A DNA stretch of 64,000 bases from a virus. The DNA lies in the IMG/VR virus record IMGVR_UViG_3300014911_000001, positions 64,001-128,000 of that record; one strand, written 5' to 3'. The position numbers and the translations under genes were made by a program. The notes under the pieces were generated by a model, which saw nothing but the letters and a program-made list of their open reading frames with translations, had not been told where the DNA came from and ran no database searches. Positions 1-64,000 of this stretch are shown here, piece by piece. How positions within the stretch are numbered: position 1 is the stretch's first letter; each line of letters starts with the position of its first letter.

Positions 1-121
1 GGCTGATCGAGTTTCTGATGGCATTGTTGCTTGTCGAACGGAGCATGATGAAGAGTCTATTAGGACGCCTTTGAACACTGATACCACAATATGTCTTATC
101 GGTAATGCGGAAGGTAAACAC
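1..121 (-). CDS. hypothetical protein, truncated at window edge
   Basis: GTG start at 121 with AAGGAGGTG SD; frame open to position 1. Confidence 0.55.
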   Translation of the reverse strand, partial: MFTFRITDKTYCGISVQRRPNRLFIMLRSTSNNAIRNSIS

Positions 122-125
122 GGTA

Positions 126-326
126 TCACCTCCTTTTTGTTTGGTTTTTTACATCACCAAATTGACCTTTCAGATATAGTGGCAATGTTATCAGTCCAGC
201 AATGAAGCCGCCGCATTGAGCAGCCGTCACATTACCAGTTAGTGCTGCAATAAGGAACGATACAGGGAACGCGGCCATGAAGCCGACGGCTGCTCCCTTT
301 AATGATGCCTTTAATGTGTTTCTCAT
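126..326 (-). CDS. small membrane protein
   Basis: Two hydrophobic segments; ATG at 326 follows the upstream stop. Confidence 0.6.
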   Translation of the reverse strand: MRNTLKASLKGAAVGFMAAFPVSFLIAALTGNVTAAQCGGFIAGLITLPLYLKGQFGDVKNQTKRR

Positions 327-333
327 CTCTTTC

Positions 334-603
334 CTATTCCTCCTTTCCACTGTTGATGAAAGAGCGCACCTTCTCAACCAGCTTCTCCTTCACCTCCTCG
401 GCGCGCTCTGTAAGTTCCTTCCCCATCTTCCTCAGTTTCAGAAATCTGAAGAATCCAATTATTCCAACTGCTGCGAGGATGCTTCCCACTATTCCTCCTA
501 ATAACAAGGCGAGAATCGCGGTTACCCAGCATGCGAAATCGGGTTCGTCGCTGATTATGTATGGTGCGAAGTATGATGCGGCTGCTAGTATTATTCTGCT
601 CAT
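334..603 (-). CDS. small membrane protein
   Basis: GGAGG SD; hydrophobic N half, charged coiled C-terminus. Confidence 0.65.
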   Translation of the reverse strand: MSRIILAAASYFAPYIISDEPDFACWVTAILALLLGGIVGSILAAVGIIGFFRFLKLRKMGKELTERAEEVKEKLVEKVRSFINSGKEE

Positions 604-707
604 TCTTTACCTCCCTCTGTCGAAAACATTTTTGATAATATAACTCCTAATATAAACCCTATTATAAATGGTATGTAGTCAATTACTCCAAACATTGGTT
701 CAAACAT
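600..707 (-). CDS. 35-aa single-TM peptide (MFEPMFGVIDYIPFIIGFILGVILSK...)
   Basis: Not in the ORF track; AAGGAGG SD and ATGA overlap with the next gene. Confidence 0.55.
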   Translation of the reverse strand: MFEPMFGVIDYIPFIIGFILGVILSKMFSTEGGKE

Positions 708-850
708 TTTTTGACCTCCTTTCTCCATTTTCTTTCCTTCAGCATAAGTTTTACTGACCTTACCATGATGTATATGCCAGCAACAATTGCAGTAAGGCCA
801 GCAACTACCAGTGATGACCTTATGAATATTTCACTTAATGTTATAAACAT
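683..850 (-). CDS. small membrane protein
   Basis: Start re-called to MFITLSE after GGAGGAG SD; one TM helix and a basic tail. Confidence 0.6.
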   Translation of the reverse strand: MFITLSEIFIRSSLVVAGLTAIVAGIYIMVRSVKLMLKERKWRKEVKKCLNQCLE

Positions 851-975
851 TTCTCCTCCTTTGTTGACCCTCCTCCCCTCCTTGATATGGCGGGGCTTAT
901 GGTGGGACAAGGGGAGAGGCCTAATTGAGGGAAACACTTGGATCAAGGTGGGAGAGGGGAGGAGAGCCCTTTGAT

Positions 976-1383
976 TTAATCTTCGTATTGTGTGTACCAC
1001 TTGTTCTCTCTGGCGTTATACCATATGTAAATCTGTAAATCGCCGAAGTCTATATGTATGTATGGCATCCCGTCCGACCAGTGCCACCTGAAGGTCATCC
1101 AACCGATTGGTTCTGTTAGGATCTCCAATTTCGGTTCGTCCTTCTTTGGATTGAATGCCCATGCATATAGATCGAGTCTCTTCTTGTATGCGTACGGTGC
1201 ATCCGGGTGTCTGCATACTATGTAGACTGGAACAAGCTCCGCCTCGGGGCCTATGGGAGAGGATACAATGTTGCCATCTTCATCTATCGCGACGGGGAAT
1301 TCTACATGCGCCTTTGCTGTGTATCCCACAGGATACACAATGTGCGCATGATATTTGTTATTCATTCTAACTGATTTCCACAT
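976..1383 (-). CDS. hypothetical protein
   Basis: AAGGAGG SD, 135-aa ORF in the operon. Confidence 0.7.
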   Translation of the reverse strand: MWKSVRMNNKYHAHIVYPVGYTAKAHVEFPVAIDEDGNIVSSPIGPEAELVPVYIVCRHPDAPYAYKKRLDLYAWAFNPKKDEPKLEILTEPIGWMTFRWHWSDGMPYIHIDFGDLQIYIWYNARENKWYTQYED

Positions 1384-1401
1384 AATAACCTCCTTGTTAA
1401 T

Positions 1402-1749
1402 TTAGAATTTTATTATGATTACTTTCTTGCCTTTCTCTCTCATAACTCGTATCATATGCCGCGTCCCGGGGCTCTTTCCGTCCCAGAACGCGACAAGCAT
1501 GTCGGCTATCCGTGCCATTTTTTCATTCCTGCGATATCCTGCAGATTTCCCAAAGCGCTCCCAGTCCGCCGGATACACCTCCAACCTGAAGCCGCGCTCC
1601 CTCGCATACTTCTCGCCTAACCTGTCGGCTCCGCGAGCACCTCCTGATACTATGGTTATACCCGGGATGTTTCCAAGGATCTTGTCCAGCTCCTTCTTAA
1701 GCAGATTGTAATCGCTAAATGTCCTAGAGCCTGCGATTATTACCTTCAA
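1402..1749 (-). CDS. YspA/SLOG-family (DUF2493-like) protein
   Basis: VIIAGSRTF, VSGGARGAD, AGYRRN, FWDGKSPGT motifs. Confidence 0.9.
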   Translation of the reverse strand: MKVIIAGSRTFSDYNLLKKELDKILGNIPGITIVSGGARGADRLGEKYARERGFRLEVYPADWERFGKSAGYRRNEKMARIADMLVAFWDGKSPGTRHMIRVMREKGKKVIIIKF

Positions 1750-1762
1750 AATCCTGACCTCC

Positions 1763-2005
1763 TTATCTATTATAGTAGATTTTTATCTTTGCACTCCGTC
1801 CATATCTCCACCTCAATCTCCGCTTTAGCTCGTTTATATCCGCAGCAAAAATCTCATGGAGGCCGTCAGTTCTGACAAACCTCCATGATTTTATATTCCC
1901 CACGTAGGTTGGCTTTCCATTAGGGGCATATGTATGTAGTTTCTCCTTTGTCCTTACTGTTATAACATCAATGTCCTTCAGTAACGGGTAAAATTTCAAC
2001 GACAT
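1763..2005 (-). CDS. hypothetical protein
   Basis: AAGGAGGTG SD. Confidence 0.65.
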   Translation of the reverse strand: MSLKFYPLLKDIDVITVRTKEKLHTYAPNGKPTYVGNIKSWRFVRTDGLHEIFAADINELKRRLRWRYGRSAKIKIYYNR

Positions 2006-2030
2006 AAAACACCTCCTTTTTTAATGTGAA

Positions 2031-2081
2031 GCCCGCCATTAAATCGAAGCGCGCAACCCGGCGGGCTTAGGTCGCGCGCTT
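2031..2081 (-). ncRNA. H-type pseudoknot upstream of RBS
   Basis: S1 AAGCGCGCGACC/GGUUGCGCGCUU, loop UAAGCCCGCCG, S2 GCCCGCC/GGCGGGC. Confidence 0.75.
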
Positions 2082-2088
2082 ACTTTTT

Positions 2089-2760
2089 TTATTCCACTTT
2101 ATTGACCCAGTCGGCTTTGGCATACGGCTTGCCGTTTATATACCACCTCTTCTCGGACGTTATGAGCACGGTTTCATAGCGCTCAAGTAGGTAATCGTTA
2201 CGCTCCCTTACCACGACAGCTTTAGGCTCAGGGATGATGGCATCGGTACCATGTGGAGGTGTGGGAGGGAAAATTGAAACGAGCTGACGTGGAAGGATGA
2301 CAAGAGAAAGGTGTTTGCCTTTCTGTTTGATGCGACTCCTGATGGTCTTCTCGAGACCCTTCTCGACGATTACGTAGCCATACGAATCCGCAGCCTCCTG
2401 GGCGAGTGTGTTCGCCATTTTATTCCCTGTTCTGGCTGTGTGTTTTACAATAACCTCCTTATGCTGGTTATCAGCGTAGTACCTAGCCAGCTCATATAAT
2501 TCCATAAGCTCAGGCTTCTTAATATCATATTCTTGGTTAAACTGCTTCACCACTAACTGTGAGTCGCTGTGTATTGTGGTATCACCCTGGATGTACTGGC
2601 TAATGTATGTCGCAAGAACTAGTGCTGCCCATTCAGCCTCGTTGTTTGTTGCCTCCCCAATGGGTATTGATAGTGATATACCAACCTCCGGAATATATAT
2701 CCCAATCCCAGCGGGACCGGGATTGCCTTTTGATGAGCCATCAATGTAAATGTTAGTCAT
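2089..2760 (-). CDS. rnhA: ribonuclease HI-like protein with C-terminal extension
   Basis: [40 protein letters not shown] motifs. Confidence 0.9.
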
Positions 2761-2774
2761 AATACCTCCTTTAT

Positions 2775-3197
2775 TTATGGTTTAACTTTTCGTAAGCCGA
2801 GGCAACCTATCGGTCGTATGCTTCCACTGCTGGTCTTTTCATATACAGGATGAGCAATCGTGTATAACTTGTCTACGTTAGGTAGGTTGAGAGCAACTGC
2901 TGCAGAAGCATATTGATTACTAACAATTATTATATCAGCATCATCAGGGATGGGATCAATATCCTGTATCCTCTGTGTTATAACTGGGATCATAACCTCA
3001 CCGTTCACTGGACATTCGTAAAGGATGCTCGGAAGGAATTCGGTTTCATGGTGGACATTCAGAAGGATTCCGGAGGGTGGAATTATGGTAACTAGCTTGG
3101 TTTTTTCAGGCTCTATGAAGTATTTCCTGTGCTCACTTATGTAAACGGCGTCCTCAAAAATACATATCTCGTGAGGAGTGCAGTTTAAGATTTTCAT
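2775..3197 (-). CDS. conserved phage hypothetical protein (NxTPH type)
   Basis: ILNCTPHEI start and IIVS..IGCLGL end; SD present. Confidence 0.7.
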
Positions 3198-3219
3198 TAC
3201 ATACCTCCTTTTATTAGGC

Positions 3220-3279
3220 GGGCCTCATTACACCACCATGCAGAGCAGCAGGGCGAGGCCCTTAACCCTGAAGCTCTGC
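3220..3279 (-). ncRNA. H-type pseudoknot upstream of RBS
   Basis: S1 GCAGAGC..CAGGGU/GCCCUG..GCUCUGC, loop UAAGGGCCUC, S2 GGGCCUC/GAGGCCC. Confidence 0.7.
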
Positions 3280-3294
3280 GAAGAAAGAGAGCTA

Positions 3295-3627
3295 TTAGGA
3301 CAAGCGTTCTGCTTCCTGTCTAATCCGAACGGCATCCCTTACTACCTCTAACAGCGAAGGCGGTATAACCCTATTGTTCGAGGTTTTCCCAGTGCGCAAA
3401 TCAACTGCGACAGCACAATCATGCTCGTAAAAGTATACTATATCCCCATCCGGGAAGAATGTTCCATTAGCAGTAGCAACATTATAAATCAGATCGTTGG
3501 TGTATTCGCCGGGATCGCGATATGGTGTATAATGATCCTGAGCGTCCGGTGTTTCACAACCGGTAGTGCTTCTCACACATACATCACACCTGCCACTTCT
3601 ACACAGACGGCACTTATCAAATAACAT
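3295..3627 (-). CDS. hypothetical protein with N-terminal Cys cluster
   Basis: CxxC-x4-CxxC; SD present. Confidence 0.65.
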   Translation of the reverse strand: MLFDKCRLCRSGRCDVCVRSTTGCETPDAQDHYTPYRDPGEYTNDLIYNVATANGTFFPDGDIVYFYEHDCAVAVDLRTGKTSNNRVIPPSLLEVVRDAVRIRQEAERLS

Positions 3628-3654
3628 GATAACCTCCTTATTTTAATGTTTTAT

Positions 3655-3706
3655 GCCCGCCATTAACCAAGCCAGCAAGGACCGGCGGGCTTAGCCCTCA
3701 CTGACT
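3655..3706 (-). ncRNA. H-type pseudoknot upstream of RBS
   Basis: S1 AGUCAGUGAGGGC/GUCCUUGCUGGCU with G-U pairs that fix the strand, loop UAAGCCCGCCG, S2 GCCCGCC/GGCGGGC. Confidence 0.75.
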
Positions 3707-3726
3707 ATTAATTTCCAACTAATTGA

Positions 3727-4095
3727 CTACACAAGTGACGGGCCGAGGGCATCCTCTATTTTGGGACGCCCATACTCAACCTTCCACCCATTTTTAGGCG
3801 GAAGGTTGCGGACCCACCAGTCATACCACTGGCGGTCCATCACCTTTATAAGTTTGGATCGCTTGAAAAACACAGCGATCCACTTCCTTCTTCCCCCAGA
3901 ACGAGGGGAGAAAAACCATATAATCTCATTGGGTCGCACCTTGCCTGTTTTAACAAGATGCGACCACTGCGACCCAGTATTCACATTCTGGGCCGCTAAA
4001 ATAAACTCGTAATGGTTGCGCCACCTTTCGATGGCGCTCTCCCCGGATAACAACTTGGGGAGGTTGATTCTCAAGAAGTTAGTTAATGATAACAT
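3727..4095 (-). CDS. hypothetical basic, Trp-rich protein
   Basis: Start re-called to MLSLTN after GAGGAGGTG SD. Confidence 0.7.
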   Translation of the reverse strand: MLSLTNFLRINLPKLLSGESAIERWRNHYEFILAAQNVNTGSQWSHLVKTGKVRPNEIIWFFSPRSGGRRKWIAVFFKRSKLIKVMDRQWYDWWVRNLPPKNGWKVEYGRPKIEDALGPSLV

Positions 4096-4119
4096 AATAC
4101 ACCTCCTCTTTTGGAGGTT

Positions 4120-4177
4120 GCCTGCCACTTTTACCCACAGATAAGGCGAGGCCGGCAGGCTTAACCCCGCCTTATCT
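4120..4177 (-). ncRNA. H-type pseudoknot upstream of RBS
   Basis: S1 AGAUAAGGCGGGGU/GCCUCGCCUUAUCU, loop UAAGCCUGCCG, S2 GCCUGCC/GGCAGGC. Confidence 0.75.
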
Positions 4178-4285
4178 TACTACTCCAGCTCATTGACTCC
4201 ATCACGAGCCAACAAGCCGGCCAAACCCTCCGTCACCCTCGCGGCACCGCTCCTCGCAGGCCGCACACAGGGGAGGAGGGCTTGG

Positions 4286-4353
4286 GGAGGCCTCTTAGAC
4301 CCTCTGTCGAGGGAGCTCCAGCGCCACGCCAAGGCGGGCCTCCAGTGCTGGAG
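4286..4353 (-). ncRNA. HDV-like ribozyme fold, copy D
   Basis: P1 CUCCAGC/GCUGGAG, P2 GGAGGCC/GGCCUCC, P3 GCC/GGC, L3 UUGGCGU, P4 CCCUC/GAGGG, J4/2 UCUAAG. Confidence 0.8.
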
Positions 4354-4403
4354 TAGCCCCCGGCACGGGGGCTTCATTCTTTTTTCTCTCCACCTCCTTT
4401 CTA

Positions 4404-4440
4404 GCGGGATGAGCTAGCCCGGCCACCTAGCCCATCCCGC
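4404..4440 (-). ncRNA. 14-bp hairpin 3' of the RNAP gene; loop complementary to a 5'-UTR bulge
   Basis: GCGGGAUGGGCUAG/CUAGCUCAUCCCGC with loop GUGGCCGGG. Confidence 0.7.
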
Positions 4441-4457
4441 GGTTTAAGGTTTAACCT

Positions 4458-6857
4458 TTAATCGAGCTTCCAGAAGTTGAGCCAAAATTCGCGATCGGCA
4501 TTAGCAAGAGGATGAAGACCAGCAGGAGTTGTAATCCTAAGAAGCCGCGCGATTTCCCAGTTTCGCTTCCGACCAGTATGAAGTTCCACAAGAAATCTCA
4601 CATGAGATTCAAGTTCAGATTCGGTACCAGCAACAATTGCAAGGAAGTCGTTCTCAGCAACGGTAAGAGATTTCCAAGTGGTAAGAATTGCCTGAGGTTC
4701 AAACGCAGCAAGAAGTTTACGGAATCGCCGGTTGAGTCTCCGGAAGTTCCTAGTAAGAAGTATACGTAGCTCAGCAATCCTGCTGTTGAGGAAGCGCCTA
4801 CGCCGATCCAGTTCCCGTCTCCTATTTTTGAGGGTAGCCAGAGCATCGGATAGGGTATTAAGCCTAGGTAGCAGCCACTTTTCCATTTTCTGCCTCAGAA
4901 CTTCGTTTCTGATCCCAGATACTAGGAACCTGACTTTAGTTTCAGGTTTCGCATTAGCGAAGAGTCTCCGGCTCCGATTAACTACCGTATCAACCGCCGT
5001 CACTTTCTCCGCAAGAGCATTCACTTCATTTTCTATCTTCCGTATCCGAGAGAGCATCCGTCCAAACATGCGCCTCCTTATGCGATCCCACTTGAGGAAC
5101 AATGCCTTAACTTCTGGATCAATGGTGCCATCAGGAATAAGATCCTTAAGAGACCTAACTTCTGGCTCAGCAAACTTAACTTCAGGAATAAATTCAGCAA
5201 GAGGACCTGTCGGAGTTATGGCTGCTGGATCAGCTTTCGCGGTTCGGTTAGTGATCATTTGAGTAATAGTATCAAGCCTGGCAGTCGTACTCGCGAGTAG
5301 ATGCAGTCCCGCTTCTACCTCATGACGAAGCTCCGGTTCTTTACCATTAGCAAGATTCACCGCAGCTTGGAATAGCGCTCCAGCTTTCGCAATAAGATCC
5401 ACATTAATCTCAGTATCAGAAAGAAGCATCCTAGTGAAGCCAGCATCTGCCCGTGCGATCATCTCCTTCCCTAGCTCAATATTTTCCACTTCAGTACTAG
5501 GATCCATTCTCCACTTCCCGAAAGAGATTTCTTTTATCTTGCTTCGTATGCTATCGAAGAATTCCTTAGCAACAAGAGGCTCCTTGAAGACCTTGGATGC
5601 CGCGGCGAGAGCCACTTTGTCGCCATCGGCATCCCATCCGCTAGGCATATCTGCAGGGTGTACCAGAATCGCATGCGCACGATGGTCAACAATAATAGGA
5701 AGGATAAGAGTATCACCAGGCAAGATGGGCGACTTCTGTATGAGTAGGAGTTCTCCATCTTTCAGACCAAGCATACGTGCAATCACAGGAGGAATAACAG
5801 CAGTGCCGGGATGTGCATTCTGAAATCCCAGATAGAAGCCCGGGCCTAGTCTCAACTTCCGAAGTGCGATCTTTAAGTGGTCCAGAAGCACTCTCCGCAG
5901 GAAGCCTGCCTCCTTTATGAGGCCGAATTTCCGCAGAATATCAGCAGTCAGAGTCAGCACTGCACTAGGTTCATTGATCGGATCAGCGTTTTTAACAAGG
6001 ATATCAGCCGCTACCTCAGGATCAGAAAAACCATTAATAGCTTCAGCAATCTGCTCCTGAATCCGTTCAACAAACTCAGGCGCTGGATTAACATTCCATC
6101 CGAGTTTCCTTGGCAGAAGGAACCAGCGCGGCAGAGCTTGGCTGAGACTGATGCCACCCGCGAATACGGCACCAACCTCATGCAGCATGATGGTTCGCCC
6201 GAGTTCGAGTACGAAGCGCCGCCTCTTGATGAGTTTTGCGGTGTCAGCATCAGCGACGATATCAGTCCCTGTCTCTATCTCAGTAAGAACTTTATCAGCA
6301 AGAACCTCATCTCCCAGATACAACATCAGCCTCTGGAACCCGACTCTGCCGGGAAGAACTGGTACCGCTATCCCTTTCAGTCCAATAGCTGTAATCTTAA
6401 AACCACGTTTAATAAGAGCACGAGTTACCGCAGGGATATCAGCTTCTGTAGGAGCATGAGCACGCGCAACCAGCTCTGTAAACCTCTCGGACACGAAGAA
6501 AATTCCGTCTACACCCATTTTAGCATCGAGCTTGAGGCCGCGAACATCCACATTAGCCACTCGCTCAGGTTTAAAGTGCCAGCCCTTATTTGGGATCTCC
6601 GGAGTTGTCATCATCTGAATTCGCTTACCAGGAAGAGTTCTCAGATCAAATCCGTGATCGCCGAGGATATCTGCAATCACCTTATTAACCTTATCAATAG
6701 CAGAAGCAGGAACTACTCTAAAGACCCGACAATCAGGAACCATGGTTGGTTTCATTGGAAGATCAGAGTTCAGATCAGGATCAAATGCGAAGAAGACACT
6801 AGCACCAGCTTCAGCGAATAGAATAGCAAGAGGAGACTTCGGTATTCTTTCCATCAT
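4458..6857 (-). CDS. single-chain double-psi-beta-barrel RNA polymerase (YonO/cRdRP-like), ~799 aa
   Basis: Ordered motifs GVDGIFFVS (DG), GLKG (KG), IQKSP ([RK]xP) and catalytic GWDADGDK (DxDGD); start re-called to 6857 after AAAGGAGGTG. Confidence 0.75.
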   Translation of the reverse strand: MMERIPKSPLAILFAEAGASVFFAFDPDLNSDLPMKPTMVPDCRVFRVVPASAIDKVNKVIADILGDHGFDLRTLPGKRIQMMTTPEIPNKGWHFKPERVANVDVRGLKLDAKMGVDGIFFVSERFTELVARAHAPTEADIPAVTRALIKRGFKITAIGLKGIAVPVLPGRVGFQRLMLYLGDEVLADKVLTEIETGTDIVADADTAKLIKRRRFVLELGRTIMLHEVGAVFAGGISLSQALPRWFLLPRKLGWNVNPAPEFVERIQEQIAEAINGFSDPEVAADILVKNADPINEPSAVLTLTADILRKFGLIKEAGFLRRVLLDHLKIALRKLRLGPGFYLGFQNAHPGTAVIPPVIARMLGLKDGELLLIQKSPILPGDTLILPIIVDHRAHAILVHPADMPSGWDADGDKVALAAASKVFKEPLVAKEFFDSIRSKIKEISFGKWRMDPSTEVENIELGKEMIARADAGFTRMLLSDTEINVDLIAKAGALFQAAVNLANGKEPELRHEVEAGLHLLASTTARLDTITQMITNRTAKADPAAITPTGPLAEFIPEVKFAEPEVRSLKDLIPDGTIDPEVKALFLKWDRIRRRMFGRMLSRIRKIENEVNALAEKVTAVDTVVNRSRRLFANAKPETKVRFLVSGIRNEVLRQKMEKWLLPRLNTLSDALATLKNRRRELDRRRRFLNSRIAELRILLTRNFRRLNRRFRKLLAAFEPQAILTTWKSLTVAENDFLAIVAGTESELESHVRFLVELHTGRKRNWEIARLLRITTPAGLHPLANADREFWLNFWKLD

Positions 6858-6871
6858 ATCACCTCCTTTCC

Positions 6872-6998
6872 GCCGCGGATTTCGTTGCCCTCGGTGCGGC
6901 ACTCCGAGGGTCGCCGGGCTTCGAGCGTCATTGGTGCCAAGGCTGGCCATAGAATGAAGCCCGGAAATTCCATGGCCATGGCCGGGCGCCTCAGCACC
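6872..6998 (-). ncRNA. two tandem pseudoknots in the RNAP 5' leader
   Basis: PK-a: GGUGCUGAGGC/GCCUUGGCACC plus UGGCCAUGGAAU/AUUCUAUGGCCA, loop CCGGGCUUC pairs GAAGCCCGG. PK-b: CCCUCGG/CCGAGGG, loop GCCGC pairs GCGGC just before the SD. Confidence 0.7.
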
Positions 6999-7042
6999 TC
7001 TGCCCTCTTTTTATCCATTCTTTCTTACCTCCTTTATAAATA

Positions 7043-7121
7043 GAGGGACTCTTAGGCCCTTAGGCTATTGACCTAAGGGAGCCCCGGCGCCACGACAAGG
7101 CGGTCCCTCAAAAAGCCGGGG
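7043..7121 (-). ncRNA. HDV-like ribozyme fold, copy C
   Basis: P1 CCCCGGC/GCCGGGG, P2 GAGGGAC/GUCCCUC, P3 GCC/GGC, L3 UUGUCGU, P4 CCCUUAGG/CCUAAGGG, J4/2 CCUAAG; begins directly after the upstream UAA stop. Confidence 0.8.
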
Positions 7122-7589
7122 TTAACTCAATTTGACATCATTATTATCCTTCTCTTTCTTTATCCACTCTATCAATTCATCCACTAGGCGCTCCACATTA
7201 TAATCATCAATAATAAGAAGCGCCCTCCTGACCTTGTAGCCGAGCACCTCATGCGCTTTTAGCACATGCCTCGGCATCCAAGGCCAGGTCTCATTGTATC
7301 CCCCATTATATTTGATTTGGAGAAGGATTACCTCCTTCTTATGGGGGATACCAATGCTGACGTCGATTTTAAATACGACGTCAGCTTTACTCCCGATAGG
7401 ATAGTCTATTAATTTCCATCCCGCCGGAAGCTTGGAGGATAGTTCTTCAATGAATCTATCCTCCGCTTCGAAGCCAGCTCTATGCGCCTCATGTGCGATA
7501 GAGCTAACCTCGAAATCCGGGCGGATTATTTCATGACATTCCGCCCAGAATTTTCGCGCTATAGTGCGGGCATGCGTTTCCATATCCAT
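7122..7589 (-). CDS. hypothetical protein, possible PD-(D/E)xK nuclease fold
   Basis: G.EAE...D...KID...LLQIK pattern; SD present. Confidence 0.5.
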   Translation of the reverse strand: MDMETHARTIARKFWAECHEIIRPDFEVSSIAHEAHRAGFEAEDRFIEELSSKLPAGWKLIDYPIGSKADVVFKIDVSIGIPHKKEVILLQIKYNGGYNETWPWMPRHVLKAHEVLGYKVRRALLIIDDYNVERLVDELIEWIKKEKDNNDVKLS

Positions 7590-7601
7590 GGTTGCCTCCT
7601 T

Positions 7602-8177
7602 TTACTCGACAAGAACATGATATATTCCATTTATTTTCTTTACTTTCCTTACTCTAAATAAACATTTATCCACAATTACTTCCTCTTCTTCACAATAAGG
7701 TTGCAAATTCAACAATCTCCCCTCTGCTTTAGTCATAAATACAACAGGAACTACATCAGGAAAATTATATCCTTCCCACAAATCCGGGTCATCAAACTCG
7801 TTATCATAACTTCTCTTTTTTCAAATTGCGAAGCGCTTTGCAACTGCATAACGCCTCGTCCAACTCATATTGATAGATATTTTCCTCCCTATCTGAGGGA
7901 TAGCATATACAACATCCCCTCTGAATAATAGTGATCTTACCTTAGGACACCCTAATAACGATATTTTTAAGGCGAGCTTAGAAATATAGATACCTCTCCC
8001 CTTCCACATTCTCAGCAAAGCGATCCTATTGTCTTTTGAAAATATCCCGCACAAAATTCTCAGCTTTTTCAATAACAGCTTGTATTTCATTTGGAGATGG
8101 TTCAGCTTTATTTCCCAACTCCTGTAAAAAACATTCCTTTTAGGATCTTTAATGAATAACGAAATGACCCACCACAT
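7602..8177 (-). pseudogene. ~191-codon ORF interrupted by one in-frame TGA at 7821-7823
   Basis: The frame continues KKRSYDNEFDDPDLWEG...HVLVE to TAA at 7602, next to the following SD. Confidence 0.6.
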
Positions 8178-8193
8178 TGTTACACCTCCTTTT

Positions 8194-8299
8194 GCCCGTA
8201 TTAGTTTACCAAGGGCACCATCTGACCTGCGGGCATTGATCAGACGGTGCCTATGTTACAAAACGGGCACCGTATAGTCATGGTAACAATACGGTGCCC
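8194..8299 (-). ncRNA. two tandem H-type pseudoknots upstream of RBS
   Basis: GGGCACCGUAU/AUACGGUGCCC with loop UGUUAC pairing GUAACA; GGCACCGUCUGA/UCAGAUGGUGCC with loop GCCCG pairing CGGGC. Confidence 0.7.
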
Positions 8300-8318
8300 T
8301 CACAACATCCCCTTTTAT

Positions 8319-8396
8319 TAGGGTGCTCTTAGACCCTTAGGGATTGGACCTAAGGGAGCCCCTCCACCACGTCAAGGTGGCACCCTATCGGAGGGG
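8319..8396 (-). ncRNA. HDV-like ribozyme fold, copy B
   Basis: P1 CCCCUCC/GGAGGGG, P2 UAGGGUGC/GCACCCUA, P3 ACC/GGU, L3 UUGACGU, P4 CCCUUAGG/CCUAAGGG, J4/2 UCUAAG. Confidence 0.8.
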
Positions 8397-8449
8397 TAGC
8401 AAGGCCATCATGTGAGGCCTTGCTTTGGCTTGGGCGGCACCTCATCATC

Positions 8450-8746
8450 TTACACATAAAAGCGATCCAACCCCTCAATATGAGGGGTTGTTTTGCTCTC
8501 CCTATCAACGATGTACAAGTTAGTCCCTATCCGAAATATGTCATGATACTTACACGCCTCCGGCTCCACAATAAGCTCTGCATCCTCAGGTATATATCCA
8601 ACCCATCCTTTGTACAAGCACCTCCGCACTAAGACATGAGTAAAACAGCTGGAATCAACAAGTGTAAGTCTATCATCATCATCATCGTAAATTCCGATAT
8701 ACCAGTAGTTATCTCTCACCAAGACTTTAATGACTTTTACCGCCAC
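8450..8746 (-). CDS. hypothetical protein (98 aa)
   Basis: GTG start at 8746 after AAAGGAGG; the upstream extension in the ORF track is structured RNA. Confidence 0.7.
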   Translation of the reverse strand: MAVKVIKVLVRDNYWYIGIYDDDDDRLTLVDSSCFTHVLVRRCLYKGWVGYIPEDAELIVEPEACKYHDIFRIGTNLYIVDRESKTTPHIEGLDRFYV

Positions 8747-8760
8747 GATAAACCTCCTTT

Positions 8761-8820
8761 CGCCGCACCTCAGTTCAGCCCCCGACACGCATGCGGTGCG
8801 GCATTTACATACGTGTCGGG
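8761..8820 (-). ncRNA. H-type pseudoknot abutting the SD
   Basis: S1 CCCGACACGUAUG/CAUGCGUGUCGGG, loop UAAAUGCCGCACCG, S2 GCCGCACC/GGUGCGGC. Confidence 0.8.
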
Positions 8821-8836
8821 ATGCCGCCCAAGCCAT

Positions 8837-8907
8837 CGGACGCTCTTAGACCTAGCCACAAGGCTAGGAGCCCCTCCACCACGTCAAGGTGGCGTCCGTC
8901 GGAGGGG
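8837..8907 (-). ncRNA. HDV-like ribozyme fold, copy A
   Basis: P1 CCCCUCC/GGAGGGG, P2 CGGACGC/GCGUCCG, P3 ACC/GGU, L3 UUGACGU, P4 CCUAGCC/GGCUAGG, J4/2 UCUAAG. Confidence 0.8.
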
Positions 8908-8956
8908 TAGCAAGGCCATGCGAGACCTTGCTTTGTCTGCGGGGGCACCATGAATA

Positions 8957-9190
8957 TTATAACTCTGATGGACGGGGCCTCTGTAACGATTCAAAATATA
9001 GCGATAAAGCCTCCATGAATGTCACAGGAATCCCTTTTTTCTTATACTGGAATGGAGGCGCCGGAACATTACCCAGCACCTCCTTTGTTATTTTTATTGC
9101 AATGTAACCTCTAAGTTCCTTAAACCGGTATGTCTTGATTTCACCATTATTATAAATGGTGATAGCATTCACGTTTTTTGACATCCTCAT
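8957..9190 (-). CDS. hypothetical protein, first gene of the leftward operon
   Basis: AAGGAGG SD, 77 aa. Confidence 0.7.
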   Translation of the reverse strand: MRMSKNVNAITIYNNGEIKTYRFKELRGYIAIKITKEVLGNVPAPPFQYKKKGIPVTFMEALSLYFESLQRPRPSEL

Positions 9191-9206
9191 TTTATCCTCC
9201 TTTTTC

Positions 9207-9266
9207 GCCGCGCCTTGGTTCTACGCCCAGCATGTACGCGGCGCGGCATTTACGCACATGCTGGGC
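9207..9266 (-). ncRNA. H-type pseudoknot abutting the SD
   Basis: S1 GCCCAGCAUGUGCG/CGUACAUGCUGGGC, loop UAAAUGCCGCGCCG, S2 GCCGCGCC/GGCGCGGC; covaries with 8761-8820. Confidence 0.8.
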
Positions 9267-9544
9267 TGGCGCCCCCGCAATCCCCTATTAGCCGAGGAAG
9301 CAAATCAAAAATCAAGGGGGCAGGGGGGTCGAAATACAATCCGACCCCCTCAAAATCCACAATAGAGACCTCCTGAATTTTTTGCCGATTTCTTGACCCT
9401 TATGGACCTCCCTGTAGACTCATTCCGACGGGGTACCTTGCGGCATAGGGAGGTGTTCTATGAGGTTGTTGGTTGGACTGGATATGGGCTTGTGATGGTT
9501 ATTGTGTTAGGGTCTGGGGGGTGTGGGACCTCTTGTGGGCTTGT

Positions 9545-9720
9545 TTGTGACTATGTGGGTTGGTGTGGGCTACCCCTTTTCGACCCTATGGGTCTGCTCT
9601 CTATAAGGCTTCCTGCTTCAGCGAGGGATAGCTAGGCTTATGTGAAGCCCCCGCCAGAGCCCTCTCCACAGGCATAAGTTCGGGCCGCCCCGGCCCTACC
9701 ACCCGTGAGGTGGGTGAGCC
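9545..9720 (-). ncRNA. TnpB omega-RNA (reRNA) scaffold plus putative guide
   Basis: GGGGCGGCCCGAAC..GCCUGUGGAGA..UCGCUGAAGCAGGAAGC..GGGGUAGCCCAC matches the IS200/IS605 right-end RNA pattern; the guide would start at 9564 (ACCAACCCACAUAGUCACAA). Confidence 0.8.
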
Positions 9721-9759
9721 CATTTTTTGTGATGTATGTTGTGTGTATGTTAGCATTTT

Positions 9760-10203
9760 TTATATACCTGTGCTACCGAATCCATTTTGGTTGCGTGTTG
9801 TGGGTGTTACATCATTGACAGGTTCGAATTCGCATGGATGTATTCGTGATATTATTATTTGGGCTATTCTATCGCCGTCTTTTATGGTAATGTTTTTGTT
9901 ACCGAGGTTGATGAGGATGACCATTATTTCGCCTCTGTAGTCGCTATCTATGGTTCCTGGTGAGTTAAGGACCGTTAGTCCGTGTCTGAGTGCTAGTCCA
10001 CTTCTTGGGCGGATTTGTGCTTCGTAGTTGTTGGGTAGTTCTAGTATGAAGCCGGCCGGTATGGCTTTATATTCACCCGGGTGTAGTGTTATGGGTTTTT
10101 GGAGTCTTGCGAAGATGTCGTAGCCTGCTGAACCCGGGGTCATTTTTCTTGGCATTGTACCGCCGGGCAGAAGTTTTAGTTTGATTTTATTAGTGTTACT
10201 CAT
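9760..10203 (-). CDS. dut: dUTPase (trimeric)
   Basis: SAGYDI, RPRSGLA, GTIDSDYRGE, GDRIAQ, RNQNGFGSTG; exact start uncertain. Confidence 0.95.
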   Translation of the reverse strand: MSNTNKIKLKLLPGGTMPRKMTPGSAGYDIFARLQKPITLHPGEYKAIPAGFILELPNNYEAQIRPRSGLALRHGLTVLNSPGTIDSDYRGEIMVILINLGNKNITIKDGDRIAQIIISRIHPCEFEPVNDVTPTTRNQNGFGSTGI

Positions 10204-10432
10204 GGCTACTGGATTTAATTTGTTCGTTCTTACTGTTACTAATAGGTTTGATACCCAGTACCCATTGGGCACCGCATTCACATATTAGTGTCATCCTTTT
10301 ATACCCTTGCGTATCGGATGCTGTGAATACGATGGACACAGATTGACCGTCTTTTAGGTTCCATCCTTCTATTATGTTTGTTTTACCGCATACGGGGCAT
10401 GTGAAGAAGCCCGCCCATTTTTGTTCCTTCAT
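10196..10432 (-). CDS. small zinc-ribbon protein
   Basis: CPVCG...CECG; ATGA overlap with the upstream gene. Confidence 0.65.
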   Translation of the reverse strand: MKEQKWAGFFTCPVCGKTNIIEGWNLKDGQSVSIVFTASDTQGYKRMTLICECGAQWVLGIKPISNSKNEQIKSSSHE

Positions 10433-10824
10433 TTTATCTCCTTATTGTTTTTATCGTTGAAATATGTTTTTCTAAATTCCTCTAGGATAGGTTCATCACC
10501 TGTACCATAGAGGACGGCGTGCATCCATTCAGTTACTTGATCTGCTGTATGGTGTGGAAATACATCCTTCATGCATCCGAAGTATTTTTGCCAGTTGGTT
10601 GGTTTAGGTTTTTTATGTTCTTTTATAGTCCATTTTTTGGTAGCTGTGGCGGATCCGTAGGTTGTGAGGATGAGGCCTATAATTATTATTATTATGGTGT
10701 ATGTAGTGGGATTATTGGTGTAGTGGTGGAGGAGGAAGCCGGCCGCAGTGGTAAGGAGGCCCCAGAATCGTTTGCTTTTCCAGAAGGGTTTGGTGTTATT
10801 ATTGTTATTATCGTGTGTGCTCAT
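10429..10824 (-). CDS. membrane protein, holin-like N-terminus
   Basis: KPFWKSKRFW followed by two TM segments. Confidence 0.55.
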   Translation of the reverse strand: MSTHDNNNNNTKPFWKSKRFWGLLTTAAGFLLHHYTNNPTTYTIIIIIIGLILTTYGSATATKKWTIKEHKKPKPTNWQKYFGCMKDVFPHHTADQVTEWMHAVLYGTGDEPILEEFRKTYFNDKNNKEIK

Positions 10825-12052
10825 TTTGGATCTCCTTTATGTTATGAAGCCCGCGCTTCAGTATATTAATACTTGCATTATAATCTCTATCGAGGGTTGC
10901 ACCACAGAACGGACATTTATGTATACGATCGTGGAGTGATTTGGGTACCTTATGTCCACATGAGGAGCATGTCTGCGTAGTATATGCTGGGTTAACCTTG
11001 ATGACCTGTGAGCCGTGAAGCCGCGCCTTGTAGGATGTTAGATTGATAAGTGTGTTCCATCCTGCATCGTAGATGTATTTAGAGAGGTGAAGCCGGCGGC
11101 GCTTGCTTACAAGATCACGTATTTTTATATCCTCGAATATAATAATATCATAGTTAGTAGCAAGCTGGTGTGAGATATGATGGAGGAAGCCGCGCCGCAT
11201 GTTAGCTAATCGTTCATGGAGTCTGGCTAGTTTACGCCTCTGTTTCATATAATTAGCACTCCCTCGCTGCTTGCGCGAGAGCTGTTTTTGTACACGCTTT
11301 ATACGTTTTTCGAGTTTGGTGATGAAGCGCGGGTTAGATACAATATTACCATCACTTGATACGATGAGATTCGTAAGCCCGAGATCTATACCGATGATGC
11401 GCTGCTTATTATTAGTATCGATAACGATAGTAGCGTCATTATTATTGGGTACTTCAACTGTTACATATACATACCATCTACCGCTGGGATGTCTTTTTAT
11501 AGTAACATTTTTGGCTTTAGTCCAGTCGATGGGTCGGTGAAGGCGGATTTTTAAGCCGCCGAGTTTGGGTAAATGAATATATGCGAACTTATCATTCAGT
11601 TTCTCAAATTTAATGACAGGATACCCATCCGGATAGTTTTTATGAGTCATCCAAACTTGTGGATATGTAAGTGATAGATATTGATCAGGTTTTTTGGGTT
11701 TAGGCGGACTTATATGTCCTTCTTTATTCCTGATGGCTACAAAGAAACGCTTATATGCCCAGTCAATCTTATCAATTATAGCCTTTAAGACACCTGAATA
11801 AACGAGCCTTAAGGCAGGTTCCTCTCTTTTAAATGCGGTTAGGTTACGTTGCCTCTCAAATTTTGTAGGGGTTCTATGTTCTTCATCCCATATACGTCTG
11901 TATTCATTTATTTCGTAATTATAGAACCAGCAGAGGATGGACAGCCAGTTTTCTAGTTTGTATTCTTGTAGTGTTGTTGGATAGGCTCTGAATTTGTAGG
12001 TGAGGTAGGAAGCCGCCGCCTTATCAGTATTTTTTGATCCCTGTTTATTCAT
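10808..12052 (-). CDS. tnpB: IS200/IS605-family TnpB RNA-guided endonuclease (no TnpA nearby)
   Basis: YKFRAYPT, RuvC-I GIDLG, RuvC-II FEDI, TTQTCSSCG/CPFCG zinc finger, RuvC-III DRDYNASINIL. Confidence 0.95.
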   Translation of the reverse strand: MNKQGSKNTDKAAASYLTYKFRAYPTTLQEYKLENWLSILCWFYNYEINEYRRIWDEEHRTPTKFERQRNLTAFKREEPALRLVYSGVLKAIIDKIDWAYKRFFVAIRNKEGHISPPKPKKPDQYLSLTYPQVWMTHKNYPDGYPVIKFEKLNDKFAYIHLPKLGGLKIRLHRPIDWTKAKNVTIKRHPSGRWYVYVTVEVPNNNDATIVIDTNNKQRIIGIDLGLTNLIVSSDGNIVSNPRFITKLEKRIKRVQKQLSRKQRGSANYMKQRRKLARLHERLANMRRGFLHHISHQLATNYDIIIFEDIKIRDLVSKRRRLHLSKYIYDAGWNTLINLTSYKARLHGSQVIKVNPAYTTQTCSSCGHKVPKSLHDRIHKCPFCGATLDRDYNASINILKRGLHNIKEIQNEHTR

Positions 12053-12100
12053 TTCATTATGTTACTATATGATGGAACATTTTATATTGGATATGTTACA

Positions 12101-12391
12101 CTATGGTATAACATCTCTCTCCTCTGTCTCTATGGACATATTGATCATATCTATTATGTCCTCAGGTAGGGAGTGAAGAATCTCTCTGAACTCGTCCTCA
12201 CCATCGAATACATAAACAGATAAGCGCCCGCATTTTTCATAGTCACCACACGGATGAATGCGTCTTATATCCCATGCGACCTTATCTTTTGATGTTATCA
12301 CCTTTATGTTGAACTCAGCATTGACTATCGTTGACTCTCCCTTCCATATGTTAACGCAAGGATTAACGCAATAGTTAACGCATAGGTACAT
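12101..12391 (-). CDS. hypothetical protein (start uncertain)
   Basis: ORF track; the N-terminus overlaps a DNA repeat. Confidence 0.45.
   Translation of the reverse strand: MYLCVNYCVNPCVNIWKGESTIVNAEFNIKVITSKDKVAWDIRRIHPCGDYEKCGRLSVYVFDGEDEFREILHSLPEDIIDMINMSIETEERDVIP
12350..12382. repeat. 3x TTAACGCA direct repeat, 12-bp period
   Basis: Copies at 12351, 12363 and 12375. Confidence 0.8.
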
Positions 12392-12844
12392 TCATGCATC
12401 TCCAAACCGTTGCATCAACCGTTCCATGCTTTTTCTAAAGAGCTTCACCGATGCGTACAATAGATTGGCAGCAATAGCAAGATAAAGCACACCTATAGGA
12501 GGCTTTGAGAGGAACGGTACGACACTTGATACAATAAATGCAATACTCATGTTAGCAGCAAACTGATGATAACGAAAATAATGATTCAGTATTCCTTCGT
12601 AGACACTAACATCATCACTTGATAGATTTTCAAATGTTATGTGAGTTTTTGATGAAATACCACATATGAAATTATAACGAATCGTATCAATAATAAGCCC
12701 CAGCATGAAGGATGATACAGCAAATGCACATGCCCATAAGCCCCACGGTATAGTTGGACCAAAAAGTCCTATCTTATATATATGGAGAAGAAGGAAGAAG
12801 CCCGGCAGAAAATGAGCAATAAAAACACCATATAAGAAACTCAT
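12392..12844 (-). CDS. multi-pass membrane protein
   Basis: Four hydrophobic segments; GGAGG SD. Confidence 0.7.
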   Translation of the reverse strand: MSFLYGVFIAHFLPGFFLLLHIYKIGLFGPTIPWGLWACAFAVSSFMLGLIIDTIRYNFICGISSKTHITFENLSSDDVSVYEGILNHYFRYHQFAANMSIAFIVSSVVPFLSKPPIGVLYLAIAANLLYASVKLFRKSMERLMQRFGDA

Positions 12845-12870
12845 TAAGGTCCCTCCTTATTTTGATAACC

Positions 12871-13413
12871 TTAGAATAAACTGAATCCTACATAAAGATC
12901 CCAACCACGATCAAATGATTCATTAGAATTAACGAACTGGCTATTATCGTAGGAAGCCCCGACATAGAAGGTGGGTGATAATATAATAATGCCCTGACAG
13001 AATGATTCAGAAAGAAGAAACGGATTCATAAGCGCCACAATGATTGATAGATCTATACCTACAGACCCAGAAAGACGCATGTTGGTGTAGTCGAAGCCGC
13101 CGCCCCTTCCGTAGCCAAGCCGGCCGCCTAAACGTATGAAGGATAACTCCTTAATAAGTGGTATATCAACATCCATTGATGCAAAAAGACCATTACCAGA
13201 TCCCTTGGGGGTTCTTATGTGTTCATACCCGAGGCCGGCGTAAAGAAGTGGATATGATTCCTCATCATGGTTGAGTAGATATTTGAAGCCCCCGCTCCAG
13301 TCCTTGTTGTAAACATTTTTGTCAATTTCAATATTGATCGGGAGGATATGAGGCAGGGCATTTGATATAGCAAGAGCGGAGAGAATTAATAAAACAGTAA
13401 ATATTTTACGCAT
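12871..13413 (-). CDS. secreted outer-membrane beta-barrel-like protein
   Basis: Signal peptide, alternating beta strands, C-terminal WDLYVGFSLF (BAM-type signal). Confidence 0.65.
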   Translation of the reverse strand: MRKIFTVLLILSALAISNALPHILPINIEIDKNVYNKDWSGGFKYLLNHDEESYPLLYAGLGYEHIRTPKGSGNGLFASMDVDIPLIKELSFIRLGGRLGYGRGGGFDYTNMRLSGSVGIDLSIIVALMNPFLLSESFCQGIIILSPTFYVGASYDNSQFVNSNESFDRGWDLYVGFSLF

Positions 13414-13444
13414 GTATCACCTCCTTTAATAGTATGTTACAGTA

Positions 13445-13472
13445 TTATATGTATGGTCATATTATAGTCAAG
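13445..13472 (-). promoter_or_regulatory. sigma70-type promoter
   Basis: TTGACT-N16-TATAAT upstream of 13413. Confidence 0.65.
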
Positions 13473-13565
13473 CAGAAATTTTTGGGATAAATCGTTCTGT
13501 ATATAGAACAATTTTTAGGTAATTTTGTTCTGCAGACATTACAAAAAACCCAATTTTTGATGTGA

Positions 13566-13745
13566 TTATTCAGTAAGAATATCTTCTCTTTTTTCTAATA
13601 CCCATTCTAATGCTTCGATTTTACCAAGGTGATTATAGTATGCTGGCAGAAAATCAAATCCTCTATCTTCAGTCATTTCCCATAGCTCACTTGCCTGCTC
13701 ATTCAACTCTTCTAAAGCTGTCTTAATTTCCTTTTTACTTCTCAT
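13566..13745 (-). CDS. small hypothetical protein
   Basis: GGAGG SD before MRSKKEIK; IEALEWVL motif. Confidence 0.7.
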   Translation of the reverse strand: MRSKKEIKTALEELNEQASELWEMTEDRGFDFLPAYYNHLGKIEALEWVLEKREDILTE

Positions 13746-13774
13746 GTTAACCTCCCTTTTAATAATATGCAACT

Positions 13775-13802
13775 ATTATATTGATAGATACTGCTGTGTC
13801 AA
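13775..13802 (-). promoter_or_regulatory. sigma70-type promoter
   Basis: TTGACA-N16-TATAAT. Confidence 0.7.
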
Positions 13803-13986
13803 GTCCAAAATGAAGCCGGCGGGGCTAAAGAAGAACCCGCCGTGCCAATCCTAGATCCTTATAGGCCTAGGGGGACGGCGGGGAGCTTAATTATACGGTG
13901 CGAAGCGGCGCGCCTTACGGACCCATACCTCACACCATTTAAGAATATACCATAATAATAAATCATGTCAAGAAATTAATCGTATG

Positions 13987-14070
13987 GTAGGGATAATCAG
14001 TCAACCATAATGATCAAACAGTAGGGATAATTCATCAAGTTGACGGATATGTTGACGATAAAGTTGACGG
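13987..14070. repeat. 2x GTAGGGATAAT and 3x GTTGACG (12-bp period) upstream of phoH
   Basis: Copies at 13987 and 14021, and at 14039, 14051 and 14063. Confidence 0.75.
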
Positions 14071-14137
14071 AACCAACTGCTCTGGAGGATGCTGATGGTA
14101 TGATAAGAGAAGCAAACCCAACCAATGGAGACTCCAG

Positions 14138-15070
14138 ATGAGCAAAAAACACAAGAATGGCCGTTCATTCTATTCCATCACAATCCCGACATCTCTTAAG
14201 GTTAACTGGGACATTATGTCCAAGTTCATCGAAGATGAGTTCAACATAGTACTTAAGGTCGAGGATGATACACTTTACTTATCGGGACGTAACAAAAAAC
14301 TTATGAAGGAGGTTGGTAATGTCATTATAGAACTATCCTTATCAGGAGTTACATATAAGAGCGTCGAGGAGCTGGCGGCTATATGGGGAGATTATCTAAG
14401 CGCGCGCCATATAATAACATATGATAAAGCCGGCCGGCCTATAACACCTCTATCAGAGAACCAGAAGCACTTTATCAAAGCTGTGCAGGAAAATGATATT
14501 ACATTTGTGATAGGCCCCGCCGGAACCGGTAAGACATATCTTGCTGTTGCACAGGCTGTAGGAATGTTAAGAAGCCGCCAAATAAATAAGATTGTAATAA
14601 CGAGGCCTCTCGTTGAGGTTAATGAAAAGTTGGGATTCCTGCCAGGGGACATAAAGAACAAGGTAATGCCATTCCTTATACCAATATATGATGTACTTGG
14701 GGAACTCTTCACCAAAAGCGAGCTTGAAAATTTAGAGAAAAATGGAGTTATTGAGATCATTCCCATCGCGTTCATGCGTGGGAGGACTATAAAAAATAGC
14801 ATCGTTATTGCTGATGAGGCACAAAACCTTACGATTTCACAGATGAAAATGTTGCTTACTAGGATTGGGTTGGGTACAAAATATATTATTATAGGAGATA
14901 TAACACAGAGTGACATACATAATGGCAAAAAGAATGGACTTCTTTATGTTGTTGAGCGCATAAAGAGGGTGGGAAGCCGCGGCTTCGGTATCGTTAAGAT
15001 GACAGATGCCGACATAAGGCGGCATCCTATTATAACGGAGGTGCTCAAATTGTTTGATAATTTGACTTGA
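14138..15070 (+). CDS. phoH: PhoH-family ATPase
   Basis: GPAGTGKT, LGFLPGD, FMRGRT, DEAQN, GDITQSD, RHPII. Confidence 0.95.
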   Translation: MSKKHKNGRSFYSITIPTSLKVNWDIMSKFIEDEFNIVLKVEDDTLYLSGRNKKLMKEVGNVIIELSLSGVTYKSVEELAAIWGDYLSARHIITYDKAGRPITPLSENQKHFIKAVQENDITFVIGPAGTGKTYLAVAQAVGMLRSRQINKIVITRPLVEVNEKLGFLPGDIKNKVMPFLIPIYDVLGELFTKSELENLEKNGVIEIIPIAFMRGRTIKNSIVIADEAQNLTISQMKMLLTRIGLGTKYIIIGDITQSDIHNGKKNGLLYVVERIKRVGSRGFGIVKMTDADIRRHPIITEVLKLFDNLT

Positions 15071-15096
15071 CAGTAGAGATGTATAATTAATATAAT
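15067..15096 (+). promoter_or_regulatory. consensus sigma70 promoter for the tRNA-like gene
   Basis: TTGACA-N18-TATAAT, ending 9 nt before the RNA. Confidence 0.7.
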
Positions 15097-15105
15097 AAAA
15101 TTTTT

Positions 15106-15177
15106 ACCGGGGTGGCGGAAACGGCGCAGGGGACCCCGGGACGAGTGTCCGTGTGGGTTCGAGTCCTGCTCCCGGTA
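15106..15177 (+). tRNA. tRNA-Leu-like RNA lacking the anticodon loop
   Basis: Acceptor ACCGGGG/TCCCGGT plus A73, D arm GCG/CGC, long variable arm GGAC/GTCC, T loop TTCGAGT; anticodon arm reduced to GGGGACCCC. Confidence 0.75.
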
Positions 15178-15178
15178 T

Positions 15179-15424
15179 CTATTCTGCAAGCCACCACCAG
15201 AACATAAGATGTACAAACACAAAAATTAAAGTGAAAATTAATACTGCACCAAAAATACATAGAAACATATCCCAAATACCAACAAAAGGTATGAACCACC
15301 CGATATAAGGTGGTATAAAGGATACACAACTTAGAATGATCACAGAAAGACCCATAATGAATAGTGTCAACTTAATAATTGACATCAATATTTCCTCATT
15401 ATATTCACAACAGACCTTACTCAC
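15179..15424 (-). CDS. small membrane protein
   Basis: Two hydrophobic helices. Confidence 0.5.
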   Translation of the reverse strand: MSKVCCEYNEEILMSIIKLTLFIMGLSVIILSCVSFIPPYIGWFIPFVGIWDMFLCIFGAVLIFTLIFVFVHLMFWWWLAE

Positions 15425-15598
15425 TAGCCTTTAATTCACATGGATATTCCTCCTCCACACGGAATATATCTATGATTGGATACTTAAGTACTTTCTCTTT
15501 CCTCAATAGACAGTAAACCCCGCTTTCACATATGTCTGTGAGACATTTTCATAAACGATCGGATATGATGTACCTTTTAACCACAGTACAACCTTCAT
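15417..15598 (-). pseudogene. small phage gene apparently split by a 1-nt frameshift
   Basis: SD plus MKVVLWLKGTSYPIVYENVSQTYVKAG; continues YCLLRKEKVLKYPIIDIFRVEEEY in the -1 frame. Confidence 0.45.
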
Positions 15599-15609
15599 AA
15601 ATACCTCCG

Positions 15610-16080
15610 TCACAATATAAATTGTTTCAATATGGTGCCCTTCGGTACATGTATTATGTAATGGTGAATGGTTGGTTCACCAATAGCAACTAATTTCCAC
15701 TTAGGAAATCGCGGCCTCATTTTATAAACACACACGTTACCATAATATGTGCTATCCTCTAGAATAATAGATTTGGATGCCGGGATGTATACCAATTGAA
15801 ATTCATCTCCAACCTTTTTATAAGCTACATATATCATCTTTTCCTCGATATGACCTACACCTAAGAAAAACTCTCCCCGCATGTGTTGAGATGAATTAAT
15901 CGATACGATAGTATACTCATCATCCTTATATACCTCCTTACTCAGCGACTCATATGCAAGCATCCCAAAAAGAATGGTCCCCGCATATGATGTTATCATT
16001 ACAAGTATGGAAATAATAATACTACGTGTACGCAATAAGATATACAACATAATCAATATTGGTAAAATAAACCAAATCAT
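15610..16080 (-). CDS. membrane-anchored phage protein
   Basis: GGAGG SD before MIWFILP; two TM segments then G.FFLG.G and YIIHVPKGTI. Confidence 0.7.
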   Translation of the reverse strand: MIWFILPILIMLYILLRTRSIIISILVMITSYAGTILFGMLAYESLSKEVYKDDEYTIVSINSSQHMRGEFFLGVGHIEEKMIYVAYKKVGDEFQLVYIPASKSIILEDSTYYGNVCVYKMRPRFPKWKLVAIGEPTIHHYIIHVPKGTILKQFIL

Positions 16081-16201
16081 AGCATCCTCCATATCAACAA
16101 TGTTAAACCTTTTGTTACGATTCCCCTGAATCCTTTCTAATATACTTATAGAAAACAAATCCTAATATAAGCCCCACAACAAACCAGAAGAATCCCATAG
16201 T

Positions 16202-16813
16202 TCACCTCCTTATTTTTATTATTACATCACCTTGAATTTCAAAGTCAAAGAAACAGTTAGGCGCGCGCTCCTTGAGAACCTTTAAGATATCAATAAATAC
16301 CTGCCTTATTTCCCATTGTGCTGAAGCCGCGCCCCTTAACTCTATCATATGTCTCCATTGACGGAAATTAGCGGTTACAACAATTTGCGATGCACACGCA
16401 TTAGGTAAAACGAATCTCGCATCCTCTTTAGGAATACCTAATGTCAGAAGAACGCTATATAATTTCTGTAAATATCGCATTGTTTCTTCATATAGAAGGC
16501 GGGCTTCCTCATTACCTTCTATTGAAGGAGGTACTATATAAGTGAAGCCGGCCTCCTTCACATATCTTTGCGATCGTTGCGTATAGGAACATAACCTGTG
16601 CCTAACAAGCTGATGAGTTGCTGCACGGGATATATTCTTAATAAGGAAGGTAGCAGATGCATGCTCTAATACTGATAGATGACCCCACTTTATAAGCTTA
16701 CGTATGAGTTCACCAGGTTGACCTTTGGGTTCCGATGCATGTGATACTCTACCAGCCTGCTCTATAAGCTCCTCAGCATTAGGGGTTATTGATAATAATA
16801 TTATATCAGCCAA
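16202..16813 (-). CDS. thyX: FAD-dependent thymidylate synthase
   Basis: GHLSVLEH, HQLVRHR..SYTQRSQRY, EDARFVLP, AQWEIR. Confidence 0.97.
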   Translation of the reverse strand: MADIILLSITPNAEELIEQAGRVSHASEPKGQPGELIRKLIKWGHLSVLEHASATFLIKNISRAATHQLVRHRLCSYTQRSQRYVKEAGFTYIVPPSIEGNEEARLLYEETMRYLQKLYSVLLTLGIPKEDARFVLPNACASQIVVTANFRQWRHMIELRGAASAQWEIRQVFIDILKVLKERAPNCFFDFEIQGDVIIKIRR

Positions 16814-16861
16814 CTGCTCCTCCTTTTAATGAATACATTATCATCATCTCTTGCAATCTTG

Positions 16862-17080
16862 TCAAGATTCTAACAATTCCTCATCAAATATTTTTATTAA
16901 CCGCTGCCTGCAGTCATTCCAGCCACTAAAATAAGCCTGCAATTCTCTCTCTGATTCTGATGGAATGTTTTCTTGCCGTAATCTTGCAAGCACAAAATTT
17001 TTAATGTCTTTAACCAACTCCTTCACAAACCTCTCATAGATAACTCTCTCATAATAATCATGGGATAATAACATATCCAC
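16862..17080 (-). CDS. hypothetical protein
   Basis: Strong SD; GWNDC motif; upstream TTGACA-N16-TATTAT. Confidence 0.65.
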   Translation of the reverse strand: MDMLLSHDYYERVIYERFVKELVKDIKNFVLARLRQENIPSESERELQAYFSGWNDCRQRLIKIFDEELLES

Positions 17081-17140
17081 CTCCTTTTTTTCCCACTATA
17101 ATATGCATAGAAGCCTAAATGTCAAGGTATAATTTCAAAG

Positions 17141-17830
17141 ATGAAACGAATACAACACATACTTTTACTAATAATAGTATTAATAATTATCGCTATAGGA
17201 CATCCCTTCCGTCCATTTTATGTTTTCTTCCAAGAAGGCTATAATGACACAGCATATGTGGACACTACAGATGCATGCATCCCTTGTTCAACATCATATA
17301 ATGTAACGATCTGCACAACGGCTGTCATATTATCGCTACCTATTGACACAACAGACGACACACTATGGCATGGTTACTTATTAAAGCTGTGGATAAAAGA
17401 CACTTCAGGATACACAAGCGATACATTTTATGTGAATGATACATGCTTCAGAACACTATATCAAGTAGCGCCTTGCAACATAGCGCCTACATGTTCATTG
17501 GTATGGGGGTATCATTTCTGGGTCATAAATTTAGATTGCATTAATCTACAATATGGCATCTATATAGGCGATGGTGATAGCATATGTGTCTACATCAGCA
17601 AAGATATGCAACATGGCCAGAAATGCATAGCGATAAATAGCAGCACATCAATACATCAACTAAGAGTGATAGCCGGAGATACAACACCTGTTTACATAAG
17701 TGAATTCCCTGTCATCTCACATCCAGCTTATTCAGATACATACTGGTATGACATACGTGGAAGAAGGACACTACCGTATAGAAGTGGAGTTTATCTACAT
17801 AAAAGACGGGTTATCGTAATAATAAAGTAA
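17141..17830 (+). CDS. secreted Cys-rich protein with T9SS-like C-terminal sorting domain (paralog 1)
   Basis: Signal peptide; C-terminal YDIRGRR..SGVY..RVIVIIK. Confidence 0.7.
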   Translation: MKRIQHILLLIIVLIIIAIGHPFRPFYVFFQEGYNDTAYVDTTDACIPCSTSYNVTICTTAVILSLPIDTTDDTLWHGYLLKLWIKDTSGYTSDTFYVNDTCFRTLYQVAPCNIAPTCSLVWGYHFWVINLDCINLQYGIYIGDGDSICVYISKDMQHGQKCIAINSSTSIHQLRVIAGDTTPVYISEFPVISHPAYSDTYWYDIRGRRTLPYRSGVYLHKRRVIVIIK

Positions 17831-18538
17831 TCATTTGAGGCGTACCTTCACTTTACCATCCTCTATATAAACAGTAGGTAGGGTCCCTTGAAGCCGGCGC
17901 CCTCTAAGATCAAATCTCCCTTTTAGGTAGCGAAGCCGCGGCTTCCCCTTATATTTATCATCCTCTATAATAAGACTACTTGTATCGGGCAGAACAATCC
18001 TCATAATTTGATAAAGCGCTAGATCATCATATGCGATACATTTGCGTCCCCAAATACTGCCCTTCGTTATATAAACGCATAATGAATCGCCATCTGTTAG
18101 ACTGGGAAAAGCACTATCTCCGATGTCAATGATCCAGAGATGATAACCCCAAACAGTACTACATGTTGGAGCAAGATGATCTATACAAGGCTGCACCCTC
18201 CACAAAGGTATAGATGCTGATGGACATGAATGTATGTCGCAGCTATCCCAGATGGTATCAGCAGAGCTATCATAGATGAAAAACCTGAGGGAAAAACCAT
18301 ACCATACATCATCAGTGCTATCTGTATCGGTACCCAATGATGAGATTACCTGTAGTGTACATAGATTGCGATTGAAGGAAGCCGCGCACTTCGAACAGAT
18401 ATCCATCGTATCAACATAAGCTGTATCATTATATCCTAACTGGAATAGAACAAAGAACCACCGAGGCGGCGGAGGTGGGTCAGCAGCAACCAATGATATC
18501 GCGATCGCTAATAGTATGACAATACTAATTTTCTTCAT
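17831..18538 (-). CDS. secreted Cys-rich protein with T9SS-like C-terminal sorting domain (paralog 2)
   Basis: Signal peptide; shares GYNDTAYVDT, APTCS.VWGYH.W and DGDS.CVYI with paralog 1; C-terminal FDLRGRR..VY..KVKVRLK. Confidence 0.7.
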   Translation of the reverse strand: MKKISIVILLAIAISLVAADPPPPPRWFFVLFQLGYNDTAYVDTMDICSKCAASFNRNLCTLQVISSLGTDTDSTDDVWYGFSLRFFIYDSSADTIWDSCDIHSCPSASIPLWRVQPCIDHLAPTCSTVWGYHLWIIDIGDSAFPSLTDGDSLCVYITKGSIWGRKCIAYDDLALYQIMRIVLPDTSSLIIEDDKYKGKPRLRYLKGRFDLRGRRLQGTLPTVYIEDGKVKVRLK

Positions 18539-18728
18539 CTTTATCTTTTTTAGATGGCATAAGCAATTTAGCTATAAGTACAATCACACCTACAATTACA
18601 ACACCAATTATGCCAAATGTCCCTATCAGTGCCAATGCATCCATTTCAGGACCTGTGAATGGATCCTGAGCAAAAGCGATGTTAAAGATACCAAGCGCCC
18701 ACAATATGTAATATAGTCTTGCCATCAT
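18525..18728 (-). CDS. small single-pass membrane protein with signal peptide
   Basis: AFA|Q cleavage-like site, one TM helix, charged tail. Confidence 0.6.
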   Translation of the reverse strand: MMARLYYILWALGIFNIAFAQDPFTGPEMDALALIGTFGIIGVVIVGVIVLIAKLLMPSKKDKDEEN

Positions 18729-18804
18729 TCAATAATACCTTAATCAAAACCTATTGAAAATTCCCGGAAATACGGTATAATCAGACCAAAAGAAAGGAGT
18801 ATCT

Positions 18805-20709
18805 ATGATTATAAAAGTCTCACGCAGACAAGACACAAAAACTGTTTCACAAAAGGGCTATCCTATTATAGCGGTAATATCCGGTAATACACACTTTTAC
18901 TCCGGTGGGCATTATTATATGTATGAAATAGCTGTTGCATTATCTGAACTAGGAGCCGAGGTGCATTTCATTACGAATGTGCGTCCAAGACATTTTGAAA
19001 AGGATTTCAAAGATTATGATCTCAGTAAAATTCATTGGCATGTTGACAGAAACTATAAAGCCGACCTACCTCCCTTAGATGCTGTTATTGGTTCTCCTAT
19101 CCATACAGCCCTCATAGCCGTTGATCTTGCGGGCCTACATTCATGCCCTTCAATTATTGTTGTCTATGAAACACCTAACTGGTACGCGGAATATGAGGAG
19201 GATGAACATAAATATATGCCACGAAAACCACCATTTGAGATGTTCAAGCAAGCCTTAATAGAGTGTGATCGTATTATAGCAATAAGCCATGAAGGCGCTA
19301 AATACATCCCTCAATGGGATAGCAGGATTCCACCAGATAAAATTAGTGTTATAAGACCTGCTATAAATCATAAATGTGCTAATAGATATAAAAATAAATC
19401 CGCAAGAGAACGTAGTGTTACATACATAGGTAGATTAGTATTTAACAAGCAATTTTGGGAGCTCTATGATGTTATAATGAATGATCCTGAACCATACGTA
19501 TTTCATGTTGTTACATCAACGATATCAGAAGCCGAGCGCAGAGCACACATGGGAAATGAAAAACATCCTGTCCAGTGGCATCTTAAGGTTGGTGATGATA
19601 AAAAATTCGAGATCCTATCGAAAACATCAGCCTTAATTTTACCAACCAAATTTGAGGGTTACGGTATGCCTCCACAGGAATCATTATATCTGAATACACA
19701 TACAATTGTTATGGATCTACCGGTTTTCCATAATGGGCACGCAATAAAGGATGATGCGCATTTTGTTAAGGACATGAAAGAAATTCCAAGTGTAGTACAC
19801 AAGGTACTTGGTAAGACATGTACACCTAAGGGGCACATACCGACGATGGAAGATATGAAAAGAGAGCTTCTGCAGGTTAAGGAGATACCATTTAAGTGGC
19901 GTTCCGAAGACGATATCCTCATAAGCTTTTCATGCTGCGTCTTTAACAACGCTAAACATATAAGAGAATGCATTGAAGCAATTTATGATCACGCGTATGA
20001 GATAATCATTGTTGAAGGCGCCACCGATTGGTGGGCTAACTACTTTAATAGTCCTACAGGTATTAGCACCGATGGAACACATGAAATAATTATGGACCTT
20101 GTAAAAAATGATAGCAAGGGGATTATAAAATATTATGGTCCCCTGCGTTTCCCTCATAAGGTACAGATGAGGCGTTATGCGGTAAATAAAATTGATAAAG
20201 AAGCTGTGAGAAGCGGGCGCCTCGTCTATTGGATCGTAGATGCTGATGAAATCTATACTGATGAAAGCATTAAAGCGATGAAGCGCGCCATCCTAACGCA
20301 CCAAAAAGGAATTGTTTTTCAACCAACATACAGACATCACTGGATTGATCCACGGTATGTCATAGAAGGCGGGCCATGGAGTGCACCTCATACAAGAGTC
20401 GTCGTGTGGAATAGGAAATACGGCTATCATAAGCGTGATCAATATTATGTACAGAGACATAATGAACCACTAGATGAACAAGGCATAGGGCTTAATATAA
20501 TGAGGCCAAAGTATTATGTAAGCCGCGGCTTAGGTGTATTGGTTCCCGACTGCATTGTTGACCACTATGCATATGATTACAACTTAGAGGCCAAAATGCA
20601 ATTCTATAAAGAACGCGGCGACAATGCATATAAATTAATGGTTGCTGTTATGCAATGGAAGCCTGGCAAACCATTACCAAAAGGTATTACGATCAAGCGC
20701 ATAAATTAA
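18805..20709 (+). CDS. bifunctional glycosyltransferase (GT-B/GT4 fused to GT-A/GT2)
   Basis: SGG N-motif, YIGRL..NK, EGYGMPPQE; then EIIIVEG, STDGT, VDADE; promoter TTGAAA-N16-TATAAT. Confidence 0.85.
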   Translation: MIIKVSRRQDTKTVSQKGYPIIAVISGNTHFYSGGHYYMYEIAVALSELGAEVHFITNVRPRHFEKDFKDYDLSKIHWHVDRNYKADLPPLDAVIGSPIHTALIAVDLAGLHSCPSIIVVYETPNWYAEYEEDEHKYMPRKPPFEMFKQALIECDRIIAISHEGAKYIPQWDSRIPPDKISVIRPAINHKCANRYKNKSARERSVTYIGRLVFNKQFWELYDVIMNDPEPYVFHVVTSTISEAERRAHMGNEKHPVQWHLKVGDDKKFEILSKTSALILPTKFEGYGMPPQESLYLNTHTIVMDLPVFHNGHAIKDDAHFVKDMKEIPSVVHKVLGKTCTPKGHIPTMEDMKRELLQVKEIPFKWRSEDDILISFSCCVFNNAKHIRECIEAIYDHAYEIIIVEGATDWWANYFNSPTGISTDGTHEIIMDLVKNDSKGIIKYYGPLRFPHKVQMRRYAVNKIDKEAVRSGRLVYWIVDADEIYTDESIKAMKRAILTHQKGIVFQPTYRHHWIDPRYVIEGGPWSAPHTRVVVWNRKYGYHKRDQYYVQRHNEPLDEQGIGLNIMRPKYYVSRGLGVLVPDCIVDHYAYDYNLEAKMQFYKERGDNAYKLMVAVMQWKPGKPLPKGITIKRIN

Positions 20710-21104
20710 ACATGCCGTTCAAAATGGGGTACATCCTTGAATGTCTTAAAGTTGCCACCCCATCTATTCTTCTTATTAAGACTCTCCCAGTACTCACCAA
20801 ACGGTTTAATATCATTATAGTCCCATGTTAAAACATAATATCTCCCATCCACAATAACAATCGTCTGCTCATACTTATATTTTTCACCCTCCTGTATCGG
20901 CTTAAAGAAATTAAGGTCAATAGCGAGCCGCTTCAAATGATATGAGTTCATTGTCTTACTGCGTCCTGTTTCCACATATATCCGTTGTGTCTCAGGAGAG
21001 CGCCAGAGCTCTCCCCCTGTAACAATCCAGCCTTTTTCTTCGACATACTTAATCAGTTTCACTACATCCTTCAGAAATTCCCACTGTTCCTTCACTAATG
21101 ACAT
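20706..21104 (-). CDS. M15-family peptidase endolysin
   Basis: E.WRS, SYHLKRLAID, WGGNF..FKDVPHFE. Confidence 0.9.
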   Translation of the reverse strand: MSLVKEQWEFLKDVVKLIKYVEEKGWIVTGGELWRSPETQRIYVETGRSKTMNSYHLKRLAIDLNFFKPIQEGEKYKYEQTIVIVDGRYYVLTWDYNDIKPFGEYWESLNKKNRWGGNFKTFKDVPHFERHV

Positions 21105-21387
21105 CTTCCTGAACCTCCTCTTCTTTTGGTTTCTCCTTTGACCCTTGGAAAATAAGACGATGCCCTTCGTCTTTGCTTATTAATGCGATAGTGCCTCCAA
21201 AGTCAATCTTACCAATATAATTTTCATCTTCATATTCAATATATACCCATCCAGTATGCTGCCCACTGGTGTCTACAATTTTACCATCCTCTTCGATATA
21301 GAATGCTGGATCACCACGTTGTGTAATAAGACACGCTTTATAGTTACCATAATCATAATAAAATTTGTGGAAGAATAACATATGCAC
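21049..21387 (-). CDS. hypothetical protein
   Basis: AAGGAGGTG SD. Confidence 0.65.
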   Translation of the reverse strand: MHMLFFHKFYYDYGNYKACLITQRGDPAFYIEEDGKIVDTSGQHTGWVYIEYEDENYIGKIDFGGTIALISKDEGHRLIFQGSKEKPKEEEVQEDVISEGTVGISEGCSETD

Positions 21388-21391
21388 CTCC

Positions 21392-22105
21392 TTATGTTAT
21401 AATTCCTTGTTTCACCTTTGACAAATATTCTAATAAATATCGTTCTTTTTCCCCATCTCTATTTTCTTTTGTTATTATGGGCCAGCCGCGCTTCTTACAG
21501 CTATTATTAATCCATGAGCGACGGTGGAAAATAGTAAGCCCGCGGCTTCTCATCTCATTAATAGCCTGCCTACTAAATCCACCACTGTATTTATATCCAA
21601 ACAACTCAACGAACATTCTCCGGAATTCATCATAGACATATCGTGCAATGATACTTGCCGCCGCTATTGAATAATGCGTCTCATCACCACCATAAATGCC
21701 AAATTGGGGAACACTTAATCCATCAATATCATAATAATCCACGAATACAACCGCATTACCATTATCCTTAGTGATTCGATCTACCATATTCTTAATAACA
21801 TCTAATTCGTGCTTACGATAATTGCCACCACCATCTACAATATGGAAATCACAGTAATCAACATAAACAGGAAACCTTTCCATAAGTGATAATGCCACCT
21901 TCTTGCGTTCCTTTACCGTAAGTACCTTGCAATCAGCAACAGGTATTAATGGATACTTAATAGGCGGAACAATTTTAACTGCACCCACAATAATAGGTTG
22001 CAGAGAAGAAAAGACATTTACCTCATCAAATCCAATGATAGTCATACCTTCATCAAGGTATTGTTTCTCATCAGGATCAAAATCTGTTAACCAATGCTTT
22101 TCCAT
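21392..22105 (-). CDS. rnhB: ribonuclease HII-like protein
   Basis: IGFDEV, ADCKVL, VFVD, GGD..YSIAAASIIAR, HRRSW. Confidence 0.85.
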   Translation of the reverse strand: MEKHWLTDFDPDEKQYLDEGMTIIGFDEVNVFSSLQPIIVGAVKIVPPIKYPLIPVADCKVLTVKERKKVALSLMERFPVYVDYCDFHIVDGGGNYRKHELDVIKNMVDRITKDNGNAVVFVDYYDIDGLSVPQFGIYGGDETHYSIAAASIIARYVYDEFRRMFVELFGYKYSGGFSRQAINEMRSRGLTIFHRRSWINNSCKKRGWPIITKENRDGEKERYLLEYLSKVKQGIIT

Positions 22106-22572
22106 TATTCCTCATAGACATTTTGTGTTGCCCAATACCCTAAACAAATAGCATCCGCTATATTATGGTTATCTATCTCCTGTCCTGCCAGCTCAGATGC
22201 AAGCCTCATAGAATAACGCTTGCGATCAATACGTTTCGTCTGTGACGAACATTGCAATATATTTGTCTGCCATGTCTGGGGTTGCACAACCACAGGAATC
22301 CATCCATTACACTCAAAGATTGTTGCAATAGAAGCCCGCACCTCAACCAATCTTTCAAAAGTTAAAACATTCCTCTTACTTGCCCGGGGATGAAGCCACT
22401 GACCCTCTATAACAAGCACCCGCGTACCTTTATCATATGTTGTGGATAGCTTGTGCATTTTATCCAGAAATTCTTCATCTCTATCAATCAAACCCCAGCT
22501 TTTCAAATGCCCATTCTCCCATATGCTATAACCAATGCGTTTCGTATCGGGATCAATAGCTATAATAATCAT
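22105..22572 (-). CDS. RuvC-like Holliday junction resolvase
   Basis: IAIDPD..IGYS, LVIEGQ, PQTWQ, NIADAICLG. Confidence 0.85.
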   Translation of the reverse strand: MIIIAIDPDTKRIGYSIWENGHLKSWGLIDRDEEFLDKMHKLSTTYDKGTRVLVIEGQWLHPRASKRNVLTFERLVEVRASIATIFECNGWIPVVVQPQTWQTNILQCSSQTKRIDRKRYSMRLASELAGQEIDNHNIADAICLGYWATQNVYEE

Positions 22573-23504
22573 TTCTTAAGCCTGCTTTCTATGAATTCCT
22601 TTAGGTTATCTTTATTCTGGTAAATTTCTAATGGGTAAATACCATTCTCAAGCAACCGATCAATCGAATATTTCTTACCATCAATCTTTATGGAATTACC
22701 TTCCATAGGTATACCAAAATCTGAAGCCGGCGCCAAATCAGACCACATATCAATCAAACCAATATTCGGCTCAACCAACAAAATGTGATTCTTGCCCTCA
22801 ATGATACTTGATGTTTTAGTTTTGACAATCGTAATCTTCACTGTGTCAAACTTGTATTTACCACTTATACGGTGGAAAAATAGTTTCAAATGATAAAGAT
22901 GCTTTAACAAGTAAGGACCCGGCTCCCTATAACTCATATAAGCTTTGGTATATCTAGTAACCTGTCCACCTATGAGATCCCTTATCTGGTTTATAATAAT
23001 CGCAAGAATTTCCTTTTCACCTATTGCTGGGGCCCATACTTTAAGCTCGCGGCTTAGTAAGCGCGCCAGCTCTGATACCTTCTGCTCCTGCGGCTTTGCT
23101 CTCTTCTCAAATTCAGTACTCATAGCAACAGCACTATCAAAGACAAACCCAACAATATCATCCAGATGTTTGGCATAAACATCACGTATATCTTCAAATA
23201 TCTCCTCAGCTGTTGAACCACGTATAACAATCATTTCATCAAGCTTGCAACCTTGGATCTCAGCCCATCTCCCATCAAACATGCGCTCTGCATCAACATA
23301 GACAGTAAGCCCGCCCTTCTTCTGTTCCTGCAGAAGACCTACTAAAGCAAGAGCCAATGTTGTCTTACCAGTAGAAGGACCACCCCAAAATCCTATGAAC
23401 CTGCCTAACGGTATGCCATATAACGCTTTCGCCATAAAGGGGAAACGGGCTGATAAATCTAAGTACTTAGTACTTGATAGTTCAGTCGCTTTTATTATTG
23501 CCAT
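22569..23504 (-). CDS. RecA/UvsX-like recombinase
   Basis: GIPLGR, GGPSTGKTT, YVDAE, VFDS, INQIR. Confidence 0.9.
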   Translation of the reverse strand: MAIIKATELSSTKYLDLSARFPFMAKALYGIPLGRFIGFWGGPSTGKTTLALALVGLLQEQKKGGLTVYVDAERMFDGRWAEIQGCKLDEMIVIRGSTAEEIFEDIRDVYAKHLDDIVGFVFDSAVAMSTEFEKRAKPQEQKVSELARLLSRELKVWAPAIGEKEILAIIINQIRDLIGGQVTRYTKAYMSYREPGPYLLKHLYHLKLFFHRISGKYKFDTVKITIVKTKTSSIIEGKNHILLVEPNIGLIDMWSDLAPASDFGIPMEGNSIKIDGKKYSIDRLLENGIYPLEIYQNKDNLKEFIESRLKK

Positions 23505-23519
23505 CTTAAACCCCCTTTA

Positions 23520-25895
23520 TCAATCACACTTCCCACCATACCCACACTTTGGACATGGGTTATTACAATCAAACGCATATTCAACACCTCTAGTTATAAT
23601 TTTATAACCACACATGGGGCATACATTTATTATAGCATCATCGGGTACCTCACCATCTGGTAGAGCACCATTATACATATTTGACGCTTCCTGCACAGCC
23701 TTCTTGCGTTGCTCATATTCCTCCTCAGGTGTAATACCACGCAGGAAATATTTTAGTGCTAATCCCCAGAATCCCACAGGAGATGCAATCTTGTGTCCTT
23801 TATACCATGTCATACCATCAGCAGATTTTATGCTTGCAAACTCATTAATAATACGATCAACGACACGATGATATAATTCTTCATCTCCAAGGGCATAAAT
23901 CTGCTTAAGGAATATCGATGTGATCACATCTAGAGCAATAATAAAATCCGAATGTGGTATATCCTTACTACCCAAGAAGATTTCCAGTGGTTTACCCTCA
24001 ACACCCGCTACGATAAGATAATAGTTTTGGTCCCTATAAGGGAACTTATAAGCCTTTGCATCAAGTGTATCAGGCCTCTTCCAATCAGATAAAAAGAGGA
24101 ACTTGCTCTTCTTCTTACCACTCCTTATTACAGCCTGCCGGCTTCCTTCTCTGAACACAGTTATACCCTTTACCCCATTTTTCCAAGCATCAATAAAGAA
24201 GCGCGACAGATCATCCGTTGTCCATTGAGCTGGTATCGTATATGTATTGCTAATAGCATTATCGATATGTTTCTGTATTGCCGCATGGATGGCTAATTTA
24301 TCATAAGGATCAACATCATGCGCTGTAACCATATATGGTGCATTCACATCATAACCATCAGTATTTTCTACCCATTCATATATAGGTTGCTTAAATTTCA
24401 TCATCTTATTGAAGCTCTCGCTCCACCGTTCGATCTCAAAATAAAAAATTGGCTCAAATGCTGCATTAACCCCTGTCAATAATGATATCGACCCCGTCGG
24501 CGGCACAGTTAACAACGCAACATTCCTTATACCATGTTCAGCTACCTGCATCATAAAGTCCTTATTAAAATGCTTTTTGATAAATAGCGCCTGCTCAACA
24601 TAATCCTCGTATGAACCATCCTTTTTAAACTGTTCAACAGCAGGCGCAGGGCCTAACTGCTGGGCGAGCTTAACAGATTCATCATATGCTATATTACATA
24701 TAAATTCAGCTATGCGCTCGGCTTCCCTAACAGACTTAAGGGTACCATATTTAATGCGCTTAATAATAAAATAATCAGCCAGTCCCATAAACCCTATACC
24801 AACCCGCCTCTCAAATTGAGCCTGCTCCTTTACCTTATCTATAGGATAATATGCCCTGTCAATAATAGCATCACCTAATCTAACGGCAAATCGCACCGTT
24901 TGTTCCAACTTTTTCCAATCCATACGGCGGGTAGACAGATCCACATGAGCAACAAGATTGACGCTTAAGAGGTTACAAACGGAATAAGCCGGCAGCATCT
25001 GTTCCCCACACGGATTGCTTGTAGCAATCTTTGCATAGCCTGATGAATTTGATGTGCGTTCGACATTGTCTATAAAAATAAGCCCCGGCTCCGCTGACTC
25101 CCATGCAGTCCTTACAATCGTATCCCATAACTTCTTCGCCCTTATACTACGCTGGACCTTCACAACATCATTTTTGAATGATAGAGTGAAGTCATCATCA
25201 GAAATCATAGCATCCATAAACTCATCTGTTACCTTAACAGATATGTTAGCATAGCGTACCTGAAGCCGGCTTAATATATACCTCACAAAATCGGCCTCCT
25301 CATCATCAACATTCAGAAGAGTAAAATAACTCTCCATCGCATTGTTTAAATCACACTTCATTTTTACGAATCGCTCGATATCAGGATGTGTTATGTCAAG
25401 ACTTATCAACAGAGCTCCACGACGCCCGCTCTGACCAACCAATCCCGTAACAGCAGAATATAACTCAGCCCAGCTCCATGCACCCGTAGAGACCTTCGCA
25501 GATCCTGTATGAACCTTTGCACCCTCAGGACGTAGCGTTGATATATCTATACCACATCCACCACCTGATTTATAAACGATTGCCAATTCCTTCGCCGTAT
25601 CAAAAATGCCCTCCATGCTATCCTCTGGTGATGCTATGACATAACAGTTAAATGGCGTTATACGTTGTTCAACACTCCTTCCAGCCGCATACAAAACACG
25701 ACCGCCAGGAACAAGCCGCCAGCTTAAGTTACCATCATCATCAAAAAAGATGTTATCTGTCTCTATAGGATATGGTTTAAGGAAATAATCATATACACGC
25801 TGAAAGATTGACTCGATTGGTTCATCAGGTTCTGCCTGATATTTTTTGGCTATCGTATCTCTTATGGTCTTATACTCATCAGATATTGGAATCAT
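23520..25895 (-). CDS. nrdJ: class II (B12-dependent) ribonucleotide reductase with C-terminal zinc ribbon
   Basis: PGGRVL, FNCYV, GGGCG, RRGA, AEPG, NPCGEQ, PTGSIS, KGITVFR; no nrdB in the window. Confidence 0.9.
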   Translation of the reverse strand: MIPISDEYKTIRDTIAKKYQAEPDEPIESIFQRVYDYFLKPYPIETDNIFFDDDGNLSWRLVPGGRVLYAAGRSVEQRITPFNCYVIASPEDSMEGIFDTAKELAIVYKSGGGCGIDISTLRPEGAKVHTGSAKVSTGAWSWAELYSAVTGLVGQSGRRGALLISLDITHPDIERFVKMKCDLNNAMESYFTLLNVDDEEADFVRYILSRLQVRYANISVKVTDEFMDAMISDDDFTLSFKNDVVKVQRSIRAKKLWDTIVRTAWESAEPGLIFIDNVERTSNSSGYAKIATSNPCGEQMLPAYSVCNLLSVNLVAHVDLSTRRMDWKKLEQTVRFAVRLGDAIIDRAYYPIDKVKEQAQFERRVGIGFMGLADYFIIKRIKYGTLKSVREAERIAEFICNIAYDESVKLAQQLGPAPAVEQFKKDGSYEDYVEQALFIKKHFNKDFMMQVAEHGIRNVALLTVPPTGSISLLTGVNAAFEPIFYFEIERWSESFNKMMKFKQPIYEWVENTDGYDVNAPYMVTAHDVDPYDKLAIHAAIQKHIDNAISNTYTIPAQWTTDDLSRFFIDAWKNGVKGITVFREGSRQAVIRSGKKKSKFLFLSDWKRPDTLDAKAYKFPYRDQNYYLIVAGVEGKPLEIFLGSKDIPHSDFIIALDVITSIFLKQIYALGDEELYHRVVDRIINEFASIKSADGMTWYKGHKIASPVGFWGLALKYFLRGITPEEEYEQRKKAVQEASNMYNGALPDGEVPDDAIINVCPMCGYKIITRGVEYAFDCNNPCPKCGYGGKCD

Positions 25896-26593
25896 GTGCC
25901 ACTCCTTTCGCTACATGCCTCCCTGCTTCTTAACAATAATGACACACGCTTTATAAATGCATAAAATAACCCGAGATATACTAGATAGTCTCTAACAGCA
26001 TCCTCATAGGAATCGTTTTCGACTAATAGTTCACCCTTTTTATTAAATGTTATCATCCTGCTGACCTTATCAGCCATGCGCCATATGAAGCCGAGGCCTA
26101 TATCATAAAAATCCTCCCATTCATTGTATTCCCGGGGAAGCCGCGGCTTCATCACAGCAACAAACATAAAATTAGCCAACGCATCACCACCCAACCCCGT
26201 TGCATAATCATGGTTCTTTTTTGTATGGAGCTCCTTTATCGATGCGATAATATTATCTAATGGCTGGCGCTTCACAGATGTATAGTAGTTAAGCAATTTA
26301 GCGCCTTCTATAATGATAATTGACAACATTAAATCCAACCCTTGGCGGCGGACCTCATCACAGTTGCACTTAGGATGCGCAATGATCTTTACTAAATTAC
26401 GCAGCTGCGCTAGTGATCTTACTCTATCTGATATATCCAACTTATCAAGGTGTATGCCTCTCTTCGATATGAGATCTAAATATTCCAAAAACAGACGGTC
26501 ACCTCTAAACCCATCCTTCTCAATAATAAAATCATCGCGATAAAAATAACACAAGGTAGGGTCAATAACAACATCGGATGGACTTGAACCCAT
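25892..26593 (-). CDS. DUF1599/Nmad1-like nucleotide-modification-associated protein
   Basis: KKNHDY, RMADKVSR, DSYEDAVRDY..Y. Confidence 0.7.
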   Translation of the reverse strand: MGSSPSDVVIDPTLCYFYRDDFIIEKDGFRGDRLFLEYLDLISKRGIHLDKLDISDRVRSLAQLRNLVKIIAHPKCNCDEVRRQGLDLMLSIIIIEGAKLLNYYTSVKRQPLDNIIASIKELHTKKNHDYATGLGGDALANFMFVAVMKPRLPREYNEWEDFYDIGLGFIWRMADKVSRMITFNKKGELLVENDSYEDAVRDYLVYLGLFYAFIKRVSLLLRSREACSERSGT

Positions 26594-26636
26594 ATCCACC
26601 TCCTTTGTCATACATTATAATTATTTATTATATGTT

Positions 26637-27059
26637 TTAATATAAGTGATGGCGTATGGCATTGCGGAAGATTTTGGCAGGTAGTCCCATCAAGGACCTC
26701 ATAACCCTGTTGAGCAAACCGCGTCTTGTTATCCTTCCTATCTGCCACTTCTTGCTCCTCATCAGATTCATCACAAATGTATCGATGCGCTTCGATGCTG
26801 TCAAGTGATTTTTTAATATAGGTATCGGTTGATCTATCTTCCTTACCATCTCAGGCGCCTTGGATAGAGCCGCAAGACGTGTCCCAACCTGCGATATCTC
26901 CCACTTTAATCCTGCATATCGTGCCGGCATGCGCAACAGGGATGGTTTGATACGTAATGGTAGGTCTACATAACGAGGAGACCATAACCTTTTGGTATAA
27001 CGATTCGTATCCTTTATATTACGACCCAGTTCTAATAACCTGTGATTTAACTTAAACAT
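26637..27059 (-). CDS. highly basic hypothetical protein
   Basis: Arg/Lys-rich, 140 aa. Confidence 0.6.
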   Translation of the reverse strand: MFKLNHRLLELGRNIKDTNRYTKRLWSPRYVDLPLRIKPSLLRMPARYAGLKWEISQVGTRLAALSKAPEMVRKIDQPIPILKNHLTASKRIDTFVMNLMRSKKWQIGRITRRGLLNRVMRSLMGLPAKIFRNAIRHHLY

Positions 27060-27062
27060 CTC

Positions 27063-28754
27063 TCACTGTGTGTCGGCCCCGAACCATCTCCGCTGTCGGA
27101 CATCCTCGGGGTCCCCACCTCCACACGGAGGTGAGTTTATCCGCACGGGGCCTGAAACTTTTTTTGTTCCCCTCACTGTCCCACCATGAAGCCCCGCCAA
27201 GGGCTCATTGTCTATGTTAATTATACCACCTATCGATTTTACATATCCATGCTTTTGCAACAGATACAGAAGAGATGTGTGTATATAGACCAAACGACTT
27301 GTGTTCCTACATTCAAGTCTACCGAACTCCTTATAAGTTCCGATAGGTAATCCTATCTTCTCAGCTACGTTATATAGGTACCTTACAGCATCGACGAGTA
27401 ATTTGTACTTGAACGTATAACGGTTGCGGTCCCTAAGGACTCTTATCTTACCGTCAGGTATGTCGATATCCGTCAGTTCCAACGGTTGATTACGCATGTA
27501 CCGTATGTATAGATCAATGATGTGATCAATGTCATTTTTTATAAGTATGTTATCTAATAGATATTGATGTGATGATAGGATCTTATGTAAGCATCTTGCT
27601 ATTATATGTAGCAACGGTTGCCTTCGTAGGGATTTCATGTTGGTAAGTCGTCTGGGTGTTATGTGCCGTATCTGTAGGTTATGTATGGCCTGTGCTATAG
27701 GTTTGTAGTGATGAGCAAGCTGATGTATGTGTCGTTGGCGTATGTACTTTAATGACTGTAGTTTCTTATCGAACGTAGCGTTTAGTGACCATGTTGATGC
27801 ATATGAGTAGTCAGGTGATGTTGATGGTCGTATGTTATAGACTGATATGTATGCTTCATTAGATGGTGATGCATCCTTATACTTACTATGTATAATGTGC
27901 TTTTTGTAATATTTACGTATCTTAATAGCATGATTAGTCTGTTCCGTGGTTCGCTTGTAGGATCTGATGTGACGGATGGTTAGAGGTAGTGCATACCACT
28001 CGGACTGAGGTAGACTGTAGACCTTAATATCTTTATGAGGAATGTATCTATATGCAGATGGTTGATATGCGATCTGTGGGTTGATGGGATCGTTGCGATA
28101 GTAGGTACCTTTATTAGTATGTTTTTTCTTTATGAAATGATATGTTGGTATAAGGCGGAGAAATTTATGTTTTTTAAGGTATGTTATGTGCCGCCTTATG
28201 GTTGGTATGGATAGCTGGAGAAGTGAGGATATGAAATCCTGTGACTTGGGCATGTGCTTGGGGTCGGCGGCAAGGAATGCAAGAAGTGTTATTATCTGTG
28301 TCTGTATATGTGCTGGAAGCGAGCTTATGTAGTTATGTATTGACTCAGGCATGTAGACAAGCTTGAGAGGCCAGCCCTCTGGTGCGAGAAGCCGCGGGTT
28401 TATGTCCTTTAGGTCCTTGAGAGAAAATGAAAATGATGCGTATGATGTATTAGTATCTTTATCATATTTTATCTTGAAGCCGATGGTTCTTATTATGTTG
28501 TAAACCTGTGTGTAGTGCTTTTTTAAGGCCGGCAGGTTCTGCCTGACATATGATTTGAAATCATCGTAGGGGATAAGCCCGCCGTTGTGCCATATGTAAA
28601 GAAGTGCGTTGAGTGTTTCGTAGAGAAGCCGCGGCTTCAAAGGACTACGAGGTGCATAATAATTCGATAGAGCATCACCTACATACCTGAGAACGCCGCC
28701 TAATGTGCTCACTATAATACAGTCATGTATGTCATCAGTGTAATGCTTCATCAA
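27063..28754 (-). CDS. wHTH DNA-binding protein, candidate replication initiator
   Basis: SQDFISSLLQLSIPTIRRHITYLKKHKFL helix-turn-helix; own promoter; the skew switch lies in its 3' end. Confidence 0.5.
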   Translation of the reverse strand: MMKHYTDDIHDCIIVSTLGGVLRYVGDALSNYYAPRSPLKPRLLYETLNALLYIWHNGGLIPYDDFKSYVRQNLPALKKHYTQVYNIIRTIGFKIKYDKDTNTSYASFSFSLKDLKDINPRLLAPEGWPLKLVYMPESIHNYISSLPAHIQTQIITLLAFLAADPKHMPKSQDFISSLLQLSIPTIRRHITYLKKHKFLRLIPTYHFIKKKHTNKGTYYRNDPINPQIAYQPSAYRYIPHKDIKVYSLPQSEWYALPLTIRHIRSYKRTTEQTNHAIKIRKYYKKHIIHSKYKDASPSNEAYISVYNIRPSTSPDYSYASTWSLNATFDKKLQSLKYIRQRHIHQLAHHYKPIAQAIHNLQIRHITPRRLTNMKSLRRQPLLHIIARCLHKILSSHQYLLDNILIKNDIDHIIDLYIRYMRNQPLELTDIDIPDGKIRVLRDRNRYTFKYKLLVDAVRYLYNVAEKIGLPIGTYKEFGRLECRNTSRLVYIHTSLLYLLQKHGYVKSIGGIINIDNEPLAGLHGGTVRGTKKVSGPVRINSPPCGGGDPEDVRQRRWFGADTQ

Positions 28755-28775
28755 CCTCTATCATTGTTTTGTGTG

Positions 28776-28847
28776 ATTATAATCATAATGTAAATGGTGT
28801 CAAGAGAAAAAAAGTTGTTGACAAGATTTATTTGATGAATATATAGT
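28776..28847. promoter_or_regulatory. divergent sigma70-type promoters
   Basis: Minus strand TTGACA-N16-TATAAT (28803-28776); plus strand TTGACA at 28818 with TATAGT 18 nt later. Confidence 0.7.
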
Positions 28848-28875
28848 AGTTGAAACCTATATCAGGAGGTAATCC

Positions 28876-29148
28876 TTGATAAAAATGATTGGTGATCATG
28901 TTCTTTTGAAGCCGCGCAAAAAGGAACAGGTGGGTGGGATATATCTCCCCGAAGCAAAGGTTGAATTTTTTGAGGTTGTTGATGTCGGTGATGGTATACC
29001 GCTCCCTAATGGTACATATGCACCAGTTGATGTCCATGTTGGTGATATCGTTTTGGTACCAGAACATGTAGGTGTTGAATATGAAGATGGTGATACTACA
29101 TATGTTATTGCCCGCCTATCCGATATTGATGCCGTTGTAGAGGAATAA
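28876..29148 (+). CDS. groES: GroES-like co-chaperonin
   Basis: GDHVLL, GGIYLP, VVDVGDG, VHVGDIVL, DIDAVV. Confidence 0.92.
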   Translation: MIKMIGDHVLLKPRKKEQVGGIYLPEAKVEFFEVVDVGDGIPLPNGTYAPVDVHVGDIVLVPEHVGVEYEDGDTTYVIARLSDIDAVVEE

Positions 29149-29163
29149 GAGGAGGATGGAGGC

Positions 29164-29625
29164 TTGCGCATCAAACGGTCTGACAAGGTCCTTCTATTTT
29201 CATCAGACAAGCAGTTGAAATTACATCTATCCGAGCGGTATAAGGTTGTAACTCCGGAATCTAATCGATTACCATTGTTTATTATATTGGATGCTGTTTC
29301 ACGGTATCAGCACCTCGATGTCTTTTCATTATTAACATATATGTTTGGTTACTTATATTTTAAGTTAGGTGAGTATGCGCGTCATAAGCAGCATTGTTAT
29401 CTGGTTGTGTTGATGAAGCCGCGTGTTTTGAAGGTTTCGTTGCTTGAAAAGAGATTAGTCAACCCCTTGAGCCGGTTGTTTAAGACCAAAAGATTTATAC
29501 GCCAGACATCAGTTCAATCCGTGCGGTCGTTATCACAGCTTATATCCCACCTTGGTGATTATTATAATGATAAAGGTTCATATAAGGTTGCTATTTATCG
29601 GATAGGAGGATTCCATGAACATTGA
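29164..29625 (+). CDS. hypothetical protein
   Basis: SD and operon context. Confidence 0.6.
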   Translation: MRIKRSDKVLLFSSDKQLKLHLSERYKVVTPESNRLPLFIILDAVSRYQHLDVFSLLTYMFGYLYFKLGEYARHKQHCYLVVLMKPRVLKVSLLEKRLVNPLSRLFKTKRFIRQTSVQSVRSLSQLISHLGDYYNDKGSYKVAIYRIGGFHEH

Positions 29626-30223
29626 TATTACAGCAAAGAGGGTTGTTGATGATTATTTGGACAAGGCTGGTATCGTTAGTTCAATAGAAACACCAGACGA
29701 TTTAGCTCTTTATATATTGAGGTATGGTCACCGTTATCCGTCTTTACTGGTTGATGCAGTACAGAGGGTATGGAATGAAAAGATTGATCATTATGATGAC
29801 ATCATATATGTAACGGCAGATAAGTTTGCGCAGTCATATTTGAAGGAATTTGAGGGGATTGTATATGATTATAGGAAGCCCGCCGGGCTTATTGATACGT
29901 ATCTCCATTTATTGGATGTAGCCCCGGCTTCAACACTAATGTTCGGTTACTACTTTTACATACATTCATCAGAGCTTATATTGGTGGCGCCCCTCGATTA
30001 TTATAATATGGTAAAAGGTGCTTATGAATCATATTTCTGGGATTTTGAACCTAATTTAACGATTTTTGATCTTATAACATATGCATTTTTTGCCAAGGCC
30101 TTAAACATGGGTGTTGCAATTTTAGAGGGTAGTGATATATCACTTAGTGTTGTGAAGAAGTTTATGTATCGCGTTAAATCCTTATATACGACAGAGGAGG
30201 TGATGGATGATTCAAAGGAGTGA
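29615..30223 (+). CDS. hypothetical protein
   Basis: AGGAGG SD. Confidence 0.7.
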   Translation: MNIDITAKRVVDDYLDKAGIVSSIETPDDLALYILRYGHRYPSLLVDAVQRVWNEKIDHYDDIIYVTADKFAQSYLKEFEGIVYDYRKPAGLIDTYLHLLDVAPASTLMFGYYFYIHSSELILVAPLDYYNMVKGAYESYFWDFEPNLTIFDLITYAFFAKALNMGVAILEGSDISLSVVKKFMYRVKSLYTTEEVMDDSKE

Positions 30224-31487
30224 ACCTGTTGTTATACCATTACCTGTTAATATTTACACACAGTGGGATGAAATCAAAAGGTTCATTATCGACCACAAAT
30301 ACGATATGGTTAGTATAAATAAGTTACTTCACGATGTTTTTGGTTTGCCTAAGTCGACTGTCTATGCCTTGTTAAAGACATTGGATCTATTTATTGGTAG
30401 CTGGAAGGAATTGGATCGTGTTGATGTTGAGCCGGTATTGGGACAGAAATTATCCGAGCAGGATGTAATGGATTTATGGCCAGAGATTGAGAGTTATAAG
30501 AAGTTGGGGCGCGAGGGCTTCATAAAAACGCTAATGGACAAGTATAGATTGACATATTGGGCAGCGAGTAAATTATATTACCATGAAGGTGGGCATTCTA
30601 AATATGATAAGCGGAAGCACGCGGAGCCTATAGGGAAGGGCTTCAAGTCTGATGAAATATTAGACTGGCGGGCTTACTTGGAGGAAATGGAACATTTTCG
30701 TCATCGTATAAATTATAGCGAAGGCGATGTGAATTATGATTCCGTTTATGAGTGGCATGTACCGTCATCAAAGGTTGGTGTCATTTTTACATCCGACTGG
30801 CATCTTGGTTCCCGATTTACTGACTACAAGCGTCTTAAAGAGCACATAGAGCTTCTTATGGAGAATTTTCATGTATTTCTGGTTGGTGATATGGTTGATA
30901 TGTTTTTATCATTTAAGAATAAGGCTGTTGAGTTTCAGCAGATAGTGCCGCCGACAACGCAGTTGAAGCTATTGTATAGTATATTGTTGGAGTTACAGCA
31001 GAAGGGGCGGCTTCACGTGATTTTATTATCAAGCCAGCGCGTTCATGACTCAGCTGTTAGTGCTGCGGCCGGCTTCGACCCTTACCAGTTTTTTGATGGC
31101 TTAAATACGGTCTATTTCAGAAATAAGGGTATTGTTTATGTACGCATGCCGCGGAGAACATGGGAGGTATTAATTTTACATAAATATGGTCGGAGTTCTT
31201 ATAGGAATCCGTTTAGCAGACATGTTTATGCTATTGATAATGTTTCAGCGACAGCGGATGTGATTGTTATGGCTCATCTACACCGCAGAGATTATGCCAG
31301 CTTCTACTTTGGTGGAAAGCAACGAGTTTGTATAAACCTGCCGGGCTTCAAATATAACGATCCTTATACCCAATCATATTTTGATCAACATGAAGCGCCG
31401 TTCCCCGTTGTTGTGTTTGATGATGATAACAATACGGTTGATGTGTATCCATCACCGGAGGTAGCGCGTTATGTTATTAGCAGTTGA
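30207..31487 (+). CDS. calcineurin-like metallophosphoesterase with helical N-terminus
   Basis: SDWHLG, GDMVD, HD, ILH, AHLH. Confidence 0.85.
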   Translation: MIQRSEPVVIPLPVNIYTQWDEIKRFIIDHKYDMVSINKLLHDVFGLPKSTVYALLKTLDLFIGSWKELDRVDVEPVLGQKLSEQDVMDLWPEIESYKKLGREGFIKTLMDKYRLTYWAASKLYYHEGGHSKYDKRKHAEPIGKGFKSDEILDWRAYLEEMEHFRHRINYSEGDVNYDSVYEWHVPSSKVGVIFTSDWHLGSRFTDYKRLKEHIELLMENFHVFLVGDMVDMFLSFKNKAVEFQQIVPPTTQLKLLYSILLELQQKGRLHVILLSSQRVHDSAVSAAAGFDPYQFFDGLNTVYFRNKGIVYVRMPRRTWEVLILHKYGRSSYRNPFSRHVYAIDNVSATADVIVMAHLHRRDYASFYFGGKQRVCINLPGFKYNDPYTQSYFDQHEAPFPVVVFDDDNNTVDVYPSPEVARYVISS

Positions 31488-31576
31488 TTACAATGTTGTT
31501 CATAAAATTTACAGGTATATGATGCATATAACATTAAATTATAATGAAGATTTACCAATTGAGGATTTGATAGGAG

Positions 31577-31972
31577 GTGTATATGCGAACGAGGCGAGAG
31601 GGCAGGTATCTGTTGATACAGGGTATCGATCCTCCGATAACAAGAGATGATGTATCCGCTGCAATAGCGATTCCATTACGCCGTTTGTGTGATATTATGC
31701 ATGTTACTGATGATGGTCGTTCTGCGAAGATTGATTTAAGGTCTGTTGGGTTGGCTGAGTTGCTTGCTATAACATCATATCTTACCTTGCCGTGGGTTCC
31801 TGTAGCGATTGATTGGTTCCGTGTTAATATGAAGGCGCGATCTACATATGCTGTTGGTGTTATATTAGGCCGCGCGGCTTCATATATCCGTAAACAATTA
31901 GGCATAACATTAGAGGGGACAGATGAAGAAGATACAGTACAATCTGAAGAAACGGTTGAGGCCAATCAGTGA
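31577..31972 (+). CDS. hypothetical protein
   Basis: AGGAGGTG SD. Confidence 0.65.
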   Translation: MYMRTRREGRYLLIQGIDPPITRDDVSAAIAIPLRRLCDIMHVTDDGRSAKIDLRSVGLAELLAITSYLTLPWVPVAIDWFRVNMKARSTYAVGVILGRAASYIRKQLGITLEGTDEEDTVQSEETVEANQ

Positions 31973-32363
31973 GGGTACGGCTGTTGTTGTTGATCTGCTT
32001 ATCAGGCCACAGACAAATCTGTACATTCCAGAGTCTGTGTTTGTATTGCAATTTGGGCTTGTTTTAAACCCGGGGATCATCAAAAGGTTACCATTGGATT
32101 TACATGAGGGGGACATAATTTTGCGGGCTGCATGGAAGGCCGACCTTATACGAACATGTAGTGGTGAATATGTTAAGTCTGCTGATTATATTGATATAGA
32201 TGTACCAGATGTGCCGGGCTTCATCATCAAACCAGATGACTATCTAAAGCTAGTTTATCATAGAGACATTATAGCAATTTTCGATGATGTTGATGATTGG
32301 GTAAAATTTGTTAAACATTTAAGCAAGATGGAGGGAAACTATGGGAATCAGTGTACCAAATAA
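31923..32363 (+). CDS. divergent GroES-like protein
   Basis: LRPI, LYIP, GLVL.PG, LHEGDIIL, DIIAIF. Confidence 0.55.
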   Translation: MKKIQYNLKKRLRPISEGTAVVVDLLIRPQTNLYIPESVFVLQFGLVLNPGIIKRLPLDLHEGDIILRAAWKADLIRTCSGEYVKSADYIDIDVPDVPGFIIKPDDYLKLVYHRDIIAIFDDVDDWVKFVKHLSKMEGNYGNQCTK

Positions 32364-32694
32364 TGTTAGGGATGAGATGGAACGGGAGCGCCGTGAAAAG
32401 ATTGTGAAGCACGCGCTCCTTGGTGAGTTGATGCCTATTATGATTGATCTTACGCGTCTGGTTACTGAGATACGTCATATACGTAACAAAGATGGTGATG
32501 ATGCACCGCATCCTCATGTGAAAGATGATGTGCTTAATAAAATTGATTCATTGGTTGAGTTATTCTTTACGACATATACTGACTTTATGAAGACTTATAT
32601 CAATGATATTGATGGTCTTGCGCGTAGTGCGCTTGAGCGTATGATGCAGGAGAGTATGACAATGGGGCCGGGGCCTCGCATACCACGAGAGTAA
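32341..32694 (+). CDS. hypothetical protein
   Basis: GGAGG SD. Confidence 0.65.
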   Translation: MGISVPNNVRDEMERERREKIVKHALLGELMPIMIDLTRLVTEIRHIRNKDGDDAPHPHVKDDVLNKIDSLVELFFTTYTDFMKTYINDIDGLARSALERMMQESMTMGPGPRIPRE

Positions 32695-32695
32695 T

Positions 32696-33040
32696 ATGAA
32701 ACTATGTAATGGATACTACATAGGTGAGATCATTGATGATGGATCTGTTGCGCAGCGTACTGATATTATTGTGCCATTTGGTGAACTATCATATTTGTTA
32801 AAAGTGCGCATTAAGTGGAAGGCATCATCTGCTTTGGTATATTCAAGGAGACAGGACAAGTATATTGACCTACCAGTTTCAGTTAATGTTGGTGATGAGG
32901 TGTTGGTTCTGAGGTTTGATACGCAGCCTCTCGCTTTACGTGGTACCAATGAGCCGCGCTTCGTTATCGGTAGGTTGGTAGACATCTTGGGAGTATATGG
33001 GAATAAGAACAATATTGGCGAAAATAAAGAAGCGCGATGA
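32696..33040 (+). CDS. divergent GroES-like protein
   Basis: IIVP, VNVGDEVLV, DILGV. Confidence 0.55.
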   Translation: MKLCNGYYIGEIIDDGSVAQRTDIIVPFGELSYLLKVRIKWKASSALVYSRRQDKYIDLPVSVNVGDEVLVLRFDTQPLALRGTNEPRFVIGRLVDILGVYGNKNNIGENKEAR

Positions 33041-33491
33041 GGCTGCTAATTATGATTATAAATACGAGAAAAAATATGGAATCCTGAGACGTAAAGGGCG
33101 CAAGTGGGATTCGGAACAGGAACGTATATTATATAGTATATTAAGGCAGATATATACAGGTCGTAAGATCTTTAACCATGTTCGTTTTGAGGAAGCGCCG
33201 ACCCTTGAGTATGATTTTTTTATACCTGATGAATTCCTTGTTATTGAATATAACGGTCAGGAGCATTACTGTGTCGTTGAAGGTATGACCGTGTATGACT
33301 TCTATGGTCGTGTGTATCGCGATCGTTGTAAATTGAATAATGCTTGCAAGCGTGGTTATACATACATACCCATTCCATTCGATATAGGTCTTACTGTTGG
33401 TATAGTAAAGAAGTGGATTGATAGTGGGTGGGATAAGGAAAAGGTAATACAACATTATCTTGAGTACTACGAAAAAAACAAATTCGGATAA
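32997..33491 (+). CDS. Vsr/DUF559-like endonuclease
   Basis: YDFFIP..LVIEYNGQEHY, RD..K. Confidence 0.8.
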   Translation: MGIRTILAKIKKRDEAANYDYKYEKKYGILRRKGRKWDSEQERILYSILRQIYTGRKIFNHVRFEEAPTLEYDFFIPDEFLVIEYNGQEHYCVVEGMTVYDFYGRVYRDRCKLNNACKRGYTYIPIPFDIGLTVGIVKKWIDSGWDKEKVIQHYLEYYEKNKFG

Positions 33492-34107
33492 GCTTGCGCG
33501 GGCTTATGATGAAACAATCCAGCGTGTCTGGGATACATTCTTCCCTGGTGTTGATATTGATGTTGTTGTTGGTATGAGGGATGCTGCATCTGTTGCCAAG
33601 CTACCTATCAAAAAGTGTACCCCGGCGTGTCCATTATATGATCAATGTGAGGTAAGGAAGAAGTATTCGCCATCGTATTGCCCTATGGAGTTTGTTAAGT
33701 TCTTTGAGCAGTTGACTAACATGGCAAAAGAGCTTGATATTGATCCTGATAATGTAGTTGAGGCATCGCGTGTATTGGATTACCAGTTGTTATCTCTTAT
33801 ACAGGATGCGATATTGGAAAAGATACAGCATAATGGGGTGAGTCAGTATGTTCCTGTTGTATCGGGGGAGGGTGTTATAGCGGAGGTTGAGGAGGTATCA
33901 CCGTTTGTGAAGACGCTTATGGAGATTGCGAAGTTGAAAGGTAAGATACTAGAGGAATTTTTAGCAACGCGTCAGTCGAAGAAAAAATTTGGTGAGGGTG
34001 AGGATAGTGATCCCGCGCGCTACTTATCAGGTTTGCCTGTTGTTGATGCGGAGATTGAGGATGTAGATACTGAGAAGAAGGATGATGATGATAAAAAAGC
34101 AGATTAA
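33460..34107 (+). CDS. hypothetical protein, possible terminase small subunit
   Basis: Cys4 cluster, helical body, acidic tail; upstream of TerL. Confidence 0.4.
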   Translation: MSTTKKTNSDKLARAYDETIQRVWDTFFPGVDIDVVVGMRDAASVAKLPIKKCTPACPLYDQCEVRKKYSPSYCPMEFVKFFEQLTNMAKELDIDPDNVVEASRVLDYQLLSLIQDAILEKIQHNGVSQYVPVVSGEGVIAEVEEVSPFVKTLMEIAKLKGKILEEFLATRQSKKKFGEGEDSDPARYLSGLPVVDAEIEDVDTEKKDDDDKKAD

Positions 34108-34612
34108 AATATTAGAGGGACTTGCCAAGTCAGGTAAGGAATTTGTCAGGCGTTTTGGACAGTTCTTGCGTGGTTCACATAATTTAGAGCCGCTGGTTGA
34201 GTTACCCGCGAAGACATTTAGGAAGCCGCCGCCTCTGCTTCTGTTCAAGAGATCGGCGGGCTTAATAGAAACGAATATTGTTAAACCTAAGTTGGTAAGA
34301 TCTACGGTAAGACGGTTGGAATATGCTATGACCCAAGATGTAATTAAGCGGATGCGGCAGAAGCTTAATTATAAGTTTTTGAAGAATAAGGTCGTACCGT
34401 TGACCAAAAATGTAAGAAGGGCGCGGCTTTGCACATCTTATAAACTTATAAGACCAAAATCGACAGGAAGGCATATACGTGATGTGATGTCTATACAAGG
34501 TGCAGGTATTGCTTGGGAGAATTTACATAAGCAGTCTTTAAATAAATTAGAGGCAACAAGGATAGGTTTTAGACCGAGGGTCAGGAAGCAATGGATAGGT
34601 TCGATCAGTTAA
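34082..34612 (+). CDS. highly basic hypothetical protein
   Basis: Arg/Lys-rich. Confidence 0.6.
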   Translation: MMMIKKQIKILEGLAKSGKEFVRRFGQFLRGSHNLEPLVELPAKTFRKPPPLLLFKRSAGLIETNIVKPKLVRSTVRRLEYAMTQDVIKRMRQKLNYKFLKNKVVPLTKNVRRARLCTSYKLIRPKSTGRHIRDVMSIQGAGIAWENLHKQSLNKLEATRIGFRPRVRKQWIGSIS

Positions 34613-35373
34613 ATTTATATGCGCAGCAGACTGATGAGTATTTCCTTCCCGAAGATAAATATAGACCGTTGCCGTGGAGGGTTGCTGCTAGTTATGTAGG
34701 TCTTGTTAAGTCACCTTTTACGGCAAGTATTGGTATTGGTAAGGCCTATGCTACCTTAGCAGGCACATCAATCTTATATCATTATGTGTATCGTCCCAAG
34801 ATATGGCGTACTGCTGTTAAGACGGGAGAACTTAAGTGGGTTGGTTTCCCGGGCTTCAGAGGATTTGCGCAGGGTCCACGTGGTGGTGTGATGCGCAAGA
34901 TGGGTCATTGGTTGTTTGGGCAGATGTTGAGACCTGTGTTGAGTACACAGGCTTATGATATGTATAGGAAGCGCGGCTTAATGGGTGTTGCCATGTATAT
35001 GAAGCAGGCTGGTAAGCCGGGTCTAGCGAGAAAGATTTATAAGGTTGCTCGTGTTTTGGGTGGTGGTACCATTAAGGTTGGACGTGTTGCTGCAAGCTTG
35101 GGTCGTACTGCTGCTTGGGGTATGCTTGCGTATGATGTTGTTCGTGGTGGTATAGCACTAGCAGGGGCGGCTATGAACCGCGGGCTTCGCATTCTGGATA
35201 GAGTGCATACTACATTAGTGCGTCTCAGGAGAAATCAATTACCGGAGGCCTATAGGATGCCTCAAGCGGCAACACTAAGGTCGTTGGCATTACAAGAGAT
35301 TCATACATCACGTACTAATGTAAGAAGTGTTTTACTGGGTAATGAGGCAGCTTATATGCATAGGGCATTATGA
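34591..35373 (+). CDS. basic Gly/Ala-rich protein, possible internal virion protein
   Basis: Composition; AATLR..ALQEI..S..LGNEAAYMH tail. Confidence 0.55.
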   Translation: MDRFDQLNLYAQQTDEYFLPEDKYRPLPWRVAASYVGLVKSPFTASIGIGKAYATLAGTSILYHYVYRPKIWRTAVKTGELKWVGFPGFRGFAQGPRGGVMRKMGHWLFGQMLRPVLSTQAYDMYRKRGLMGVAMYMKQAGKPGLARKIYKVARVLGGGTIKVGRVAASLGRTAAWGMLAYDVVRGGIALAGAAMNRGLRILDRVHTTLVRLRRNQLPEAYRMPQAATLRSLALQEIHTSRTNVRSVLLGNEAAYMHRAL

Positions 35374-35717
35374 GAGCATTACGTAGATTAAGGGAAATAT
35401 ATAATAGGCCGCAGATAGCACCACGGAATGTTTACCATTTTGTTGATCCTTTAGCTCGTGTCAAACGGTTACGGTTGTGGAGGGGTCGATTAGTTAACAG
35501 TCAAGGCAAAAAGGTTGTTAACAAGATTTTAACATCTATACAGCGCAGGAGGCCGCGGGCTTCAATGGCGTTGAGTCGTAAATTGCTAAAATTAACCAAA
35601 CGCAGCTGGATTGGATCGCGGCTTAGTCATTTTATGGTCTCAAAGGGGCGGCTTTGTAAGTGGGTTGGTGTATTAAATGTATTGAAGGATGCTATAAGAG
35701 TTAGGATGATAGCATGA
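35370..35717 (+). CDS. highly basic hypothetical protein
   Basis: Arg-rich; ATGA overlaps at both ends. Confidence 0.6.
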   Translation: MRALRRLREIYNRPQIAPRNVYHFVDPLARVKRLRLWRGRLVNSQGKKVVNKILTSIQRRRPRASMALSRKLLKLTKRSWIGSRLSHFMVSKGRLCKWVGVLNVLKDAIRVRMIA

Positions 35718-36439
35718 CAACGCAGATAATAAAAAGTTTACGCTCCCAAGTTTTTATACCGCCGTCGTTGCAGGAAATGGAGCATATTGCTACACGTATG
35801 CGACATTTTACACAGTTGAAGCAGGCACGTAGCGCGTTCCAGCGGGCGTGGAGTTTCGCACGCAAGACTGGTTTAGGAGCTGAGTATATTGCAGCAGCGC
35901 GCCCATATATTTTAGGTAAGTATTGGAAAGCTGTAACTGGAATATCAGGTGGTTATAAAGGTAAGGTATGGGCTGAGGAGGTTTTTAAAACGCTGAGTAC
36001 GCACTATGCTAGGTTTACAAGGGCGCCATTAACCACAACTATGGGTGTGCGTCAGGGATTGCGTACACCATTACTTGTATCGGAGTCGATTTTAGGTAAG
36101 CGAGTTATATCATTGAAATCTGTTGCTGGTGCTGCAGCGGCTTCCCGTGCTGCTGCACAGGCTGGTGCTATAGGCGCTGCAAAGGGAGTAACAAATAGGG
36201 TAATGAGGAATCGTTTATTGAAGCGTATTGCCCAGGGAACATTTAAGTTTGCACAGACCAAAACAGGCGCATTTACAGCTGCTGTGCTCGGCGGGCTTAT
36301 AGCATTAACAATTGCTGGTGCAAGTTATGTAAGAAGGAATCCATCAGAGGTTGCTTTGGCCCAGCTTAGGCAGCGTAGGGCCACACGTTATCCAAGGGCG
36401 CCTTCTGGTTTGGTCTTTGCCCTACATGCAACAAGATAA
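35714..36439 (+). CDS. basic Ala-rich protein with a hydrophobic helix
   Basis: Composition; ends SGLVFALHATR. Confidence 0.6.
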   Translation: MTTQIIKSLRSQVFIPPSLQEMEHIATRMRHFTQLKQARSAFQRAWSFARKTGLGAEYIAAARPYILGKYWKAVTGISGGYKGKVWAEEVFKTLSTHYARFTRAPLTTTMGVRQGLRTPLLVSESILGKRVISLKSVAGAAAASRAAAQAGAIGAAKGVTNRVMRNRLLKRIAQGTFKFAQTKTGAFTAAVLGGLIALTIAGASYVRRNPSEVALAQLRQRRATRYPRAPSGLVFALHATR

Positions 36440-36440
36440 T

Positions 36441-38897
36441 ATGGAAGGGAAAAGGTTATCATTAAAAGAGCTAAGTGCTGATGAACTTTTGCGCATACGC
36501 AAATCCGCTTCTTACTTTGTTGAATTATTCCTGCGTGATCCAACCGACCCGCGCCGGCCTCTAAAACTCTACGATTACCAGCGTGAGGTTTTGGATTATC
36601 CCGGTAAGAAGGTTGTTATAAGAGGTGGCCGTGGTGTCAGTAAAACCACGATGATGGCATGGAAGGCATTACACCGTGCCTTCACGATACCAAGGCATGT
36701 TATTATTTATTTAGCACAATCGGAGACGATGCTGCTCAGATTTTTTACTGATTACCTTGACCGCTTCATTACAGATTCACCTCTAAGTAAATCAAAGGTT
36801 GCCTACCGCAAGCAGCCTCAGTATGAGATTGTATTGAGTAATGAGTCAAAAATTTTGGGGTTTGTTGGTAATTCCACGCAGACAATCAGAGGCCCGCGGG
36901 CTGGTACCATTCTTATTGATGAATGTTTTCACGGTATGACGAAGGTCTTAACACAGCGCGGGCTTATTCCCATCAGTCGTGTTAGGGATGGTGATTATGT
37001 TCTTGATGCTGATAGCAAATGGGTGCGTGTTATCCGTGCTGCGATGACGGGTGTTAAAGAAATGTGGGTTATTGAGCTACCTATATCAGATGAAAAATTG
37101 GTTGTTACACCTAATCATCCTGTTTTAACAAAGGATTCAGGATTTCAGCCTCTTAATATAGTTGATGAGATACCGATTAGTTGTCGTTATTATGAGCCTT
37201 TTGAGTATCCTAAGGAAGCGGCGCTGGCGCTTATTTATGCACGATATATAAGCGAGCGTGAATCGCTTGTATTTAATAATGAAGGTGTGCGGCTTATTAT
37301 ATCTGGTTATCCCAGATTCCGCACATTTTATGAGCGTTTCACGGCGGGCAGACATATTAATCCTGTGCTTATTGAGAAGGATTTTATAGACGGAAAAATT
37401 GATCAGCGTCTTTTTGTATATTATCTAGCTGCATTTGTTAATAGATTTCCTAAGATTGTCATCGATTATCTGACGGGGTTGGGTTATAAGGTTATAGCGG
37501 GTTCGCTGGCTAGTGATGATGTACCTAGATATGAAAAGGAGATAGGTTTTCCATTTTTTGAGTCAGGATGGTCAACGATTGTAAAATTAGCTGATAAGTT
37601 GAACCGTGATCCTGTTGAGTTATATAAGGAAATGAATTGGTACAATACAGGCATATTTGTTCCTTATAAGAAGAAATCTACCATTAAGGCGGCGGCTTAT
37701 AACCTTACTACCGAATCGGGGACTTATTGTGTCTTTATTGGTGGATTCCGCATTCCTGTTCACAATTGTGATTATATACCTGAGCGTAAGTTTGTAGAGG
37801 TATTTGGTACAACAATGTCAATGGAGGATGTTGTTATATGGTTATCATCCACACCCAGTCCTAAGAGAGGTTACTTTTGGCGTGCGTGTAATGACGAACG
37901 CATGGGATTCAAGGAGTTTCATTTACCAAGTTGGTTGCATCCGACATGGACGTGGATGAAGGATGCTGAGAGGTTGGGCATACCTATCGAAGAGACAACA
38001 GAGTATCAAACTCGTGTTGAGTTTCCTAACCAAGCTGACTGGTTGCGTGAAATAGCCGCTGAGTTTGTCGATCTTGAGGAGAGTGCTATACCATCAAAAT
38101 ATATAGATGAAGCATTCCAGCATTATGACGGTGAGGTGAGCAGGAAGCGCGGCTTCCGCATCCTTGGTATCGATTGGAATGCGATGGCAGCAGGTGTTGT
38201 TATGGTGTTAGTAGAATACGATAATAAAAATAATGTATTTAGGGTTATCCATTCAGAAACGATTTCTAATGTTGAATATCATCACCAGAAGGCATTGCAA
38301 CGTATTGTTGAGATGGTTAAACAATATCGCATTGATGCTATTGCAGCTGATTGGGGTTATGGAGAAAGTGATATACAGCAGCTTCAGCTTATTGGTAGAG
38401 CTAAAGGGATTCGCGCGCTTACCGACATCATGGCCGTAAAGTTTAATGAAAAGATGAAGATACCGCTTTTTTCGGGTGGTTATGATGAATGCTATGCTAA
38501 GGAATACCTTATGCGGTTGGTCAGGAAGTTATTTGAGATGGGTGCTATCATGCTGCCTCCATCGGAGGATGAAAGGTTGCCTGAAAATTACGCTGATGCT
38601 ACGAATATGTTGGGATACCAGTTGCGTAATTTGCGTGCTAAGGTAACGGGGACCGGTCACCTTACCTATGTTGTTGAACCAGACCATAAATTTGCTGCAT
38701 TTTTGGCTGCTGTCTATGGATTTTATAGGACATTCCAACCGCGTATAGATCCGGTGCAGGGGCTTATTATTTATAATGATTTAGAACGGCAAGAACAGAA
38801 GTTGGATCATGTTCCTAGTATAACATTACAGCCGAAGAAGACACAGCGGTTTGTCCATAGAGTTACAAATAGGTATAAGCCAATAAGAACTGTATGA
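36441..38897 (+). CDS. terL: terminase large subunit containing an intein
   Basis: YDYQ, GGRGVSKT, ILIDE, SSTP, RNase H-like LGIDWN and ADWGYG. Confidence 0.93.
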   Translation: MEGKRLSLKELSADELLRIRKSASYFVELFLRDPTDPRRPLKLYDYQREVLDYPGKKVVIRGGRGVSKTTMMAWKALHRAFTIPRHVIIYLAQSETMLLRFFTDYLDRFITDSPLSKSKVAYRKQPQYEIVLSNESKILGFVGNSTQTIRGPRAGTILIDECFHGMTKVLTQRGLIPISRVRDGDYVLDADSKWVRVIRAAMTGVKEMWVIELPISDEKLVVTPNHPVLTKDSGFQPLNIVDEIPISCRYYEPFEYPKEAALALIYARYISERESLVFNNEGVRLIISGYPRFRTFYERFTAGRHINPVLIEKDFIDGKIDQRLFVYYLAAFVNRFPKIVIDYLTGLGYKVIAGSLASDDVPRYEKEIGFPFFESGWSTIVKLADKLNRDPVELYKEMNWYNTGIFVPYKKKSTIKAAAYNLTTESGTYCVFIGGFRIPVHNCDYIPERKFVEVFGTTMSMEDVVIWLSSTPSPKRGYFWRACNDERMGFKEFHLPSWLHPTWTWMKDAERLGIPIEETTEYQTRVEFPNQADWLREIAAEFVDLEESAIPSKYIDEAFQHYDGEVSRKRGFRILGIDWNAMAAGVVMVLVEYDNKNNVFRVIHSETISNVEYHHQKALQRIVEMVKQYRIDAIAADWGYGESDIQQLQLIGRAKGIRALTDIMAVKFNEKMKIPLFSGGYDECYAKEYLMRLVRKLFEMGAIMLPPSEDERLPENYADATNMLGYQLRNLRAKVTGTGHLTYVVEPDHKFAAFLAAVYGFYRTFQPRIDPVQGLIIYNDLERQEQKLDHVPSITLQPKKTQRFVHRVTNRYKPIRTV
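36924..37766 (+). mobile_element. intein (281 aa) inserted right after the TerL Walker B DE
   Basis: Starts CFHGMTKV, block B VTPNHP, ends AYNLTT...VHN with +1 Cys. Confidence 0.92.
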
Positions 38898-40291
38898 AAA
38901 TATATGTAAGTAACATAAGTGAGGATGATGTTATATCTTATGAGGGGCGGCGCAACCGTGTGCTTGTAGTTTATGAAGGTGGCCGCAAGGATGTTGTCTA
39001 TGCTGAGTGTGGTAATGGATTCATTGATGTTGATACTGATAGGCGTGATATAAAGAAGATCAAGGGTGTGTTAAAGGGCGGGCGCTTAATCGACATTGAT
39101 GTCCATGTGGACATGTTTGATTTTATACCTGATGTTGTAGAAAAACCCACCAGAGAGCGCAGACCTGCTGAACCCTTAAAGGTTGAGACGCCAGAAACGC
39201 TGACACCTGAGAAGGAGGAAGAACTAAAATTAGAAATGTTGGGGATTCTTACCAGCATTATCACCGGTTTACAGTATGCGCATAATTTGAAGACGTTAAA
39301 TGAGGTTGAAAAAGTATTGGATGAGAAGCTTGCCAATTTATGCGTTAAATTTGACCCATCAGAGCGTCCTATGCTAGTTAAATCATTGGCTTTTGTTCGC
39401 GGGTGTAAGGAAAATCAGGTTGGTAATTGCGCTTATGTTGAGGATTTTAATAGAGCAATGAATATTATTAATGCCGCGCCTATATTATTAACAGGTACGA
39501 ACCCTTTATTAATACCTGCTAGTGAAAAGGTTCCTCGTTATAAACTACCGGCGGGGCTTCCTCCGAACATCATAGCACGTAAAGATTTTTATAGGCAGTT
39601 AACAGTTGACAGAGATGTATCAACAAGTGCTATTGAGGATTTAAGGAGCGTTCAGCTTATTGATGTATGGCGTATTATGATCCTTAAGGCTAGTATTGAA
39701 TTTTTGAAGTTATTGCGTAGCATATTTAGTGTTCTAAGCAAGGTACCGGGGTTAAAAGCGATCCCTCATACACTTGATAAATGGATTGAAGAATTGGATA
39801 AACAGTTATCACATTATATAGATCCTCAAGGTGATGTATATATAGGTAATGAAGGATATGTACCACCATTAGATCAAATTTTGCGTGAGGAGGCAGGTTA
39901 TACTAATAATAATGATATAAATAATGCTTTAGGGGAATATACACAGTTTATGCAAGAACTTGGCAGGGGTAGCTCTGTAGGTATAGGTGGTGTTGAATCT
40001 TCTAATGCCTTAACATATGCTAATACCATTATTAAATTTTTTGCAGCTGAGTTCCCCAAGCAGTATCCTGATAAGATGCATTTATTGACAGCAAAGTATT
40101 ATTTACCGCAAGCCAAGGATAAGGTTATGGCGGCAATTGGTACTGATTGGATGCACTTATGTACCCCTGAGAGGAAGGCTATAATGCGTGAGATTGAAGC
40201 GGATCCGCGGCTTAACTTTTACTGGGGTACTCTTATTAACCGTTTAGAGTCCGAGGAGGGTGTCCATTGGGTGATGGAGGAGAATGGCTAA
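38894..40291 (+). CDS. hypothetical protein
   Basis: 465-aa ORF with ATGA overlap. Confidence 0.75.
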   Translation: MKIYVSNISEDDVISYEGRRNRVLVVYEGGRKDVVYAECGNGFIDVDTDRRDIKKIKGVLKGGRLIDIDVHVDMFDFIPDVVEKPTRERRPAEPLKVETPETLTPEKEEELKLEMLGILTSIITGLQYAHNLKTLNEVEKVLDEKLANLCVKFDPSERPMLVKSLAFVRGCKENQVGNCAYVEDFNRAMNIINAAPILLTGTNPLLIPASEKVPRYKLPAGLPPNIIARKDFYRQLTVDRDVSTSAIEDLRSVQLIDVWRIMILKASIEFLKLLRSIFSVLSKVPGLKAIPHTLDKWIEELDKQLSHYIDPQGDVYIGNEGYVPPLDQILREEAGYTNNNDINNALGEYTQFMQELGRGSSVGIGGVESSNALTYANTIIKFFAAEFPKQYPDKMHLLTAKYYLPQAKDKVMAAIGTDWMHLCTPERKAIMREIEADPRLNFYWGTLINRLESEEGVHWVMEENG

Positions 40292-42389
40292 CCTTAGTGA
40301 AATATTAGCGGATGTTGAGGGCTATGTTTCGTCTCATTACCCTGATTATATAAGATTTTTGAATGGTAGATCCTATGAATTTTTAAGTACACCACCAGAT
40401 GATAGAGATGATTGGTGGAATTTTTGGTATCCAGCGTTGCGGGCTTCAACTCAGTATATATGCCAAGATATTTGGGAAACAGCGGAACATGATATAGAAA
40501 TTATATATTCGGAGTATGTTGCTAATATTGTTGTTGATTTGTTTGCTCATAGATTTCCTGATAGTGAAGTTTATTTAAGTAGACTTTGCACTGAAATAGC
40601 CAATTCCCGCGTACGCATTAGGTATGAGGGGGGTAGGTATATAACAGGAGATAGGTGGTCGCCGGAGGGATGGGAAAGAGAGGAAAATGAATCAGAATCA
40701 GATGAGGAAAGTGATTCATTTATTGATGATGTAAGAGATGCTATAGCACGTGGTGCAGAACATGCAAGAAGTTGGATTGAAACCCAAAGGGAACGTGTAA
40801 GTAATTGGAATAGACGCACATACGATAATGTAAGGCGGCGGCTTCGTGATATTAATGATGGTCTGGATGATACATGGGAACGGATGACAACACTGCCCCA
40901 TAATTGGCGTGATGGATTGGATAGTGTTAATGAGTTTTTGGATGGTATGTATAGTAGTATATCCCAATGGCGTGTTGATTGGGGGGCATTTAATGAAGCT
41001 CTAACTGATAAAGGATTTACAGTAAAGATATTAGGTACCCGTCATTTGGATTTATTATATAAACCTCATACATATATCAATGATGTATGGAAGGAATATC
41101 GTTCATGGGCGCGGGCTAATGGGTTGCCGTTAGATGTCAGCCATACGAATATAAGACGATTTTTAGCTCACAAGTGGGGATTAAAGTTTGATCCTAATGA
41201 TGTGGCTGTTGATGAAGGGCGTTTGGTTACAGTTACGGTAGGACGCCGTAAGCCGGAGAAATTTATCAGTATAAATTTTGGATTTTCTGATGCATGGGAT
41301 ATCATCAAGGAGGATGCTGTAGGTATATGGAATGAGTTTGCTGAACGCTATAATGTGCTAAAAAGTTTTGATTGGAAATATTATTTTATGACCCAGCTAC
41401 AGGAAATTGTCGATGAATTTGTAAAGATGCTTACAGTTGATCCTATCTATTTAGCTTGTTGTCTTTTAGATACTGGTTTGACATTAGAAAATTATGTTGA
41501 TCCAAAATTATTAAGCGCTATTGGTCGTATCCTTCAAATACTGACATATTCTCCATATATAGGTTTATCATTTGGTTTTGATTTTATGAAAGCTATTAAT
41601 GAGTCGTTAAGCTTTATGATTCGTACGGGGTGGGTTATATTTTTGAAATATACAGTATTTAATGCAGTTGCTGGGGTGTGGTATAAAATTGATCAATTTT
41701 TGTATGAGTTGGGAATGTGTATTGTTGATCCGGAACGTTCTGAAACCAAATGGTGTAAAGATTGGATGGCTATTCTTAGGTGCATTCCCTTAATGGATTT
41801 TCTGTATTATTTGTATAATAAATTAACAGGCATCAAGAATAGCATTTTGTCGTTTTATTTTCAATTATTAGATGATCTTAGATTTAGGGAGTTGAGATTC
41901 TTGGGTGATATACGTGCTATTTTTGCCAACGCTATTAATATAAATATTATTAATAAGTGGCGTGGGTTCTTCAATAAACTGTTGGCAATTGTTGATGCAC
42001 TTACTTTGTGTATATCGTCGGCTGATGTGCAGGATTATAGAGGGAGGTTTAGAGGATATAGAATGCCTATTGTACCAACACCCGGCGGTGAGCCTAGTGA
42101 TGAAGAACATATTAGTACCTCTGGACATGTACCAGGTCCAGGTGAATCGACGAGCACAGCACGTGAGTTTTACCGCAGGGCTGTAGGCGGTATAGATACC
42201 GAAGGTGCTATAGAGGCGGGAACTTCCATACATGACGTTATTGCCACAGTTGTACCAAATGAATTGTATAGAAGACTTGTGGAATGGTATAATTTTGTGC
42301 AAGAACACGTTCATACAGAAAGTAAGGATGAATGTGATCGCCGGTTGATAACCGGCTTGTTTAAGCTAATGGAGGACTTGTATGAATAG
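40284..42389 (+). CDS. hypothetical protein with helical, Cys-containing C half
   Basis: 701-aa ORF, GGAGG SD. Confidence 0.75.
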   Translation: MANLSEILADVEGYVSSHYPDYIRFLNGRSYEFLSTPPDDRDDWWNFWYPALRASTQYICQDIWETAEHDIEIIYSEYVANIVVDLFAHRFPDSEVYLSRLCTEIANSRVRIRYEGGRYITGDRWSPEGWEREENESESDEESDSFIDDVRDAIARGAEHARSWIETQRERVSNWNRRTYDNVRRRLRDINDGLDDTWERMTTLPHNWRDGLDSVNEFLDGMYSSISQWRVDWGAFNEALTDKGFTVKILGTRHLDLLYKPHTYINDVWKEYRSWARANGLPLDVSHTNIRRFLAHKWGLKFDPNDVAVDEGRLVTVTVGRRKPEKFISINFGFSDAWDIIKEDAVGIWNEFAERYNVLKSFDWKYYFMTQLQEIVDEFVKMLTVDPIYLACCLLDTGLTLENYVDPKLLSAIGRILQILTYSPYIGLSFGFDFMKAINESLSFMIRTGWVIFLKYTVFNAVAGVWYKIDQFLYELGMCIVDPERSETKWCKDWMAILRCIPLMDFLYYLYNKLTGIKNSILSFYFQLLDDLRFRELRFLGDIRAIFANAININIINKWRGFFNKLLAIVDALTLCISSADVQDYRGRFRGYRMPIVPTPGGEPSDEEHISTSGHVPGPGESTSTAREFYRRAVGGIDTEGAIEAGTSIHDVIATVVPNELYRRLVEWYNFVQEHVHTESKDECDRRLITGLFKLMEDLYE

Positions 42390-44802
42390 ATTGCTTAAGC
42401 AGTTATTGCAGCGTCTTGCAGGTAGGGACTTGAATGCGGAAGCGTTATCTAGTATCACTGCTGAGCTGCCTCGTGCGACAGTACATACGGTTAAGTATAT
42501 GGATCCAAACAGAAGTATTATTTATGACGAACCGCCGCGGCCTCGCAATGCTGTTATGATCCATCCGCATTTTGATATGCACCAGTTAGCACAAATCTAT
42601 GATTCTGTAGCGGGCGACCGGCCTATAATAGTTAAATTCAGAGATGATATAACTATAACAACACATGCTTTTTTATTTTCATGGATGGGTAGCCTGTTTG
42701 GTATAAGGAATGAACATCCATATGAGGTTGTTTACCCTGATGATCTAGAAACAATCGTACCTATATCAAGTGATGGGTTTGTGTTTACAGGGACCTTTAG
42801 GCCTGTAAAAAAGCTTATCCGTCATGCTGTTGATAAGGATTTGGTTATGTTCCGTAGCACATTAGGTGAAACGGTAGTAACAAAAGATCATTCTTTAGTA
42901 TTTATAGATGGAAGCACTGGCACTGTAGATGATGTTGAAAAAAAGGTGCCTGGTATTGTTGCATATGTAAAGGATGTATCATTTTCTAAGGCGATAACAT
43001 ATAAACATTCGACGAGCACATTTTTGGGATTCGCACGCAATAGAGTTGTCGTACATGCACCATCTCTGGCTGAATTTGTGAAGTTTATGATTGTATTATT
43101 TGAGCATGGTGATTATGGTGTTTTTAATGATCAGTTAGGGTGGCGGCTTCCCGTCTGCCCATTTTTAATAAGGTTAATTGATGATAATAATTATCAGGTT
43201 ACATATGATGACGAGTATGTTTTTGTACCGAATGATAGTGCATTAGGAGAGGTTCTTTCCTACTTGTTACCATATGGGTTGGATGCATTGCCAAAGTGGT
43301 TCTTTGATGAAAAGTTTATTAATATTGCTATATCAGTCTTTTATAATGAATGGGAAGGGTATTTAAGGAGTCATACACCATTAATTGCATCGTATATATC
43401 ATTTTTATTAAGGCATAAAGGTGTACAATTTGCGTTAAATTATGATGAGGACGGTTATAAATTCATGGATATACGCAATTTTGAGATTCCTATTATTTAT
43501 TCGGATATACAGGTGTTGCCATATATGAGTGATGATCCATATGTTTATGATGTATCAGTTGAAGGTGAGGTTTTTGTAGATCCCGTTGGATTTTTGACAT
43601 TACATAATACAGAGGCTATTGTCCGCCGCGGGATTGAGGAATATGTTATTCGTATCCCATGGCATGAGGTTGAGGTTATTAGTGATAGCGTAAAGGCTAA
43701 AAACCACTTATTGCGGCGGCTTCAAATTATGAGGCGCCGCTTCAACTGTGACCTATTAGGTGAATTTTCGCAGTCATTTATAAGACAATTATTATTATTT
43801 GGTAATGTTTTTATCAGGATCGTATATTCACGTGAAACCTATGAAGGTCGCAAGCTGCCACTCTATCCTGAATTGCTCTATCCACCTGATGTAGCTATAA
43901 TGTATGATATAAAGAGAGATAAGATTATTGGGTATACATATGATCGTTATGTATTTAAACCTGAACGCATTATTCATGTGACCTTAGCAAAGTTTCCTGG
44001 GTATTTTTATGGAAATTCTATCCTATCTGCAACTGTGGAGGATGTTAAGGTTCTCAGGTTATTGGAACAGCAAGCAGAGATTATGTCTGTTTTATATTCG
44101 TCGCCACAGATATTTTTGAAGGTTGGTACGCCAACGATACCAGCTGGGCGGCCTCCTAATGATCTTTTAGATAGACCGATGATGATTGATGCATTAACAG
44201 AGGAGGATTTAGCGCGTGAAGGGCGCCGGCTTGAAGGTTCGGAGCCCCATTCACTAAAAATTATTCCATATTATGATGAGCCTGTGGCTATATCGCCAGA
44301 GGCACCGATTGATTTGGAGCCGTTCTTGAAGCATTTTAAGAATCGTGTTTATCAAGCGCTTGGGATTGATCCTGTTATATTAGGTGACCCCCAAGGGTCA
44401 AATAGAGATACGTCTGTTATTGGTGAATCGGCGACGAATAAACGCATTGAATATATAGCGCGTCTTTGGCAGAGACATATTAATTTCATTATAAATGATA
44501 TATTTATGAGTGAGGTGCCTTATACAGAGCCTGTTTATGTGCATTTACCGAAGATTGATACAACAGATTACATGGCACGTATAAGATTAGGGCTGAACTT
44601 ATATCAAAATGGTATAATTACCAATGACGAAATGCGTCGTTTGTATCTTGGTTATGATCCGTTGAGTGATGATGAGCTTGCAAGAACCATTTTTGGTTTA
44701 ACGGGGCGCTTAGTAATTAACACAAATGAAATTGAGTCTCAGTTAAGCCCCGAGAATCAATATGGGAGGCAAATGGCGCCTCCTAAGGTGAAGAGGAGGT
44801 GA
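42382..44802 (+). CDS. portal protein containing an intein
   Basis: Lies between TerL and the protease; LLLFGNVF, IIH, YGNSIL, ALGIDPVILG, GIITNDEMR. Confidence 0.88.
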   Translation: MNRLLKQLLQRLAGRDLNAEALSSITAELPRATVHTVKYMDPNRSIIYDEPPRPRNAVMIHPHFDMHQLAQIYDSVAGDRPIIVKFRDDITITTHAFLFSWMGSLFGIRNEHPYEVVYPDDLETIVPISSDGFVFTGTFRPVKKLIRHAVDKDLVMFRSTLGETVVTKDHSLVFIDGSTGTVDDVEKKVPGIVAYVKDVSFSKAITYKHSTSTFLGFARNRVVVHAPSLAEFVKFMIVLFEHGDYGVFNDQLGWRLPVCPFLIRLIDDNNYQVTYDDEYVFVPNDSALGEVLSYLLPYGLDALPKWFFDEKFINIAISVFYNEWEGYLRSHTPLIASYISFLLRHKGVQFALNYDEDGYKFMDIRNFEIPIIYSDIQVLPYMSDDPYVYDVSVEGEVFVDPVGFLTLHNTEAIVRRGIEEYVIRIPWHEVEVISDSVKAKNHLLRRLQIMRRRFNCDLLGEFSQSFIRQLLLFGNVFIRIVYSRETYEGRKLPLYPELLYPPDVAIMYDIKRDKIIGYTYDRYVFKPERIIHVTLAKFPGYFYGNSILSATVEDVKVLRLLEQQAEIMSVLYSSPQIFLKVGTPTIPAGRPPNDLLDRPMMIDALTEEDLAREGRRLEGSEPHSLKIIPYYDEPVAISPEAPIDLEPFLKHFKNRVYQALGIDPVILGDPQGSNRDTSVIGESATNKRIEYIARLWQRHINFIINDIFMSEVPYTEPVYVHLPKIDTTDYMARIRLGLNLYQNGIITNDEMRRLYLGYDPLSDDELARTIFGLTGRLVINTNEIESQLSPENQYGRQMAPPKVKRR
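42604..43608 (+). mobile_element. intein (335 aa) in the portal
   Basis: Starts SVAGD, block B VTKDHSL, ends VYDVSV...LHN with +1 Thr. Confidence 0.88.
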
Positions 44803-44803
44803 T

Positions 44804-46150
44804 ATGGCTATAAAATATAGGGATGAAGATGGTAATCTTATTATAGAGGGTGTTGAAATATCACATCCCAATGTAGTTAATGATAATTTTAGGTTCTATG
44901 TTAATGCGGCTGAAAAAATAAATACTCTTTTGGAGCCGGCTCCTGTACCAGTGCTTTTATATCATCAGGATCATGTAGATCCGATAGGAGAGGTGAAGGA
45001 TGCTAAGTTTACTGACTCGGAGTATGTTGAGGGTGCAAAAGCTATTAGTGCTACGCTTGTAATAAAGGATGAGGAGGCGGCTAAAAAGTTTGAAAAAGGT
45101 TTATATAAGAGGTTTTCTATTGGGACAAAACCGAAGAAGGTTGTCTGCAGCATATGTGGCAAGGAACGTGGTGAATGTGAACATATAGTAGGCAAAATTT
45201 ATGATGGCAAGCTTTGTTATGATAAGGTTTTCGTTGATAGATTTCTGGAGGTATCTGTTGTTAATATTGCAGCTGATAAATTTGCTGTATTACACGAGAA
45301 GGATGATTTGAAAGATGCCCTTTTTGACGAAATAAATTTAGAATTAGACACGGAGGAAGATATGGCAGATAAGGACAAAACGATTGATACAGATTTCGTT
45401 GAATATGCTGAGAATATTTTAGGGGAGGATCTTAGTGAGGAGGAATTGAATGATCTTGAAACGATTATAGCGGGGCTTGATGAATGTGATGAGTGTGGTG
45501 ATGAGGATGTTGAAGATAGCGAGACAGAGGATAGGAAGCTTCCTCCTGCGGGATCAAAAGCACGTAAGAAAATGAAGACCACATTCTGCGGTCCTAATAA
45601 GACATTTCCTGTTCCTGATTGTAAACATGGTGCTGTCGCGTTGGCGATGCTTAATTGGCCGCGTGTCAAAGCAAAGTATAAAGGCCAGATTTCGAAGATA
45701 CGCGCTTGCATAATGAGAGTTGGCCGCAAGCTTGGCTGCGCATATGCGAAGAAGAAAAAGGATGAGCTTCAGGCAGCTCTTGATGATCTCAAGCAGATTG
45801 TTGATTCTATGAACCAGGCGCCGGCTTCACTCGATATAGATTTCACCCCCATTAATGAGCGTTTTGACCGTATTGAGGAAACGCTGGCTGAATTGGTGGC
45901 ACTTATGAAGGATCTTATAAAAGGTATAACGGATAAGATGACAGTACCTGTGCCTGTTAAGGAATATGCTGCTGGTGGCAAGCTTCTTGATGAGATTAAG
46001 GCATCACTTAGTGAAGCCGTGAAGGAAAACACTGATAAAATATTGGAGTTTTTATCCAAAGCTACATCGGAAACCGATGATACGAAGACCGATGATGAGG
46101 TACCTAATAAGGTACTTGATGGAAGTGTGTTTGGGAAAATAAAATCGTAA
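44804..46150 (+). CDS. prohead protease fused to a scaffold-like acidic/coiled-coil region
   Basis: VLLYH..PIG.V, FSIG, CSICG..CEH, LEVSVV. Confidence 0.85.
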   Translation: MAIKYRDEDGNLIIEGVEISHPNVVNDNFRFYVNAAEKINTLLEPAPVPVLLYHQDHVDPIGEVKDAKFTDSEYVEGAKAISATLVIKDEEAAKKFEKGLYKRFSIGTKPKKVVCSICGKERGECEHIVGKIYDGKLCYDKVFVDRFLEVSVVNIAADKFAVLHEKDDLKDALFDEINLELDTEEDMADKDKTIDTDFVEYAENILGEDLSEEELNDLETIIAGLDECDECGDEDVEDSETEDRKLPPAGSKARKKMKTTFCGPNKTFPVPDCKHGAVALAMLNWPRVKAKYKGQISKIRACIMRVGRKLGCAYAKKKKDELQAALDDLKQIVDSMNQAPASLDIDFTPINERFDRIEETLAELVALMKDLIKGITDKMTVPVPVKEYAAGGKLLDEIKASLSEAVKENTDKILEFLSKATSETDDTKTDDEVPNKVLDGSVFGKIKS

Positions 46151-46176
46151 ACTAAGTAATATTATAGGAGGAAATT

Positions 46177-47376
46177 ATGGCAACACTTAGGCCTGAAGGT
46201 TATTACCGTAATATGGCGCTTCGTGACATTCCGTGGAAGCATAAGCGGAATGTCGTTCCTTCAATAGGTGTTATAGCGGATATAAGAGCGGTTGGTCCGT
46301 TTGCACCACATCCTGCCCTGCCAACAGCGTGGATTAATAAGGTTGATGAGAGACCATTTGTCATACCTGTTGGTAAGATTGTATGTGTGGTGCCTATAGA
46401 TTATTCAACAGCGAAGACACTTGGCAGAACAGATCTTTATACAGAGATGATATATCGTTCTGGGGAGAAATCTACTTATAAATGGACGATACCTGAATCG
46501 GAGCTGGGTTCAACCACATATGCTGATCCCTATTATGGTTATGGTGGAATACTGGGATTTATGATACCTTTTGGTAGAGGTACCGGAGGTGCTCATTATA
46601 GTCTTACGCCTGGTTATAAAATATCTGGAGAGGATGCTATGCCTTATTTTGTTGAAGGTGAATATGACTATGAAGGTTGGGTCCCATTTGGATTTGTAAT
46701 ACATGATGTGGAGAGGTTTGTTGCAGGGGATGATCTCAACTATAGGACGCGCCAAGCATATCCCATATGGAAGGAAGGGCTTCTTACTCTTCCATTCATG
46801 AATATATTGGGCCTTGTGCATGAACTGGAAGGTGATGATAATATTGAGAGAATAAATGCATGGATTAGGCATGATTTGACATCAATGGAGTCTGAGCCTA
46901 CCAGTTCAAATGTGTATATGACTTATAAATATCTATCTAGATATTATACAGCTGCTGTTGGGAGTGAGTGTTCATCAGATTATGCAGGAATAACCGTATA
47001 TACTGGATATGAATTTAATGTAAGGGTTATGAAATCTGGATATGTTGGTGTGACTTGTCATGGGGATTATCTTCTTACATCAGCATTTTCAGGTACAGAA
47101 ATGTGGTGTGTTGGTACGATTGTTAATGTTGATTATGAATTCCCGAAGAGCTTTATGGAGATGGTTGACGCACCACCTGCTTCAGGAATAGGTACAGCTA
47201 ATGGTGGGATACCAGAGATCGTATACCAGTACATGCATGATTTTGTAGTAATATATAATGAGCTAGCGGGAACAGATACATTGAGTTTGAAACCAGCAGA
47301 TCTGATAAGTTATATAGATAAAGGTTATTTCGGTGCTGCTTATATTTTGGCTGACTTTAATCCTCTTGGTACATAA
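46177..47376 (+). CDS. putative head decoration/structural protein
   Basis: Between protease and MCP; VIPVGKIV, PFG motifs. Confidence 0.55.
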   Translation: MATLRPEGYYRNMALRDIPWKHKRNVVPSIGVIADIRAVGPFAPHPALPTAWINKVDERPFVIPVGKIVCVVPIDYSTAKTLGRTDLYTEMIYRSGEKSTYKWTIPESELGSTTYADPYYGYGGILGFMIPFGRGTGGAHYSLTPGYKISGEDAMPYFVEGEYDYEGWVPFGFVIHDVERFVAGDDLNYRTRQAYPIWKEGLLTLPFMNILGLVHELEGDDNIERINAWIRHDLTSMESEPTSSNVYMTYKYLSRYYTAAVGSECSSDYAGITVYTGYEFNVRVMKSGYVGVTCHGDYLLTSAFSGTEMWCVGTIVNVDYEFPKSFMEMVDAPPASGIGTANGGIPEIVYQYMHDFVVIYNELAGTDTLSLKPADLISYIDKGYFGAAYILADFNPLGT

Positions 47377-47418
47377 GATCGTAATAATTTAAGTTTAAAA
47401 TAAATTTGGAGGAGGAAA

Positions 47419-48903
47419 ATGGAAATTTTGAAGGATACACTGTATGAGGCGCTTTTGCACAATGGACGCGTTCAGGTAACTGATAAGCTCCGTGAGGAGT
47501 TTAAGTCCGAGATACCAGAGATTGCTGAGGCGAGTGAGATACGGTTTACACTTCGGGATGTACTTACTAATAGCATGCTTGCGCCTCTCTTCCCTGAGGT
47601 TATAACGGTTATTGTTGAGGACACGATGGAGCCGCTGCTTCTTATAACTAAGTTATATGATGTTGTTAGGGGTATTCCTAATGCCCTTACAGTAAGAATC
47701 CTGCTGCCAACACCGATGCCTGTAGTTAAGCTTTCACCTAATGCTCCCACACCGAACCTTGGAAATCCGTCGCTTCATGAGATAGGTGGTACCGTATCCA
47801 TAACTGCGGAGAAATGGGGTGTTATATGGAGTGTTGATGAGCATGTTATTAAGAACAACCAATGGGATATCCTTAAGATGTCTCTTAGGAATGCTGCTCG
47901 AGCGCTTGCTAGACATAAGGAGAAGCAGGCCTATGAGCACATAAGGCATGGTGGGATAATACTATTCTCGAACTGGAGAAAGAATCATGCTGTTTTCAAG
48001 AACTTCCTCAGGGGGCGTGATATAAAGTTAAGGCAGAACGGTAGCCTTTCACCGAGAGACTTTTTCCAGGGTTATGCGTACTTCCTGCAGAATGAATTTA
48101 TCCCTGATGTTGTTATTATGAACTCATGGTCGTGGCTTGTATTCCTTTACTCACCTCTTACTAGAGAGATTGTTATGAATGGTAATACCATTGCGCCTGA
48201 CTTTACCAACTTTAACATGAGGGTCCGCAGCAGATGGCGTGAGGTATGGAACTCTCTTGGTAAGAAGGGTATTCTTGGTGGCAACAGCCCTGATGATATA
48301 TTTGGTAAGATAGGTCTGAGCATTTTTGAGCCGACGAATGCTCCTTGGAGCTGGAATCCGCTTGGTGTTGAGGTTTATCATAAGCCTTCTTGGATGCCGG
48401 CTGGTATAACATTCCTTATTTCACCATATGCTGATTGGTCGGCCAATGCAACTGATTACATGAATAAATACTTTAGTGGTTGGGACTTTACAGGTGCTCA
48501 GTCGTGGGCAGATACGACAACTCCGAAGGACCCGCTTAATATATTTGCGCACAACGACGCTGCGAATAAGAATGATCCTACGAAGACGACAGGTTTCAAA
48601 GAAGATGGTACTGTGGCAACATCACCTAGTGATGCACGTACTTATGCAGATCCGACGCTTAATCTAACCGATATAATCATGGTTGATAGTTCAGAGGTTG
48701 GAATTCTTTATCAGTATTCAGATCCGACGACTACTAAGTGGTCTGATCCAATGCTGGATATACAGAATAATAAGATTGCTGAGGAATATGGCTTTGCTGT
48801 CAAGTGGGGTGGACGTGCTATAGGTATCTTTGAGGCTGTTGTCATTGATGAGCAGTATACCGCTGAGCTTGTAGCACAGAATGAAATAGCAAAACCGCTG
48901 TAA
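47419..48903 (+). CDS. major capsid protein (HK97 fold)
   Basis: Position; KWG...WDIL...ARALARHKE, PDVVIMN, KIAEEYGFAV. Confidence 0.85.
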   Translation: MEILKDTLYEALLHNGRVQVTDKLREEFKSEIPEIAEASEIRFTLRDVLTNSMLAPLFPEVITVIVEDTMEPLLLITKLYDVVRGIPNALTVRILLPTPMPVVKLSPNAPTPNLGNPSLHEIGGTVSITAEKWGVIWSVDEHVIKNNQWDILKMSLRNAARALARHKEKQAYEHIRHGGIILFSNWRKNHAVFKNFLRGRDIKLRQNGSLSPRDFFQGYAYFLQNEFIPDVVIMNSWSWLVFLYSPLTREIVMNGNTIAPDFTNFNMRVRSRWREVWNSLGKKGILGGNSPDDIFGKIGLSIFEPTNAPWSWNPLGVEVYHKPSWMPAGITFLISPYADWSANATDYMNKYFSGWDFTGAQSWADTTTPKDPLNIFAHNDAANKNDPTKTTGFKEDGTVATSPSDARTYADPTLNLTDIIMVDSSEVGILYQYSDPTTTKWSDPMLDIQNNKIAEEYGFAVKWGGRAIGIFEAVVIDEQYTAELVAQNEIAKPL

Positions 48904-48913
48904 TATAGATTAG

Positions 48914-48967
48914 GCCCGGTCTTCTAGCTCGTTAGACATTGTGATTCTTGTGGCTAGAAGGCCGGGC
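48914..48967 (+). terminator. long hairpin after MCP (terminator or processing site)
   Basis: GCCCGGTCTTCTAGC/GCTAGAAGGCCGGGC; no long U tract. Confidence 0.5.
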
Positions 48968-48986
48968 TTCCTATAGGAGGACTATT

Positions 48987-49490
48987 GTGTATTGGGTAAA
49001 GCTATCAGGGCGCGCACCTGTAGCTACGATAACTTGTGGGCATCGTGTTGCACAGGTATCAGTCCGGTGCCCTATTTTTCCTCTTAAGGATTTTACGCCT
49101 CATTGTATAGCTCAGTTTCAAAGACATGTTGATGTATATATCATAGAGGAGAATTTTCCTATTGATGAGGACCGGAAGGTAGAAATTTTCTCTACGCTTA
49201 TAGATGGTGATATTGATATCGAACCTTCTGAGGAGGAATTCGTTATGTGGTTAATCTCCAATGGGTTCCAGCCTAAGGGTACCTATCATAAGGTTGTAGT
49301 GAAGGAAACGGAGTCAGAAGAGGAAAATATTGTGTCTCCTGAAGTAAGTGAAGAGGATGGTAAGGTTGATGATGTTTCTGTACAGGAATCTGATACAGTT
49401 AATGAGGTAACTAGTGATGAAAAACCTAAATCGGTAGGGAAGAAGAAAGGTGCGCGTCGAGGTAGAACAAACAAGCGTAAACGTAAATGA
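48987..49490 (+). CDS. hypothetical protein with acidic then basic tail
   Basis: GTG start after AGGAGG. Confidence 0.65.
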   Translation: MYWVKLSGRAPVATITCGHRVAQVSVRCPIFPLKDFTPHCIAQFQRHVDVYIIEENFPIDEDRKVEIFSTLIDGDIDIEPSEEEFVMWLISNGFQPKGTYHKVVVKETESEEENIVSPEVSEEDGKVDDVSVQESDTVNEVTSDEKPKSVGKKKGARRGRTNKRKRK

Positions 49491-50700
49491 TACGATTATA
49501 ATTTCATGTGATCAGACACCTGATAGTAGTACTGTAGATGAAACGACCATCCGTCTTTATTATAAAGATTATCCCCTGCCGCCTTCCTATGATTGCAGGG
49601 TCAATGGAAATAATATTGAGGTAATACCAGTTGAACCGTGGTTGGCTGGTTATACAATAATTTTAACAGTAGTTGGTGAACAGTATGGTGTTAAATCTGT
49701 TGAAGGGGAGTCACTTGAGGAACCGGTTTATACATTTACAATAGCTGTATTACCTGCAGAGGAACCCGGCACGGCGCCTTCATATGAGCATGCATTAGTT
49801 GTAACGGCGACAATACCAGAGGATTATTATACAAATTACACGGGTAATCATATTAAATTTTTCTTCAATGTTCCTATTGATCCAAGTATCGAGGATGCAT
49901 ATGAGGAACATGTTTTTATACATATTAAGCCTGTAATAGTCCTACCTCCTAATAGCCGTCTACCGGTGCCACCTCAAGGCTATCTTGCGCCTGAAGCTTA
50001 TTCTGTTGATGTTGATGGTACTACAATGACTGTAACAATAGATGTGCCTATCTATAATGCAGAAATAAATGTTAAGATTGTTGATATCCATGCATTGGAT
50101 ATAAGTTATGTTCCTATATCAAGTTATGAAATAGTATTTACATATAGATATACGCCTCTTCTCTATACACCTGATTATTTTGAGGTTGATCTACCGGATG
50201 ATGTTATCTATCGGTACATTTTGAGGGCAGAGGCAATAGCTGACACACTTTATCCGGGTATTCTTGATTGGAATGACCCTGAGTGGTGTGTTGTTATGTT
50301 TGTTTATTATATGACGCAGCGGCTTATTTTAGAGCGTCTTTATGGCATATTAGCAATAATGGGTGGTTCATTTAGCAAGAGATTGGGCGATTTGCAGATA
50401 TCGTATAATATTAGGCCTGATAATGATTTGAATAAGTTGCTAGGTCCTCTTTCTGCGTTGGTGCGTAATAGGTGTGCTAAGGTAGCTTTACATGGTGTCA
50501 TACCGGGGCGTCTTGTCTACCCGATCCCATATCACCGTCCTGATGTAGCATGGCGCCGCTTCCCCATATTGAAGGATTATTTTATTGAGGAGCCTACGGT
50601 ATTTATGGGTGATCGGGCATGGGATTATGGTGTGTTTTTCAGGAAGCATATGGATCAATTGGAGACAGGTAGAGAGGTGCTTGGTGAAGAGAATGTATGA
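49450..50700 (+). CDS. Ig-like-domain head-tail adaptor protein
   Basis: Two Ig-like repeats, then SKRLGDLQISY adaptor-like motif. Confidence 0.6.
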   Translation: MRVEVEQTSVNVNDTIIISCDQTPDSSTVDETTIRLYYKDYPLPPSYDCRVNGNNIEVIPVEPWLAGYTIILTVVGEQYGVKSVEGESLEEPVYTFTIAVLPAEEPGTAPSYEHALVVTATIPEDYYTNYTGNHIKFFFNVPIDPSIEDAYEEHVFIHIKPVIVLPPNSRLPVPPQGYLAPEAYSVDVDGTTMTVTIDVPIYNAEINVKIVDIHALDISYVPISSYEIVFTYRYTPLLYTPDYFEVDLPDDVIYRYILRAEAIADTLYPGILDWNDPEWCVVMFVYYMTQRLILERLYGILAIMGGSFSKRLGDLQISYNIRPDNDLNKLLGPLSALVRNRCAKVALHGVIPGRLVYPIPYHRPDVAWRRFPILKDYFIEEPTVFMGDRAWDYGVFFRKHMDQLETGREVLGEENV

Positions 50701-51232
50701 GAAAACTACCTTTACTGATCCGATAAATCTGCGTGTTGAGATGGATTTTTTTATGGATGGTGGAGGTGGTATAGGTCCCAAGGGACATTATGTTATTTTA
50801 CGGCATTATTTAGTTGATCAGAAGTCTGATTATTACTCGCACATAACAGGAGAAGGGCATGGCGGGCCGGCTTACAAATTTGAGGAAGCTTGTATAAAGA
50901 CACGGCGAGTGCCATTTAGATCGATGCAACAGGAAGCTGACATGACTCAGATTGGTGAGGTACAGAATTATGATTATATTTACTATTTTAGATATGATGA
51001 TGTGCCGTTTGATTTACTTCCGGGTGATCATATTTATGAATTACAACCTCCTTATGATTTAGATGGTAGTGCGGATGACGAGGAATTACTCAGAGTTCCG
51101 CGTTATGCGCGTTATCGTATAGGATTTGTGCATCATTATAGAGAGCGTTCGGGGCGTGTTGAATATGTTGCAGCATTAGTAACTTATGACAGTATAGGTG
51201 GTGAAGCCCCGCTTATGAAACAAAATGGCTAA
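50693..51232 (+). CDS. head closure/neck protein
   Basis: Position; YYFRYD..GDHIYE..GRVEY. Confidence 0.6.
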   Translation: MYEKTTFTDPINLRVEMDFFMDGGGGIGPKGHYVILRHYLVDQKSDYYSHITGEGHGGPAYKFEEACIKTRRVPFRSMQQEADMTQIGEVQNYDYIYYFRYDDVPFDLLPGDHIYELQPPYDLDGSADDEELLRVPRYARYRIGFVHHYRERSGRVEYVAALVTYDSIGGEAPLMKQNG

Positions 51233-51923
51233 TAGTAATAGTACAGCGCAGTTTGTAGATCTTATTTTTGATCCACGGTTTCTTGATGCGTTGAAGTCTA
51301 ATGTTATACCGAGGCCGATAAGATATGGTGAGATCTTATCCTTGTCGCAGTTATTTGGTGTTATAAAGCAGGTTATTGAGCATCTGAGGCCGCAGTGCAA
51401 GGTTTATCCGGCATATGGAAAGCATTTTTTGTATGCTTATGGTCTTGTTGATGATGAACCTGAGGCGGGCTTCAAAATTCCAGATGAGATTATCGGTTAT
51501 GTACTATATAGTGCGGAGCCTGCGACGATGGGTGGTTCACAACCTGGTTCAAGTCCACAGGTGCGGCGGCCTCGTCCGGTACATAATGCTTTAACCGTAG
51601 ATGTGGATTATGCTGCGCAGTTATATTACTATGCACTTGATGCGTACATTGATTTTTTCTTTTTTGCAAAGGATACACAGAGCATATATGAGTTGATGGA
51701 TTGGTTTCAGGAATTGATGTTTTCGACGCTGTCGCCTTTGTTAAAATATTTGGGTGTAGAGCAGGTTCATTTTGATTCGGCGGGCTTCGATGAATACATG
51801 CGTTCTGTTCGACCAGAGGTTGTAATTCCGATAATGAGGTATTATTTTAGGATACAGCGTCTGTATGTTTCGTATCAGAAGATTATTAAAGCAATTTTGT
51901 TTAGTCTTATAGAGGAACAATAA
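51225..51923 (+). CDS. tail completion/terminator-like protein
   Basis: Immediately upstream of the sheath gene. Confidence 0.5.
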   Translation: MANSNSTAQFVDLIFDPRFLDALKSNVIPRPIRYGEILSLSQLFGVIKQVIEHLRPQCKVYPAYGKHFLYAYGLVDDEPEAGFKIPDEIIGYVLYSAEPATMGGSQPGSSPQVRRPRPVHNALTVDVDYAAQLYYYALDAYIDFFFFAKDTQSIYELMDWFQELMFSTLSPLLKYLGVEQVHFDSAGFDEYMRSVRPEVVIPIMRYYFRIQRLYVSYQKIIKAILFSLIEEQ

Positions 51924-51942
51924 AACATAGGAGTGGGGAAAA

Positions 51943-54900
51943 ATGCCAAGGGATATAAGAGTAAGATTCAGGCCTACGTTGGTTACCCCTCAGATAAGAG
52001 GGGGGTTTCCCACGCTAGGTGTTTTGATTATCGGTACGGCTACTGATGGCCCGACAAATGAGCCGGTTATTGTAAGGGGTCTTGAAGAAGCACAGGAGAT
52101 TTTTGGCAACTTAGGTGAGGGGACTCTGCTGGAGGGTTATCATGAATTTATCACAGGTGCTTCACGTGGTGCAGACCTGCGTACTGTTGTGGGGCTTATG
52201 AGACTGGATTTCGGTGAGTATGCTAGTGTGGAGCTACCAGAGCCATCGACGGGTACAGGGCTAAGCGAGCCAATGGGTGCAACGGCGCTTACTATTAGAG
52301 CAAGATATAAAGGTGAAATATACAATATGTTTACCATATCATATAAAGCGGTAGCTGGCGGGTTTGCTGTATCTATAGTTGTGCCAGCTGAGAAAGATCC
52401 ATCAGGAAAAAGCCAAGAATATGTGCTTCTTTGTGACCCATCAGGTAGTAATACAGAGCTTATAAATAATCTTACGGAGCTGGCTAATGCTATTAATCAT
52501 CATCCAGTGCTGGCACGTTGGTTGTATGCGGAGGTAAACCTTCTTGATAGTAGATATTCAACGTATATATCCAATGGATTTTATTCGGGAGCTGGTGAGT
52601 CATTTAATGCGTGGGGTGTAGGATATAATGAGACTGATAAGGTTATAGATTTTGTGAGCCGATTTAGTGGCTCGCCTAGTAGTGATGTTTTGGATTCAGA
52701 TGGTGACGATACACTAGGACAGTATCATCCTTATACGATATTTGGGACGACTCCTATCAATGTTAGGGCCACATCACTTGACAACATACAGAATATAAGG
52801 AATTTTGGAAAACTGGCATTGTATGATGTGTCTGTGGATGCTAATACGAAGATTGCTAATTTAGGTGTCTATCCTCTTATACAGACCAAAGCCGGTGCAA
52901 CAAAATTTTATCCCATAAGCGCATATAATGATTATGATGATGATGGTATGTATATTGATGTACCTAATTATCTAAGGAATTGGGACACCCCCGCGACAGC
53001 TAAATATCTTATACCGGGTAGATTTCCTGTATCGGAGGCTGTCTTCTATATGGATGTGATTCTGAACCCCAGCGGGGCTTCAGGGGATGTGAATTATGTC
53101 GAAACTAATATGTTCCTGCCTGTGGATGTTTATGGTGATGTATCACTAGCTAATCTTATTAATGCATCAAGTGTTAGTGATACAAGACGGTTTAGTTATA
53201 AATGGATAATACAGACAGAAGCCGGGACGGTTTATGATAGTGGGGCATCTACTTATACGGGTTGGATGTTGCCTCTTTTCCATTCTCCAATGTCATCTAT
53301 CGGTGGATTAATATTATTCCATCAGAAAGATGGATCGCCGGTTGATGAGTTGGATACGATATTTGGTTCATGGAAATATCTCTATTTAGGTGTGCCTTCA
53401 CAGGTAGGTGGATCGGCGCCTGATTGGTATTCTACGACATCTGATGCAGCTACATTAAAACTTATTGATACAGGGGATAGTGAGAAGGTCCATATAGGTT
53501 TGGGTCCTGCATCAGCATTTTTCACGAAGACTGATGTAACGAGCCATTATGGTAATGAGACATCACCGGATGAGAATTATACTAATGCTATAAATACGGA
53601 TGTAAAAGATTTTGATGGTTCGTATTCAGGTAATGAGTTCAAGCTCTATTATTCAACAGATGGTTCATCTTGGCATGAAATTCCTTTGTATTATGAATAT
53701 GATGGTAAATATTGTTCTGGCCTTACATTAGAGTGGACATTTAATGGTCAAACAGATCTGGCCGCCTTAACTGACCTAAATACATTCAAGATCAAATTCT
53801 TTGATGGGATCACATGGTCCTCGGAGGATGATCCCGAGATCAAAGAAATCCAGTCGAAGTATCCATTCCTTGAGGTTGCGAAGGATACCAGCACTGGTGA
53901 ATATTATCTCGTAATAGCTGCTGGAACAAGAATAAGACTAACGGGTTATACACCGAAGGTTATGTTGAAGTACCTGCCTTCGAGGGCGGCGCTTAATGAC
54001 TGGTATGAGTATACTGTCTATCAGGATAGGATTGAGTTTGGTACACCTTATCCATACACAATTAAATTCAAGGTTCATTATCTCAAGGAGTTTGTTGAGA
54101 ATGTTGATTACATATATGATTCCGCACAGGGTACATTCCAGATGCTTGACTCTGAATTGATACCACCTGATAAGCTAACATTGCTTTATATGGATTACCA
54201 GTTTGAGCCTGAGTGGTTTGATACGTCTCGTATCTATACATTATCAGGTGGTTCATCTGGGTTTGAGAGGGCGCGGCCTCTTGAATACTATGCAAAGTTC
54301 CGTACGGCCTTGCAAGCTATAAGCACAGATGATAGATTTGACATTATAGTGCCAAAGGGTGCTTATATAGACACAGTTGATGAGGTATATGATGCATCTA
54401 TATCTTCGACGACATATGTTAATGTAGGCTATGTGGATCTCTTTGATGAGTTTACGCAGAAACGTGCTGATGATGGCAACCCAACGATTGTTATCCTAGC
54501 AGCGGAACCTTATAAACCTGAGACAGCTATTGTAGGTTATACCCGTGAGGGTATAGCTAATTGGGTAACAAGGATGACCGATACTACATCAATTGATCCC
54601 CGTTCGCCGGCGGGCTTAATTGCCTCTGTGACTGACAATCCAATGATGTGTGTTACTGTTGTACCGATAGCACTTATAGCACCGGGCGGCGCTTATTACA
54701 TATCGGATGGAGCTGCATTCCTTGCGGGTCTTGCTGCAAGATTCCATTATGTGCCCCGCACTGCAGCTAATGAGAGTCTTTACAACCTTGCACTTCCTAA
54801 TGGTGTCAGACCTGCGTTTAGATTATCGGAGTCACAGGTTGATGCATTGCTCAACATGCGTTACATAGTGTTCCACATGGGTCAGGATGGAGCGCCGCGG

Positions 54901-55227
54901 CTTATGAGAGATACAACACTTGCCCAGCCATTTAGTTCATTGAGTGCGCTAACCCACCTAGCTGTGTTGCTGCGTATTAAGCAGGGATTTATAAGAAGGC
55001 TGCGGCCTCATATCGGTAAGATCGTTAACGCTCAGACGAAGATGGAGGTTGATGCAGCTATAACATCCGAGTTGGCACTATGGCAGAAGAGTGGGATTAT
55101 ACAGCAGGCTATAGTTGATATTGATTGGGCAAGTCTTGAAGGTACATTGGGAGTATTACCAGTGCATATTACGATTGTGAGATCACCCATTCTGAAGGGT
55201 GTTGAAATAGATATTGTTGTGCGGTAA
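51943..55227 (+). CDS. contractile tail sheath protein with a large internal insertion
   Basis: LIIGTATDGP.NEPV...A.EIFG, LTIRARYKG, LSGG, C-terminal sheath domain. Confidence 0.88.
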   Translation: MPRDIRVRFRPTLVTPQIRGGFPTLGVLIIGTATDGPTNEPVIVRGLEEAQEIFGNLGEGTLLEGYHEFITGASRGADLRTVVGLMRLDFGEYASVELPEPSTGTGLSEPMGATALTIRARYKGEIYNMFTISYKAVAGGFAVSIVVPAEKDPSGKSQEYVLLCDPSGSNTELINNLTELANAINHHPVLARWLYAEVNLLDSRYSTYISNGFYSGAGESFNAWGVGYNETDKVIDFVSRFSGSPSSDVLDSDGDDTLGQYHPYTIFGTTPINVRATSLDNIQNIRNFGKLALYDVSVDANTKIANLGVYPLIQTKAGATKFYPISAYNDYDDDGMYIDVPNYLRNWDTPATAKYLIPGRFPVSEAVFYMDVILNPSGASGDVNYVETNMFLPVDVYGDVSLANLINASSVSDTRRFSYKWIIQTEAGTVYDSGASTYTGWMLPLFHSPMSSIGGLILFHQKDGSPVDELDTIFGSWKYLYLGVPSQVGGSAPDWYSTTSDAATLKLIDTGDSEKVHIGLGPASAFFTKTDVTSHYGNETSPDENYTNAINTDVKDFDGSYSGNEFKLYYSTDGSSWHEIPLYYEYDGKYCSGLTLEWTFNGQTDLAALTDLNTFKIKFFDGITWSSEDDPEIKEIQSKYPFLEVAKDTSTGEYYLVIAAGTRIRLTGYTPKVMLKYLPSRAALNDWYEYTVYQDRIEFGTPYPYTIKFKVHYLKEFVENVDYIYDSAQGTFQMLDSELIPPDKLTLLYMDYQFEPEWFDTSRIYTLSGGSSGFERARPLEYYAKFRTALQAISTDDRFDIIVPKGAYIDTVDEVYDASISSTTYVNVGYVDLFDEFTQKRADDGNPTIVILAAEPYKPETAIVGYTREGIANWVTRMTDTTSIDPRSPAGLIASVTDNPMMCVTVVPIALIAPGGAYYISDGAAFLAGLAARFHYVPRTAANESLYNLALPNGVRPAFRLSESQVDALLNMRYIVFHMGQDGAPRLMRDTTLAQPFSSLSALTHLAVLLRIKQGFIRRLRPHIGKIVNAQTKMEVDAAITSELALWQKSGIIQQAIVDIDWASLEGTLGVLPVHITIVRSPILKGVEIDIVVR

Positions 55228-55252
55228 GATTGGTGGAAGGAATATCAAGTAG

Positions 55253-55289
55253 AAGGCCCTCCGTATGAAGCGGGGGGCCTTTTTGTTTT
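55253..55289 (+). terminator. intrinsic terminator
   Basis: AAGGCCCTCCG/CGGGGGGCCTT stem followed by a T tract. Confidence 0.8.
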
Positions 55290-55305
55290 GGTATGTTGTC
55301 TTGAG

Positions 55306-55539
55306 ATGAAAGATGTGAAGATATACATTGATGATGGTATTTTATATGTGGAATTTCATGAGTTCTACGATCGGGCCGATATATTGATTTATGATGTGAA
55401 GGGCCGGCTTATTCATGAAGGGACTGCGGCCGGCTTAAGCGTCTATACATATGACATGTCTCGTTATGCAAGTGGTCCTTACATTGTTGTTATTTTGGTT
55501 AGTGGTAGAAAATATAGTAAGGTAGTCACATTGCATTAG
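55306..55539 (+). CDS. stand-alone T9SS type-A sorting-domain-like protein
   Basis: ILIYDVKGRLI...DMSRYASGPYIVVI....KYSKVV; no signal peptide. Confidence 0.75.
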   Translation: MKDVKIYIDDGILYVEFHEFYDRADILIYDVKGRLIHEGTAAGLSVYTYDMSRYASGPYIVVILVSGRKYSKVVTLH

Positions 55540-55554
55540 TATTAGGAGGTTATT

Positions 55555-56412
55555 ATGGGACTGACATTAAGTTCTAATAAATATGCTAAGACATTTAATT
55601 CCTTTTCAGGTGCCGATATATTCATAATCTTTGAAAATGCTACTGTTGGGACAATAACCCAGCTATCTTGGAATATAACGAGGGAGAAGGCCCCTCTTTA
55701 TGTTCTTGGCCATGTTGATGCTGTGGGTACATCACGTGGTAAGAGAAGCATTGCTGGTTCACTTACAGGTCTAATCTTTGACCGTTGGACACTCTTTGAT
55801 CTGGCATGGGGATCTGACATTACAGGTGAAGGTGGCCGTACCGGTGAGTATGCTGAGTATGCAAGGAAGACGGGTGATATCTTGGTGCCGGGTGATTTGA
55901 TGTTTGTGGATTATGCTGATATATATGGCACTGATGTAGCACCGGGTACTAGAGCATGGCCTGTAGGTGGTGGTGGGTCTGCTGAGGAAGCATGGAAAAA
56001 GATGCTTGGTTGGGAGCCTAGCAGGGTTGTGTATGCTGACCAAATGCTACCATGTGATGTAACGATTGTTGGTATTAATGAGGCAGGTAACTTTATGGTT
56101 TCGAGGATTTTTGGTATAGATTTGCTATCAACAGGTGCTGGTATATCAATTGATGATGTAACTATGGAGGAGCAGTATACATGGTTTGCTATGTCAATGC
56201 TACCATTTTTACCGAGGTATACAGGCGGTGAAGGTACTGGCTTAGAACTTTATAATCTCCTTAAGGAGTATTGGGGACTACCGGGTTCAGAGATGGCGTC
56301 GTTAAAGTCAGCTATGGAGACAATAGCTAGAGCAAGTCGTTCTGGTTTAGGTACTGGTAGCACTACTGGTGGAACAGGTACTGGAGGAACTGGTACTGGT
56401 GGAGGAGGTTGA
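55555..56412 (+). CDS. tail tube protein
   Basis: SFSGADI, REKAPLYVLG, RGKRSIAGSL; follows the sheath. Confidence 0.8.
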   Translation: MGLTLSSNKYAKTFNSFSGADIFIIFENATVGTITQLSWNITREKAPLYVLGHVDAVGTSRGKRSIAGSLTGLIFDRWTLFDLAWGSDITGEGGRTGEYAEYARKTGDILVPGDLMFVDYADIYGTDVAPGTRAWPVGGGGSAEEAWKKMLGWEPSRVVYADQMLPCDVTIVGINEAGNFMVSRIFGIDLLSTGAGISIDDVTMEEQYTWFAMSMLPFLPRYTGGEGTGLELYNLLKEYWGLPGSEMASLKSAMETIARASRSGLGTGSTTGGTGTGGTGTGGGG

Positions 56413-57587
56413 TGAGATTAGAGGATGCTGAAAGCAAGCAGTATGTATTTAGTTTTAGTGGTGCTGATTATATACCATTTGCTTTTGTGGGGGGGCGGCT
56501 TCGTGCGCTCCCCCTTGTTATGACGATAACGGCTTCTTTTGTTGCTGATCAGGCGCCAGCCTTAACCCTTGGTAGTAAGGTACCACTGACAATAAGGCCC
56601 GGTCATGTTACTGTCGCGGGCTCCATTATAGGGGCTGTTAGTGATGTACATCCTCTCTTTCCATTGACATCATTGTTTGTTAGGGATGTGCGCTTCGGTA
56701 CTGATGTTGCGCTAAGGACATATGAATTACCCCTTTTTGATATTATTATTGTTGGCATTAATGAGGTAGGTAGGACGACCGTTGCGAAGGTTTATGGTGC
56801 ACGCATCCAGCAGGGAGGATATACGTATTCAATCCAGGATCTTTACACAGAAACAACATTTCAGTATAGGGCGCTGGATATGGATGAACCTCAGGTAGCA
56901 CCTGTTATGGAAGGTGAGATGATGCATTATATTAATCCAGCCATATTTTTTGACCGGCTTAATAGGATTCCTATCTTAGCGAAGAATAAAGCGGAGGTTG
57001 GTGCTGTATTGGGTGTTATATTATCATTGCGTGCGAAACTTATTGACATCTATGACAAGATTGCTAATGCAAAGAGTATAGAAGAGCGTGAGCATTGGTT
57101 GCAGGAAGCTGAAAATGTGCAGGAAGAAATCCGCAGGTATGAGGATGCGCTTAATACGACATTGAGGTTATATTCGAGGACTGTTATATCAGGTAATCAA
57201 TTTGCGGATGCTGTATTTGGGGATTTGGTTTGGCCGCGGGATTTGAAGTATGTTGAAGTGGAGAAATCTTATGTATATCCGCAGCGTTATTATGCATCTG
57301 TTGGGGATACACAGAAGATTGGTACCTATCAATGGCGTTCTGAACATGAGACTGATATGTGGAATATATATACCTATTTCCAACAGATTTATATAATGTT
57401 ACGAGATTCGTATCGAAAAGGAGATGTACCTATGCATGATTTATATAGGAGGTGCTTAGATTTCCGTGCGAAGTTAATAAGTGCTATGTCAACCTTTAAG
57501 GAGGATAAATATTTACATCCATATTATGGTGAAGCTTTATTGAAGCGTTATGATGAGTTAATTAAGCAGATAAGAGAGAGACTATGA
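56409..57587 (+). CDS. tail tube-like paralog
   Basis: SFSGADY, VAGSI, LPLFDIII..NE.G. Confidence 0.7.
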   Translation: MMRLEDAESKQYVFSFSGADYIPFAFVGGRLRALPLVMTITASFVADQAPALTLGSKVPLTIRPGHVTVAGSIIGAVSDVHPLFPLTSLFVRDVRFGTDVALRTYELPLFDIIIVGINEVGRTTVAKVYGARIQQGGYTYSIQDLYTETTFQYRALDMDEPQVAPVMEGEMMHYINPAIFFDRLNRIPILAKNKAEVGAVLGVILSLRAKLIDIYDKIANAKSIEEREHWLQEAENVQEEIRRYEDALNTTLRLYSRTVISGNQFADAVFGDLVWPRDLKYVEVEKSYVYPQRYYASVGDTQKIGTYQWRSEHETDMWNIYTYFQQIYIMLRDSYRKGDVPMHDLYRRCLDFRAKLISAMSTFKEDKYLHPYYGEALLKRYDELIKQIRERL

Positions 57588-59590
57588 TAGTCCGCCGTTT
57601 TGTAAATACTAACATATATAAGAATCTACAGGAGAAGCAGGGCATAACGGACAATGATGGTACTGTTTCCTATAAGCCGGCTGAGGAAACGACTTTTGAT
57701 ATACCTTATTTAGAGGATTTTTATACCCCTGCGCTTATTACGCTTTACTTTGATGGCATAAGGATAGCTGAGGCTGTTTTTGTGGAATATGTTTATAATG
57801 ATCAGAAGATACCTGTTTATGGTTATGGGGATCGTTATGTTCGTGCATTTGAGGAGGGGCATCATTTAATAAGCGGGCGCATGGGGTTTTTATTTAAGGA
57901 GACGGCTTATTTATCGAGTGTTATTGATTTGGTATCAGGAAGCCGGCTTATTACCACACCCGGAGGTGAAAGTGCTGTATATGCATTGCTGCAGAGAGTA
58001 CTGAGCGATCCTGAGGTTAATGAAAAAGTTGAATATATGAGGCAGATTTTGACATCGGTATTTGGGTTGGAGCCCTTCAAGGTTGGGCAGCTTAATGCTA
58101 ATCAGATGATTAATTTATTAAAGATTTATAAGTCTGTTATTTATATGACTGTGAATCCCCGCTATGGCGCCACAGGTCCTTTGGTGACAGAGGCAATGAA
58201 CAGTAGCGAAGCGCTTAGTTCTCCCTCATCGCCACTGGTATGGAAGATCGGCTCGCCTCATGTTATATCGGCAATGTTAGATATGGAGGATGTCTTTGGT
58301 GAGGTGGCTATTGAAGGATTGTGGGAATCAGTGGAAGATGCATTATGGAGTAAGGAGGTGCCGGGCTTAGACATTGCACCCATCGTAGAGCATGATTTAG
58401 GTTATACAGGTTATGGGTATGTAATATCTGACAAAACATTTGATGTTTTTATAAGGTATGGTGCTGATGGATCAAGCATTACAGACCATACAGTTGAGGT
58501 TATCAATGATGTCCATCTTGTATCAAGTGGCAAGAGCATCAATGTTGGCTCGCCTGATCTTGTTGTTGAGGTTTTGGAGTTCATAGCGCGCACTAACAAT
58601 CGGCGGCTTAATATCTACCAGCATAAACAGGTATCGGAGACGGATGAGCTTATTCCACCGCAAATGGATAGTGGTATGAGCGAGGGGAAGAAGTATTTTA
58701 GTTATAAGAAAGAAGAAATGGAGAATGCGAGGGTCGGGGATCAGGAAAAGGAGAAATATAGAAAGCTTTCAGAAGAGGAATTGAAAGAAATGCGGGCTAC
58801 CTTGTGCGGTCGTTGTATTGATGAAAGATGTAGTATCAAGGTGGGTAGTTTTGGGTTTAACACGTTGAAAGATAGCTTGTTTGAACATACAGGTATAACA
58901 TTAGATATTAGCTATCGAGGTGAGACTCATTTTGGTCCTTTGGTCATATATGAAAAACCGACATTTACTTTGAGTGTGGAGAAGACAGTTGATAATTTGT
59001 TGGCTAATATTGCAAAATTATCGCAGGCTGCTACAAGGGGATCATTGGGTGGATTTGTAGTAGAGAAAGGTTTGTTGGAAGTTGTGTGGGGGCAGCATCC
59101 TAAACTTGAGCAGCAGGGCCCTCATAAAGTAAGGACAGTTGGTTGTCCTTTTGCGTTTGCGGAGGCGGTTGTAGAAAATTTGAAGCCATCATTTTGTTTA
59201 CGCTACTTGAATGCTCTTTTAAGGTATAGTGCCCCACCGAGTGCTATTATTGATGATTTGCGTGCTATTTTAGATTATGTTACTTCGCATTCAGGTATCG
59301 CAAGTTTGAAGTTTCCTATAGCTATTGCTATGGCTGGTCATGGTGATGAGTTTAATAAAAACATTTCGCAATATATGAAAGGGGTTCATGTGCCACAATT
59401 TGATGTATATGATGGATTAAAGATAAGTGTAAAAAAAGCACTACTACAAATAAATGAAGGGGAAAATACTCCTTATAAATTGGCTGTTTTGCCGTTGTAC
59501 ATAATTATGATTGATTTAGCTGACCGTGAATCGGTATTGAATTTTAAAAATAAGCTTGACACATGGACATTCCATCATTATTATTACTGA
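57584..59590 (+). CDS. tube-fold baseplate hub/initiator protein
   Basis: K.PVYGYG...G..LISG, FDVFI.YG, EFIAR. Confidence 0.6.
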   Translation: MIVRRFVNTNIYKNLQEKQGITDNDGTVSYKPAEETTFDIPYLEDFYTPALITLYFDGIRIAEAVFVEYVYNDQKIPVYGYGDRYVRAFEEGHHLISGRMGFLFKETAYLSSVIDLVSGSRLITTPGGESAVYALLQRVLSDPEVNEKVEYMRQILTSVFGLEPFKVGQLNANQMINLLKIYKSVIYMTVNPRYGATGPLVTEAMNSSEALSSPSSPLVWKIGSPHVISAMLDMEDVFGEVAIEGLWESVEDALWSKEVPGLDIAPIVEHDLGYTGYGYVISDKTFDVFIRYGADGSSITDHTVEVINDVHLVSSGKSINVGSPDLVVEVLEFIARTNNRRLNIYQHKQVSETDELIPPQMDSGMSEGKKYFSYKKEEMENARVGDQEKEKYRKLSEEELKEMRATLCGRCIDERCSIKVGSFGFNTLKDSLFEHTGITLDISYRGETHFGPLVIYEKPTFTLSVEKTVDNLLANIAKLSQAATRGSLGGFVVEKGLLEVVWGQHPKLEQQGPHKVRTVGCPFAFAEAVVENLKPSFCLRYLNALLRYSAPPSAIIDDLRAILDYVTSHSGIASLKFPIAIAMAGHGDEFNKNISQYMKGVHVPQFDVYDGLKISVKKALLQINEGENTPYKLAVLPLYIIMIDLADRESVLNFKNKLDTWTFHHYYY

Positions 59591-59617
59591 TGTTAAATCT
59601 TAACAAAGGGGTGGTAT

Positions 59618-60295
59618 ATGGATCCCAAAGAGTATAAACAGCAGCATGGTGTTGATATTTTTGCGGTTGGTTGTAATGTTCTGAAAAATACTTATAAGGC
59701 ATATTTTCCTATTATGTCTGTTGCTGATCTTACGACTGATGTTATGTATAATGACCCTGCGCGGGTTCATCTATTAAATGTTGTCCGTAACCTTGTTGAA
59801 AAGATAAGTTTAGGAACGATGACTGATGATGATTTGGTTGCTGTCATGGGTGGTTGCATTCATCTCGAAAAGAATATGCAACCTATTGATCCGATGTCTG
59901 TAGAGAATGCTATAGCTAAGCTCTTAGCTGAACGGTGGATTACTGCGATGGGCTTCTTTGATACACCGCGGGTTTATGTTGCTGAGGTGGATGGGCAAAC
60001 ATGCGATGTTGTTGAAACTGTTTATGCAGGTAAGGTTTACAAAATTTATCTAAAGCCTATATCAGGTGACAATGATCCTCGTATTGAGCATGTGTTGAAG
60101 GTCTTGGGTAGAGAGTATACGATTGATCAGACATATGATGTATTTAGAAGCTCGGTTGTGAAGGTTGAAGCCGCGCCCTTTGGGCAGCTATCGTTTGAGG
60201 ATGTTGAACTTAATGATAAAGTGCTGTTTGCAAGTGCTGTTATGGCGTGGATTGAGAATACAGGTAGCATTGAATATGATTACGAAATTATATAA
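59618..60295 (+). CDS. putative tail assembly chaperone
   Basis: Position; upstream TTGACA-N17-TATTAT at 59556. Confidence 0.4.
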   Translation: MDPKEYKQQHGVDIFAVGCNVLKNTYKAYFPIMSVADLTTDVMYNDPARVHLLNVVRNLVEKISLGTMTDDDLVAVMGGCIHLEKNMQPIDPMSVENAIAKLLAERWITAMGFFDTPRVYVAEVDGQTCDVVETVYAGKVYKIYLKPISGDNDPRIEHVLKVLGREYTIDQTYDVFRSSVVKVEAAPFGQLSFEDVELNDKVLFASAVMAWIENTGSIEYDYEII

Positions 60296-60672
60296 TGAAT
60301 CTTATACGTATTAAGTATGAGGATACCACCTATGAATTTAATTATCCCACCCTATTTGATTACTACTTGTTTATTGATGGTCAAAAAGTTCGGGTATTTG
60401 ATCGCCTCGCATTAAAGGATTATAGTATTCCATCAATTAAGAAGGTGCGCATTATAACCATCCTCTTTCGTCACTTCCCCGCCTTTGCTACAGAGGATGA
60501 GGTATTTTCCAATATACCGGATGCTGGTGGTTTGATTTATTTAATTCGGGCATTTGGATATAAACCTCACGAATTATTGCAGTTAAATCCTTATGAGCTT
60601 GATTTTGCGGTAAGGTTGGCGGAATATATAAACAATCCAAAACTAGAGAATGACAGTAGTCCGCAGGAATAA
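60295..60672 (+). CDS. putative tail assembly chaperone
   Basis: Position; RAFGYKPHELLQL. Confidence 0.45.
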   Translation: MNLIRIKYEDTTYEFNYPTLFDYYLFIDGQKVRVFDRLALKDYSIPSIKKVRIITILFRHFPAFATEDEVFSNIPDAGGLIYLIRAFGYKPHELLQLNPYELDFAVRLAEYINNPKLENDSSPQE

Positions 60673-63600
60673 GCCCTTTCTTTTCCAGAGTGATTTAGCA
60701 CGCATACGCACAGATGAGACATTGCGCAGCCGTTATGGGTGGGGTCGTACACTTTTGCGTTTTGGAGTGGCGATGGCTTCCTTTGCTGTTTTGTCTTATG
60801 GTGCGCGTTCCTTATCGCGTGCATGGCGTGCATTGGCCACATCTGGAGCATTATCACGGAAGTTTGTTGAAGGCGTTAAGGTAGTAAAGAAGTTAGGGCT
60901 TGAGCAGGGTAACTTACTTGATGTAATATTATCAGTATCTAGGCGTGCGCGTCGAGTTGCTTATAAATATGTTAAGTGGTCGCAAGATTATAGGGATGCG
61001 TCGCGGCTTCTGCATTTTGGTAAGGCATTAAGGAAAATATGGAGCGGTGGTAAAGCATCATTAAAGGGTTTTAGGAAGGCGCGTGAGGCTTATCGACGGG
61101 TTGGATTACGAGGTGCATTGTTTGGTGCCTTTTTGCGTGGTGCAGAAAGAGGTGTTGGATTTGCGATTTTATCTTCGGCTGCTGATGCATTAACACATTC
61201 ATTTATAACACCTGCGGATAGAGAGAAGACAAGAAAGTATGGTCCTGTTGCTCGTGTGAAGCGTTTTTTCACTGATGCTGTCCTATTTAGTGGATTACAA
61301 GGACTTTGGGGTGTATCAAAAGTTGCCTTTCCTACCTATATACATAGGTATAGCCCACAAATACAGCGTTTTCTTACCCGCATTGGAGCGCCTACTTATG
61401 TGGCTAAGTTTTATGGATGGAGGCGTCGCTTCTATGATTATCTAATTCGTGCTATAGAATATAAGCAGAAGTTTACTCAGAAATTGCAAGGTGCTAATAT
61501 ATGGCAGCACATAAAGCAGCAGATGAAGGAGCATCCCGGGTTAGGTGCTATTGCAACCTATTTGCGGGAGCAGATAAGGGAAGCTCATCTACATGCTAAG
61601 AAATCGTTTAGGAGGCCGGGTGGATTTCCACCAAGGAGTGGTTATGATACGGTTATAACAATGATGAATTATGCGAAAGAGGTTAATGTTAAGGATCCTA
61701 AGTTTGCAGCGGAGATTGCAGCTCAAGCTGTTGGACGTTATAAAGGTGTGAGTAAGTGGCGGCGGCTTCTTAATATCGAACGTGAAAGGTTGACCAAGAA
61801 GCAGGCTGTTGCTTTCAGGGAGATGCTTGAGAAAATGGGGTTTAGCAAGTCATGGATCGAGACATTAAAGGGGGAGGAACGCAAGTTTTATGAGAATCTG
61901 TATTACCGTGTGATGAGGGGACCATTGTTCCATGGTCCCGGATGGTTTGAAGTAGCCGGGCAAAAGTTTTCACAGTATGAGACGCGTTATTTTGTAAAAG
62001 GAATTCTCCAGAATCTATATGCTGGTCGATGGAGGGGGGTTACACGCATTTTGGCTTCTGCGGCGGGCTTAGACCTCTATGCCAACCGCAGACCTGTATT
62101 TATCTTCCATCCTACCATGGATATTCCGATGAGCGTTCCTATACCGACTGATGAGGGTGTTCGTATGCTACGCTTGGTAACCGAACGTGGTAATGATCGG
62201 GTTCGTCATGGGATTGTATTCTTACAGAATAAATTGTACAGATTATCGCCGACAGAGGAGGGTGGTGAATATTTTGTGGATAGGGTTATAGAGAATGTTA
62301 AATTATATGAGAGCCCGGCTTATAACATATTAAAGAGGGAGTTAACGCAGTATTATATCAAGCAGAGGCGGCGCACGGATGAGATAGGTTTGCGTCCACC
62401 CGGTGAATATGTTAGGGATATAATCAGGAAATTATCGCGGGGTGTTGATAAGGCTAGCTTAGAGGAATTGGTTAATGTATATAAGTCAACCCGTTCGACG
62501 GCCCATATTATCTTTGGTAAATTGTTATCAAAGAAGGAGGTCCGTGAGGTTGCATCGCAGATCTTGGAGCAATTAGGCGCGAGTAGAGCGCAAAGGATCT
62601 TGCAGATGGATGAGGCATCATTAATCAGGGAACTTGAGAAGGTTATAGAAAAGCCTGCACAGGTAACGGAGCGGCTTCGTAACAAGTTTATCTATCTTAT
62701 AAATGCATCACGGAGTAGGATGAGGACTATGAAGGATCTTTTGAATCAGGAGTTTATAGGTTCTGGATATGCAGAAGCACGGGCTAGGCATGTTATTGAG
62801 TCGTTCTTAATTGAGCAGCATTTGACACCAGAAATAAGGGCGAAATTCTTTAGCAGGCTTGCTGAGGAGCAGTTGATCGGGAAGTGGATAAGGAAGCCGG
62901 CTTATACACATTTCTTCAAAGCATTAGCAGAGCTAGCACCTGTTGAGATGGATGCAGAAGCTCTAAGGTCTACTATAAAGGGCGCGCTTAATGATATTGT
63001 AGTCGGTTGGAAAAAATTACCTACAGTTGATCCATTTAGGCCGATATCTGCCTTATTCCAGTATGGTGGATTGGGTATCCACAGGTTATTTGAACCTACC
63101 ATAGAAGGTATACGGGTAATGGGTACTACAGTACCATTTACTGTTGTTAGAGAAGGTATGAGTCCATTTAAACGGTATACGGTAACAAGTTTATTGTTTT
63201 CCCATCACTTACGGCGCATATGGGGATTTATGGATTATGTAAGCAAAGCTCCTCGCAAGTTTCCTATTATCAGGCATTTATTAAGGCGATTAGACCCTAG
63301 ATTGGCTGATACGGCGCATATCTTTCCATTTGAGACTAATACTACTGGTTGGACGGCTTCAGATATGATAAAGAATTTATGGAAGCCGGCGGCTACATTA
63401 TTGGCATTAGGTGTAGGATATAAGGCTGTTGATACATTCTTTGATGAAAGTGGTTTATTTGAAGGGACTGCATTAGGAGAGGGGTTGACACCTGCTATAC
63501 TGGATGCATATGCATTAGGTCGTCTTTCCTTGGCAAGAGTATTGGATATTGCAGGTGTAACTGATGCAGCGCGGTATTTAGAGGGATTAATGCCGGGGTC

Positions 63601-64000
63601 TACGACATGGTTGCCGGGTGCACTATATGGCGTATGGAAGTTTGCACCTGCGGGGCCGGCGGCTTCCGCTATGGGTGCATTAATAATGGGTGCTGTTAAT
63701 AAAATGTTAGCGCCATTTTTGCCTGATTTAACAAAGAGTTATGATCAACTGAAAAGGATATATAGAGGTGAGGAGTATGTGCCTGTAAGGAGAGCAAGGT
63801 ATTGGCCTCTATCTTTAACTCCTTGGGAGGGTTATGATATTGAATATTGGCGGCCTTCTCTATGGTTCATTGTAAGACAGCAGGCAAAATACACTCCTGA
63901 TATAAGTGGTAGCAAGATACAGTCCTTGTTACAGGGTGACTGGTTGTTTGGTTATAATCCATTGCGTATGTTTGATCCATATGCTAAGGAAAGACAGCAT
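60650..64000 (+). CDS. very large basic protein, tape-measure-like, truncated at window end
   Basis: Missing from the ORF track, presumably because it has no stop. ATG 60650 (MTVVRRNKPFLF...) and the window end (...LRMFDPYAKERQH) read open in the same frame; the middle was not translated codon by codon. Confidence 0.7.
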   Translation, partial: MTVVRRNKPFLFQSDLARIRTDETLRSRYGWGRTLLRFGVAMASFAVLSYGARSLSRAWRALATSGALSRKFVEGVKVVKKLGLEQGNLLDVILSVSRRARRVAYKYVKWSQDYRDASRLLHFGKALRKIWSGGKASLKGFRKAREAYRRVGLRGALFGAFLRGAERGVGFAILSSAADALTHSFITPADREKTRKYGPVARVKRFFTDAVLFSGLQGLWGVSKVAFPTYIHRYSPQIQRFLTRIGAPTYVAKFYGWRRRFYDYLIRAIEYKQKFTQKLQGANIWQHIKQQMKEHPGLGAIATYLREQIREAHLHAKKSFRRPGGFPPRSGYDTVITMMNYAKEVNVKDPKFAAEIAAQAVGRYKGVSKWRRLLNIERERLTKKQAVAFREMLEKMGFSKSWIETLKGEERKFYENLYYRVMRGPLFHGPGWFEVAGQKFSQYETRYFVKGILQNLYAGRWRGVTRILASAAGLDLYANRRPVFIFHPTMDIPMSVPIPTDEGVRMLRLVTERGNDRVRHGIVFLQNKLYRLSPTEEGGEYFVDRVIENVKLYESPAYNILKRELTQYYIKQRRRTDEIGLRPPGEYVRDIIRKLSRGVDKASLEELVNVYKSTRSTAHIIFGKLLSKKEVREVASQILEQLGASRAQRILQMDEASLIRELEKVIEKPAQVTERLRNKFIYLINASRSRMRTMKDLLNQEFIGSGYAEARARHVIESFLIEQHLTPEIRAKFFSRLAEEQLIGKWIRKPAYTHFFKALAELAPVEMDAEALRSTIKGALNDIVVGWKKLPTVDPFRPISALFQYGGLGIHRLFEPTIEGIRVMGTTVPFTVVREGMSPFKRYTVTSLLFSHHLRRIWGFMDYVSKAPRKFPIIRHLLRRLDPRLADTAHIFPFETNTTGWTASDMIKNLWKPAATLLALGVGYKAVDTFFDESGLFEGTALGEGLTPAILDAYALGRLSLARVLDIAGVTDAARYLEGLMPGSTTWLPGALYGVWKFAPAGPAASAMGALIMGAVNKMLAPFLPDLTKSYDQLKRIYRGEEYVPVRRARYWPLSLTPWEGYDIEYWRPSLWFIVRQQAKYTPDISGSKIQSLLQGDWLFGYNPLRMFDPYAKERQH

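Follow-up and report, generated by a model that had tools for sequence, protein, structure and literature searches.

With somewhat better than even confidence, the DNA analysed here is read as encoding a set of mRNAs that are processed by ribozymes and clamped at their ends, one of which encodes a YonO-like polymerase linked to RNase H. The window, i.e., the whole stretch of 64,000 nucleotides that was analysed, is part of a virus record of 175,796 bp (~176 kb) with a tailed-phage context, namely terminase, portal, capsid, sheath, RNR and TnpB genes, and the phage that carries it is large and probably heat-loving. The polymerase gene has genes for dUTPase, ThyX, RNR, ligase and YopX, not structural genes, as its neighbours, and no tRNA was found in the window. 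The interval comprising the ribozymes and the polymerase is best explained as one cassette of a minus-strand operon of early or replication type, which is punctuated by ribozymes (Table 1).

Table 1. Position of the RNA elements and genes in the window, with the basis of each assignment or its details.
Feature	Position	Strand	Basis or details
HDV-like ribozyme A (predicted)	8837..8907 (8907->8837)	-	core motif; same operon
Cassette between ribozymes A and B	8425..8836	-	arms ~8835-8822 and ~8439-8426 pair 5' end to 3' end; covariation
HDV-like ribozyme B (predicted)	8320..8396 (8396->8320)	-	core motif; same operon
HDV-like ribozyme C (predicted)	7043..7121 (7121->7043)	-	core motif; P1/P2/P3/P4 parse; covariation; syntenic copies in related phages
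54-codon leader ORF	6854..7018 (7018->6854)	-	translation; own AAAGGAGG ribosome site
Long leader hairpin	6923..7007	-	outer stem 6998-6988/6943-6933; inner stem 6978-6967/6955-6944
5' partner of the proposed long-range pairing	6978..6987	-	bulge plus U6978
Second leader hairpin	6872..6919	-	just 5' of the polymerase ribosome site; nested alternative in the fold
Putative divergent two-barrel polymerase, 799 aa (P0001)	4458..6857 (6857->4458)	-	ORF with GGAGGTG ribosome site
3'-UTR hairpin, 14-bp stem	4404..4440	-	9-nt loop 4426-4418 is the proposed 3' partner; 4417 is the closing C
Ribosome-site-like sequence, A-run, AUG, then GC hairpin 4373-4355	4354..4398	-	conserved
HDV-like ribozyme D (predicted)	4286..4353 (4353->4286)	-	core motif; helix parse; covariation

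HDV-like ribozyme folds between protein genes

The ribozyme core motif occurs four times (chance expectation, 0.12), always on the minus strand, and no ribozyme of this class was found on the plus strand of the whole 176-kb genome. Two of them, namely C and D, flank the polymerase gene exactly where the sequence-only reading had placed them. The syntenic copies of related phages, which were located by the core motif alone, all passed the helix test, and unrelated matches failed it. Across 16 distinct copies from five loci, 256 of 256 cells in P1, P2 and P3 are paired, part of this pairing being imposed by the filter used, with mostly two to four pair types (and up to four) at each helix position. 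The P4 hairpins are all stable, at least three of them are unrelated in sequence, and P4 was swapped wholesale in some copies. The same class also occurs in unrelated phage contigs, namely L022, with two copies 640 nt apart, and L128. J4/2 begins with the putative catalytic C, which precedes N-A-A without exception: 16 copies read C-U-A-A, and the divergent ones of L022 (second copy, C-C-A-A) and L128 (C-G-A-A) differ at N alone. Both L3 (UUGNCGU) and J1/4 (CU) are invariant and permit a candidate P1.1 of G-C plus U.U. P1 starts with a C-G pair in 16 of 16 copies, i.e., C1-G37 instead of the G1.U37 wobble, and position -1 is an A. Covariation supports a nested double pseudoknot of the order P1-P2-P3-P1'-P4-P2', and the four elements are interpreted as putative non-canonical HDV-like ribozyme folds with a flipped P1.1.

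Respective to known systems, L3, J1/4 and J4/2 all fit the HDV-like architecture as previously described (PMC13635239; PMC10879173). The nested double pseudoknot with a 7-bp P1 and a 3-bp P3 is common to the CPEB3, drz, gut-phage theta and Ackermannviridae ribozymes, the 7-nt L3 is of CPEB3 type, C-N-A-A in J4/2 is as in known HDV-like ribozymes, and the short candidate P1.1 with a U.U pair resembles the Ackermannviridae structure, for which U:A plus U:U was reported. Like the known phage representatives, these elements occur in Caudoviricetes, and hundreds of non-tRNA phage copies of HDV-like ribozymes, intergenic and of unknown function, were described by Kienbeck et al. The differences are (i) C1-G37 in place of G1.U37, the wobble at which canonical HDV ribozymes hold their catalytic metal, (ii) the flipped Watson-Crick pair of the candidate P1.1, with G in L3 and C in J1/4, (iii) a full-length P4 as opposed to the minimal theta type, (iv) an arrangement in series between protein genes, and (v) the lack of recognition by Rfam, of which no family matches at the gathering score or at E<=10, covariance models being unable to encode the pseudoknot.

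Every copy is placed exactly between genes, most of them directly after a 3' hairpin, and small genes unrelated to the polymerase are ribozyme-flanked as well; for ribozyme C, the upstream ORF (7589->7122) ends, stop codon included, immediately before the predicted cut 5' of C7121. Cuts 5' of nucleotide 1 in C and D would free exactly the RNA of 2,768 nt (7121->4354) whose excision had been predicted, a prediction that fold and covariation support, with the proviso that C1-G37 replaces the canonical G1.U37. Self-cleavage of the four intergenic ribozymes would split a polycistronic transcript into separate mRNAs, each of which would begin with a folded ribozyme bearing a 5'-OH and terminate in 'CUA', preceded by a GC hairpin and carrying a 2',3'-cyclic phosphate.

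Leader and 3'-UTR of the polymerase cassette

As a correction to the sequence-only reading, the leader of the polymerase message is not non-coding: an ORF of 54 codons with a ribosome site of its own runs through it. Its stop codon and the start codon of the polymerase share an ATGA, it is called as a gene of 53-56 aa in related loci with indels that are all in-frame, and in the cassette C->D it would be translationally coupled to the polymerase. In the RNAalifold consensus of five lineages, the long leader hairpin exhibits a one-sided 9-nt bulge (6987-6979) together with two compensatory pairs and several G-U changes; a 3-nt insertion in L006 falls inside this bulge and leaves the complementary 9 nt untouched. 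The loop of the second leader hairpin, GCCGC, can pair with GCGGC beside the ribosome site in a candidate pseudoknot of the type seen in neighbouring cassettes. From 6990 to 6860, the leader is nearly invariant throughout.

On the other side of the polymerase gene, the stem of the 3'-UTR hairpin shows one compensatory pair, in L006, and its loop is invariant in ten loci except for a G-to-A change in L028. Further on, the GC hairpin stops 1 nt short of the point where ribozyme D would cleave; viewed from the plus strand, this hairpin and a T-run resemble an intrinsic terminator.

Proposed long-range pairing between the RNA ends

The complementarity announced by the sequence-only reading between the leader bulge (6987-6978) and the 3'-UTR loop (4426-4417) is present at 10 positions with one G.U, i.e., over 9-10 bp, full-length pairing being sterically impossible for a 9-nt loop. 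The duplex is worth -18.8 kcal/mol and opening of the two partners costs about 4.0 and 1.1 kcal/mol, which makes the energy balance favourable; in the ensemble of the window itself, the probability that the bulge is unpaired is 0.0015. When the 3'-UTR loop was compared with the whole RNA body, -18.8 kcal/mol was reached in 4 of 300 shuffles, and any leader/3'-UTR helix reached -21.3 kcal/mol in 21 of 400 (about 5%), so that the bulge/loop match alone is only marginally unusual; two strong leader/3'-UTR helices at once were found in none of 400 shuffles. The bulge/loop helix is the top-ranked 5'/3' helix in all five lineages compared. Its complementarity is kept in all ten loci, the sole change (G.U to A-U) strengthening the pairing, and no compensatory double change was found among them, as neither partner varies to any extent. 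Nor is this conservation specific to the bulge, since the whole leader hardly varies. Leader and 3'-UTR also share a stronger-looking, perfect 12-bp match (6962-6951 with 4380-4369), which relatives do not keep, so that complementarity of this sort can appear here and have no lasting function. The 3'-UTR loop also matches 6920-6913 and a P1 strand of ribozyme C, both of which are conserved, and the loop and the bulge resemble the two strands of ribozyme C P1.

In the neighbouring A->B and Bx->B cassettes, covarying 5'-3' terminal clamps of 12-16 bp are found, and in L005 at least 4 positions of the A->B arms have changed on both sides with complementarity kept. As this covariation shows, the arms of the short cassettes, located just inside the end structures, pair 5' end to 3' end, and end-bridging thus looks like a general design here. 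The cassette C->D is devoid of terminal arms and possesses the leader bulge and the 3'-UTR loop instead, the contact of which most likely takes the end-bridging role of the arms; it would shield the message against heat and exonucleases, and/or regulate the translation of the leader ORF and of the polymerase. As regards the polymerase mRNA, end-bridging by this contact, as first suggested from the letters of the sequence, is plausible: conservation in ten loci, the first rank in five lineages and the clamps of the sister cassettes speak for it, while the kiss itself lacks compensatory change. Complementary elements at both RNA ends, such as fbi/tac of the hok mRNA or bulge/loop contacts of tombusvirus type, could close an RNA and control its stability or translation. 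Compared with these, the candidate pairing described here is combined with putative ribozyme-made ends, and end pairing recurs in another form, i.e., terminal arms, in the sister cassettes.

Putative polymerase protein and its link to RNase H

The claimed ORF of 799 aa, which encodes an orphan protein, was confirmed, whereas a longer frame of 830 aa starting from 6950 lacks a ribosome site. The motifs of the 799-aa product, namely D117-G118, K161-G162, K375-S-P377 and D409-A-D-G-D413, follow in the announced order and are invariant in the six known members of a family that comprises about six known clusters, all metagenomic. Residues 337-444 model as a double-psi barrel of beta-prime type (pLDDT about 70-83), though the model of the whole protein is poor (mean pLDDT 46), and D409, D411 and D413, i.e., the Mg-binding signature DxDxD invariant in 6 of 6 members, are inside this confidently modelled barrel. 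Its best matches in the PDB are the catalytic barrels in the largest subunits of cellular and viral RNA polymerases (Z 9-11.7, about 105 residues, rmsd 2.7-3.1), the structural matches including Pol I, II, III, IV, archaeal RpoA', vaccinia, ASFV, P23-45 gp96 and AR9; generic barrels (CDC48-N, formylmethanofuran dehydrogenase) also attain Z ~10, over shorter stretches of ~80-95 residues, and no PolD chain is present among the best 50 structural matches. K375-S-P377 is 35 residues away from the first Asp, against 36 in E. coli beta-prime, and the spacing of K-S-P...H-P...D-A-D-G-D is within one residue of that of E. coli beta-prime, with H-P at the same offset. In two-barrel polymerases an invariant basic-x-P motif precedes DxDxD by about 35 residues (Rpb1 R446/P448; PMC2919709), with Lys here in place of the universal Arg. 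The eight invariant two-barrel positions of PMC2919709 have D117, K154, K161, K375, P377, D409, D411 and D413 as candidates, all family-invariant; around D117, K154 and K161, the candidates for the one invariant Asp and the two invariant basic residues of the beta-like barrel, local motifs resemble E. coli beta, in a region of pLDDT about 30-70. In a language-model feature search (Atlas), 27 of the 30 nearest clusters carry PF05183 RdRP.

Profile searches were negative: neither PF05183 nor the Rpb1/Rpb2 profiles matched at E<=1 or E<=10, which is a weak test as YonO too misses all Pfam models, nothing was found by hhalign against YonO, beta and beta-prime, and tblastn against the phage collection returned no match to the P23-45 polymerases. 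The comparison with YonO recommended by the sequence-only reading revealed no detectable sequence or profile similarity. Regarding the two-barrel fold, the part that stood is the beta-prime-type barrel, along with the eight candidate residues and the feature search, whereas the second (beta-like, N-terminal) barrel was not recovered in either model. On these models, the assignment of the product as a very divergent two-barrel polymerase of the YonO/QDE-1 kind is largely supported. Like YonO (Bacillus prophage SPbeta) and QDE-1/RDR (PF05183), it is a single chain of about 800 aa, with beta-like D...K...K first and beta-prime-like basic-x-P ... DxDGD-K about 215-250 aa later, and like YonO it is phage-encoded and diverges very fast. 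Unlike them, it exhibits Lys for Arg in basic-x-P, a long C-terminal coiled-coil region (about 580-717) and a link to RNase H. The Thermus phage P23-45 enzymes (the gp96 tape-measure fusion and a non-virion enzyme) are single-chain two-barrel enzymes of a phage, as is proposed for the polymerase described here, and gp96 shows the highest identity among the RNA-polymerase structural matches (Z 9.3, 100 residues, 19%); in contrast to gp96, the polymerase described here is not fused to a tape-measure protein and has another genomic setting.

In distant homologues, RNase H is fused or adjacent: it forms the C-terminus of P0005, and in L039/L040 its gene lies immediately upstream of that for the polymerase. 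In the family of the window, the two are 2-4 genes apart. This tie points to DNA-templated work and RNA:DNA hybrids. The enzyme is most likely a DNA-templated RNA polymerase, which might act in phage transcription or supply RNA for replication.

Alternative explanations

A sizeable possibility is that the bulge/loop complementarity is functionless as a pairing and that local constraints account for the conservation of either sequence, the bulge being held by the translated leader ORF and the constrained leader structure, and the 3' loop perhaps serving as a protein-binding site or as part of some other element; neither ribozyme processing nor the assignment of the polymerase would be affected. 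The absence of covariation in ten loci, the helix of equal strength in about 5% of shuffles, the unconserved 12-bp match nearby, the near-invariance of the leader and the ~4 kcal/mol required to open a bulge so rarely unpaired are all in keeping with it, but it sits poorly with a loop that does not change although its own stem and the intergenic sequence around it do, with the only loop change improving the helix, with an L006 insertion that spares the complementary 9 nt, with the joint occurrence of two strong helices that no shuffle reproduced, and with sister cassettes that demonstrably bridge their ends. At a more basic level, and unlikely in our view, the HDV-shaped elements might be structural modules with a borrowed double-pseudoknot fold that do not cleave and that, for instance, block exonucleases or enhance translation, whereby no 2,768-nt RNA would be freed. 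C1-G37 in place of the wobble, the lack of an Rfam match and an A at -1, described as unfavourable in HDV (PMC1874588), would agree with such modules; the putative catalytic C with N-A-A kept in all copies, the invariant U and G positions of L3 with the possible P1.1, and a between-gene placement that suits a processing site argue for cleavage.

For the enzyme, a role mainly in replication is a minority view with appreciable weight, either through RNA primers or origin R-loops followed by RNase H trimming, by analogy with ColE1 and mitochondrial priming, or as a PolD-like two-barrel DNA polymerase. RNase H, fused in P0005 and adjoining in L039/L040, is near in all close relatives, the polymerase gene has neighbours such as dUTPase and ligase rather than structural genes, and two-barrel cores exist in a DNA polymerase family too (PMC7708050). 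Nonetheless, RNase H is common in phage replication modules and its proximity alone is therefore weak evidence, the structural matches are RNA polymerases without PolD among the best 50, no other recognisable RNA polymerase was found in the phage, and the characterised single-chain relative YonO is a transcriptase (PMC5467207). The boldest proposal of the sequence-only reading, i.e., a DNA-launched RNA replicon in which the excised RNA forms a circle and is amplified by the polymerase that it encodes, is not supported and is extremely improbable. RtcB accepts 5'-OH and 2',3'-cyclic phosphate ends, which the RNA would possess, and these ends are possibly held together; QDE-1, moreover, has both RNA- and DNA-templated activity (PMC9508822). 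Against this stand the lack of plus-strand ribozymes, which would leave an antisense strand without a site for its processing, the lack of an RtcB gene in the phage, the restoration of the ribozyme C substrate upon joining of the 3' end to C7121, so that a circle would re-cleave, distant polymerase homologues that are ordinary, tightly packed phage genes without ribozymes, long UTRs or UTR structures, the RNase H link with its RNA:DNA hybrids, and ribozymes around unrelated small genes, hence not polymerase-specific. Also improbable, if not to the same degree, is that ribozyme-freed messages, that of the polymerase included, closed by clamps or by the bulge/loop contact are turned by a host RtcB-type ligase into circular, exonuclease-proof mRNAs, with the P1-like loop and bulge acting as a switch that would prevent renewed cutting of the restored site; in a more extreme version, the polymerase would copy the RNA.

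Significance

If the ribozymes cleave, the operon would be a clear case of a phage HDV-like ribozyme series punctuating protein-coding genes and would provide a function for many 'isolated' phage HDV-like ribozymes of unknown role, while the necessity of the G.U wobble would be put to the test by the C1-G37 variant and its flipped P1.1. Judging from the covarying 5'-3' clamps, the mRNAs seem deliberately built with closed ends, perhaps to withstand heat or host RNases, a design that could be reused in RNA engineering. As for the protein, it would add a very small and very divergent branch to the two-barrel polymerases, and the RNase H fusion in one relative is a concrete lead on the role of orphan single-chain polymerases.

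Genomic setting

The window, i.e., bases 64,001-128,000 of a virus record of 175,796 bp rated complete, encodes a portal, a capsid protein, a tail sheath, a ribonucleotide reductase, TnpB and a large terminase with a Hint/intein insert. Its first 10 kb differ from the remainder by a G+C content of 0.45-0.50 vs. about 0.40 elsewhere, and every gene there is carried by the minus strand, in an order running from dUTPase to an SLOG protein of the YspA type (see the table of features). Scans for promoters and terminators returned no enrichment, and no RtcB, T7-type polymerase or Rpb1-domain gene was found in the phage genome. In this genome of 40% G+C, a family of palindromic, GC-rich 12-14-mers (type GAAGCC-GCGGCTTC) occurs more than 20 times, presumably as hairpins or terminators.

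A sub-threshold match to RAGATH-18 lies about 1.1 kb downstream of TnpB, and adjoining it are 51 nt that share 86% identity with a part of Rhodothermus phage RM378 that is intergenic and without annotation. A placement of the latter match in the polymerase gene was ruled out, its true site being beside the TnpB-associated RNA. This RAGATH-18/RM378-like stretch may be a TnpB guide-RNA scaffold detached from its gene.

Features of the window discussed in the text, in descending order of position
Feature	Position	Strand	Remark
Large terminase with Hint/intein-like insert	36351-38897	+	Vint and Hint_2 matches slightly under Pfam cut-offs
TnpB	10808-12052	-	
dUTPase	10281->9760	-	first in gene order
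RM378-like stretch	about 9664-9714		
RAGATH-18 match	9610-9672	-	29.3 bits, E 0.044
Several small ORFs	between dUTPase and 799-aa ORF	-	function unknown
Ribozymes A, B, C, D (first nucleotide)	C8907, C8396, C7121, C4353	-	HDV-like elements
Leader ORF	7018->6854	-	54 codons, strong ribosome site
Leader bulge	6987-6979	-	one-sided, 9 nt
Polymerase ORF (protein P0001)	6857->4458	-	799 aa, ribosome site GGAGGTG
3' hairpin	4440->4404	-	14-bp stem, 9-nt loop
Three further small ORFs	between 799-aa ORF and RNase H	-	
RNase H	2760->2089	-	
YspA-type SLOG protein	after RNase H	-	

HDV-like ribozymes of the operon

On the minus strand, four instances of the 15-nt ribozyme core were counted where chance predicts 0.12, and the genome as a whole has no further copy on either strand. 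The four are built alike: a first strand of 7 nt is followed by a short linker, a second strand of 6-7 nt and a 3-bp hairpin capped by a 7-nt loop; then come the complement of strand one, the dinucleotide CU, a hairpin whose sequence varies, a joiner rich in purines that contains C-U-A-A and, last, the complement of strand two. This layout is the P1-P2-P3-P1'-P4-P2' topology of HDV-like ribozymes. Related phage contigs, obtained either through polymerase homologues or by the ribozyme pattern, carry the same elements in matching intergenic positions. Over 16 distinct copies, P1, P2 and P3 are paired at every position with up to four pair types each, part of this pairing having been demanded by the filter, and P4 is swapped in some copies for unrelated hairpins. 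All syntenic finds made by the core alone passed this helix filter, which about 20 unrelated core matches failed. Copies of the same non-canonical class are also found in contigs of unrelated phages, i.e., L022, with two in series 640 nt apart (7577-7645 and 8217-8290), and L128, with one near 7400-7480. Their helices are wholly different, and C-C-A-A or C-G-A-A stands in the joiner; the nucleotide following the putative catalytic C is thus U, C or G.

The 7-nt loop UUGNCGU and the CU joiner permit a P1.1 of G-C plus U.U, in the same place where the crystal structure of an HDV-like ribozyme of Ackermannviridae has U:A plus U:U (PMC13635239). The general acid of the HDV-like family is the C that opens J4/2 (PMC13635239, PMC10879173). 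All copies have C-G as the opening pair of P1, in contrast with the G.U wobble of the family, and the nucleotide preceding the predicted cleavage site is A almost throughout. No ribozyme family of Rfam was matched in the window at the gathering score, in positions 1-14,000 at E<=10, or in six related loci. A generic scan for the HDV topology over the genome and the loci of distant homologues yielded, apart from the copies already known, false positives only, with nothing in L009, L039 and L040; two pattern scans of viral contigs gave mostly false positives, the true copies being restricted to L028, L022 and L128. Because of the comparative evidence, the predicted HDV-like fold can be regarded as established, and self-cleavage by ribozymes A-D is likely.

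Predicted released RNAs and probable closure of their ends

Cleavage 5' of the first nucleotide at ribozymes C and D would release the stretch 7121->4354, and these coordinates agree with the 2,768-nt RNA of the sequence-only reading, cleavage itself being predicted. In the same manner, the product from A to B would be 441 nt with one small ORF, and that from B to C 1.2 kb with two ORFs. Since neighbouring genes likewise fall between ribozymes, the latter belong to the operon and not to the polymerase gene specifically. Most predicted cut sites have a GC hairpin upstream, ending 2-3 nt before the cut, so that each product would start with a folded ribozyme and finish with a hairpin.

Directly after ribozyme A, 13-16 nt of the A->B cassette are complementary to the nucleotides directly before the hairpin that precedes ribozyme B, and in the related contig L005 these arms are changed at at least four positions per side with the pairing kept. 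L005 and L028 contain one cassette more, with an unrelated arm pair of 12 bp at the equivalent places, and a third arm pair is found in the cassette upstream of ribozyme A. As the arms covary and recur in several cassettes, end-to-end closure of the processed mRNAs is supported as a recurrent design of the operon. The short cassettes (8425-8836 and 8938-9279 in the window; 2347-2752 and 2860-3174 in L005) follow one fixed layout, i.e., ribozyme, 5' arm, hairpin or pseudoknot, ribosome site, small ORF, 3' arm, GC hairpin, 'CUA' and next ribozyme, their arms joining the 5' end to the 3' end over 12-16 bp with covariation across lineages and across cassettes.

Leader and 3' region of the polymerase cassette

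The polymerase cassette is without terminal arms. Between ribozyme C and the polymerase start lies the leader ORF, whose stop overlaps the polymerase start as ATGA; its frame stays open in every relative, one lineage using a shifted start and all indels being in-frame. From 6990 to 6860 the nucleotides are almost invariant, far above the polymerase coding sequence downstream. RNAalifold folds the leader of five lineages into a long hairpin that contains the one-sided bulge and has two compensatory pairs near the apex; a 3-nt insertion of contig L006 falls inside this bulge, beside the complementary nine nucleotides and interrupting none of them. The loop of a second leader hairpin could pair beside the ribosome site, like in the neighbouring cassettes, and the 3' hairpin after the stop codon shows one compensatory stem change in L006. 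In the 147-kb relative L028, an additional ORF (3688-4404, minus strand) separates ribozyme C from the conserved leader, therefore the distance from ribozyme to leader is not fixed. At the other end, 4354-4398 holds a conserved ribosome-site-like sequence and an AUG about 20 nt upstream of the ribozyme D cut, resembling the initiation region of the leader ORF; after cleavage, this AUG would open a stop-less frame of 8 codons, and on the plus strand the same stretch has the look of an intrinsic terminator (hairpin and T-run).

The leader bulge and the loop of the 3' hairpin are complementary over 9 nt, or 10 counting the closing C, and their helix ranks first among all helices between leader and 3' UTR in five of five lineages. 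Both partners are identical in ten loci except L028, where A replaces G as the first loop base and the terminal G.U becomes A-U. The complementarity, which the sequence-only reading had put forward and held open to refutation by its loss, is kept in the homologous loci; no covariation was found across the ten loci. The duplex is computed at -18.8 kcal/mol, compared with about 5 kcal/mol for opening both sites. Pairing of this loop with the whole RNA was equalled in 4 of 300 shuffles, and a helix anywhere between leader and 3' UTR in 21 of 400, neither test being stringent. The loop is also complementary to 6920-6913 and to the 5' strand of P1 of ribozyme C; it resembles the 3' strand of that P1, as the bulge resembles its 5' strand (6/7 nt each). 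As such, four or five sites (7115-7121, 7076-7082, 6979-6987, 6913-6920 and 4417-4426), none of which varies, could compete with one another. For the end-closing role that terminal arms would play in the sister cassettes, the obvious candidate here is the bulge/loop contact, whose prior is raised by the closure supported in those cassettes; the chance that the contact is functional stands slightly below even.

A perfect 12-bp match of 6962-6951 with 4380-4369, between the apex of the leader hairpin and the element with A-run and AUG that precedes ribozyme D, was rejected as a conserved feature, being reduced to 9-10 bp in L005 and L028 and gone in L001 and L006; it counsels caution over the bulge/loop pairing. 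In L001, a new 7-nt match is present 8 nt upstream.

The probable polymerase

Homologues of P0001 are very few, namely three clusters at 78-89% identity, one protein of 1,109 aa at about 31-39% and one of 784 aa. The searches covered 5.8 billion proteins in clustered form and, exhaustively with phmmer, 1.8 billion representatives; the phmmer search retrieved 3 proteins only, and a profile search added none. Sequence searches of Pfam, PHROGs and the PDB with the single protein and the family profile gave no meaningful match, nor did tblastn against 50,697 phage records, nor hhalign of the family profile against the single sequences of YonO and of E. coli beta and beta-prime. The AlphaFold model from a six-sequence alignment has a pLDDT of 46 overall and a confident barrel at residues 337-444. 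An all-against-all structural search ranked first the largest subunits of RNA polymerases (Pol I, archaeal RpoA', Pol IV, Pol II, Pol III, vaccinia, ASFV, P23-45 gp96 and AR9), at Z 9-11.7 over 100-110 aligned residues. Similar Z values were reached over shorter spans by generic double-psi barrels.

Within the barrel, R-A-P ... H-P ... D-F-D-G-D of E. coli beta-prime aligns with K375-S-P ... H-P ... D409-A-D-G-D of P0001, the length differing by one residue. Eight residues are present in all two-barrel polymerases, namely three Asp and a basic-x-Pro and, in the other barrel, one Asp and two basic residues (Ruprich-Robert and Thuriaux, PMC2919709). Candidates for all eight are found in P0001 (D409, D411, D413; D117; K154, K161; K375, P377), invariant in the family, and their order and spacing resemble those of QDE-1. 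A language-model feature search gave PF05183, i.e., the QDE-1/YonO family, in 27 of the 30 nearest clusters. The N-terminal barrel was recovered in neither AlphaFold model, the second run (residues 40-540, pLDDT 46.6) bringing no improvement and its structure search returning helical-bundle noise and weak RNA polymerase rows. Foldseek against viral models gave no match at E<=0.001, with LEF-9 and polymerase subunits of poxvirus and ASFV weakly matched, and an Atlas shape search (TM about 0.2) gave barrel-containing molybdopterin enzymes and one viral Rpb1-domain cluster. The earlier assignment to the YonO/QDE-1 type is supported by one barrel, the eight candidate residues and the PF05183 feature matches, but not by a second barrel or by profile links; that P0001 is a two-barrel nucleotide polymerase is probable.

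Possible role of the polymerase and overall reading

The sequence observations of the sequence-only reading were correct; for its boldest proposal, a DNA-launched RNA replicon in which the excised RNA is circularised and copied by its own polymerase, nothing speaks. There are no ribozymes on the opposite strand of the genome, the phage has no RtcB, and joined ends would rebuild the substrate of ribozyme C. Moreover, distant polymerase homologues are ordinary, tightly packed genes without such RNA elements, and unrelated genes are likewise flanked by ribozymes.

A serious rival to plain transcription is that the polymerase acts in priming or on R-loops, for which the association of its family with RNase H is the main reason: the 1,109-aa homologue ends in a C-terminal RNase H domain, next to the 784-aa homologue, 32 nt separate the end of an RNase H gene from the polymerase gene downstream, and in the window's own family RNase H follows 2-4 genes downstream. 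This link points to RNA:DNA hybrids. No second RNA polymerase is recognisable in the phage. The window's family (1402-2760 in the window) and the distant phage of L039/L040 (L039, 6943-10852) have in common that genes for RNase H, the polymerase and an SLOG-type protein (YspA/LDcluster4) lie next to one another.

The best reading is an operon punctuated by ribozymes, whose processed mRNAs would have closed ends, one of them encoding a protein that would represent a new and highly divergent branch among two-barrel polymerases of the single-chain kind, with a link to RNase H. Taken singly, the components are variants of known things, but we know of no description of their combination, i.e., ribozyme punctuation, closed-end mRNAs and such a polymerase.

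What the first reader, a model, noticed from the sequence alone, without database searches (positions are those of the whole stretch)
8397..9279. Repeated gene-cassette grammar: arm, pseudoknot, SD, ORF, complementary arm, hairpin, ribozyme
Seen: two unrelated small ORFs sit in the same RNA frame. ORF 9190-8957 is enclosed by arms 9279-9268 and 8949-8938 (UGCGGGGGCGCC/GGUGCCCCCGCA). ORF 8746-8450 is enclosed by arms 8835-8822 and 8439-8426 (14 perfect bp). The arm sequences differ between cassettes but each pair stays complementary. Each 3' arm is followed by an AGCAAGG..CCUUGCU hairpin and then the predicted cut site. Inference: a modular expression cassette that loops each ORF out as a closed domain. 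The shared flanks could also promote swapping of early genes by recombination.
Basis: partly seen in the sequence, partly recalled or inferred. Interest (0 to 1): 0.85.

Follow-up and report, generated by a model that had tools for sequence, protein, structure and literature searches.

The report
Ribozyme-framed, swappable phage gene cassettes
A large uncultured phage wraps each of several small genes in the same folded-RNA frame (closing stem, pseudoknot before the ribosome site, end hairpin, probable self-cutting RNA), and related phages carry different genes in identical frames, so it looks like a natural plug-and-play expression cassette.

Summary
Cassette A (9280-8908) and cassette B (8835-8397) share one order. 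It runs 5' arm, 14-bp hairpin whose loop pairs just upstream of the Shine-Dalgarno (H-type pseudoknot), ORF, complementary 3' arm 6-9 nt after the stop, AGC..GCU hairpin, one A. An HDV-like double-pseudoknot element follows.

Every helix covaries in relatives. There are four arm types, and cognate arms pair over 12-16 bp against 4-8 bp for non-cognate ones. Pseudoknot helix S2 is 100% paired with three compensatory pairs. Nine different ribozyme P1 sequences are all 7/7 paired.

About ten related metagenomic contigs carry 0, 2 or 3 cassettes. Three unrelated ORF families sit behind the same arm-1 leader. Window-to-relative identity is 98% up to the ATG, absent across the ORF, and returns at the 3' arm. 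Frames are 89-96% identical, while ORF synonymous sites are at or near saturation.

Best reading: a self-processing operon of structurally insulated single-gene mRNAs, whose conserved frames also act as recombination crossover points. Self-cleavage and any effect on expression are untested.

Ribozyme-flanked variable genes are known for prophage hammerheads. This scan has also noted hairpin-before-cut on other DNA. The closing arms, the pseudoknot leader and this HDV-like variant appear new.

The parts
9281..9409 (-). Conserved upstream region with a possible -10 (TAATAG, 9291-9286) directly before arm-1; probable start of the transcription unit
   Evidence: It is 96-98% identical in L008, L038 and L044-46. 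In the cassette-less relatives L019/L028, TAATAG is followed at once by leader-3. The promoter role is inferred; the sigma-70 scan found nothing above chance.
9267..9280 (-). Cassette A 5' arm (UUGCGGGGGCGCCA)
   Evidence: Pairs with 8950-8937 over 14 bp including 2 G-U.
9206..9266 (-). Cassette A leader pseudoknot. S1 is 9266-9253 / 9238-9225. Loop 9248-9240 pairs with 9214-9206 (S2).
   Evidence: On alignment A2, 94.3% of cells are paired and 13 pairs are compensatory. S2 is 100% paired with 3 compensatory pairs. Slid controls pair 26-48%.
9196..9200 (-). Shine-Dalgarno GGAGG of ORF A
   Evidence: Read from the sequence; 5 nt upstream of ATG 9190.
8957..9190 (-). ORF A, 77 aa, family A, no known family
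   Evidence: Homologue in L038 at E 9e-20. pN 0.36 against pS 0.79.
8937..8950 (-). Cassette A 3' arm (UGGUGCCCCCGCAG), 6 nt after the stop codon
8909..8932 (-). Cassette A 3' hairpin AGCAAGGUC-UCGCAU-GGCCUUGCU, followed by A8908 and the predicted cut A8908|C8907
   Evidence: The stem covaries in relatives: AGCGGGGUC/GACCCCGCU, AGCAGGGCC/GGCCUUGCU, GCAAGGCCCC/GGGGUCUUGC.
8837..8907 (-). HDV-like element Rz1. P1 is CCCCUCC/GGAGGGG, P2 is CGGACGC/GCGUCCG, L3 is UUGACGU, J4/2 is UCUAAGA, candidate catalytic C8849.
8820..8835 (-). Cassette B 5' arm (UGGCUUGGGCGGCAUC)
   Evidence: Pairs with 8441-8426 over 16 bp including 1 G-U.
8761..8821 (-). Cassette B leader pseudoknot. S1 is 8821-8808 / 8793-8780. 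Loop 8803-8795 pairs with 8769-8761 (S2). SD at 8757-8753.
   Evidence: The G-C of cassette A becomes A-U here (loop GCCGCACC / GGUGCGGC).
8450..8746 (-). ORF B, 98 aa (GTG start), family B. Confident all-beta model without a structural match.
8426..8441 (-). Cassette B 3' arm (GGUGCCGCCCAAGCCA), 8 nt after the stop codon
8398..8424 (-). Cassette B 3' hairpin AGCAAGGCC..GGCCUUGCU, followed by A8397 and the predicted cut A8397|C8396
8319..8396 (-). HDV-like element Rz2. P2 is UAGGGUGC/GCACCCUA, candidate catalytic C8332.
7043..7121 (-). HDV-like element Rz3 (outside the finding). Its predicted cut lies directly after the UAA stop of ORF 7122-7589, with no hairpin.
4286..4353 (-). HDV-like element Rz4 (outside the finding), preceded by hairpin AGCCCCCG-UGC-CGGGGGCU and one A

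Best explanation
The minus-strand unit starting near 9290 is probably transcribed as one long RNA. Four HDV-like self-cleaving elements then cut it into single-gene or few-gene messages. This step is inferred from the fold, not shown.

Each small-gene message is built as a closed, nuclease-poor module:
- A 12-16 bp GC-rich helix between its 5' and 3' untranslated ends loops the AT-rich ORF out as one domain.
- The 5' arm stacks directly on a 14-bp hairpin. The loop of that hairpin pairs just upstream of the Shine-Dalgarno sequence, giving every cargo the same initiation context.
- The 3' end left by the cut would be a stable hairpin carrying a 2',3'-cyclic phosphate.
- The next message would begin with the compact ribozyme and a 5'-OH.

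Together these features would insulate ribozyme folding and translation initiation from whatever ORF is inserted. They would also shield both RNA ends.

The frames are far better conserved than the cargo. They are also the places where relatives have recombined, so small genes are exchanged as cassettes. This last part is shown by comparison.
For: Shown:
- Arms, leader S1 and S2, the 3' hairpin and ribozyme P1-P4 all covary.
- G-U outnumbers A-C by 33 to 2 in these helices, so selection acts on the minus-sense RNA.
- Geometry is constant. The stop-to-arm distance is 6-9 nt, the 5' arm abuts S1, and the hairpin ends GCU + 1 nt before P1.
- Frames have 53-62% GC against 38-42% for ORFs. The helices are predicted to remain stable at 75-85 C.
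- The L3, J1/4 and J4/2 nucleotides are invariant in 19 distinct copies from about 9 lineages.
- The element lies in sense orientation in intergenic gaps 11-89 nt before the next ORF in unrelated contigs. A hairpin abuts the cut in L007 and L021.
- No terminator-like site lies between the cassettes.

Swapping:
- Relatives carry 0, 2 or 3 cassettes.
- Breakpoints fall at the ATG and at the 3' arm.
- Frames are 89-96% identical against 51-69% for the ORFs.
- ORF pS is 0.55-0.79 (window versus L038), while the neighbouring 155-aa gene has pS 0.18 in the same pair.
- One relative carries a ribozyme whose halves match two different parents, 85/86 and 89/89.

Precedent: clustered hammerheads flank single, non-constant genes in prophages and cut in vitro and in vivo (PMC3088659).
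Against: - No cleavage, RNA-end or expression data exist for this element.
- The element departs from characterised HDV-like ribozymes. Position +1 is C paired with G, not the G-U wobble. The only candidate P1.1 pair is inverted. An extra pyrimidine precedes the candidate catalytic C. No Rfam model matches, even at E <= 10.
- Rz3 lacks the hairpin and the arms, so the full grammar is not obligatory.
- All relatives are metagenome assemblies. Repeats of 34-130 nt could create chimeric joins. This affects cassette order and the chimeric ribozyme. It does not affect ORF-frame combinations, which are checked internally by cognate arm pairing.
- The promoter is inferred only, and 'early' timing is unproven.
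Confidence: 0.6

Rival explanations
1. The double-pseudoknot elements do not cleave. They are compact protective or boundary structures, for example blocks to 5'-3' exonuclease or spacers between independently folded mRNA domains. The operon would then stay polycistronic.
For: C1-G replaces the G1-U wobble of all characterised HDV-like ribozymes. P1.1 is at best one inverted pair. There is no Rfam hit. Covariation proves a fold, not catalysis.
Against: The single-stranded nucleotides that are invariant across about 9 lineages are those of the HDV/CPEB3 core: 7-nt L3 U-U-G-N-C-G-U and C-U-A-A in J4/2. That mapping rests on my own knowledge of those ribozymes. The exact one-nucleotide spacing between the hairpin or stop codon and P1 is what a 5'-cutting ribozyme predicts.
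Confidence: 0.17
2. The arm helix, coaxially stacked on leader hairpin S1 (about 28-30 bp in all), is a processing stalk for host RNase III. This would resemble the leader-trailer helices around rRNAs or the T7 early-mRNA sites. The arms would then direct enzymatic trimming, or control decay, rather than merely clamping the message.
For: The 5' arm is continuous with S1, without a spacer, in MFE and centroid folds. Long-range flanking helices that loop out a functional RNA are the classical RNase III substrate (established knowledge).
Against: Each arm helix is only 12-16 bp and tolerates G-U pairs. The ribozymes already separate the messages. A cut in the arms would remove both protective ends. 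No RNase III-type internal-loop signature is conserved.
Confidence: 0.1
3. After cutting at both ends, the arms bring the 5'-OH and the 2',3'-cyclic phosphate together. A host RtcB-type ligase then circularises each message into a stable circular mRNA.
For: The ribozyme products carry exactly the end chemistry that RtcB needs (established knowledge). The arms hold the two ends in one junction.
Against: The phage encodes no RtcB or T4-type RNA ligase. Its one ligase is a LigD-like DNA ligase. A circle would recreate the N|C1 junction in front of an intact ribozyme. HDV-type ribozymes need no specific upstream sequence, so the circle should be cut again (established knowledge plus inference). 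The first cassette has arms but no upstream ribozyme.
Confidence: 0.05
4. The inverted repeats and hairpins act at the DNA level as recombination or transposition sites (integron attC-like, IS200/IS605-like or MITE-like). They would not be RNA structure.
For: The cassettes are clearly exchanged between genomes. A tnpB gene lies 2 kb upstream.
Against: G-U versus A-C is 33:2, so pairing is strand-specific. The arms differ between cassettes, which site-specific enzymes would not tolerate. S2 pairs a hairpin loop with the pre-SD segment, an RNA-only feature. The genome has no Y1 transposase and no tyrosine recombinase. All elements are in sense orientation, at fixed distances from the SD and the stop codon.
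Confidence: 0.04

Closest known systems
Clustered hammerhead ribozymes flanking single genes in prophages (Perreault et al. 2011, PMC3088659)
   Same: Several self-cleaving ribozymes in one transcription unit bracket individual genes. Gene identity is not constant between relatives. The proposed role is to process a long phage transcript into single-gene mRNAs.
   Different: The ribozyme class here is HDV-like and cuts at its own 5' edge. Each cassette also has a covarying 5'-3' closing helix, a pseudoknot leader fused to the SD and a hairpin abutting the cut. None of these appears in the passages of that paper that I read.
HDV-like ribozymes (HDV, CPEB3, drz-Fpra-1, phage theta ribozymes; PMC10879173, PMC6765202)
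   Same: Nested double-pseudoknot order P1-P2-P3-P1'-P4-P2'. 7-bp P1, 3-bp P3 and 7-nt L3. A C-N-A-A motif in J4/2. Cleavage expected at the 5' end of P1. Phage context.
   Different: C1-G replaces G1-U. The candidate P1.1 pair is inverted (L3 G with J1/4 C). One extra pyrimidine precedes the conserved C. It is not adjacent to tRNAs as theta ribozymes are. No Rfam hit.
Phage T7 early mRNA processing by host RNase III
   Same: A polycistronic phage transcript is cut between genes, so each product ends in a stabilising 3' hairpin (established knowledge).
   Different: Here the cut is presumably made by the RNA itself. The messages also carry end-to-end closing helices.
RiboJ-type synthetic ribozyme insulators
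   Same: A self-cleaving ribozyme plus a following hairpin placed before the RBS standardises the 5' context of any downstream gene (established knowledge).
   Different: This is a natural, tandemly arrayed system. It uses an HDV-like rather than a hammerhead ribozyme, a pseudoknot rather than a simple hairpin, and an added 3' arm and 3' hairpin.
Integron gene cassettes
   Same: An array of small, promoter-less, exchangeable single-gene cassettes with structured boundaries whose sequence varies while the fold is kept.
   Different: No integrase and no attC-type single palindrome. The structure is selected at the RNA level. Exchange appears to occur by homologous recombination in the conserved frames.
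Leader-trailer processing stalks around 16S/23S rRNA
   Same: A long-range helix between the 5' and 3' flanks loops out the functional RNA as one domain.
   Different: Here the looped-out part is a translated ORF. The helices are 12-16 bp, and ribozymes sit outside the helix.

Membership tests
HDV-like self-cleaving ribozymes | Nested double pseudoknot in the order P1-P2-P3-P1'-P4-P2', with 7-bp P1 and 3-bp P3 | tested here: met
   Nine distinct P1 sequences are all 7/7 paired; cross-pairings reach 2-6 of 7, except the two near-identical AU-rich types, one cross-pairing of which also reaches 7. All 7 P2 pairs are compensatory. P3 has 1 and P4 has 3 compensatory pairs. 95.7% of cells are paired against 36-50% in slid controls.
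HDV-like self-cleaving ribozymes | Catalytic cytosine at the start of J4/2 (C-N-R-A) | tested here: inconclusive
   An invariant C-U-A-A-G-A is present in all 19 copies, but one variable pyrimidine follows P4 before it. PMC10879173 defines the catalytic C as the first J4/2 position.
HDV-like self-cleaving ribozymes | G1-U37 wobble at the cleavage site (G at +1) | tested here: not met
   Position +1 is C paired with G in all 19 distinct copies. PMC10879173 places the cleavage site at G1.
HDV-like self-cleaving ribozymes | P1.1 between L3 and J1/4 | tested here: inconclusive
   L3 UUGNCGU and J1/4 CU are invariant. One G-C pair is possible, in inverted orientation. Because nothing varies there is no covariation to test.
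HDV-like self-cleaving ribozymes | Match to an Rfam HDV-type covariance model | tested here: not met
   No hit at gathering score in the window, and none at E <= 10 in 7800-9800. These models cannot score the pseudoknots.
HDV-like self-cleaving ribozymes | Site-specific self-cleavage giving 5'-OH and 2',3'-cyclic phosphate | not testable with these tools
   Needs in vitro transcription or mapping of RNA ends.
Ribozyme-flanked prophage gene cassettes (hammerhead arrays) | Several ribozymes in one unit flank single genes whose identity varies between relatives | tested here: met
   Four elements lie between 8907 and 4286. Six ORF families occur in four frame types across about 10 relatives.
Ribozyme-flanked prophage gene cassettes (hammerhead arrays) | The ribozyme is a hammerhead | tested here: not met
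   No hammerhead hit in Rfam. The fold is HDV-like.
Integron gene cassettes | IntI tyrosine recombinase and an attC palindrome at one end of each cassette | tested here: not met
   No PF00589 match in the 175.8-kb genome. The repeats flank the ORF, and pairing is RNA-strand-specific.
IS200/IS605-type mobile elements | Y1 transposase TnpA acting on subterminal DNA hairpins | tested here: not met
   No PF01797 match. The hairpin stems differ between cassettes.
RNase III processing stalks | About two turns of dsRNA formed by flanking sequences and cleaved by RNase III | tested here: inconclusive
   The arms are 12-16 bp but stack on the 14-bp S1. Cleavage is not testable here.
H-type pseudoknot translational leaders | A hairpin loop pairs with the segment just 5' of the SD | tested here: met
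   S2 is 9 bp, 100% paired, with 3 compensatory pairs in 5 leader types. Chance matches to the same sequence pattern in other viral contigs lack S1 and S2.

The most novel reading that the evidence does not exclude
This would be an integrase-free, RNA-defined cassette system. A conserved folded-RNA frame (clamp arms, pseudoknot-SD leader, end hairpin, self-cutting ribozyme) would do two jobs. It would guarantee expression and stability of any small ORF dropped into it. It would also supply the homologous crossover sites through which a clade of vent or hot-spring-type phages shuffles fast-evolving small genes, probably for host takeover or anti-defence. It would work like a natural, evolved equivalent of synthetic-biology insulator parts.
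Probability: 0.4. Interest if true: 0.85.

Novelty: new variant of a known kind. Interest (0 to 1): 0.74.

Why it matters
- It would give self-cleaving ribozymes in phages a concrete, testable job. Their biological role is still called largely unknown in reviews (PMC6765202).
- It would show a bacterial-type mRNA architecture in which the two ends are held together by design.
- It offers a natural, heat-tolerant, context-independent expression cassette of the kind synthetic biologists build by hand.
- The frames are 89-96% identical while synonymous sites in the enclosed genes are at or near saturation. This is an unusually clean example of non-coding RNA structure being the stable unit and protein genes the exchangeable cargo.

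Tried and rejected
- Rfam at gathering score and at E <= 10 gave nothing for the ribozyme, leader or hairpins. The only near hit was RAGATH-18 at 9610-9672, an unrelated TnpB guide-RNA scaffold.
- MAFFT put the P1 5' strands out of register because J1/2 length varies. P1 was therefore tested by script rather than with the pair-counting tool.
- The leader sequence pattern found 9 other viral contigs. All lack S1 and S2 and are chance matches, so they served as a negative control.
- The ribozyme pattern found one, probably chance, hit in 185,579 cellular genomes. It also gave three false positives among metagenome hits: L020, L030/L032 and L035.
- GenBank phages hold no relative, only a 51-nt match to Rhodothermus phage RM378.
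- Pfam and PHROGs give no family for ORFs A, B, B', C or D.
- The AlphaFold model of family B is confident (pLDDT 87), but Foldseek against the PDB found nothing below E 0.3.
- RtcB and T4 Rnl1 are absent. The weak RNA-ligase hit is a LigD-like DNA ligase.
- No Y1 transposase and no integrase.
- The promoter scan was not above chance.
- L043 ends inside arm-1 and added nothing.
- One script did nothing.
- In one search the L037_68 row is a slicing error, because the contig starts inside that cassette. It should be ignored.
Full report
**Setting.** The window is bases 64001-128000 of a 175.8-kb IMG/VR virus record that CheckV rates complete. Everything described here lies on the minus strand. 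GenBank phages hold no close relative. The only match is 51 nt to Rhodothermus phage RM378.

**Observation.**
- Cassette A: 5' arm 9280-9267; hairpin S1 9266-9253/9238-9225; loop 9248-9240 pairing with 9214-9206 (S2); GGAGG 9200-9196; ORF 9190-8957; 3' arm 8950-8937; hairpin 8932-8909; A8908; then element Rz1 at 8907-8837.
- Cassette B repeats this order: arm 8835-8820; S1 8821-8808/8793-8780; S2 8803-8795/8769-8761; ORF 8746-8450; arm 8441-8426; hairpin 8424-8398; A8397; Rz2 at 8396-8319.
- The repeat finder reports both arm pairs: 14 nt at 100% and 13 nt at 92%.
- None of 2000 shuffles of the 3' flank reaches the observed 14 or 16 bp.
- RNAfold puts the arm helix, stacked directly on S1, and the terminal hairpin into both the MFE and centroid structures. 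Z-scores are -6.8 and -5.35.
- The frames have 53-62% GC and the ORFs 38-42%. Nearest-neighbour energies keep the arms and S1 folded up to 85 C.

**The 'ribozyme'.** One pattern finds four copies in the window and no others in the genome. Scans of viral and metagenomic collections returned about 30 further copies.
- Nineteen distinct sequences share the order P1 (7 bp), P2, P3 (3 bp), L3 UUGNCGU, P1', J1/4 CU, P4, J4/2 YCUAAGA, P2'.
- Nine different P1 sequences all pair 7/7.
- On alignment A1 all seven P2 pairs are compensatory, as are one P3 pair and three P4 pairs. 95.7% of cells pair, against 36-50% when partners are slid.
- This is the HDV-like topology. From my own knowledge of HDV and CPEB3, L3 equals the CPEB3 loop except for one C-to-G change, matched by a G-to-C change in J1/4. 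C-U-A-A corresponds to the C75-G-A-A segment.
- It is not a textbook member. Position +1 is C paired with G rather than a G-U wobble. An extra pyrimidine precedes the conserved C. No Rfam model matches.
- Self-cleavage is therefore a well-founded prediction, not a result.
- In unrelated contigs the element also sits in sense orientation in gene gaps, 11-89 nt before the next ORF. In L007 and L021 a hairpin abuts the predicted cut.

**Arms, pseudoknot and hairpin in relatives.** About ten related contigs carry the same operon (L008, L018, L019, L028, L036-L038, L040, L044-L046).
- Four arm types occur: UUGCGGGGGCGCC, GGCUUGGGCGGCA, GGCCGGCCGGU and GGCUUGGUCCUGCCUU.
- Cognate arms pair over 12-16 bp. 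Non-cognate combinations pair over 4-8 bp.
- Within arm-1 the four observed substitutions are all C-to-U changes opposite G.
- Over all helices, G-U outnumbers A-C by 33 to 2. The pairing is therefore selected in the minus-sense RNA, not in duplex DNA.
- Five leader types give 94.3% paired cells and 13 compensatory pairs. S2, the pseudoknot helix that ends 1-5 nt before the SD, is 100% paired with three compensatory pairs.
- Nine chance matches to the same sequence pattern elsewhere show no pairing.
- The 3' hairpin keeps AGC..GCU, while its inner stem changes in step.
- Spacing is fixed. The stop codon lies 6-9 nt before the arm, and the hairpin lies 1 nt before P1.

**Different ORFs in the same frame.** The cargo falls into families A, B, B' (distant from B), C, D and E.

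| Frame | ORF family | Contigs |
|---|---|---|
| arm-1 + leader-1 | A | window, L038, L044-46 |
| arm-1 + leader-1 | B' | L008, L018, L040 |
| arm-1 + leader-1 | E | L036 |
| arm-2 | B | window, L038, L040 |
| arm-2 | D | L008, L036 |
| leader-b | D or B | see arm-2 rows above |
| arm-4 | B | L018, L037, L045, L046 |
| arm-3 | C | L008, L036, L037, L045 |

- L019 and L028 have no cassette at all. There the conserved upstream region runs straight into the next leader.
- Window versus L008: 98% identity up to the ATG at 9187, nothing across the ORF, and identity resumes at 8950, the 3' arm.
- Window versus L038: frames are 89-96% identical, ORFs 51% and 69%.
- The ORFs are genuine genes, with pN well below pS and dN/dS of 0.1-0.3 where it can be measured.
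- Their synonymous sites are at or near saturation (pS 0.55-0.92 over all pairs; 0.55-0.79 for window versus L038). The neighbouring 155-aa gene has pS 0.18 in the window-L038 pair. The cargo has therefore been replaced, not just mutated in place.
- In L045 one ribozyme is a chimera. Its left part matches the L018 type at 85/86, and its right part matches the L008 type at 89/89. The crossover lies in the shared 34-nt P4/J4-2 block and leaves a P2 with three G-U pairs.
- Caveat: these are metagenome assemblies, and repeats of this size can cause false joins. The fact that every ORF sits between cognate arms is an internal check on each cassette. Cassette order and the chimera still need long reads.

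**Mechanism.** I think the unit is one transcript that cuts itself between genes. Each small message is then a closed module. The arms loop out the ORF. The arm-S1 stack and S2 present the SD in a constant context. The cut leaves a 3' hairpin, and the next message starts with a compact ribozyme and a 5'-OH. The only long single strands left are the translated ORF and the ribosome site. The fold and the exchange are shown. Cutting, protection and insulation are inferred.

**Rivals:**
- A non-cleaving protective fold.
- RNase III stalks.
- RtcB-made circles. The phage has no RtcB or T4-type RNA ligase, only a LigD-like DNA ligase. A circle would also be re-cut by its own ribozyme.
- DNA-level recombination sites. 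The genome has no integrase and no Y1 transposase, and pairing is strand-specific.

**Comparison and novelty.**
- Clustered hammerheads that flank single, non-constant genes in prophages were described in 2011 and shown to cut (PMC3088659). The principle is therefore known.
- This scan also noted hairpin-before-cut in another genome.
- I did not find described the covarying end-to-end clamp, the pseudoknot-SD leader, this C1-type HDV-like variant, or the combinatorial evidence that the frames are the stable, recombining unit. The basis is two literature searches and three papers searched for key passages, not read in full.
- I rate it a new variant of a known kind.

Noticed in passing
window 9610-9672 (-): A sub-threshold RAGATH-18 match (29.3 bits against a gathering score of 44.9). 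RAGATH-18 is the guide-RNA scaffold of IS607-type TnpB (PMC11061315). The tnpB gene (10808-12052) lies about 1.1 kb upstream, with three genes in between.
   Followed up: partly
window 7121-7124 (-): The predicted cut of Rz3 falls directly after the UAA stop codon of ORF 7122-7589. That message would end at its stop codon, with no 3' UTR and no hairpin.
   Followed up: no
window 4354-4400 (-): A strong SD and an ATG (4377-4375) open a frame that runs into the hairpin and through Rz4. The frame is not kept in L008, which has one extra G. It looks like a mini-ORF or decoy start rather than a gene.
   Followed up: no
window 8468-8490 (-): A terminator-like hairpin with a U-rich tail lies inside the 3' end of ORF B. 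The stem is conserved in L038 and L040.
   Followed up: no
L045:2768-2860 (+): A ribozyme whose 5' part matches one parent type (85/86) and whose 3' part matches another (89/89). P2 is left with 3 G-U pairs and 1 mismatch. It is either a natural recombinant or an assembly chimera.
   Followed up: partly
window 6857-7042 (-): The 830-aa ORF (4458-6950, DADGD motif, no Pfam hit) probably starts at the AUGAUGG at 6857. That start has its own pseudoknot-SD leader (loop GUGCCGC / GCGGCG). The listed ATG at 6950 lies inside the structured leader.
   Followed up: no
window 2060-4180 (-): Three further hairpin-loop/pre-SD pairings of a second type (GCCYGCC .. GGCRGGC) lie upstream of genes at about 4160, 3690 and 2066. 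All are on the minus strand, and there are none elsewhere in the genome.
   Followed up: partly
L039:1090-3072 (-), just upstream of the window: A 660-aa ATP-dependent DNA ligase with an N-terminal LigD-type 3'-phosphoesterase domain.
   Followed up: partly
L037, between Rz3 and the polymerase leader: A relative has an Rz3 variant whose P4 starts with U-A instead of C-G. It also has an extra gene inserted downstream of that ribozyme.
   Followed up: no
window 7909-7958 (-): Inside ORF 8177-7821 lie a copy of the GGGGAUGUUGU motif that follows Rz2 and an 18-nt stretch complementary to the 3' end of Rz2 (15/18). Neither is conserved in L038, so this is probably chance.
   Followed up: no

Follow-up and report, generated by a model that had tools for sequence, protein, structure and literature searches.

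TnpB is the ancestor of Cas12, and its known exits from transposon life lead to CRISPR effectors and to nuclease-dead repressors. In IS200/IS605 elements, both of the ISDra2 type and among Aquificota IS605 copies such as L014, the omega-RNA starts inside the 3' end of tnpB and runs to the right end of the element. The reRNA of IS607 starts 13 nt after tnpB and consists of a 5' flank, a RAGATH-18 centre and a 3' flank of 64 nt, followed by the guide (PMC11061315). TldRs, TnpB-like repressors of prophages, carry an inactivated RuvC and often truncated C-termini, and have their guide RNA within 500 bp (bioRxiv 10.1101/2023.11.30.569447). TnpB-driven, TnpA-independent spread of IS605 has been reported as well (PMC11870625, as cited in PMC13565253).

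The 64,000-nt stretch of viral DNA analysed here (the window), from the 176-kb genome of a deep-sea-vent phage, carries a tnpB that shares with IS200/IS605 the protein family, the domain order and the RuvC triad, together with a scaffold core that is 79-86% identical at the nucleotide level to cellular tnpB ORFs at their 3' ends (blastn, E 1e-31) and a putative guide drawn from the DNA past the scaffold end. The phage unit differs from these elements in that 0.86-1.09 kb of unrelated genes lie between tnpB and the omega-RNA; TnpA, the left end and, in the window, the cellular-type right-end hairpin are gone; the terminal motif is AGCCCAC rather than the GGTTCAC of cellular IS605; and the unit is fixed in a phage lineage, whereas cellular IS605 is multicopy. 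We consider it rather likely that this locus descends from an Aquificota-type IS200/IS605 element that has been immobilised, with tnpB and omega-RNA split by 0.86-1.09 kb of cargo, and that it is selected as one operon for guide-directed homing or exclusion.

The tnpB gene (10808..12052, minus strand) is single-copy in the phage genome and encodes 414 amino acids, with nearest relatives in Aquificota. Three Pfam domains were detected (HTH_OrfB_IS605, PF12323; OrfB_IS605, PF01385; Cas12f1-like_TNB, PF07282), arranged in the order typical of the family (HTH/WED-REC, RuvC, zinc-ribbon (TNB)), and residues 19-402 align to the ISDra2 TnpB structures 8h1j and 8bf8. All three RuvC acidic residues had been recognised in an initial annotation of this DNA, and the triad (D223, E307 and D388) is indeed invariant, both in an alignment of 22 sequences and across the eight phage alleles. 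In the same 22-sequence alignment the zinc finger likewise keeps its four Cys (CxxC..CxxC) without exception. RuvC and zinc finger are intact, and cleavage is the predicted activity of this TnpB. The C-terminal tail of the cellular relatives, which is a translation of the omega-RNA, is missing from the phage protein.

Downstream of tnpB the genes are tightly packed, and the predicted operon is composed of tnpB, orf131, orf78 (in some phages), dUTPase or orf50, and then the omega-RNA. The tnpB stop overlaps the ATG of the next gene by 17 nt, as the initial annotation had noticed, and the genes that follow overlap by 4 and 8 nt. The first cargo gene, orf131 (10429..10824, minus strand), is found in all phage haplotypes and has two hydrophobic segments by eye; it matched no Pfam or PHROG family and its Atlas score of 0.85 is under the Atlas lead threshold, leaving the label 'holin-like' given to it earlier tentative. 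The second, orf78 (10196..10432, minus strand), encodes a Cys-rich protein for which Pfam, PHROG and Atlas returned no usable function; a weak CapR match and two Cys pairs make the proposed zinc-ribbon plausible only, and synteny shows that the gene is missing from L142-type and L005-type phages. The third gene (9760..10203, minus strand) is solidly assigned as a dUTPase (Pfam 1.2e-32; phrog_135, 5e-51). An exact look-up of its sequence returned no record, and in phage L003 a 50-amino-acid ORF (orf50) stands in its place. Along the operon no terminator was predicted ahead of the scaffold, and the sequence immediately 5' of it shows no consensus promoter, with promoter counts not above those of shuffled sequences.

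The omega-RNA scaffold core (9610..9721, minus strand) begins 38 bases past the dUTPase stop and 1,086 nt from the tnpB stop, with three genes between. A scaffold at ~1.1 kb downstream of tnpB had been proposed from the letters of this DNA, and it is real: a covariance model (R1) built from cellular Aquificota IS605 copies only, with the phage copies left out, matches it over its full length (model positions 1-117 of 117, 114.6 bits, E ~1e-24), and this is the sole match in the 176-kb genome. Five helices make up the core; the last three (helices 3-5) resemble Rfam RAGATH-18 (RF03064; 9610-9672, minus strand), with a match over the full model length that is sub-threshold at 29.3 bits (E 0.005; gathering score 44.9). 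The locus resembles IS607 TnpB in its predicted three-part guide RNA and differs in transposase class. A tRNA scan and Rfam at the gathering threshold returned nothing, and the single-sequence fold of the scaffold was no better than shuffles (z = -1.0), so that alignment-based tests of structure were needed. In the alignment, 98% of cells are paired and 13 pairs have changed on both sides, a level reached in none of 500 shuffles (0/500). Compensatory changes are seen within the phage lineages themselves (UA to CG in helix 2, and CG to UA in L005). The core is 92.8-99% identical between phages, while synonymous divergence in tnpB reaches 0.7, making the scaffold ~nine times more conserved than synonymous sites. 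In tnpB itself, dN/dS is 0.06-0.20 over the eight phage alleles, and 0.09 in the most diverged comparison (dS ~0.7). Purifying selection therefore acts on both the TnpB protein and the RNA helices.

The ancestral TnpB tail can still be read across the scaffold as a relic reading frame (9601..9756, minus strand) that ends in SYPSLKQEAL, where cellular tails have SYPSLKQES. This frame is not conserved as coding sequence, and a 1-nt indel breaks it in L003. The 5' leader of the scaffold (AACATAC..AAAAAA) resembles the cellular NILKK codons and may be a duplication scar; L003 and L005 lack this leader.

In cellular relatives the omega-RNA overlaps the 3' end of tnpB, and some of these relatives, including L014 with TnpA and TnpB, carry a transposase. 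As the initial annotation had stated, no tnpA is found here (no match to the Y1 TnpA domain, PF01797, in the 176-kb genome) and the left-end hairpin is missing: hairpins of the cellular left- or right-end type (..TTCCGTAAGGGAGG..) have only a chance-level match in the window, and the region upstream of tnpB does not align to cellular left ends. The right-end palindrome is remodelled, as had also been noted, having been shortened to a linker ending in AGCCCAC, and some sister haplotypes keep a remnant of the right-end hairpin. The tnpB is immobilised, being without TnpA and without a left end. 'Cargo capture inside the element', which had been offered as an alternative description, fits the anatomy fairly, but the unit has ceased to be an element.

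The same separation of tnpB and scaffold is seen in seven haplotypes drawn from many hydrothermal metagenomes; among them are four different cargo sets, and the scaffold is present in all; each genome has one tnpB and one scaffold, always together. An 18-mer scan of metagenomes for phage-type scaffolds gave 49 loci, all attributable to chance except two known contigs, and scans of viral collections gave the same two contigs only. Searches for relatives with an empty site, using the dUTPase and the upstream 150-amino-acid protein, led only to the same clade or to unrelated dUTPase phages.

Loss of TnpA from an ordinary IS605 insertion and its break-up by rearrangement, with tnpB and scaffold both on their way out, could in principle account for the missing transposase and left end and for the remodelled, variable right-end module. 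In Rhodothermus phage RM378 a member of this family has genuinely decayed, the scaffold and a cellular-type end (..UAGUUCAC) accompanying a mere fragment of tnpB, which shows that this IS family invades thermophile phages and decays there. Nevertheless, we regard such decay as improbable for the present locus. It is at odds with the low dN/dS of tnpB, with the conservation and compensatory changes of the scaffold, with the invariant catalytic residues and with a layout common to lineages separated by a dS of 0.7 and to four cargo sets. Furthermore, a motif found genome-wide in the phage, a GC-run followed by TT[CA], has nine coding-strand copies in tnpB compared with none in four cellular homologues, indicating that the gene carries the phage's own motif. 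Synteny in related phages, which had been suggested as a check, thus bears out the conserved separation of tnpB and scaffold, and the alternative that a plain IS inserted recently and was then rearranged is rejected; the layout is old and shared by diverged lineages. The proposal of a domesticated, phage-retained TnpB with a displaced omega-RNA is therefore upheld.

The scaffold is followed by a phage-specific 3' module (9565..9609, minus strand) consisting of a linker, a hairpin (GACCC-AUA-GGGUC), an A-rich/GGG tract and the terminal AGCCCAC. Alignments show that it stands in for ~95 nt of stems found in the cellular copies, among them the right-end hairpin to which TnpA binds, and that the cellular closing helix UGAAC/GUUCA is lost in the phage. 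RNAalifold predicts that AGCCC pairs instead with a 5' GGGCU at 9721-9717; this predicted helix is imperfect in L005 and missing in the shortened L142 form. The A-rich/GGG/AGCCCAC motif is kept in 7/7 haplotypes amid otherwise unalignable sequence. The module evolves fast, for which relaxed constraint is one possible meaning.

Directly after the AGCCCAC at 9571-9565 lies the putative 20-nt guide, ACCAACCCACAUAGUCACAA (9545..9564, minus strand), a position that aligns with the cellular right-end terminus ..GGTTCAC, past which cellular copies diverge. The guide initially annotated is thus supported in its position, with the reservation that a second AGCCCAC (9535..9541, minus strand), located 30 nt after the first by repeat search, is a rival scaffold end. 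The motif occurs only five times on both strands of the 176-kb genome, two of these at the guide locus. The second copy is the window's trace of a tandem repeat that has 2-3 copies in sister phages; the terminal repeat unit measures 13-19 nt, its 2-3 copies are spaced 23-31 nt apart beside an A/T-rich tract, and the pieces between the copies look like diverged duplicates. Candidate scaffold ends on the minus strand, as alternative 3' borders before the guide, are 9571-9565 and 9541-9535, with a further possible border after GAAGCCUUA. Judged from the sequence alone, either AGCCCAC copy may be the working end.

The guide lies within a segment (9404..9604, minus strand) that is different in every haplotype, while its flanks are 97-99% identical (blastn synteny). 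The hypervariability is confined to the guide position, and the length of the segment ranges from 195 nt here to ~650 nt in L004. In four vent metagenomes the contigs end at 9403 and 9604, and 9447-9545 is covered by none of them. An ORF on the opposite strand over the guide (9393-9635, plus strand) was rejected as a gene, its frame being broken in L003 and missing in L005.

A search of the guide against host and related virus sequences, also suggested earlier, was productive on the viral side only. Sister phages L003 and L004 contain ACCAACCCACAUAGUCACAA exactly (20/20) at the homologous locus, where it follows their own scaffold end at a distance of ~190 nt and lies in the 5' context GAATGTTCC; the L142 type has 2 mismatches at this site. 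This match is not independent evidence of targeting, since it follows automatically from the shared ancestry of the flanks. A search of the own genome gave no second site within 2 mismatches in 16 nt or 3 in 20 nt, either for this guide or for those of three sister phages. With up to 2 mismatches, the 20-nt guide is unmatched in 178 Aquificota genomes (one per species) and in genome G001. Cellular left ends start after a conserved TTTAAC, a left flank that we infer to be TAM-like; this flank is absent 5' of the sister-phage match. The sole phage guide-target pair has GAATGTTCC in its place and so suggests no TAM.

TnpB derivatives that phages encode next to their guides are known to act as regulators (bioRxiv 10.1101/2023.11.30.569447), and the guide studied here lies in a structured part of the phage genome that is non-coding and regulatory. 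This raises the question of whether the locus encodes a TldR-like or Cas12m-like protein that binds under RNA guidance and controls transcription or replication without cutting. Both TldR (same source) and the protein described here are phage-borne, immobilised TnpB derivatives kept with a guide RNA. TldRs, however, have a dead RuvC, an adjacent RNA and conserved guides against host promoters, whereas the phage TnpB has an intact RuvC with invariant D/E/D and zinc finger residues, an RNA displaced past three genes and a hypervariable guide. Together with the absence of a second close guide match in the phage's own genome or the 178 Aquificota genomes, these differences make a regulatory role very unlikely.

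A cis-acting function of the scaffold, exapted as an operon RNA for 3' stabilisation, processing or termination with the AGCCCAC repeats as protein-binding iterons, would be in keeping with the conserved hairpins at gene boundaries of this neighbourhood and with the repeat spacing next to an A/T-rich tract. Yet the conserved part is exactly the TnpB-binding core common to cellular omega-RNAs, tnpB and scaffold are never found apart, and the repeat corresponds by homology to the cellular right-end terminus and begins where cellular guides begin; we give this explanation little credence. A weapon against the host chromosome, a host mobile element or host defence is the remotest of the explanations considered: the closest TnpB relatives point to Aquificota as the likely host phylum, and cellular scaffold copies reach 720x word depth in one run that also contains the phage, but the guide found no match in the Aquificota set, where each species is represented by one genome.

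Sister phages, at the homologous locus, provide the only target located for the guide, which favours homing or competition over anti-host use; TnpB and omega-RNA probably serve in one of these between phages. In the mechanism that we propose, the operon transcript would carry the scaffold at its 3' end, TnpB would bind and trim it, and ~16-20 nt past AGCCCAC would guide the cutting of both DNA strands beside a TAM. As the guide is the DNA flanking the scaffold, relatives with that flank in another 5' context (L003 and L004) would be natural targets, and the phage's own copy would be shielded because AGCCCAC occupies the place of the TAM. Cutting of a co-infecting relative and repair from the carrier genome could then spread the cassette and its neighbours; alternatively, the rival phage may simply be crippled. 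Such a process would amount to TnpA-independent homing or marker exclusion. Its logic resembles that of the free-standing T-even Seg/Mob homing endonucleases, through which the homologous locus of a co-infecting relative is cut and the carrier allele is copied with its neighbours; unlike here, DNA is recognised there by protein. The IS605 drive on plasmids, as far as it is described in PMC13565253 and PMC11870625, uses a complete IS. In the literature consulted, no split, immobile TnpB is reported to home between phages under RNA guidance.

The tandem terminal modules (..AAAGGC AGCCCAC), which vary in number and content between near-identical phages, invite comparison with TranC and early type V CRISPR-Cas (Jin et al., Cell 2025, as cited in PMC13565253). 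As portrayed in that citation, the two share a guide-RNA gene unbound from the nuclease ORF and short tandem repeats from the scaffold 3' end that flank variable pieces. They differ in that the phage repeats are only 13-19 nt long, in 2-3 copies, and that the pieces look like diverged duplicates rather than acquired spacers; nor does the phage locus give evidence of the separate tracrRNA and crRNA of type V CRISPR-Cas and TranC, within what the same citation conveys. Cas1 (PF01867) has no match in the phage genome. Since each AGCCCAC can pair with the 5' GGGCU, the modules could supply alternative guides for one TnpB and one displaced scaffold, though we think it doubtful that they form a working proto-array. 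If they do, the phage would carry a natural step on the way from an omega-RNA with a single guide to a tracrRNA/crRNA array, reached without Cas1 through duplication of the right-end terminus.

The gene and its RNA being under selection, with a guide end that changes fast between strains, we propose that the virus has tamed a transposon nuclease. The case suggests that overlap of ORF and omega-RNA is not obligatory, that the RNA can lose its TnpA-binding part and that the guide-proximal end can duplicate and diversify naturally; shedding, uncoupling and duplication are steps assumed in models of type V CRISPR origin. The protein with its ~160-nt RNA, coming from a hydrothermal setting, may be a candidate for a compact thermostable editor, with natural variants that would mark dispensable parts of the RNA. 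If our reading is true, a nuclease-competent TnpB fixed in a virus, its guide-RNA gene uncoupled from the nuclease ORF, would constitute a third exit route from transposon life and, should its action be between co-infecting phages, the RNA-programmed equivalent of a phage homing endonuclease.

The gene at 10808-12052 (minus strand) is a member of the TnpB protein family, and its 414-aa product carries HTH_OrfB_IS605, OrfB_IS605 and Cas12f1-like_TNB domains (Pfam), with residues 19-402 aligning to the solved ISDra2 TnpB structures 8h1j and 8bf8 (E 2e-40). All RuvC acidic residues are present, as the initial annotation had claimed: D223, E307 and D388 are invariant, together with four zinc-finger cysteines, when the phage TnpB is aligned with 21 relatives. 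A search of the whole genome (the source IMG/VR record, of which the window spans bases 64001-128000, has 175,796 bp and is rated complete) found this single tnpB. The nearest cellular TnpBs (48-55% identity) are from Aquificota, namely Hydrogenivirga, Aquifex, Hydrogenothermaceae and Desulfurobacterium MAGs. These homologues are 420-467 aa long and possess an extra C-terminal tail (..THLTGGRVGATRTYACGEG..SYPSLKQES..), which is missing from the phage protein (C-terminus ..NILKRGL-HNIKEIQNEHTR) and is the translated omega-RNA of the cellular relatives.

Three genes separate tnpB from the omega-RNA scaffold, confirming the arrangement first noticed: orf131 (10429-10824) overlaps tnpB by 17 nt, orf78 (10196-10432) overlaps orf131 by 4 nt, and a dUTPase gene (9760-10203) overlaps orf78 by 8 nt and stops 38 nt before the scaffold start. 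The identity of the dUTPase, also named initially, is certain; no family was assigned to orf131 or orf78. No terminator-like site was predicted between the dUTPase stop and the scaffold, and we infer that tnpB, the cargo genes and the omega-RNA would be expressed as one operon. DNA near-identical or related to the window is contained in many hydrothermal-vent and sediment metagenomes, and independent samples yielded seven locus haplotypes (the window and the sister-phage contigs L004; L149/L158; L142/143/145/153; L146/L154; L003; L005-7). The suggested synteny comparison revealed that the layout of tnpB, cargo and scaffold is kept in 7/7 haplotypes with four cargo sets (orf131-orf78-dut; orf133-dut; orf131-orf76-orf50, without dUTPase; and a fused orf-dut).

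The scaffold itself proved as recognisable as had been proposed. Positions 9607-9728 (minus strand) share 79-86% identity with the final ~190 nt of cellular tnpB ORFs (E 1e-31), for example with 5179-5305 of the cellular relative L008, within tnpB ORF 4001-5371. A relic frame, ..SYPSLKQEAL, still crosses the scaffold; a frame shift in one sister phage rules it out as coding sequence. The consensus of 17 aligned cellular copies comprises five core helices, a closing helix (5' UGAAC / 3' GUUCA) and three stems on the 3' side; the last stem (CUCCKYCCGUAAGGRMGGAG) matches the cellular left-end hairpin and is presumed to be the TnpA site. The similarity of the cellular copies ends directly 3' of ..GGTTCAC, and this sequence marks both the right end and the point where the guide begins. 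A covariance model (R1) built from 13 cellular cores only (117 positions, 35 pairs) matches 9610-9721 over its full length (114.6 bits, E ~1e-24), the sole match in the entire genome, window included. When 24 distinct sequences were aligned jointly, 98% of cells were paired and 13 pairs had changed on both sides; this covariation was equalled by 0/500 shuffles, and the signal was destroyed when partners were slid. Among these pairs are compensatory changes in the phage lineage (UA to CG in helix 2 and, in L005, CG to UA). Helices 3-5 give a full-length but sub-threshold match (29.3 bits, E 0.005) to Rfam RAGATH-18, the centre of the IS607 TnpB guide RNA (PMC11061315). In L014, a complete cellular IS605 copy is followed, ~50 nt beyond its right end, by a second, weak scaffold match (L014:3858-3947, 39 bits, E 6e-7), which may represent a tandem element or a remnant. 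The scaffold core (9645-9743) has word depths of up to 720x and 65x in metagenome runs X5 and X6, compared with 3-7x elsewhere in the locus; therefore, samples that contain the phage are also rich in cellular IS copies of the omega-RNA family.

Change is concentrated at the guide end. Haplotypes cease aligning 3' of ..GAAGCC (9604) despite flanks that are 97-99% identical on both sides, and contigs of four vent metagenomes end at 9604 and 9403, with 9447-9545 covered by none. Within 20-50 nt 3' of 9604, all haplotypes have an A-rich tract, GGG and the heptamer AGCCCAC, aligned by MAFFT opposite cellular ..GGAGAGGTTCAC. The heptamer is rare: counting both strands, the 176-kb genome has five copies, and two of these lie at this locus, 30 nt apart, either of which may mark the working scaffold end. 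In sister phages, a 13-19-nt version of this motif (e.g., AAGGGCAGCCCAC, AAAGGCAGCCCAC) is repeated in tandem two or three times at a spacing of 23-31 nt, and L149 equals L004 plus one exact additional 29-nt unit. The stretches that separate the repeats resemble diverged duplicates, not foreign spacers; judged by eye, units of L149 and L003 agree at ~70%, and a portion of one unit reappears in the following one. The unit common to L004, L142 and L149 has the 3' end ..CCCCGCGGTGAAAGGCGG-CCCAC and is probably the ancestral right end, judging by its similarity to the cellular right-end hairpin and terminus (..CTCTGCCCGTAAAGGCGGAGAGGTTCAC in the cellular relative L010) and by the same flank, AGTTTCCCCTATCAG.., that follows it in four haplotypes. 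The window has lost both unit and flank, in keeping with the remodelled right end described initially, and its AGCCCAC (9571-9565) now precedes ACCAACCCACATAGTCACAA, the putative guide named there. For the phage set, RNAalifold predicts pairing of AGCCC with the scaffold 5' edge GGGCU and of GGGY with the RCCC that lies before AGCCC; the pairing is imperfect in L005, and L142 has a shortened form. In L149, a 226-aa gene without Pfam family (4260-4940) is inserted directly after the repeat units, making the hypervariable zone a hotspot of gene insertion as well. Nearby, 9196-9409 (minus strand) is a conserved structured leader 5' of a 77-aa gene (8957-9190), with a hairpin (GGGGGTCG..CGACCCCC) and a long stem (CCCAGCATGTGCG / CGTACATGCTGGG) showing a compensatory change in L005 (CCTGGCACGTACG / CGTACGTGCCGGG).

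The recommended guide search returned only two sister contigs from the viral collection and, with up to 2 mismatches, nothing from 178 Aquificota genomes; in the phage's own genome, no second site came up when 2 mismatches were allowed over 16 nt or 3 over 20 nt. The sister-contig match lies ~190 nt 3' of their own scaffold end and is preceded by GAATGTTCC, not by AGCCCAC, nor by TTTAAC, after which cellular left ends begin; in the L142 type, this site differs from the guide at two positions. Because the guide equals the flank, a match in sister phages is what TnpB logic predicts, under which the guide would be directed at sister alleles and spare the phage's own copy. The match also follows from common descent.

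A recent plain IS insertion, broken up and decaying, was the alternative raised initially, and it is rejected by the shared split layout together with the following evidence. tnpB dN/dS is 0.06-0.20 in all pairs and 0.09 over the deepest split (dS ~0.7), across which the scaffold core is 92.8% identical, a degree of conservation well above that of synonymous sites. The tnpB coding strand contains nine copies of a GC-run+TT[CA] motif in several reading frames (RRGF, KARLH, RRRLH, KRGLH, AAASY), compared with 0 in four cellular homologues, which argues for long residence in the phage; the motif has 629 copies genome-wide (3.6 per kb). One copy lies inside the phage-specific hairpin of the scaffold. 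The look of a decayed copy of this omega-RNA/tnpB family is seen instead in the isolated Rhodothermus phage RM378, from which the window differs. There, an unannotated intergenic gap (NC_004735.1, ~25,624-25,708; L243:2974-3058) matches R1 over its full length (78.8 bits, E 1e-17) and has a compact cellular-type 3' end (hairpin plus UAGUUCAC), with apparently only a short N-terminal tnpB scrap 5' of the scaffold; the only TnpB-like ORF is 19 kb away (29% identity). A promoter-like TTGACA-N16-TACAAT lies ~150 nt 5' of the RM378 scaffold.

The phage locus is also ruled out as an IS element, as none of three defining features tested was found. The reported lack of tnpA and left-end hairpin holds: the whole genome lacks a gene for a Y1 transposase, no cellular-type hairpin was found within the window, and the 48 nt 5' of tnpB do not align to cellular left ends. 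The cellular relative L014 has a Y1 transposase directly 5' of tnpB (Pfam Y1_Tnp, 5e-45). An IS200-type tnpA overlaps the tnpB start in five cellular relatives (L011, L014, L015, L016, L024), and the remaining ones are solo tnpB elements beginning after a conserved TTTAAC, probably the target-adjacent motif of the family. A TldR is ruled out by the intact RuvC; a CRISPR system is unlikely, as the repeats are too few and too short and no Cas1 was found in the genome.

The best-supported reading of these sequences is a domesticated TnpB, predicted to be nuclease-competent, and an uncoupled omega-RNA gene in one operon kept by selection. We found no description in open-access text of a TnpB with its omega-RNA beyond intervening genes. 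The TnpA-independent homing or exclusion proposed here is behaviour reported for IS605 in plasmids, and phage Seg/Mob endonucleases are conceptually close to the proposed phage-phage use (PMC13565253). Most likely, this TnpB would serve to cut related co-infecting phages, leading to such homing or exclusion.
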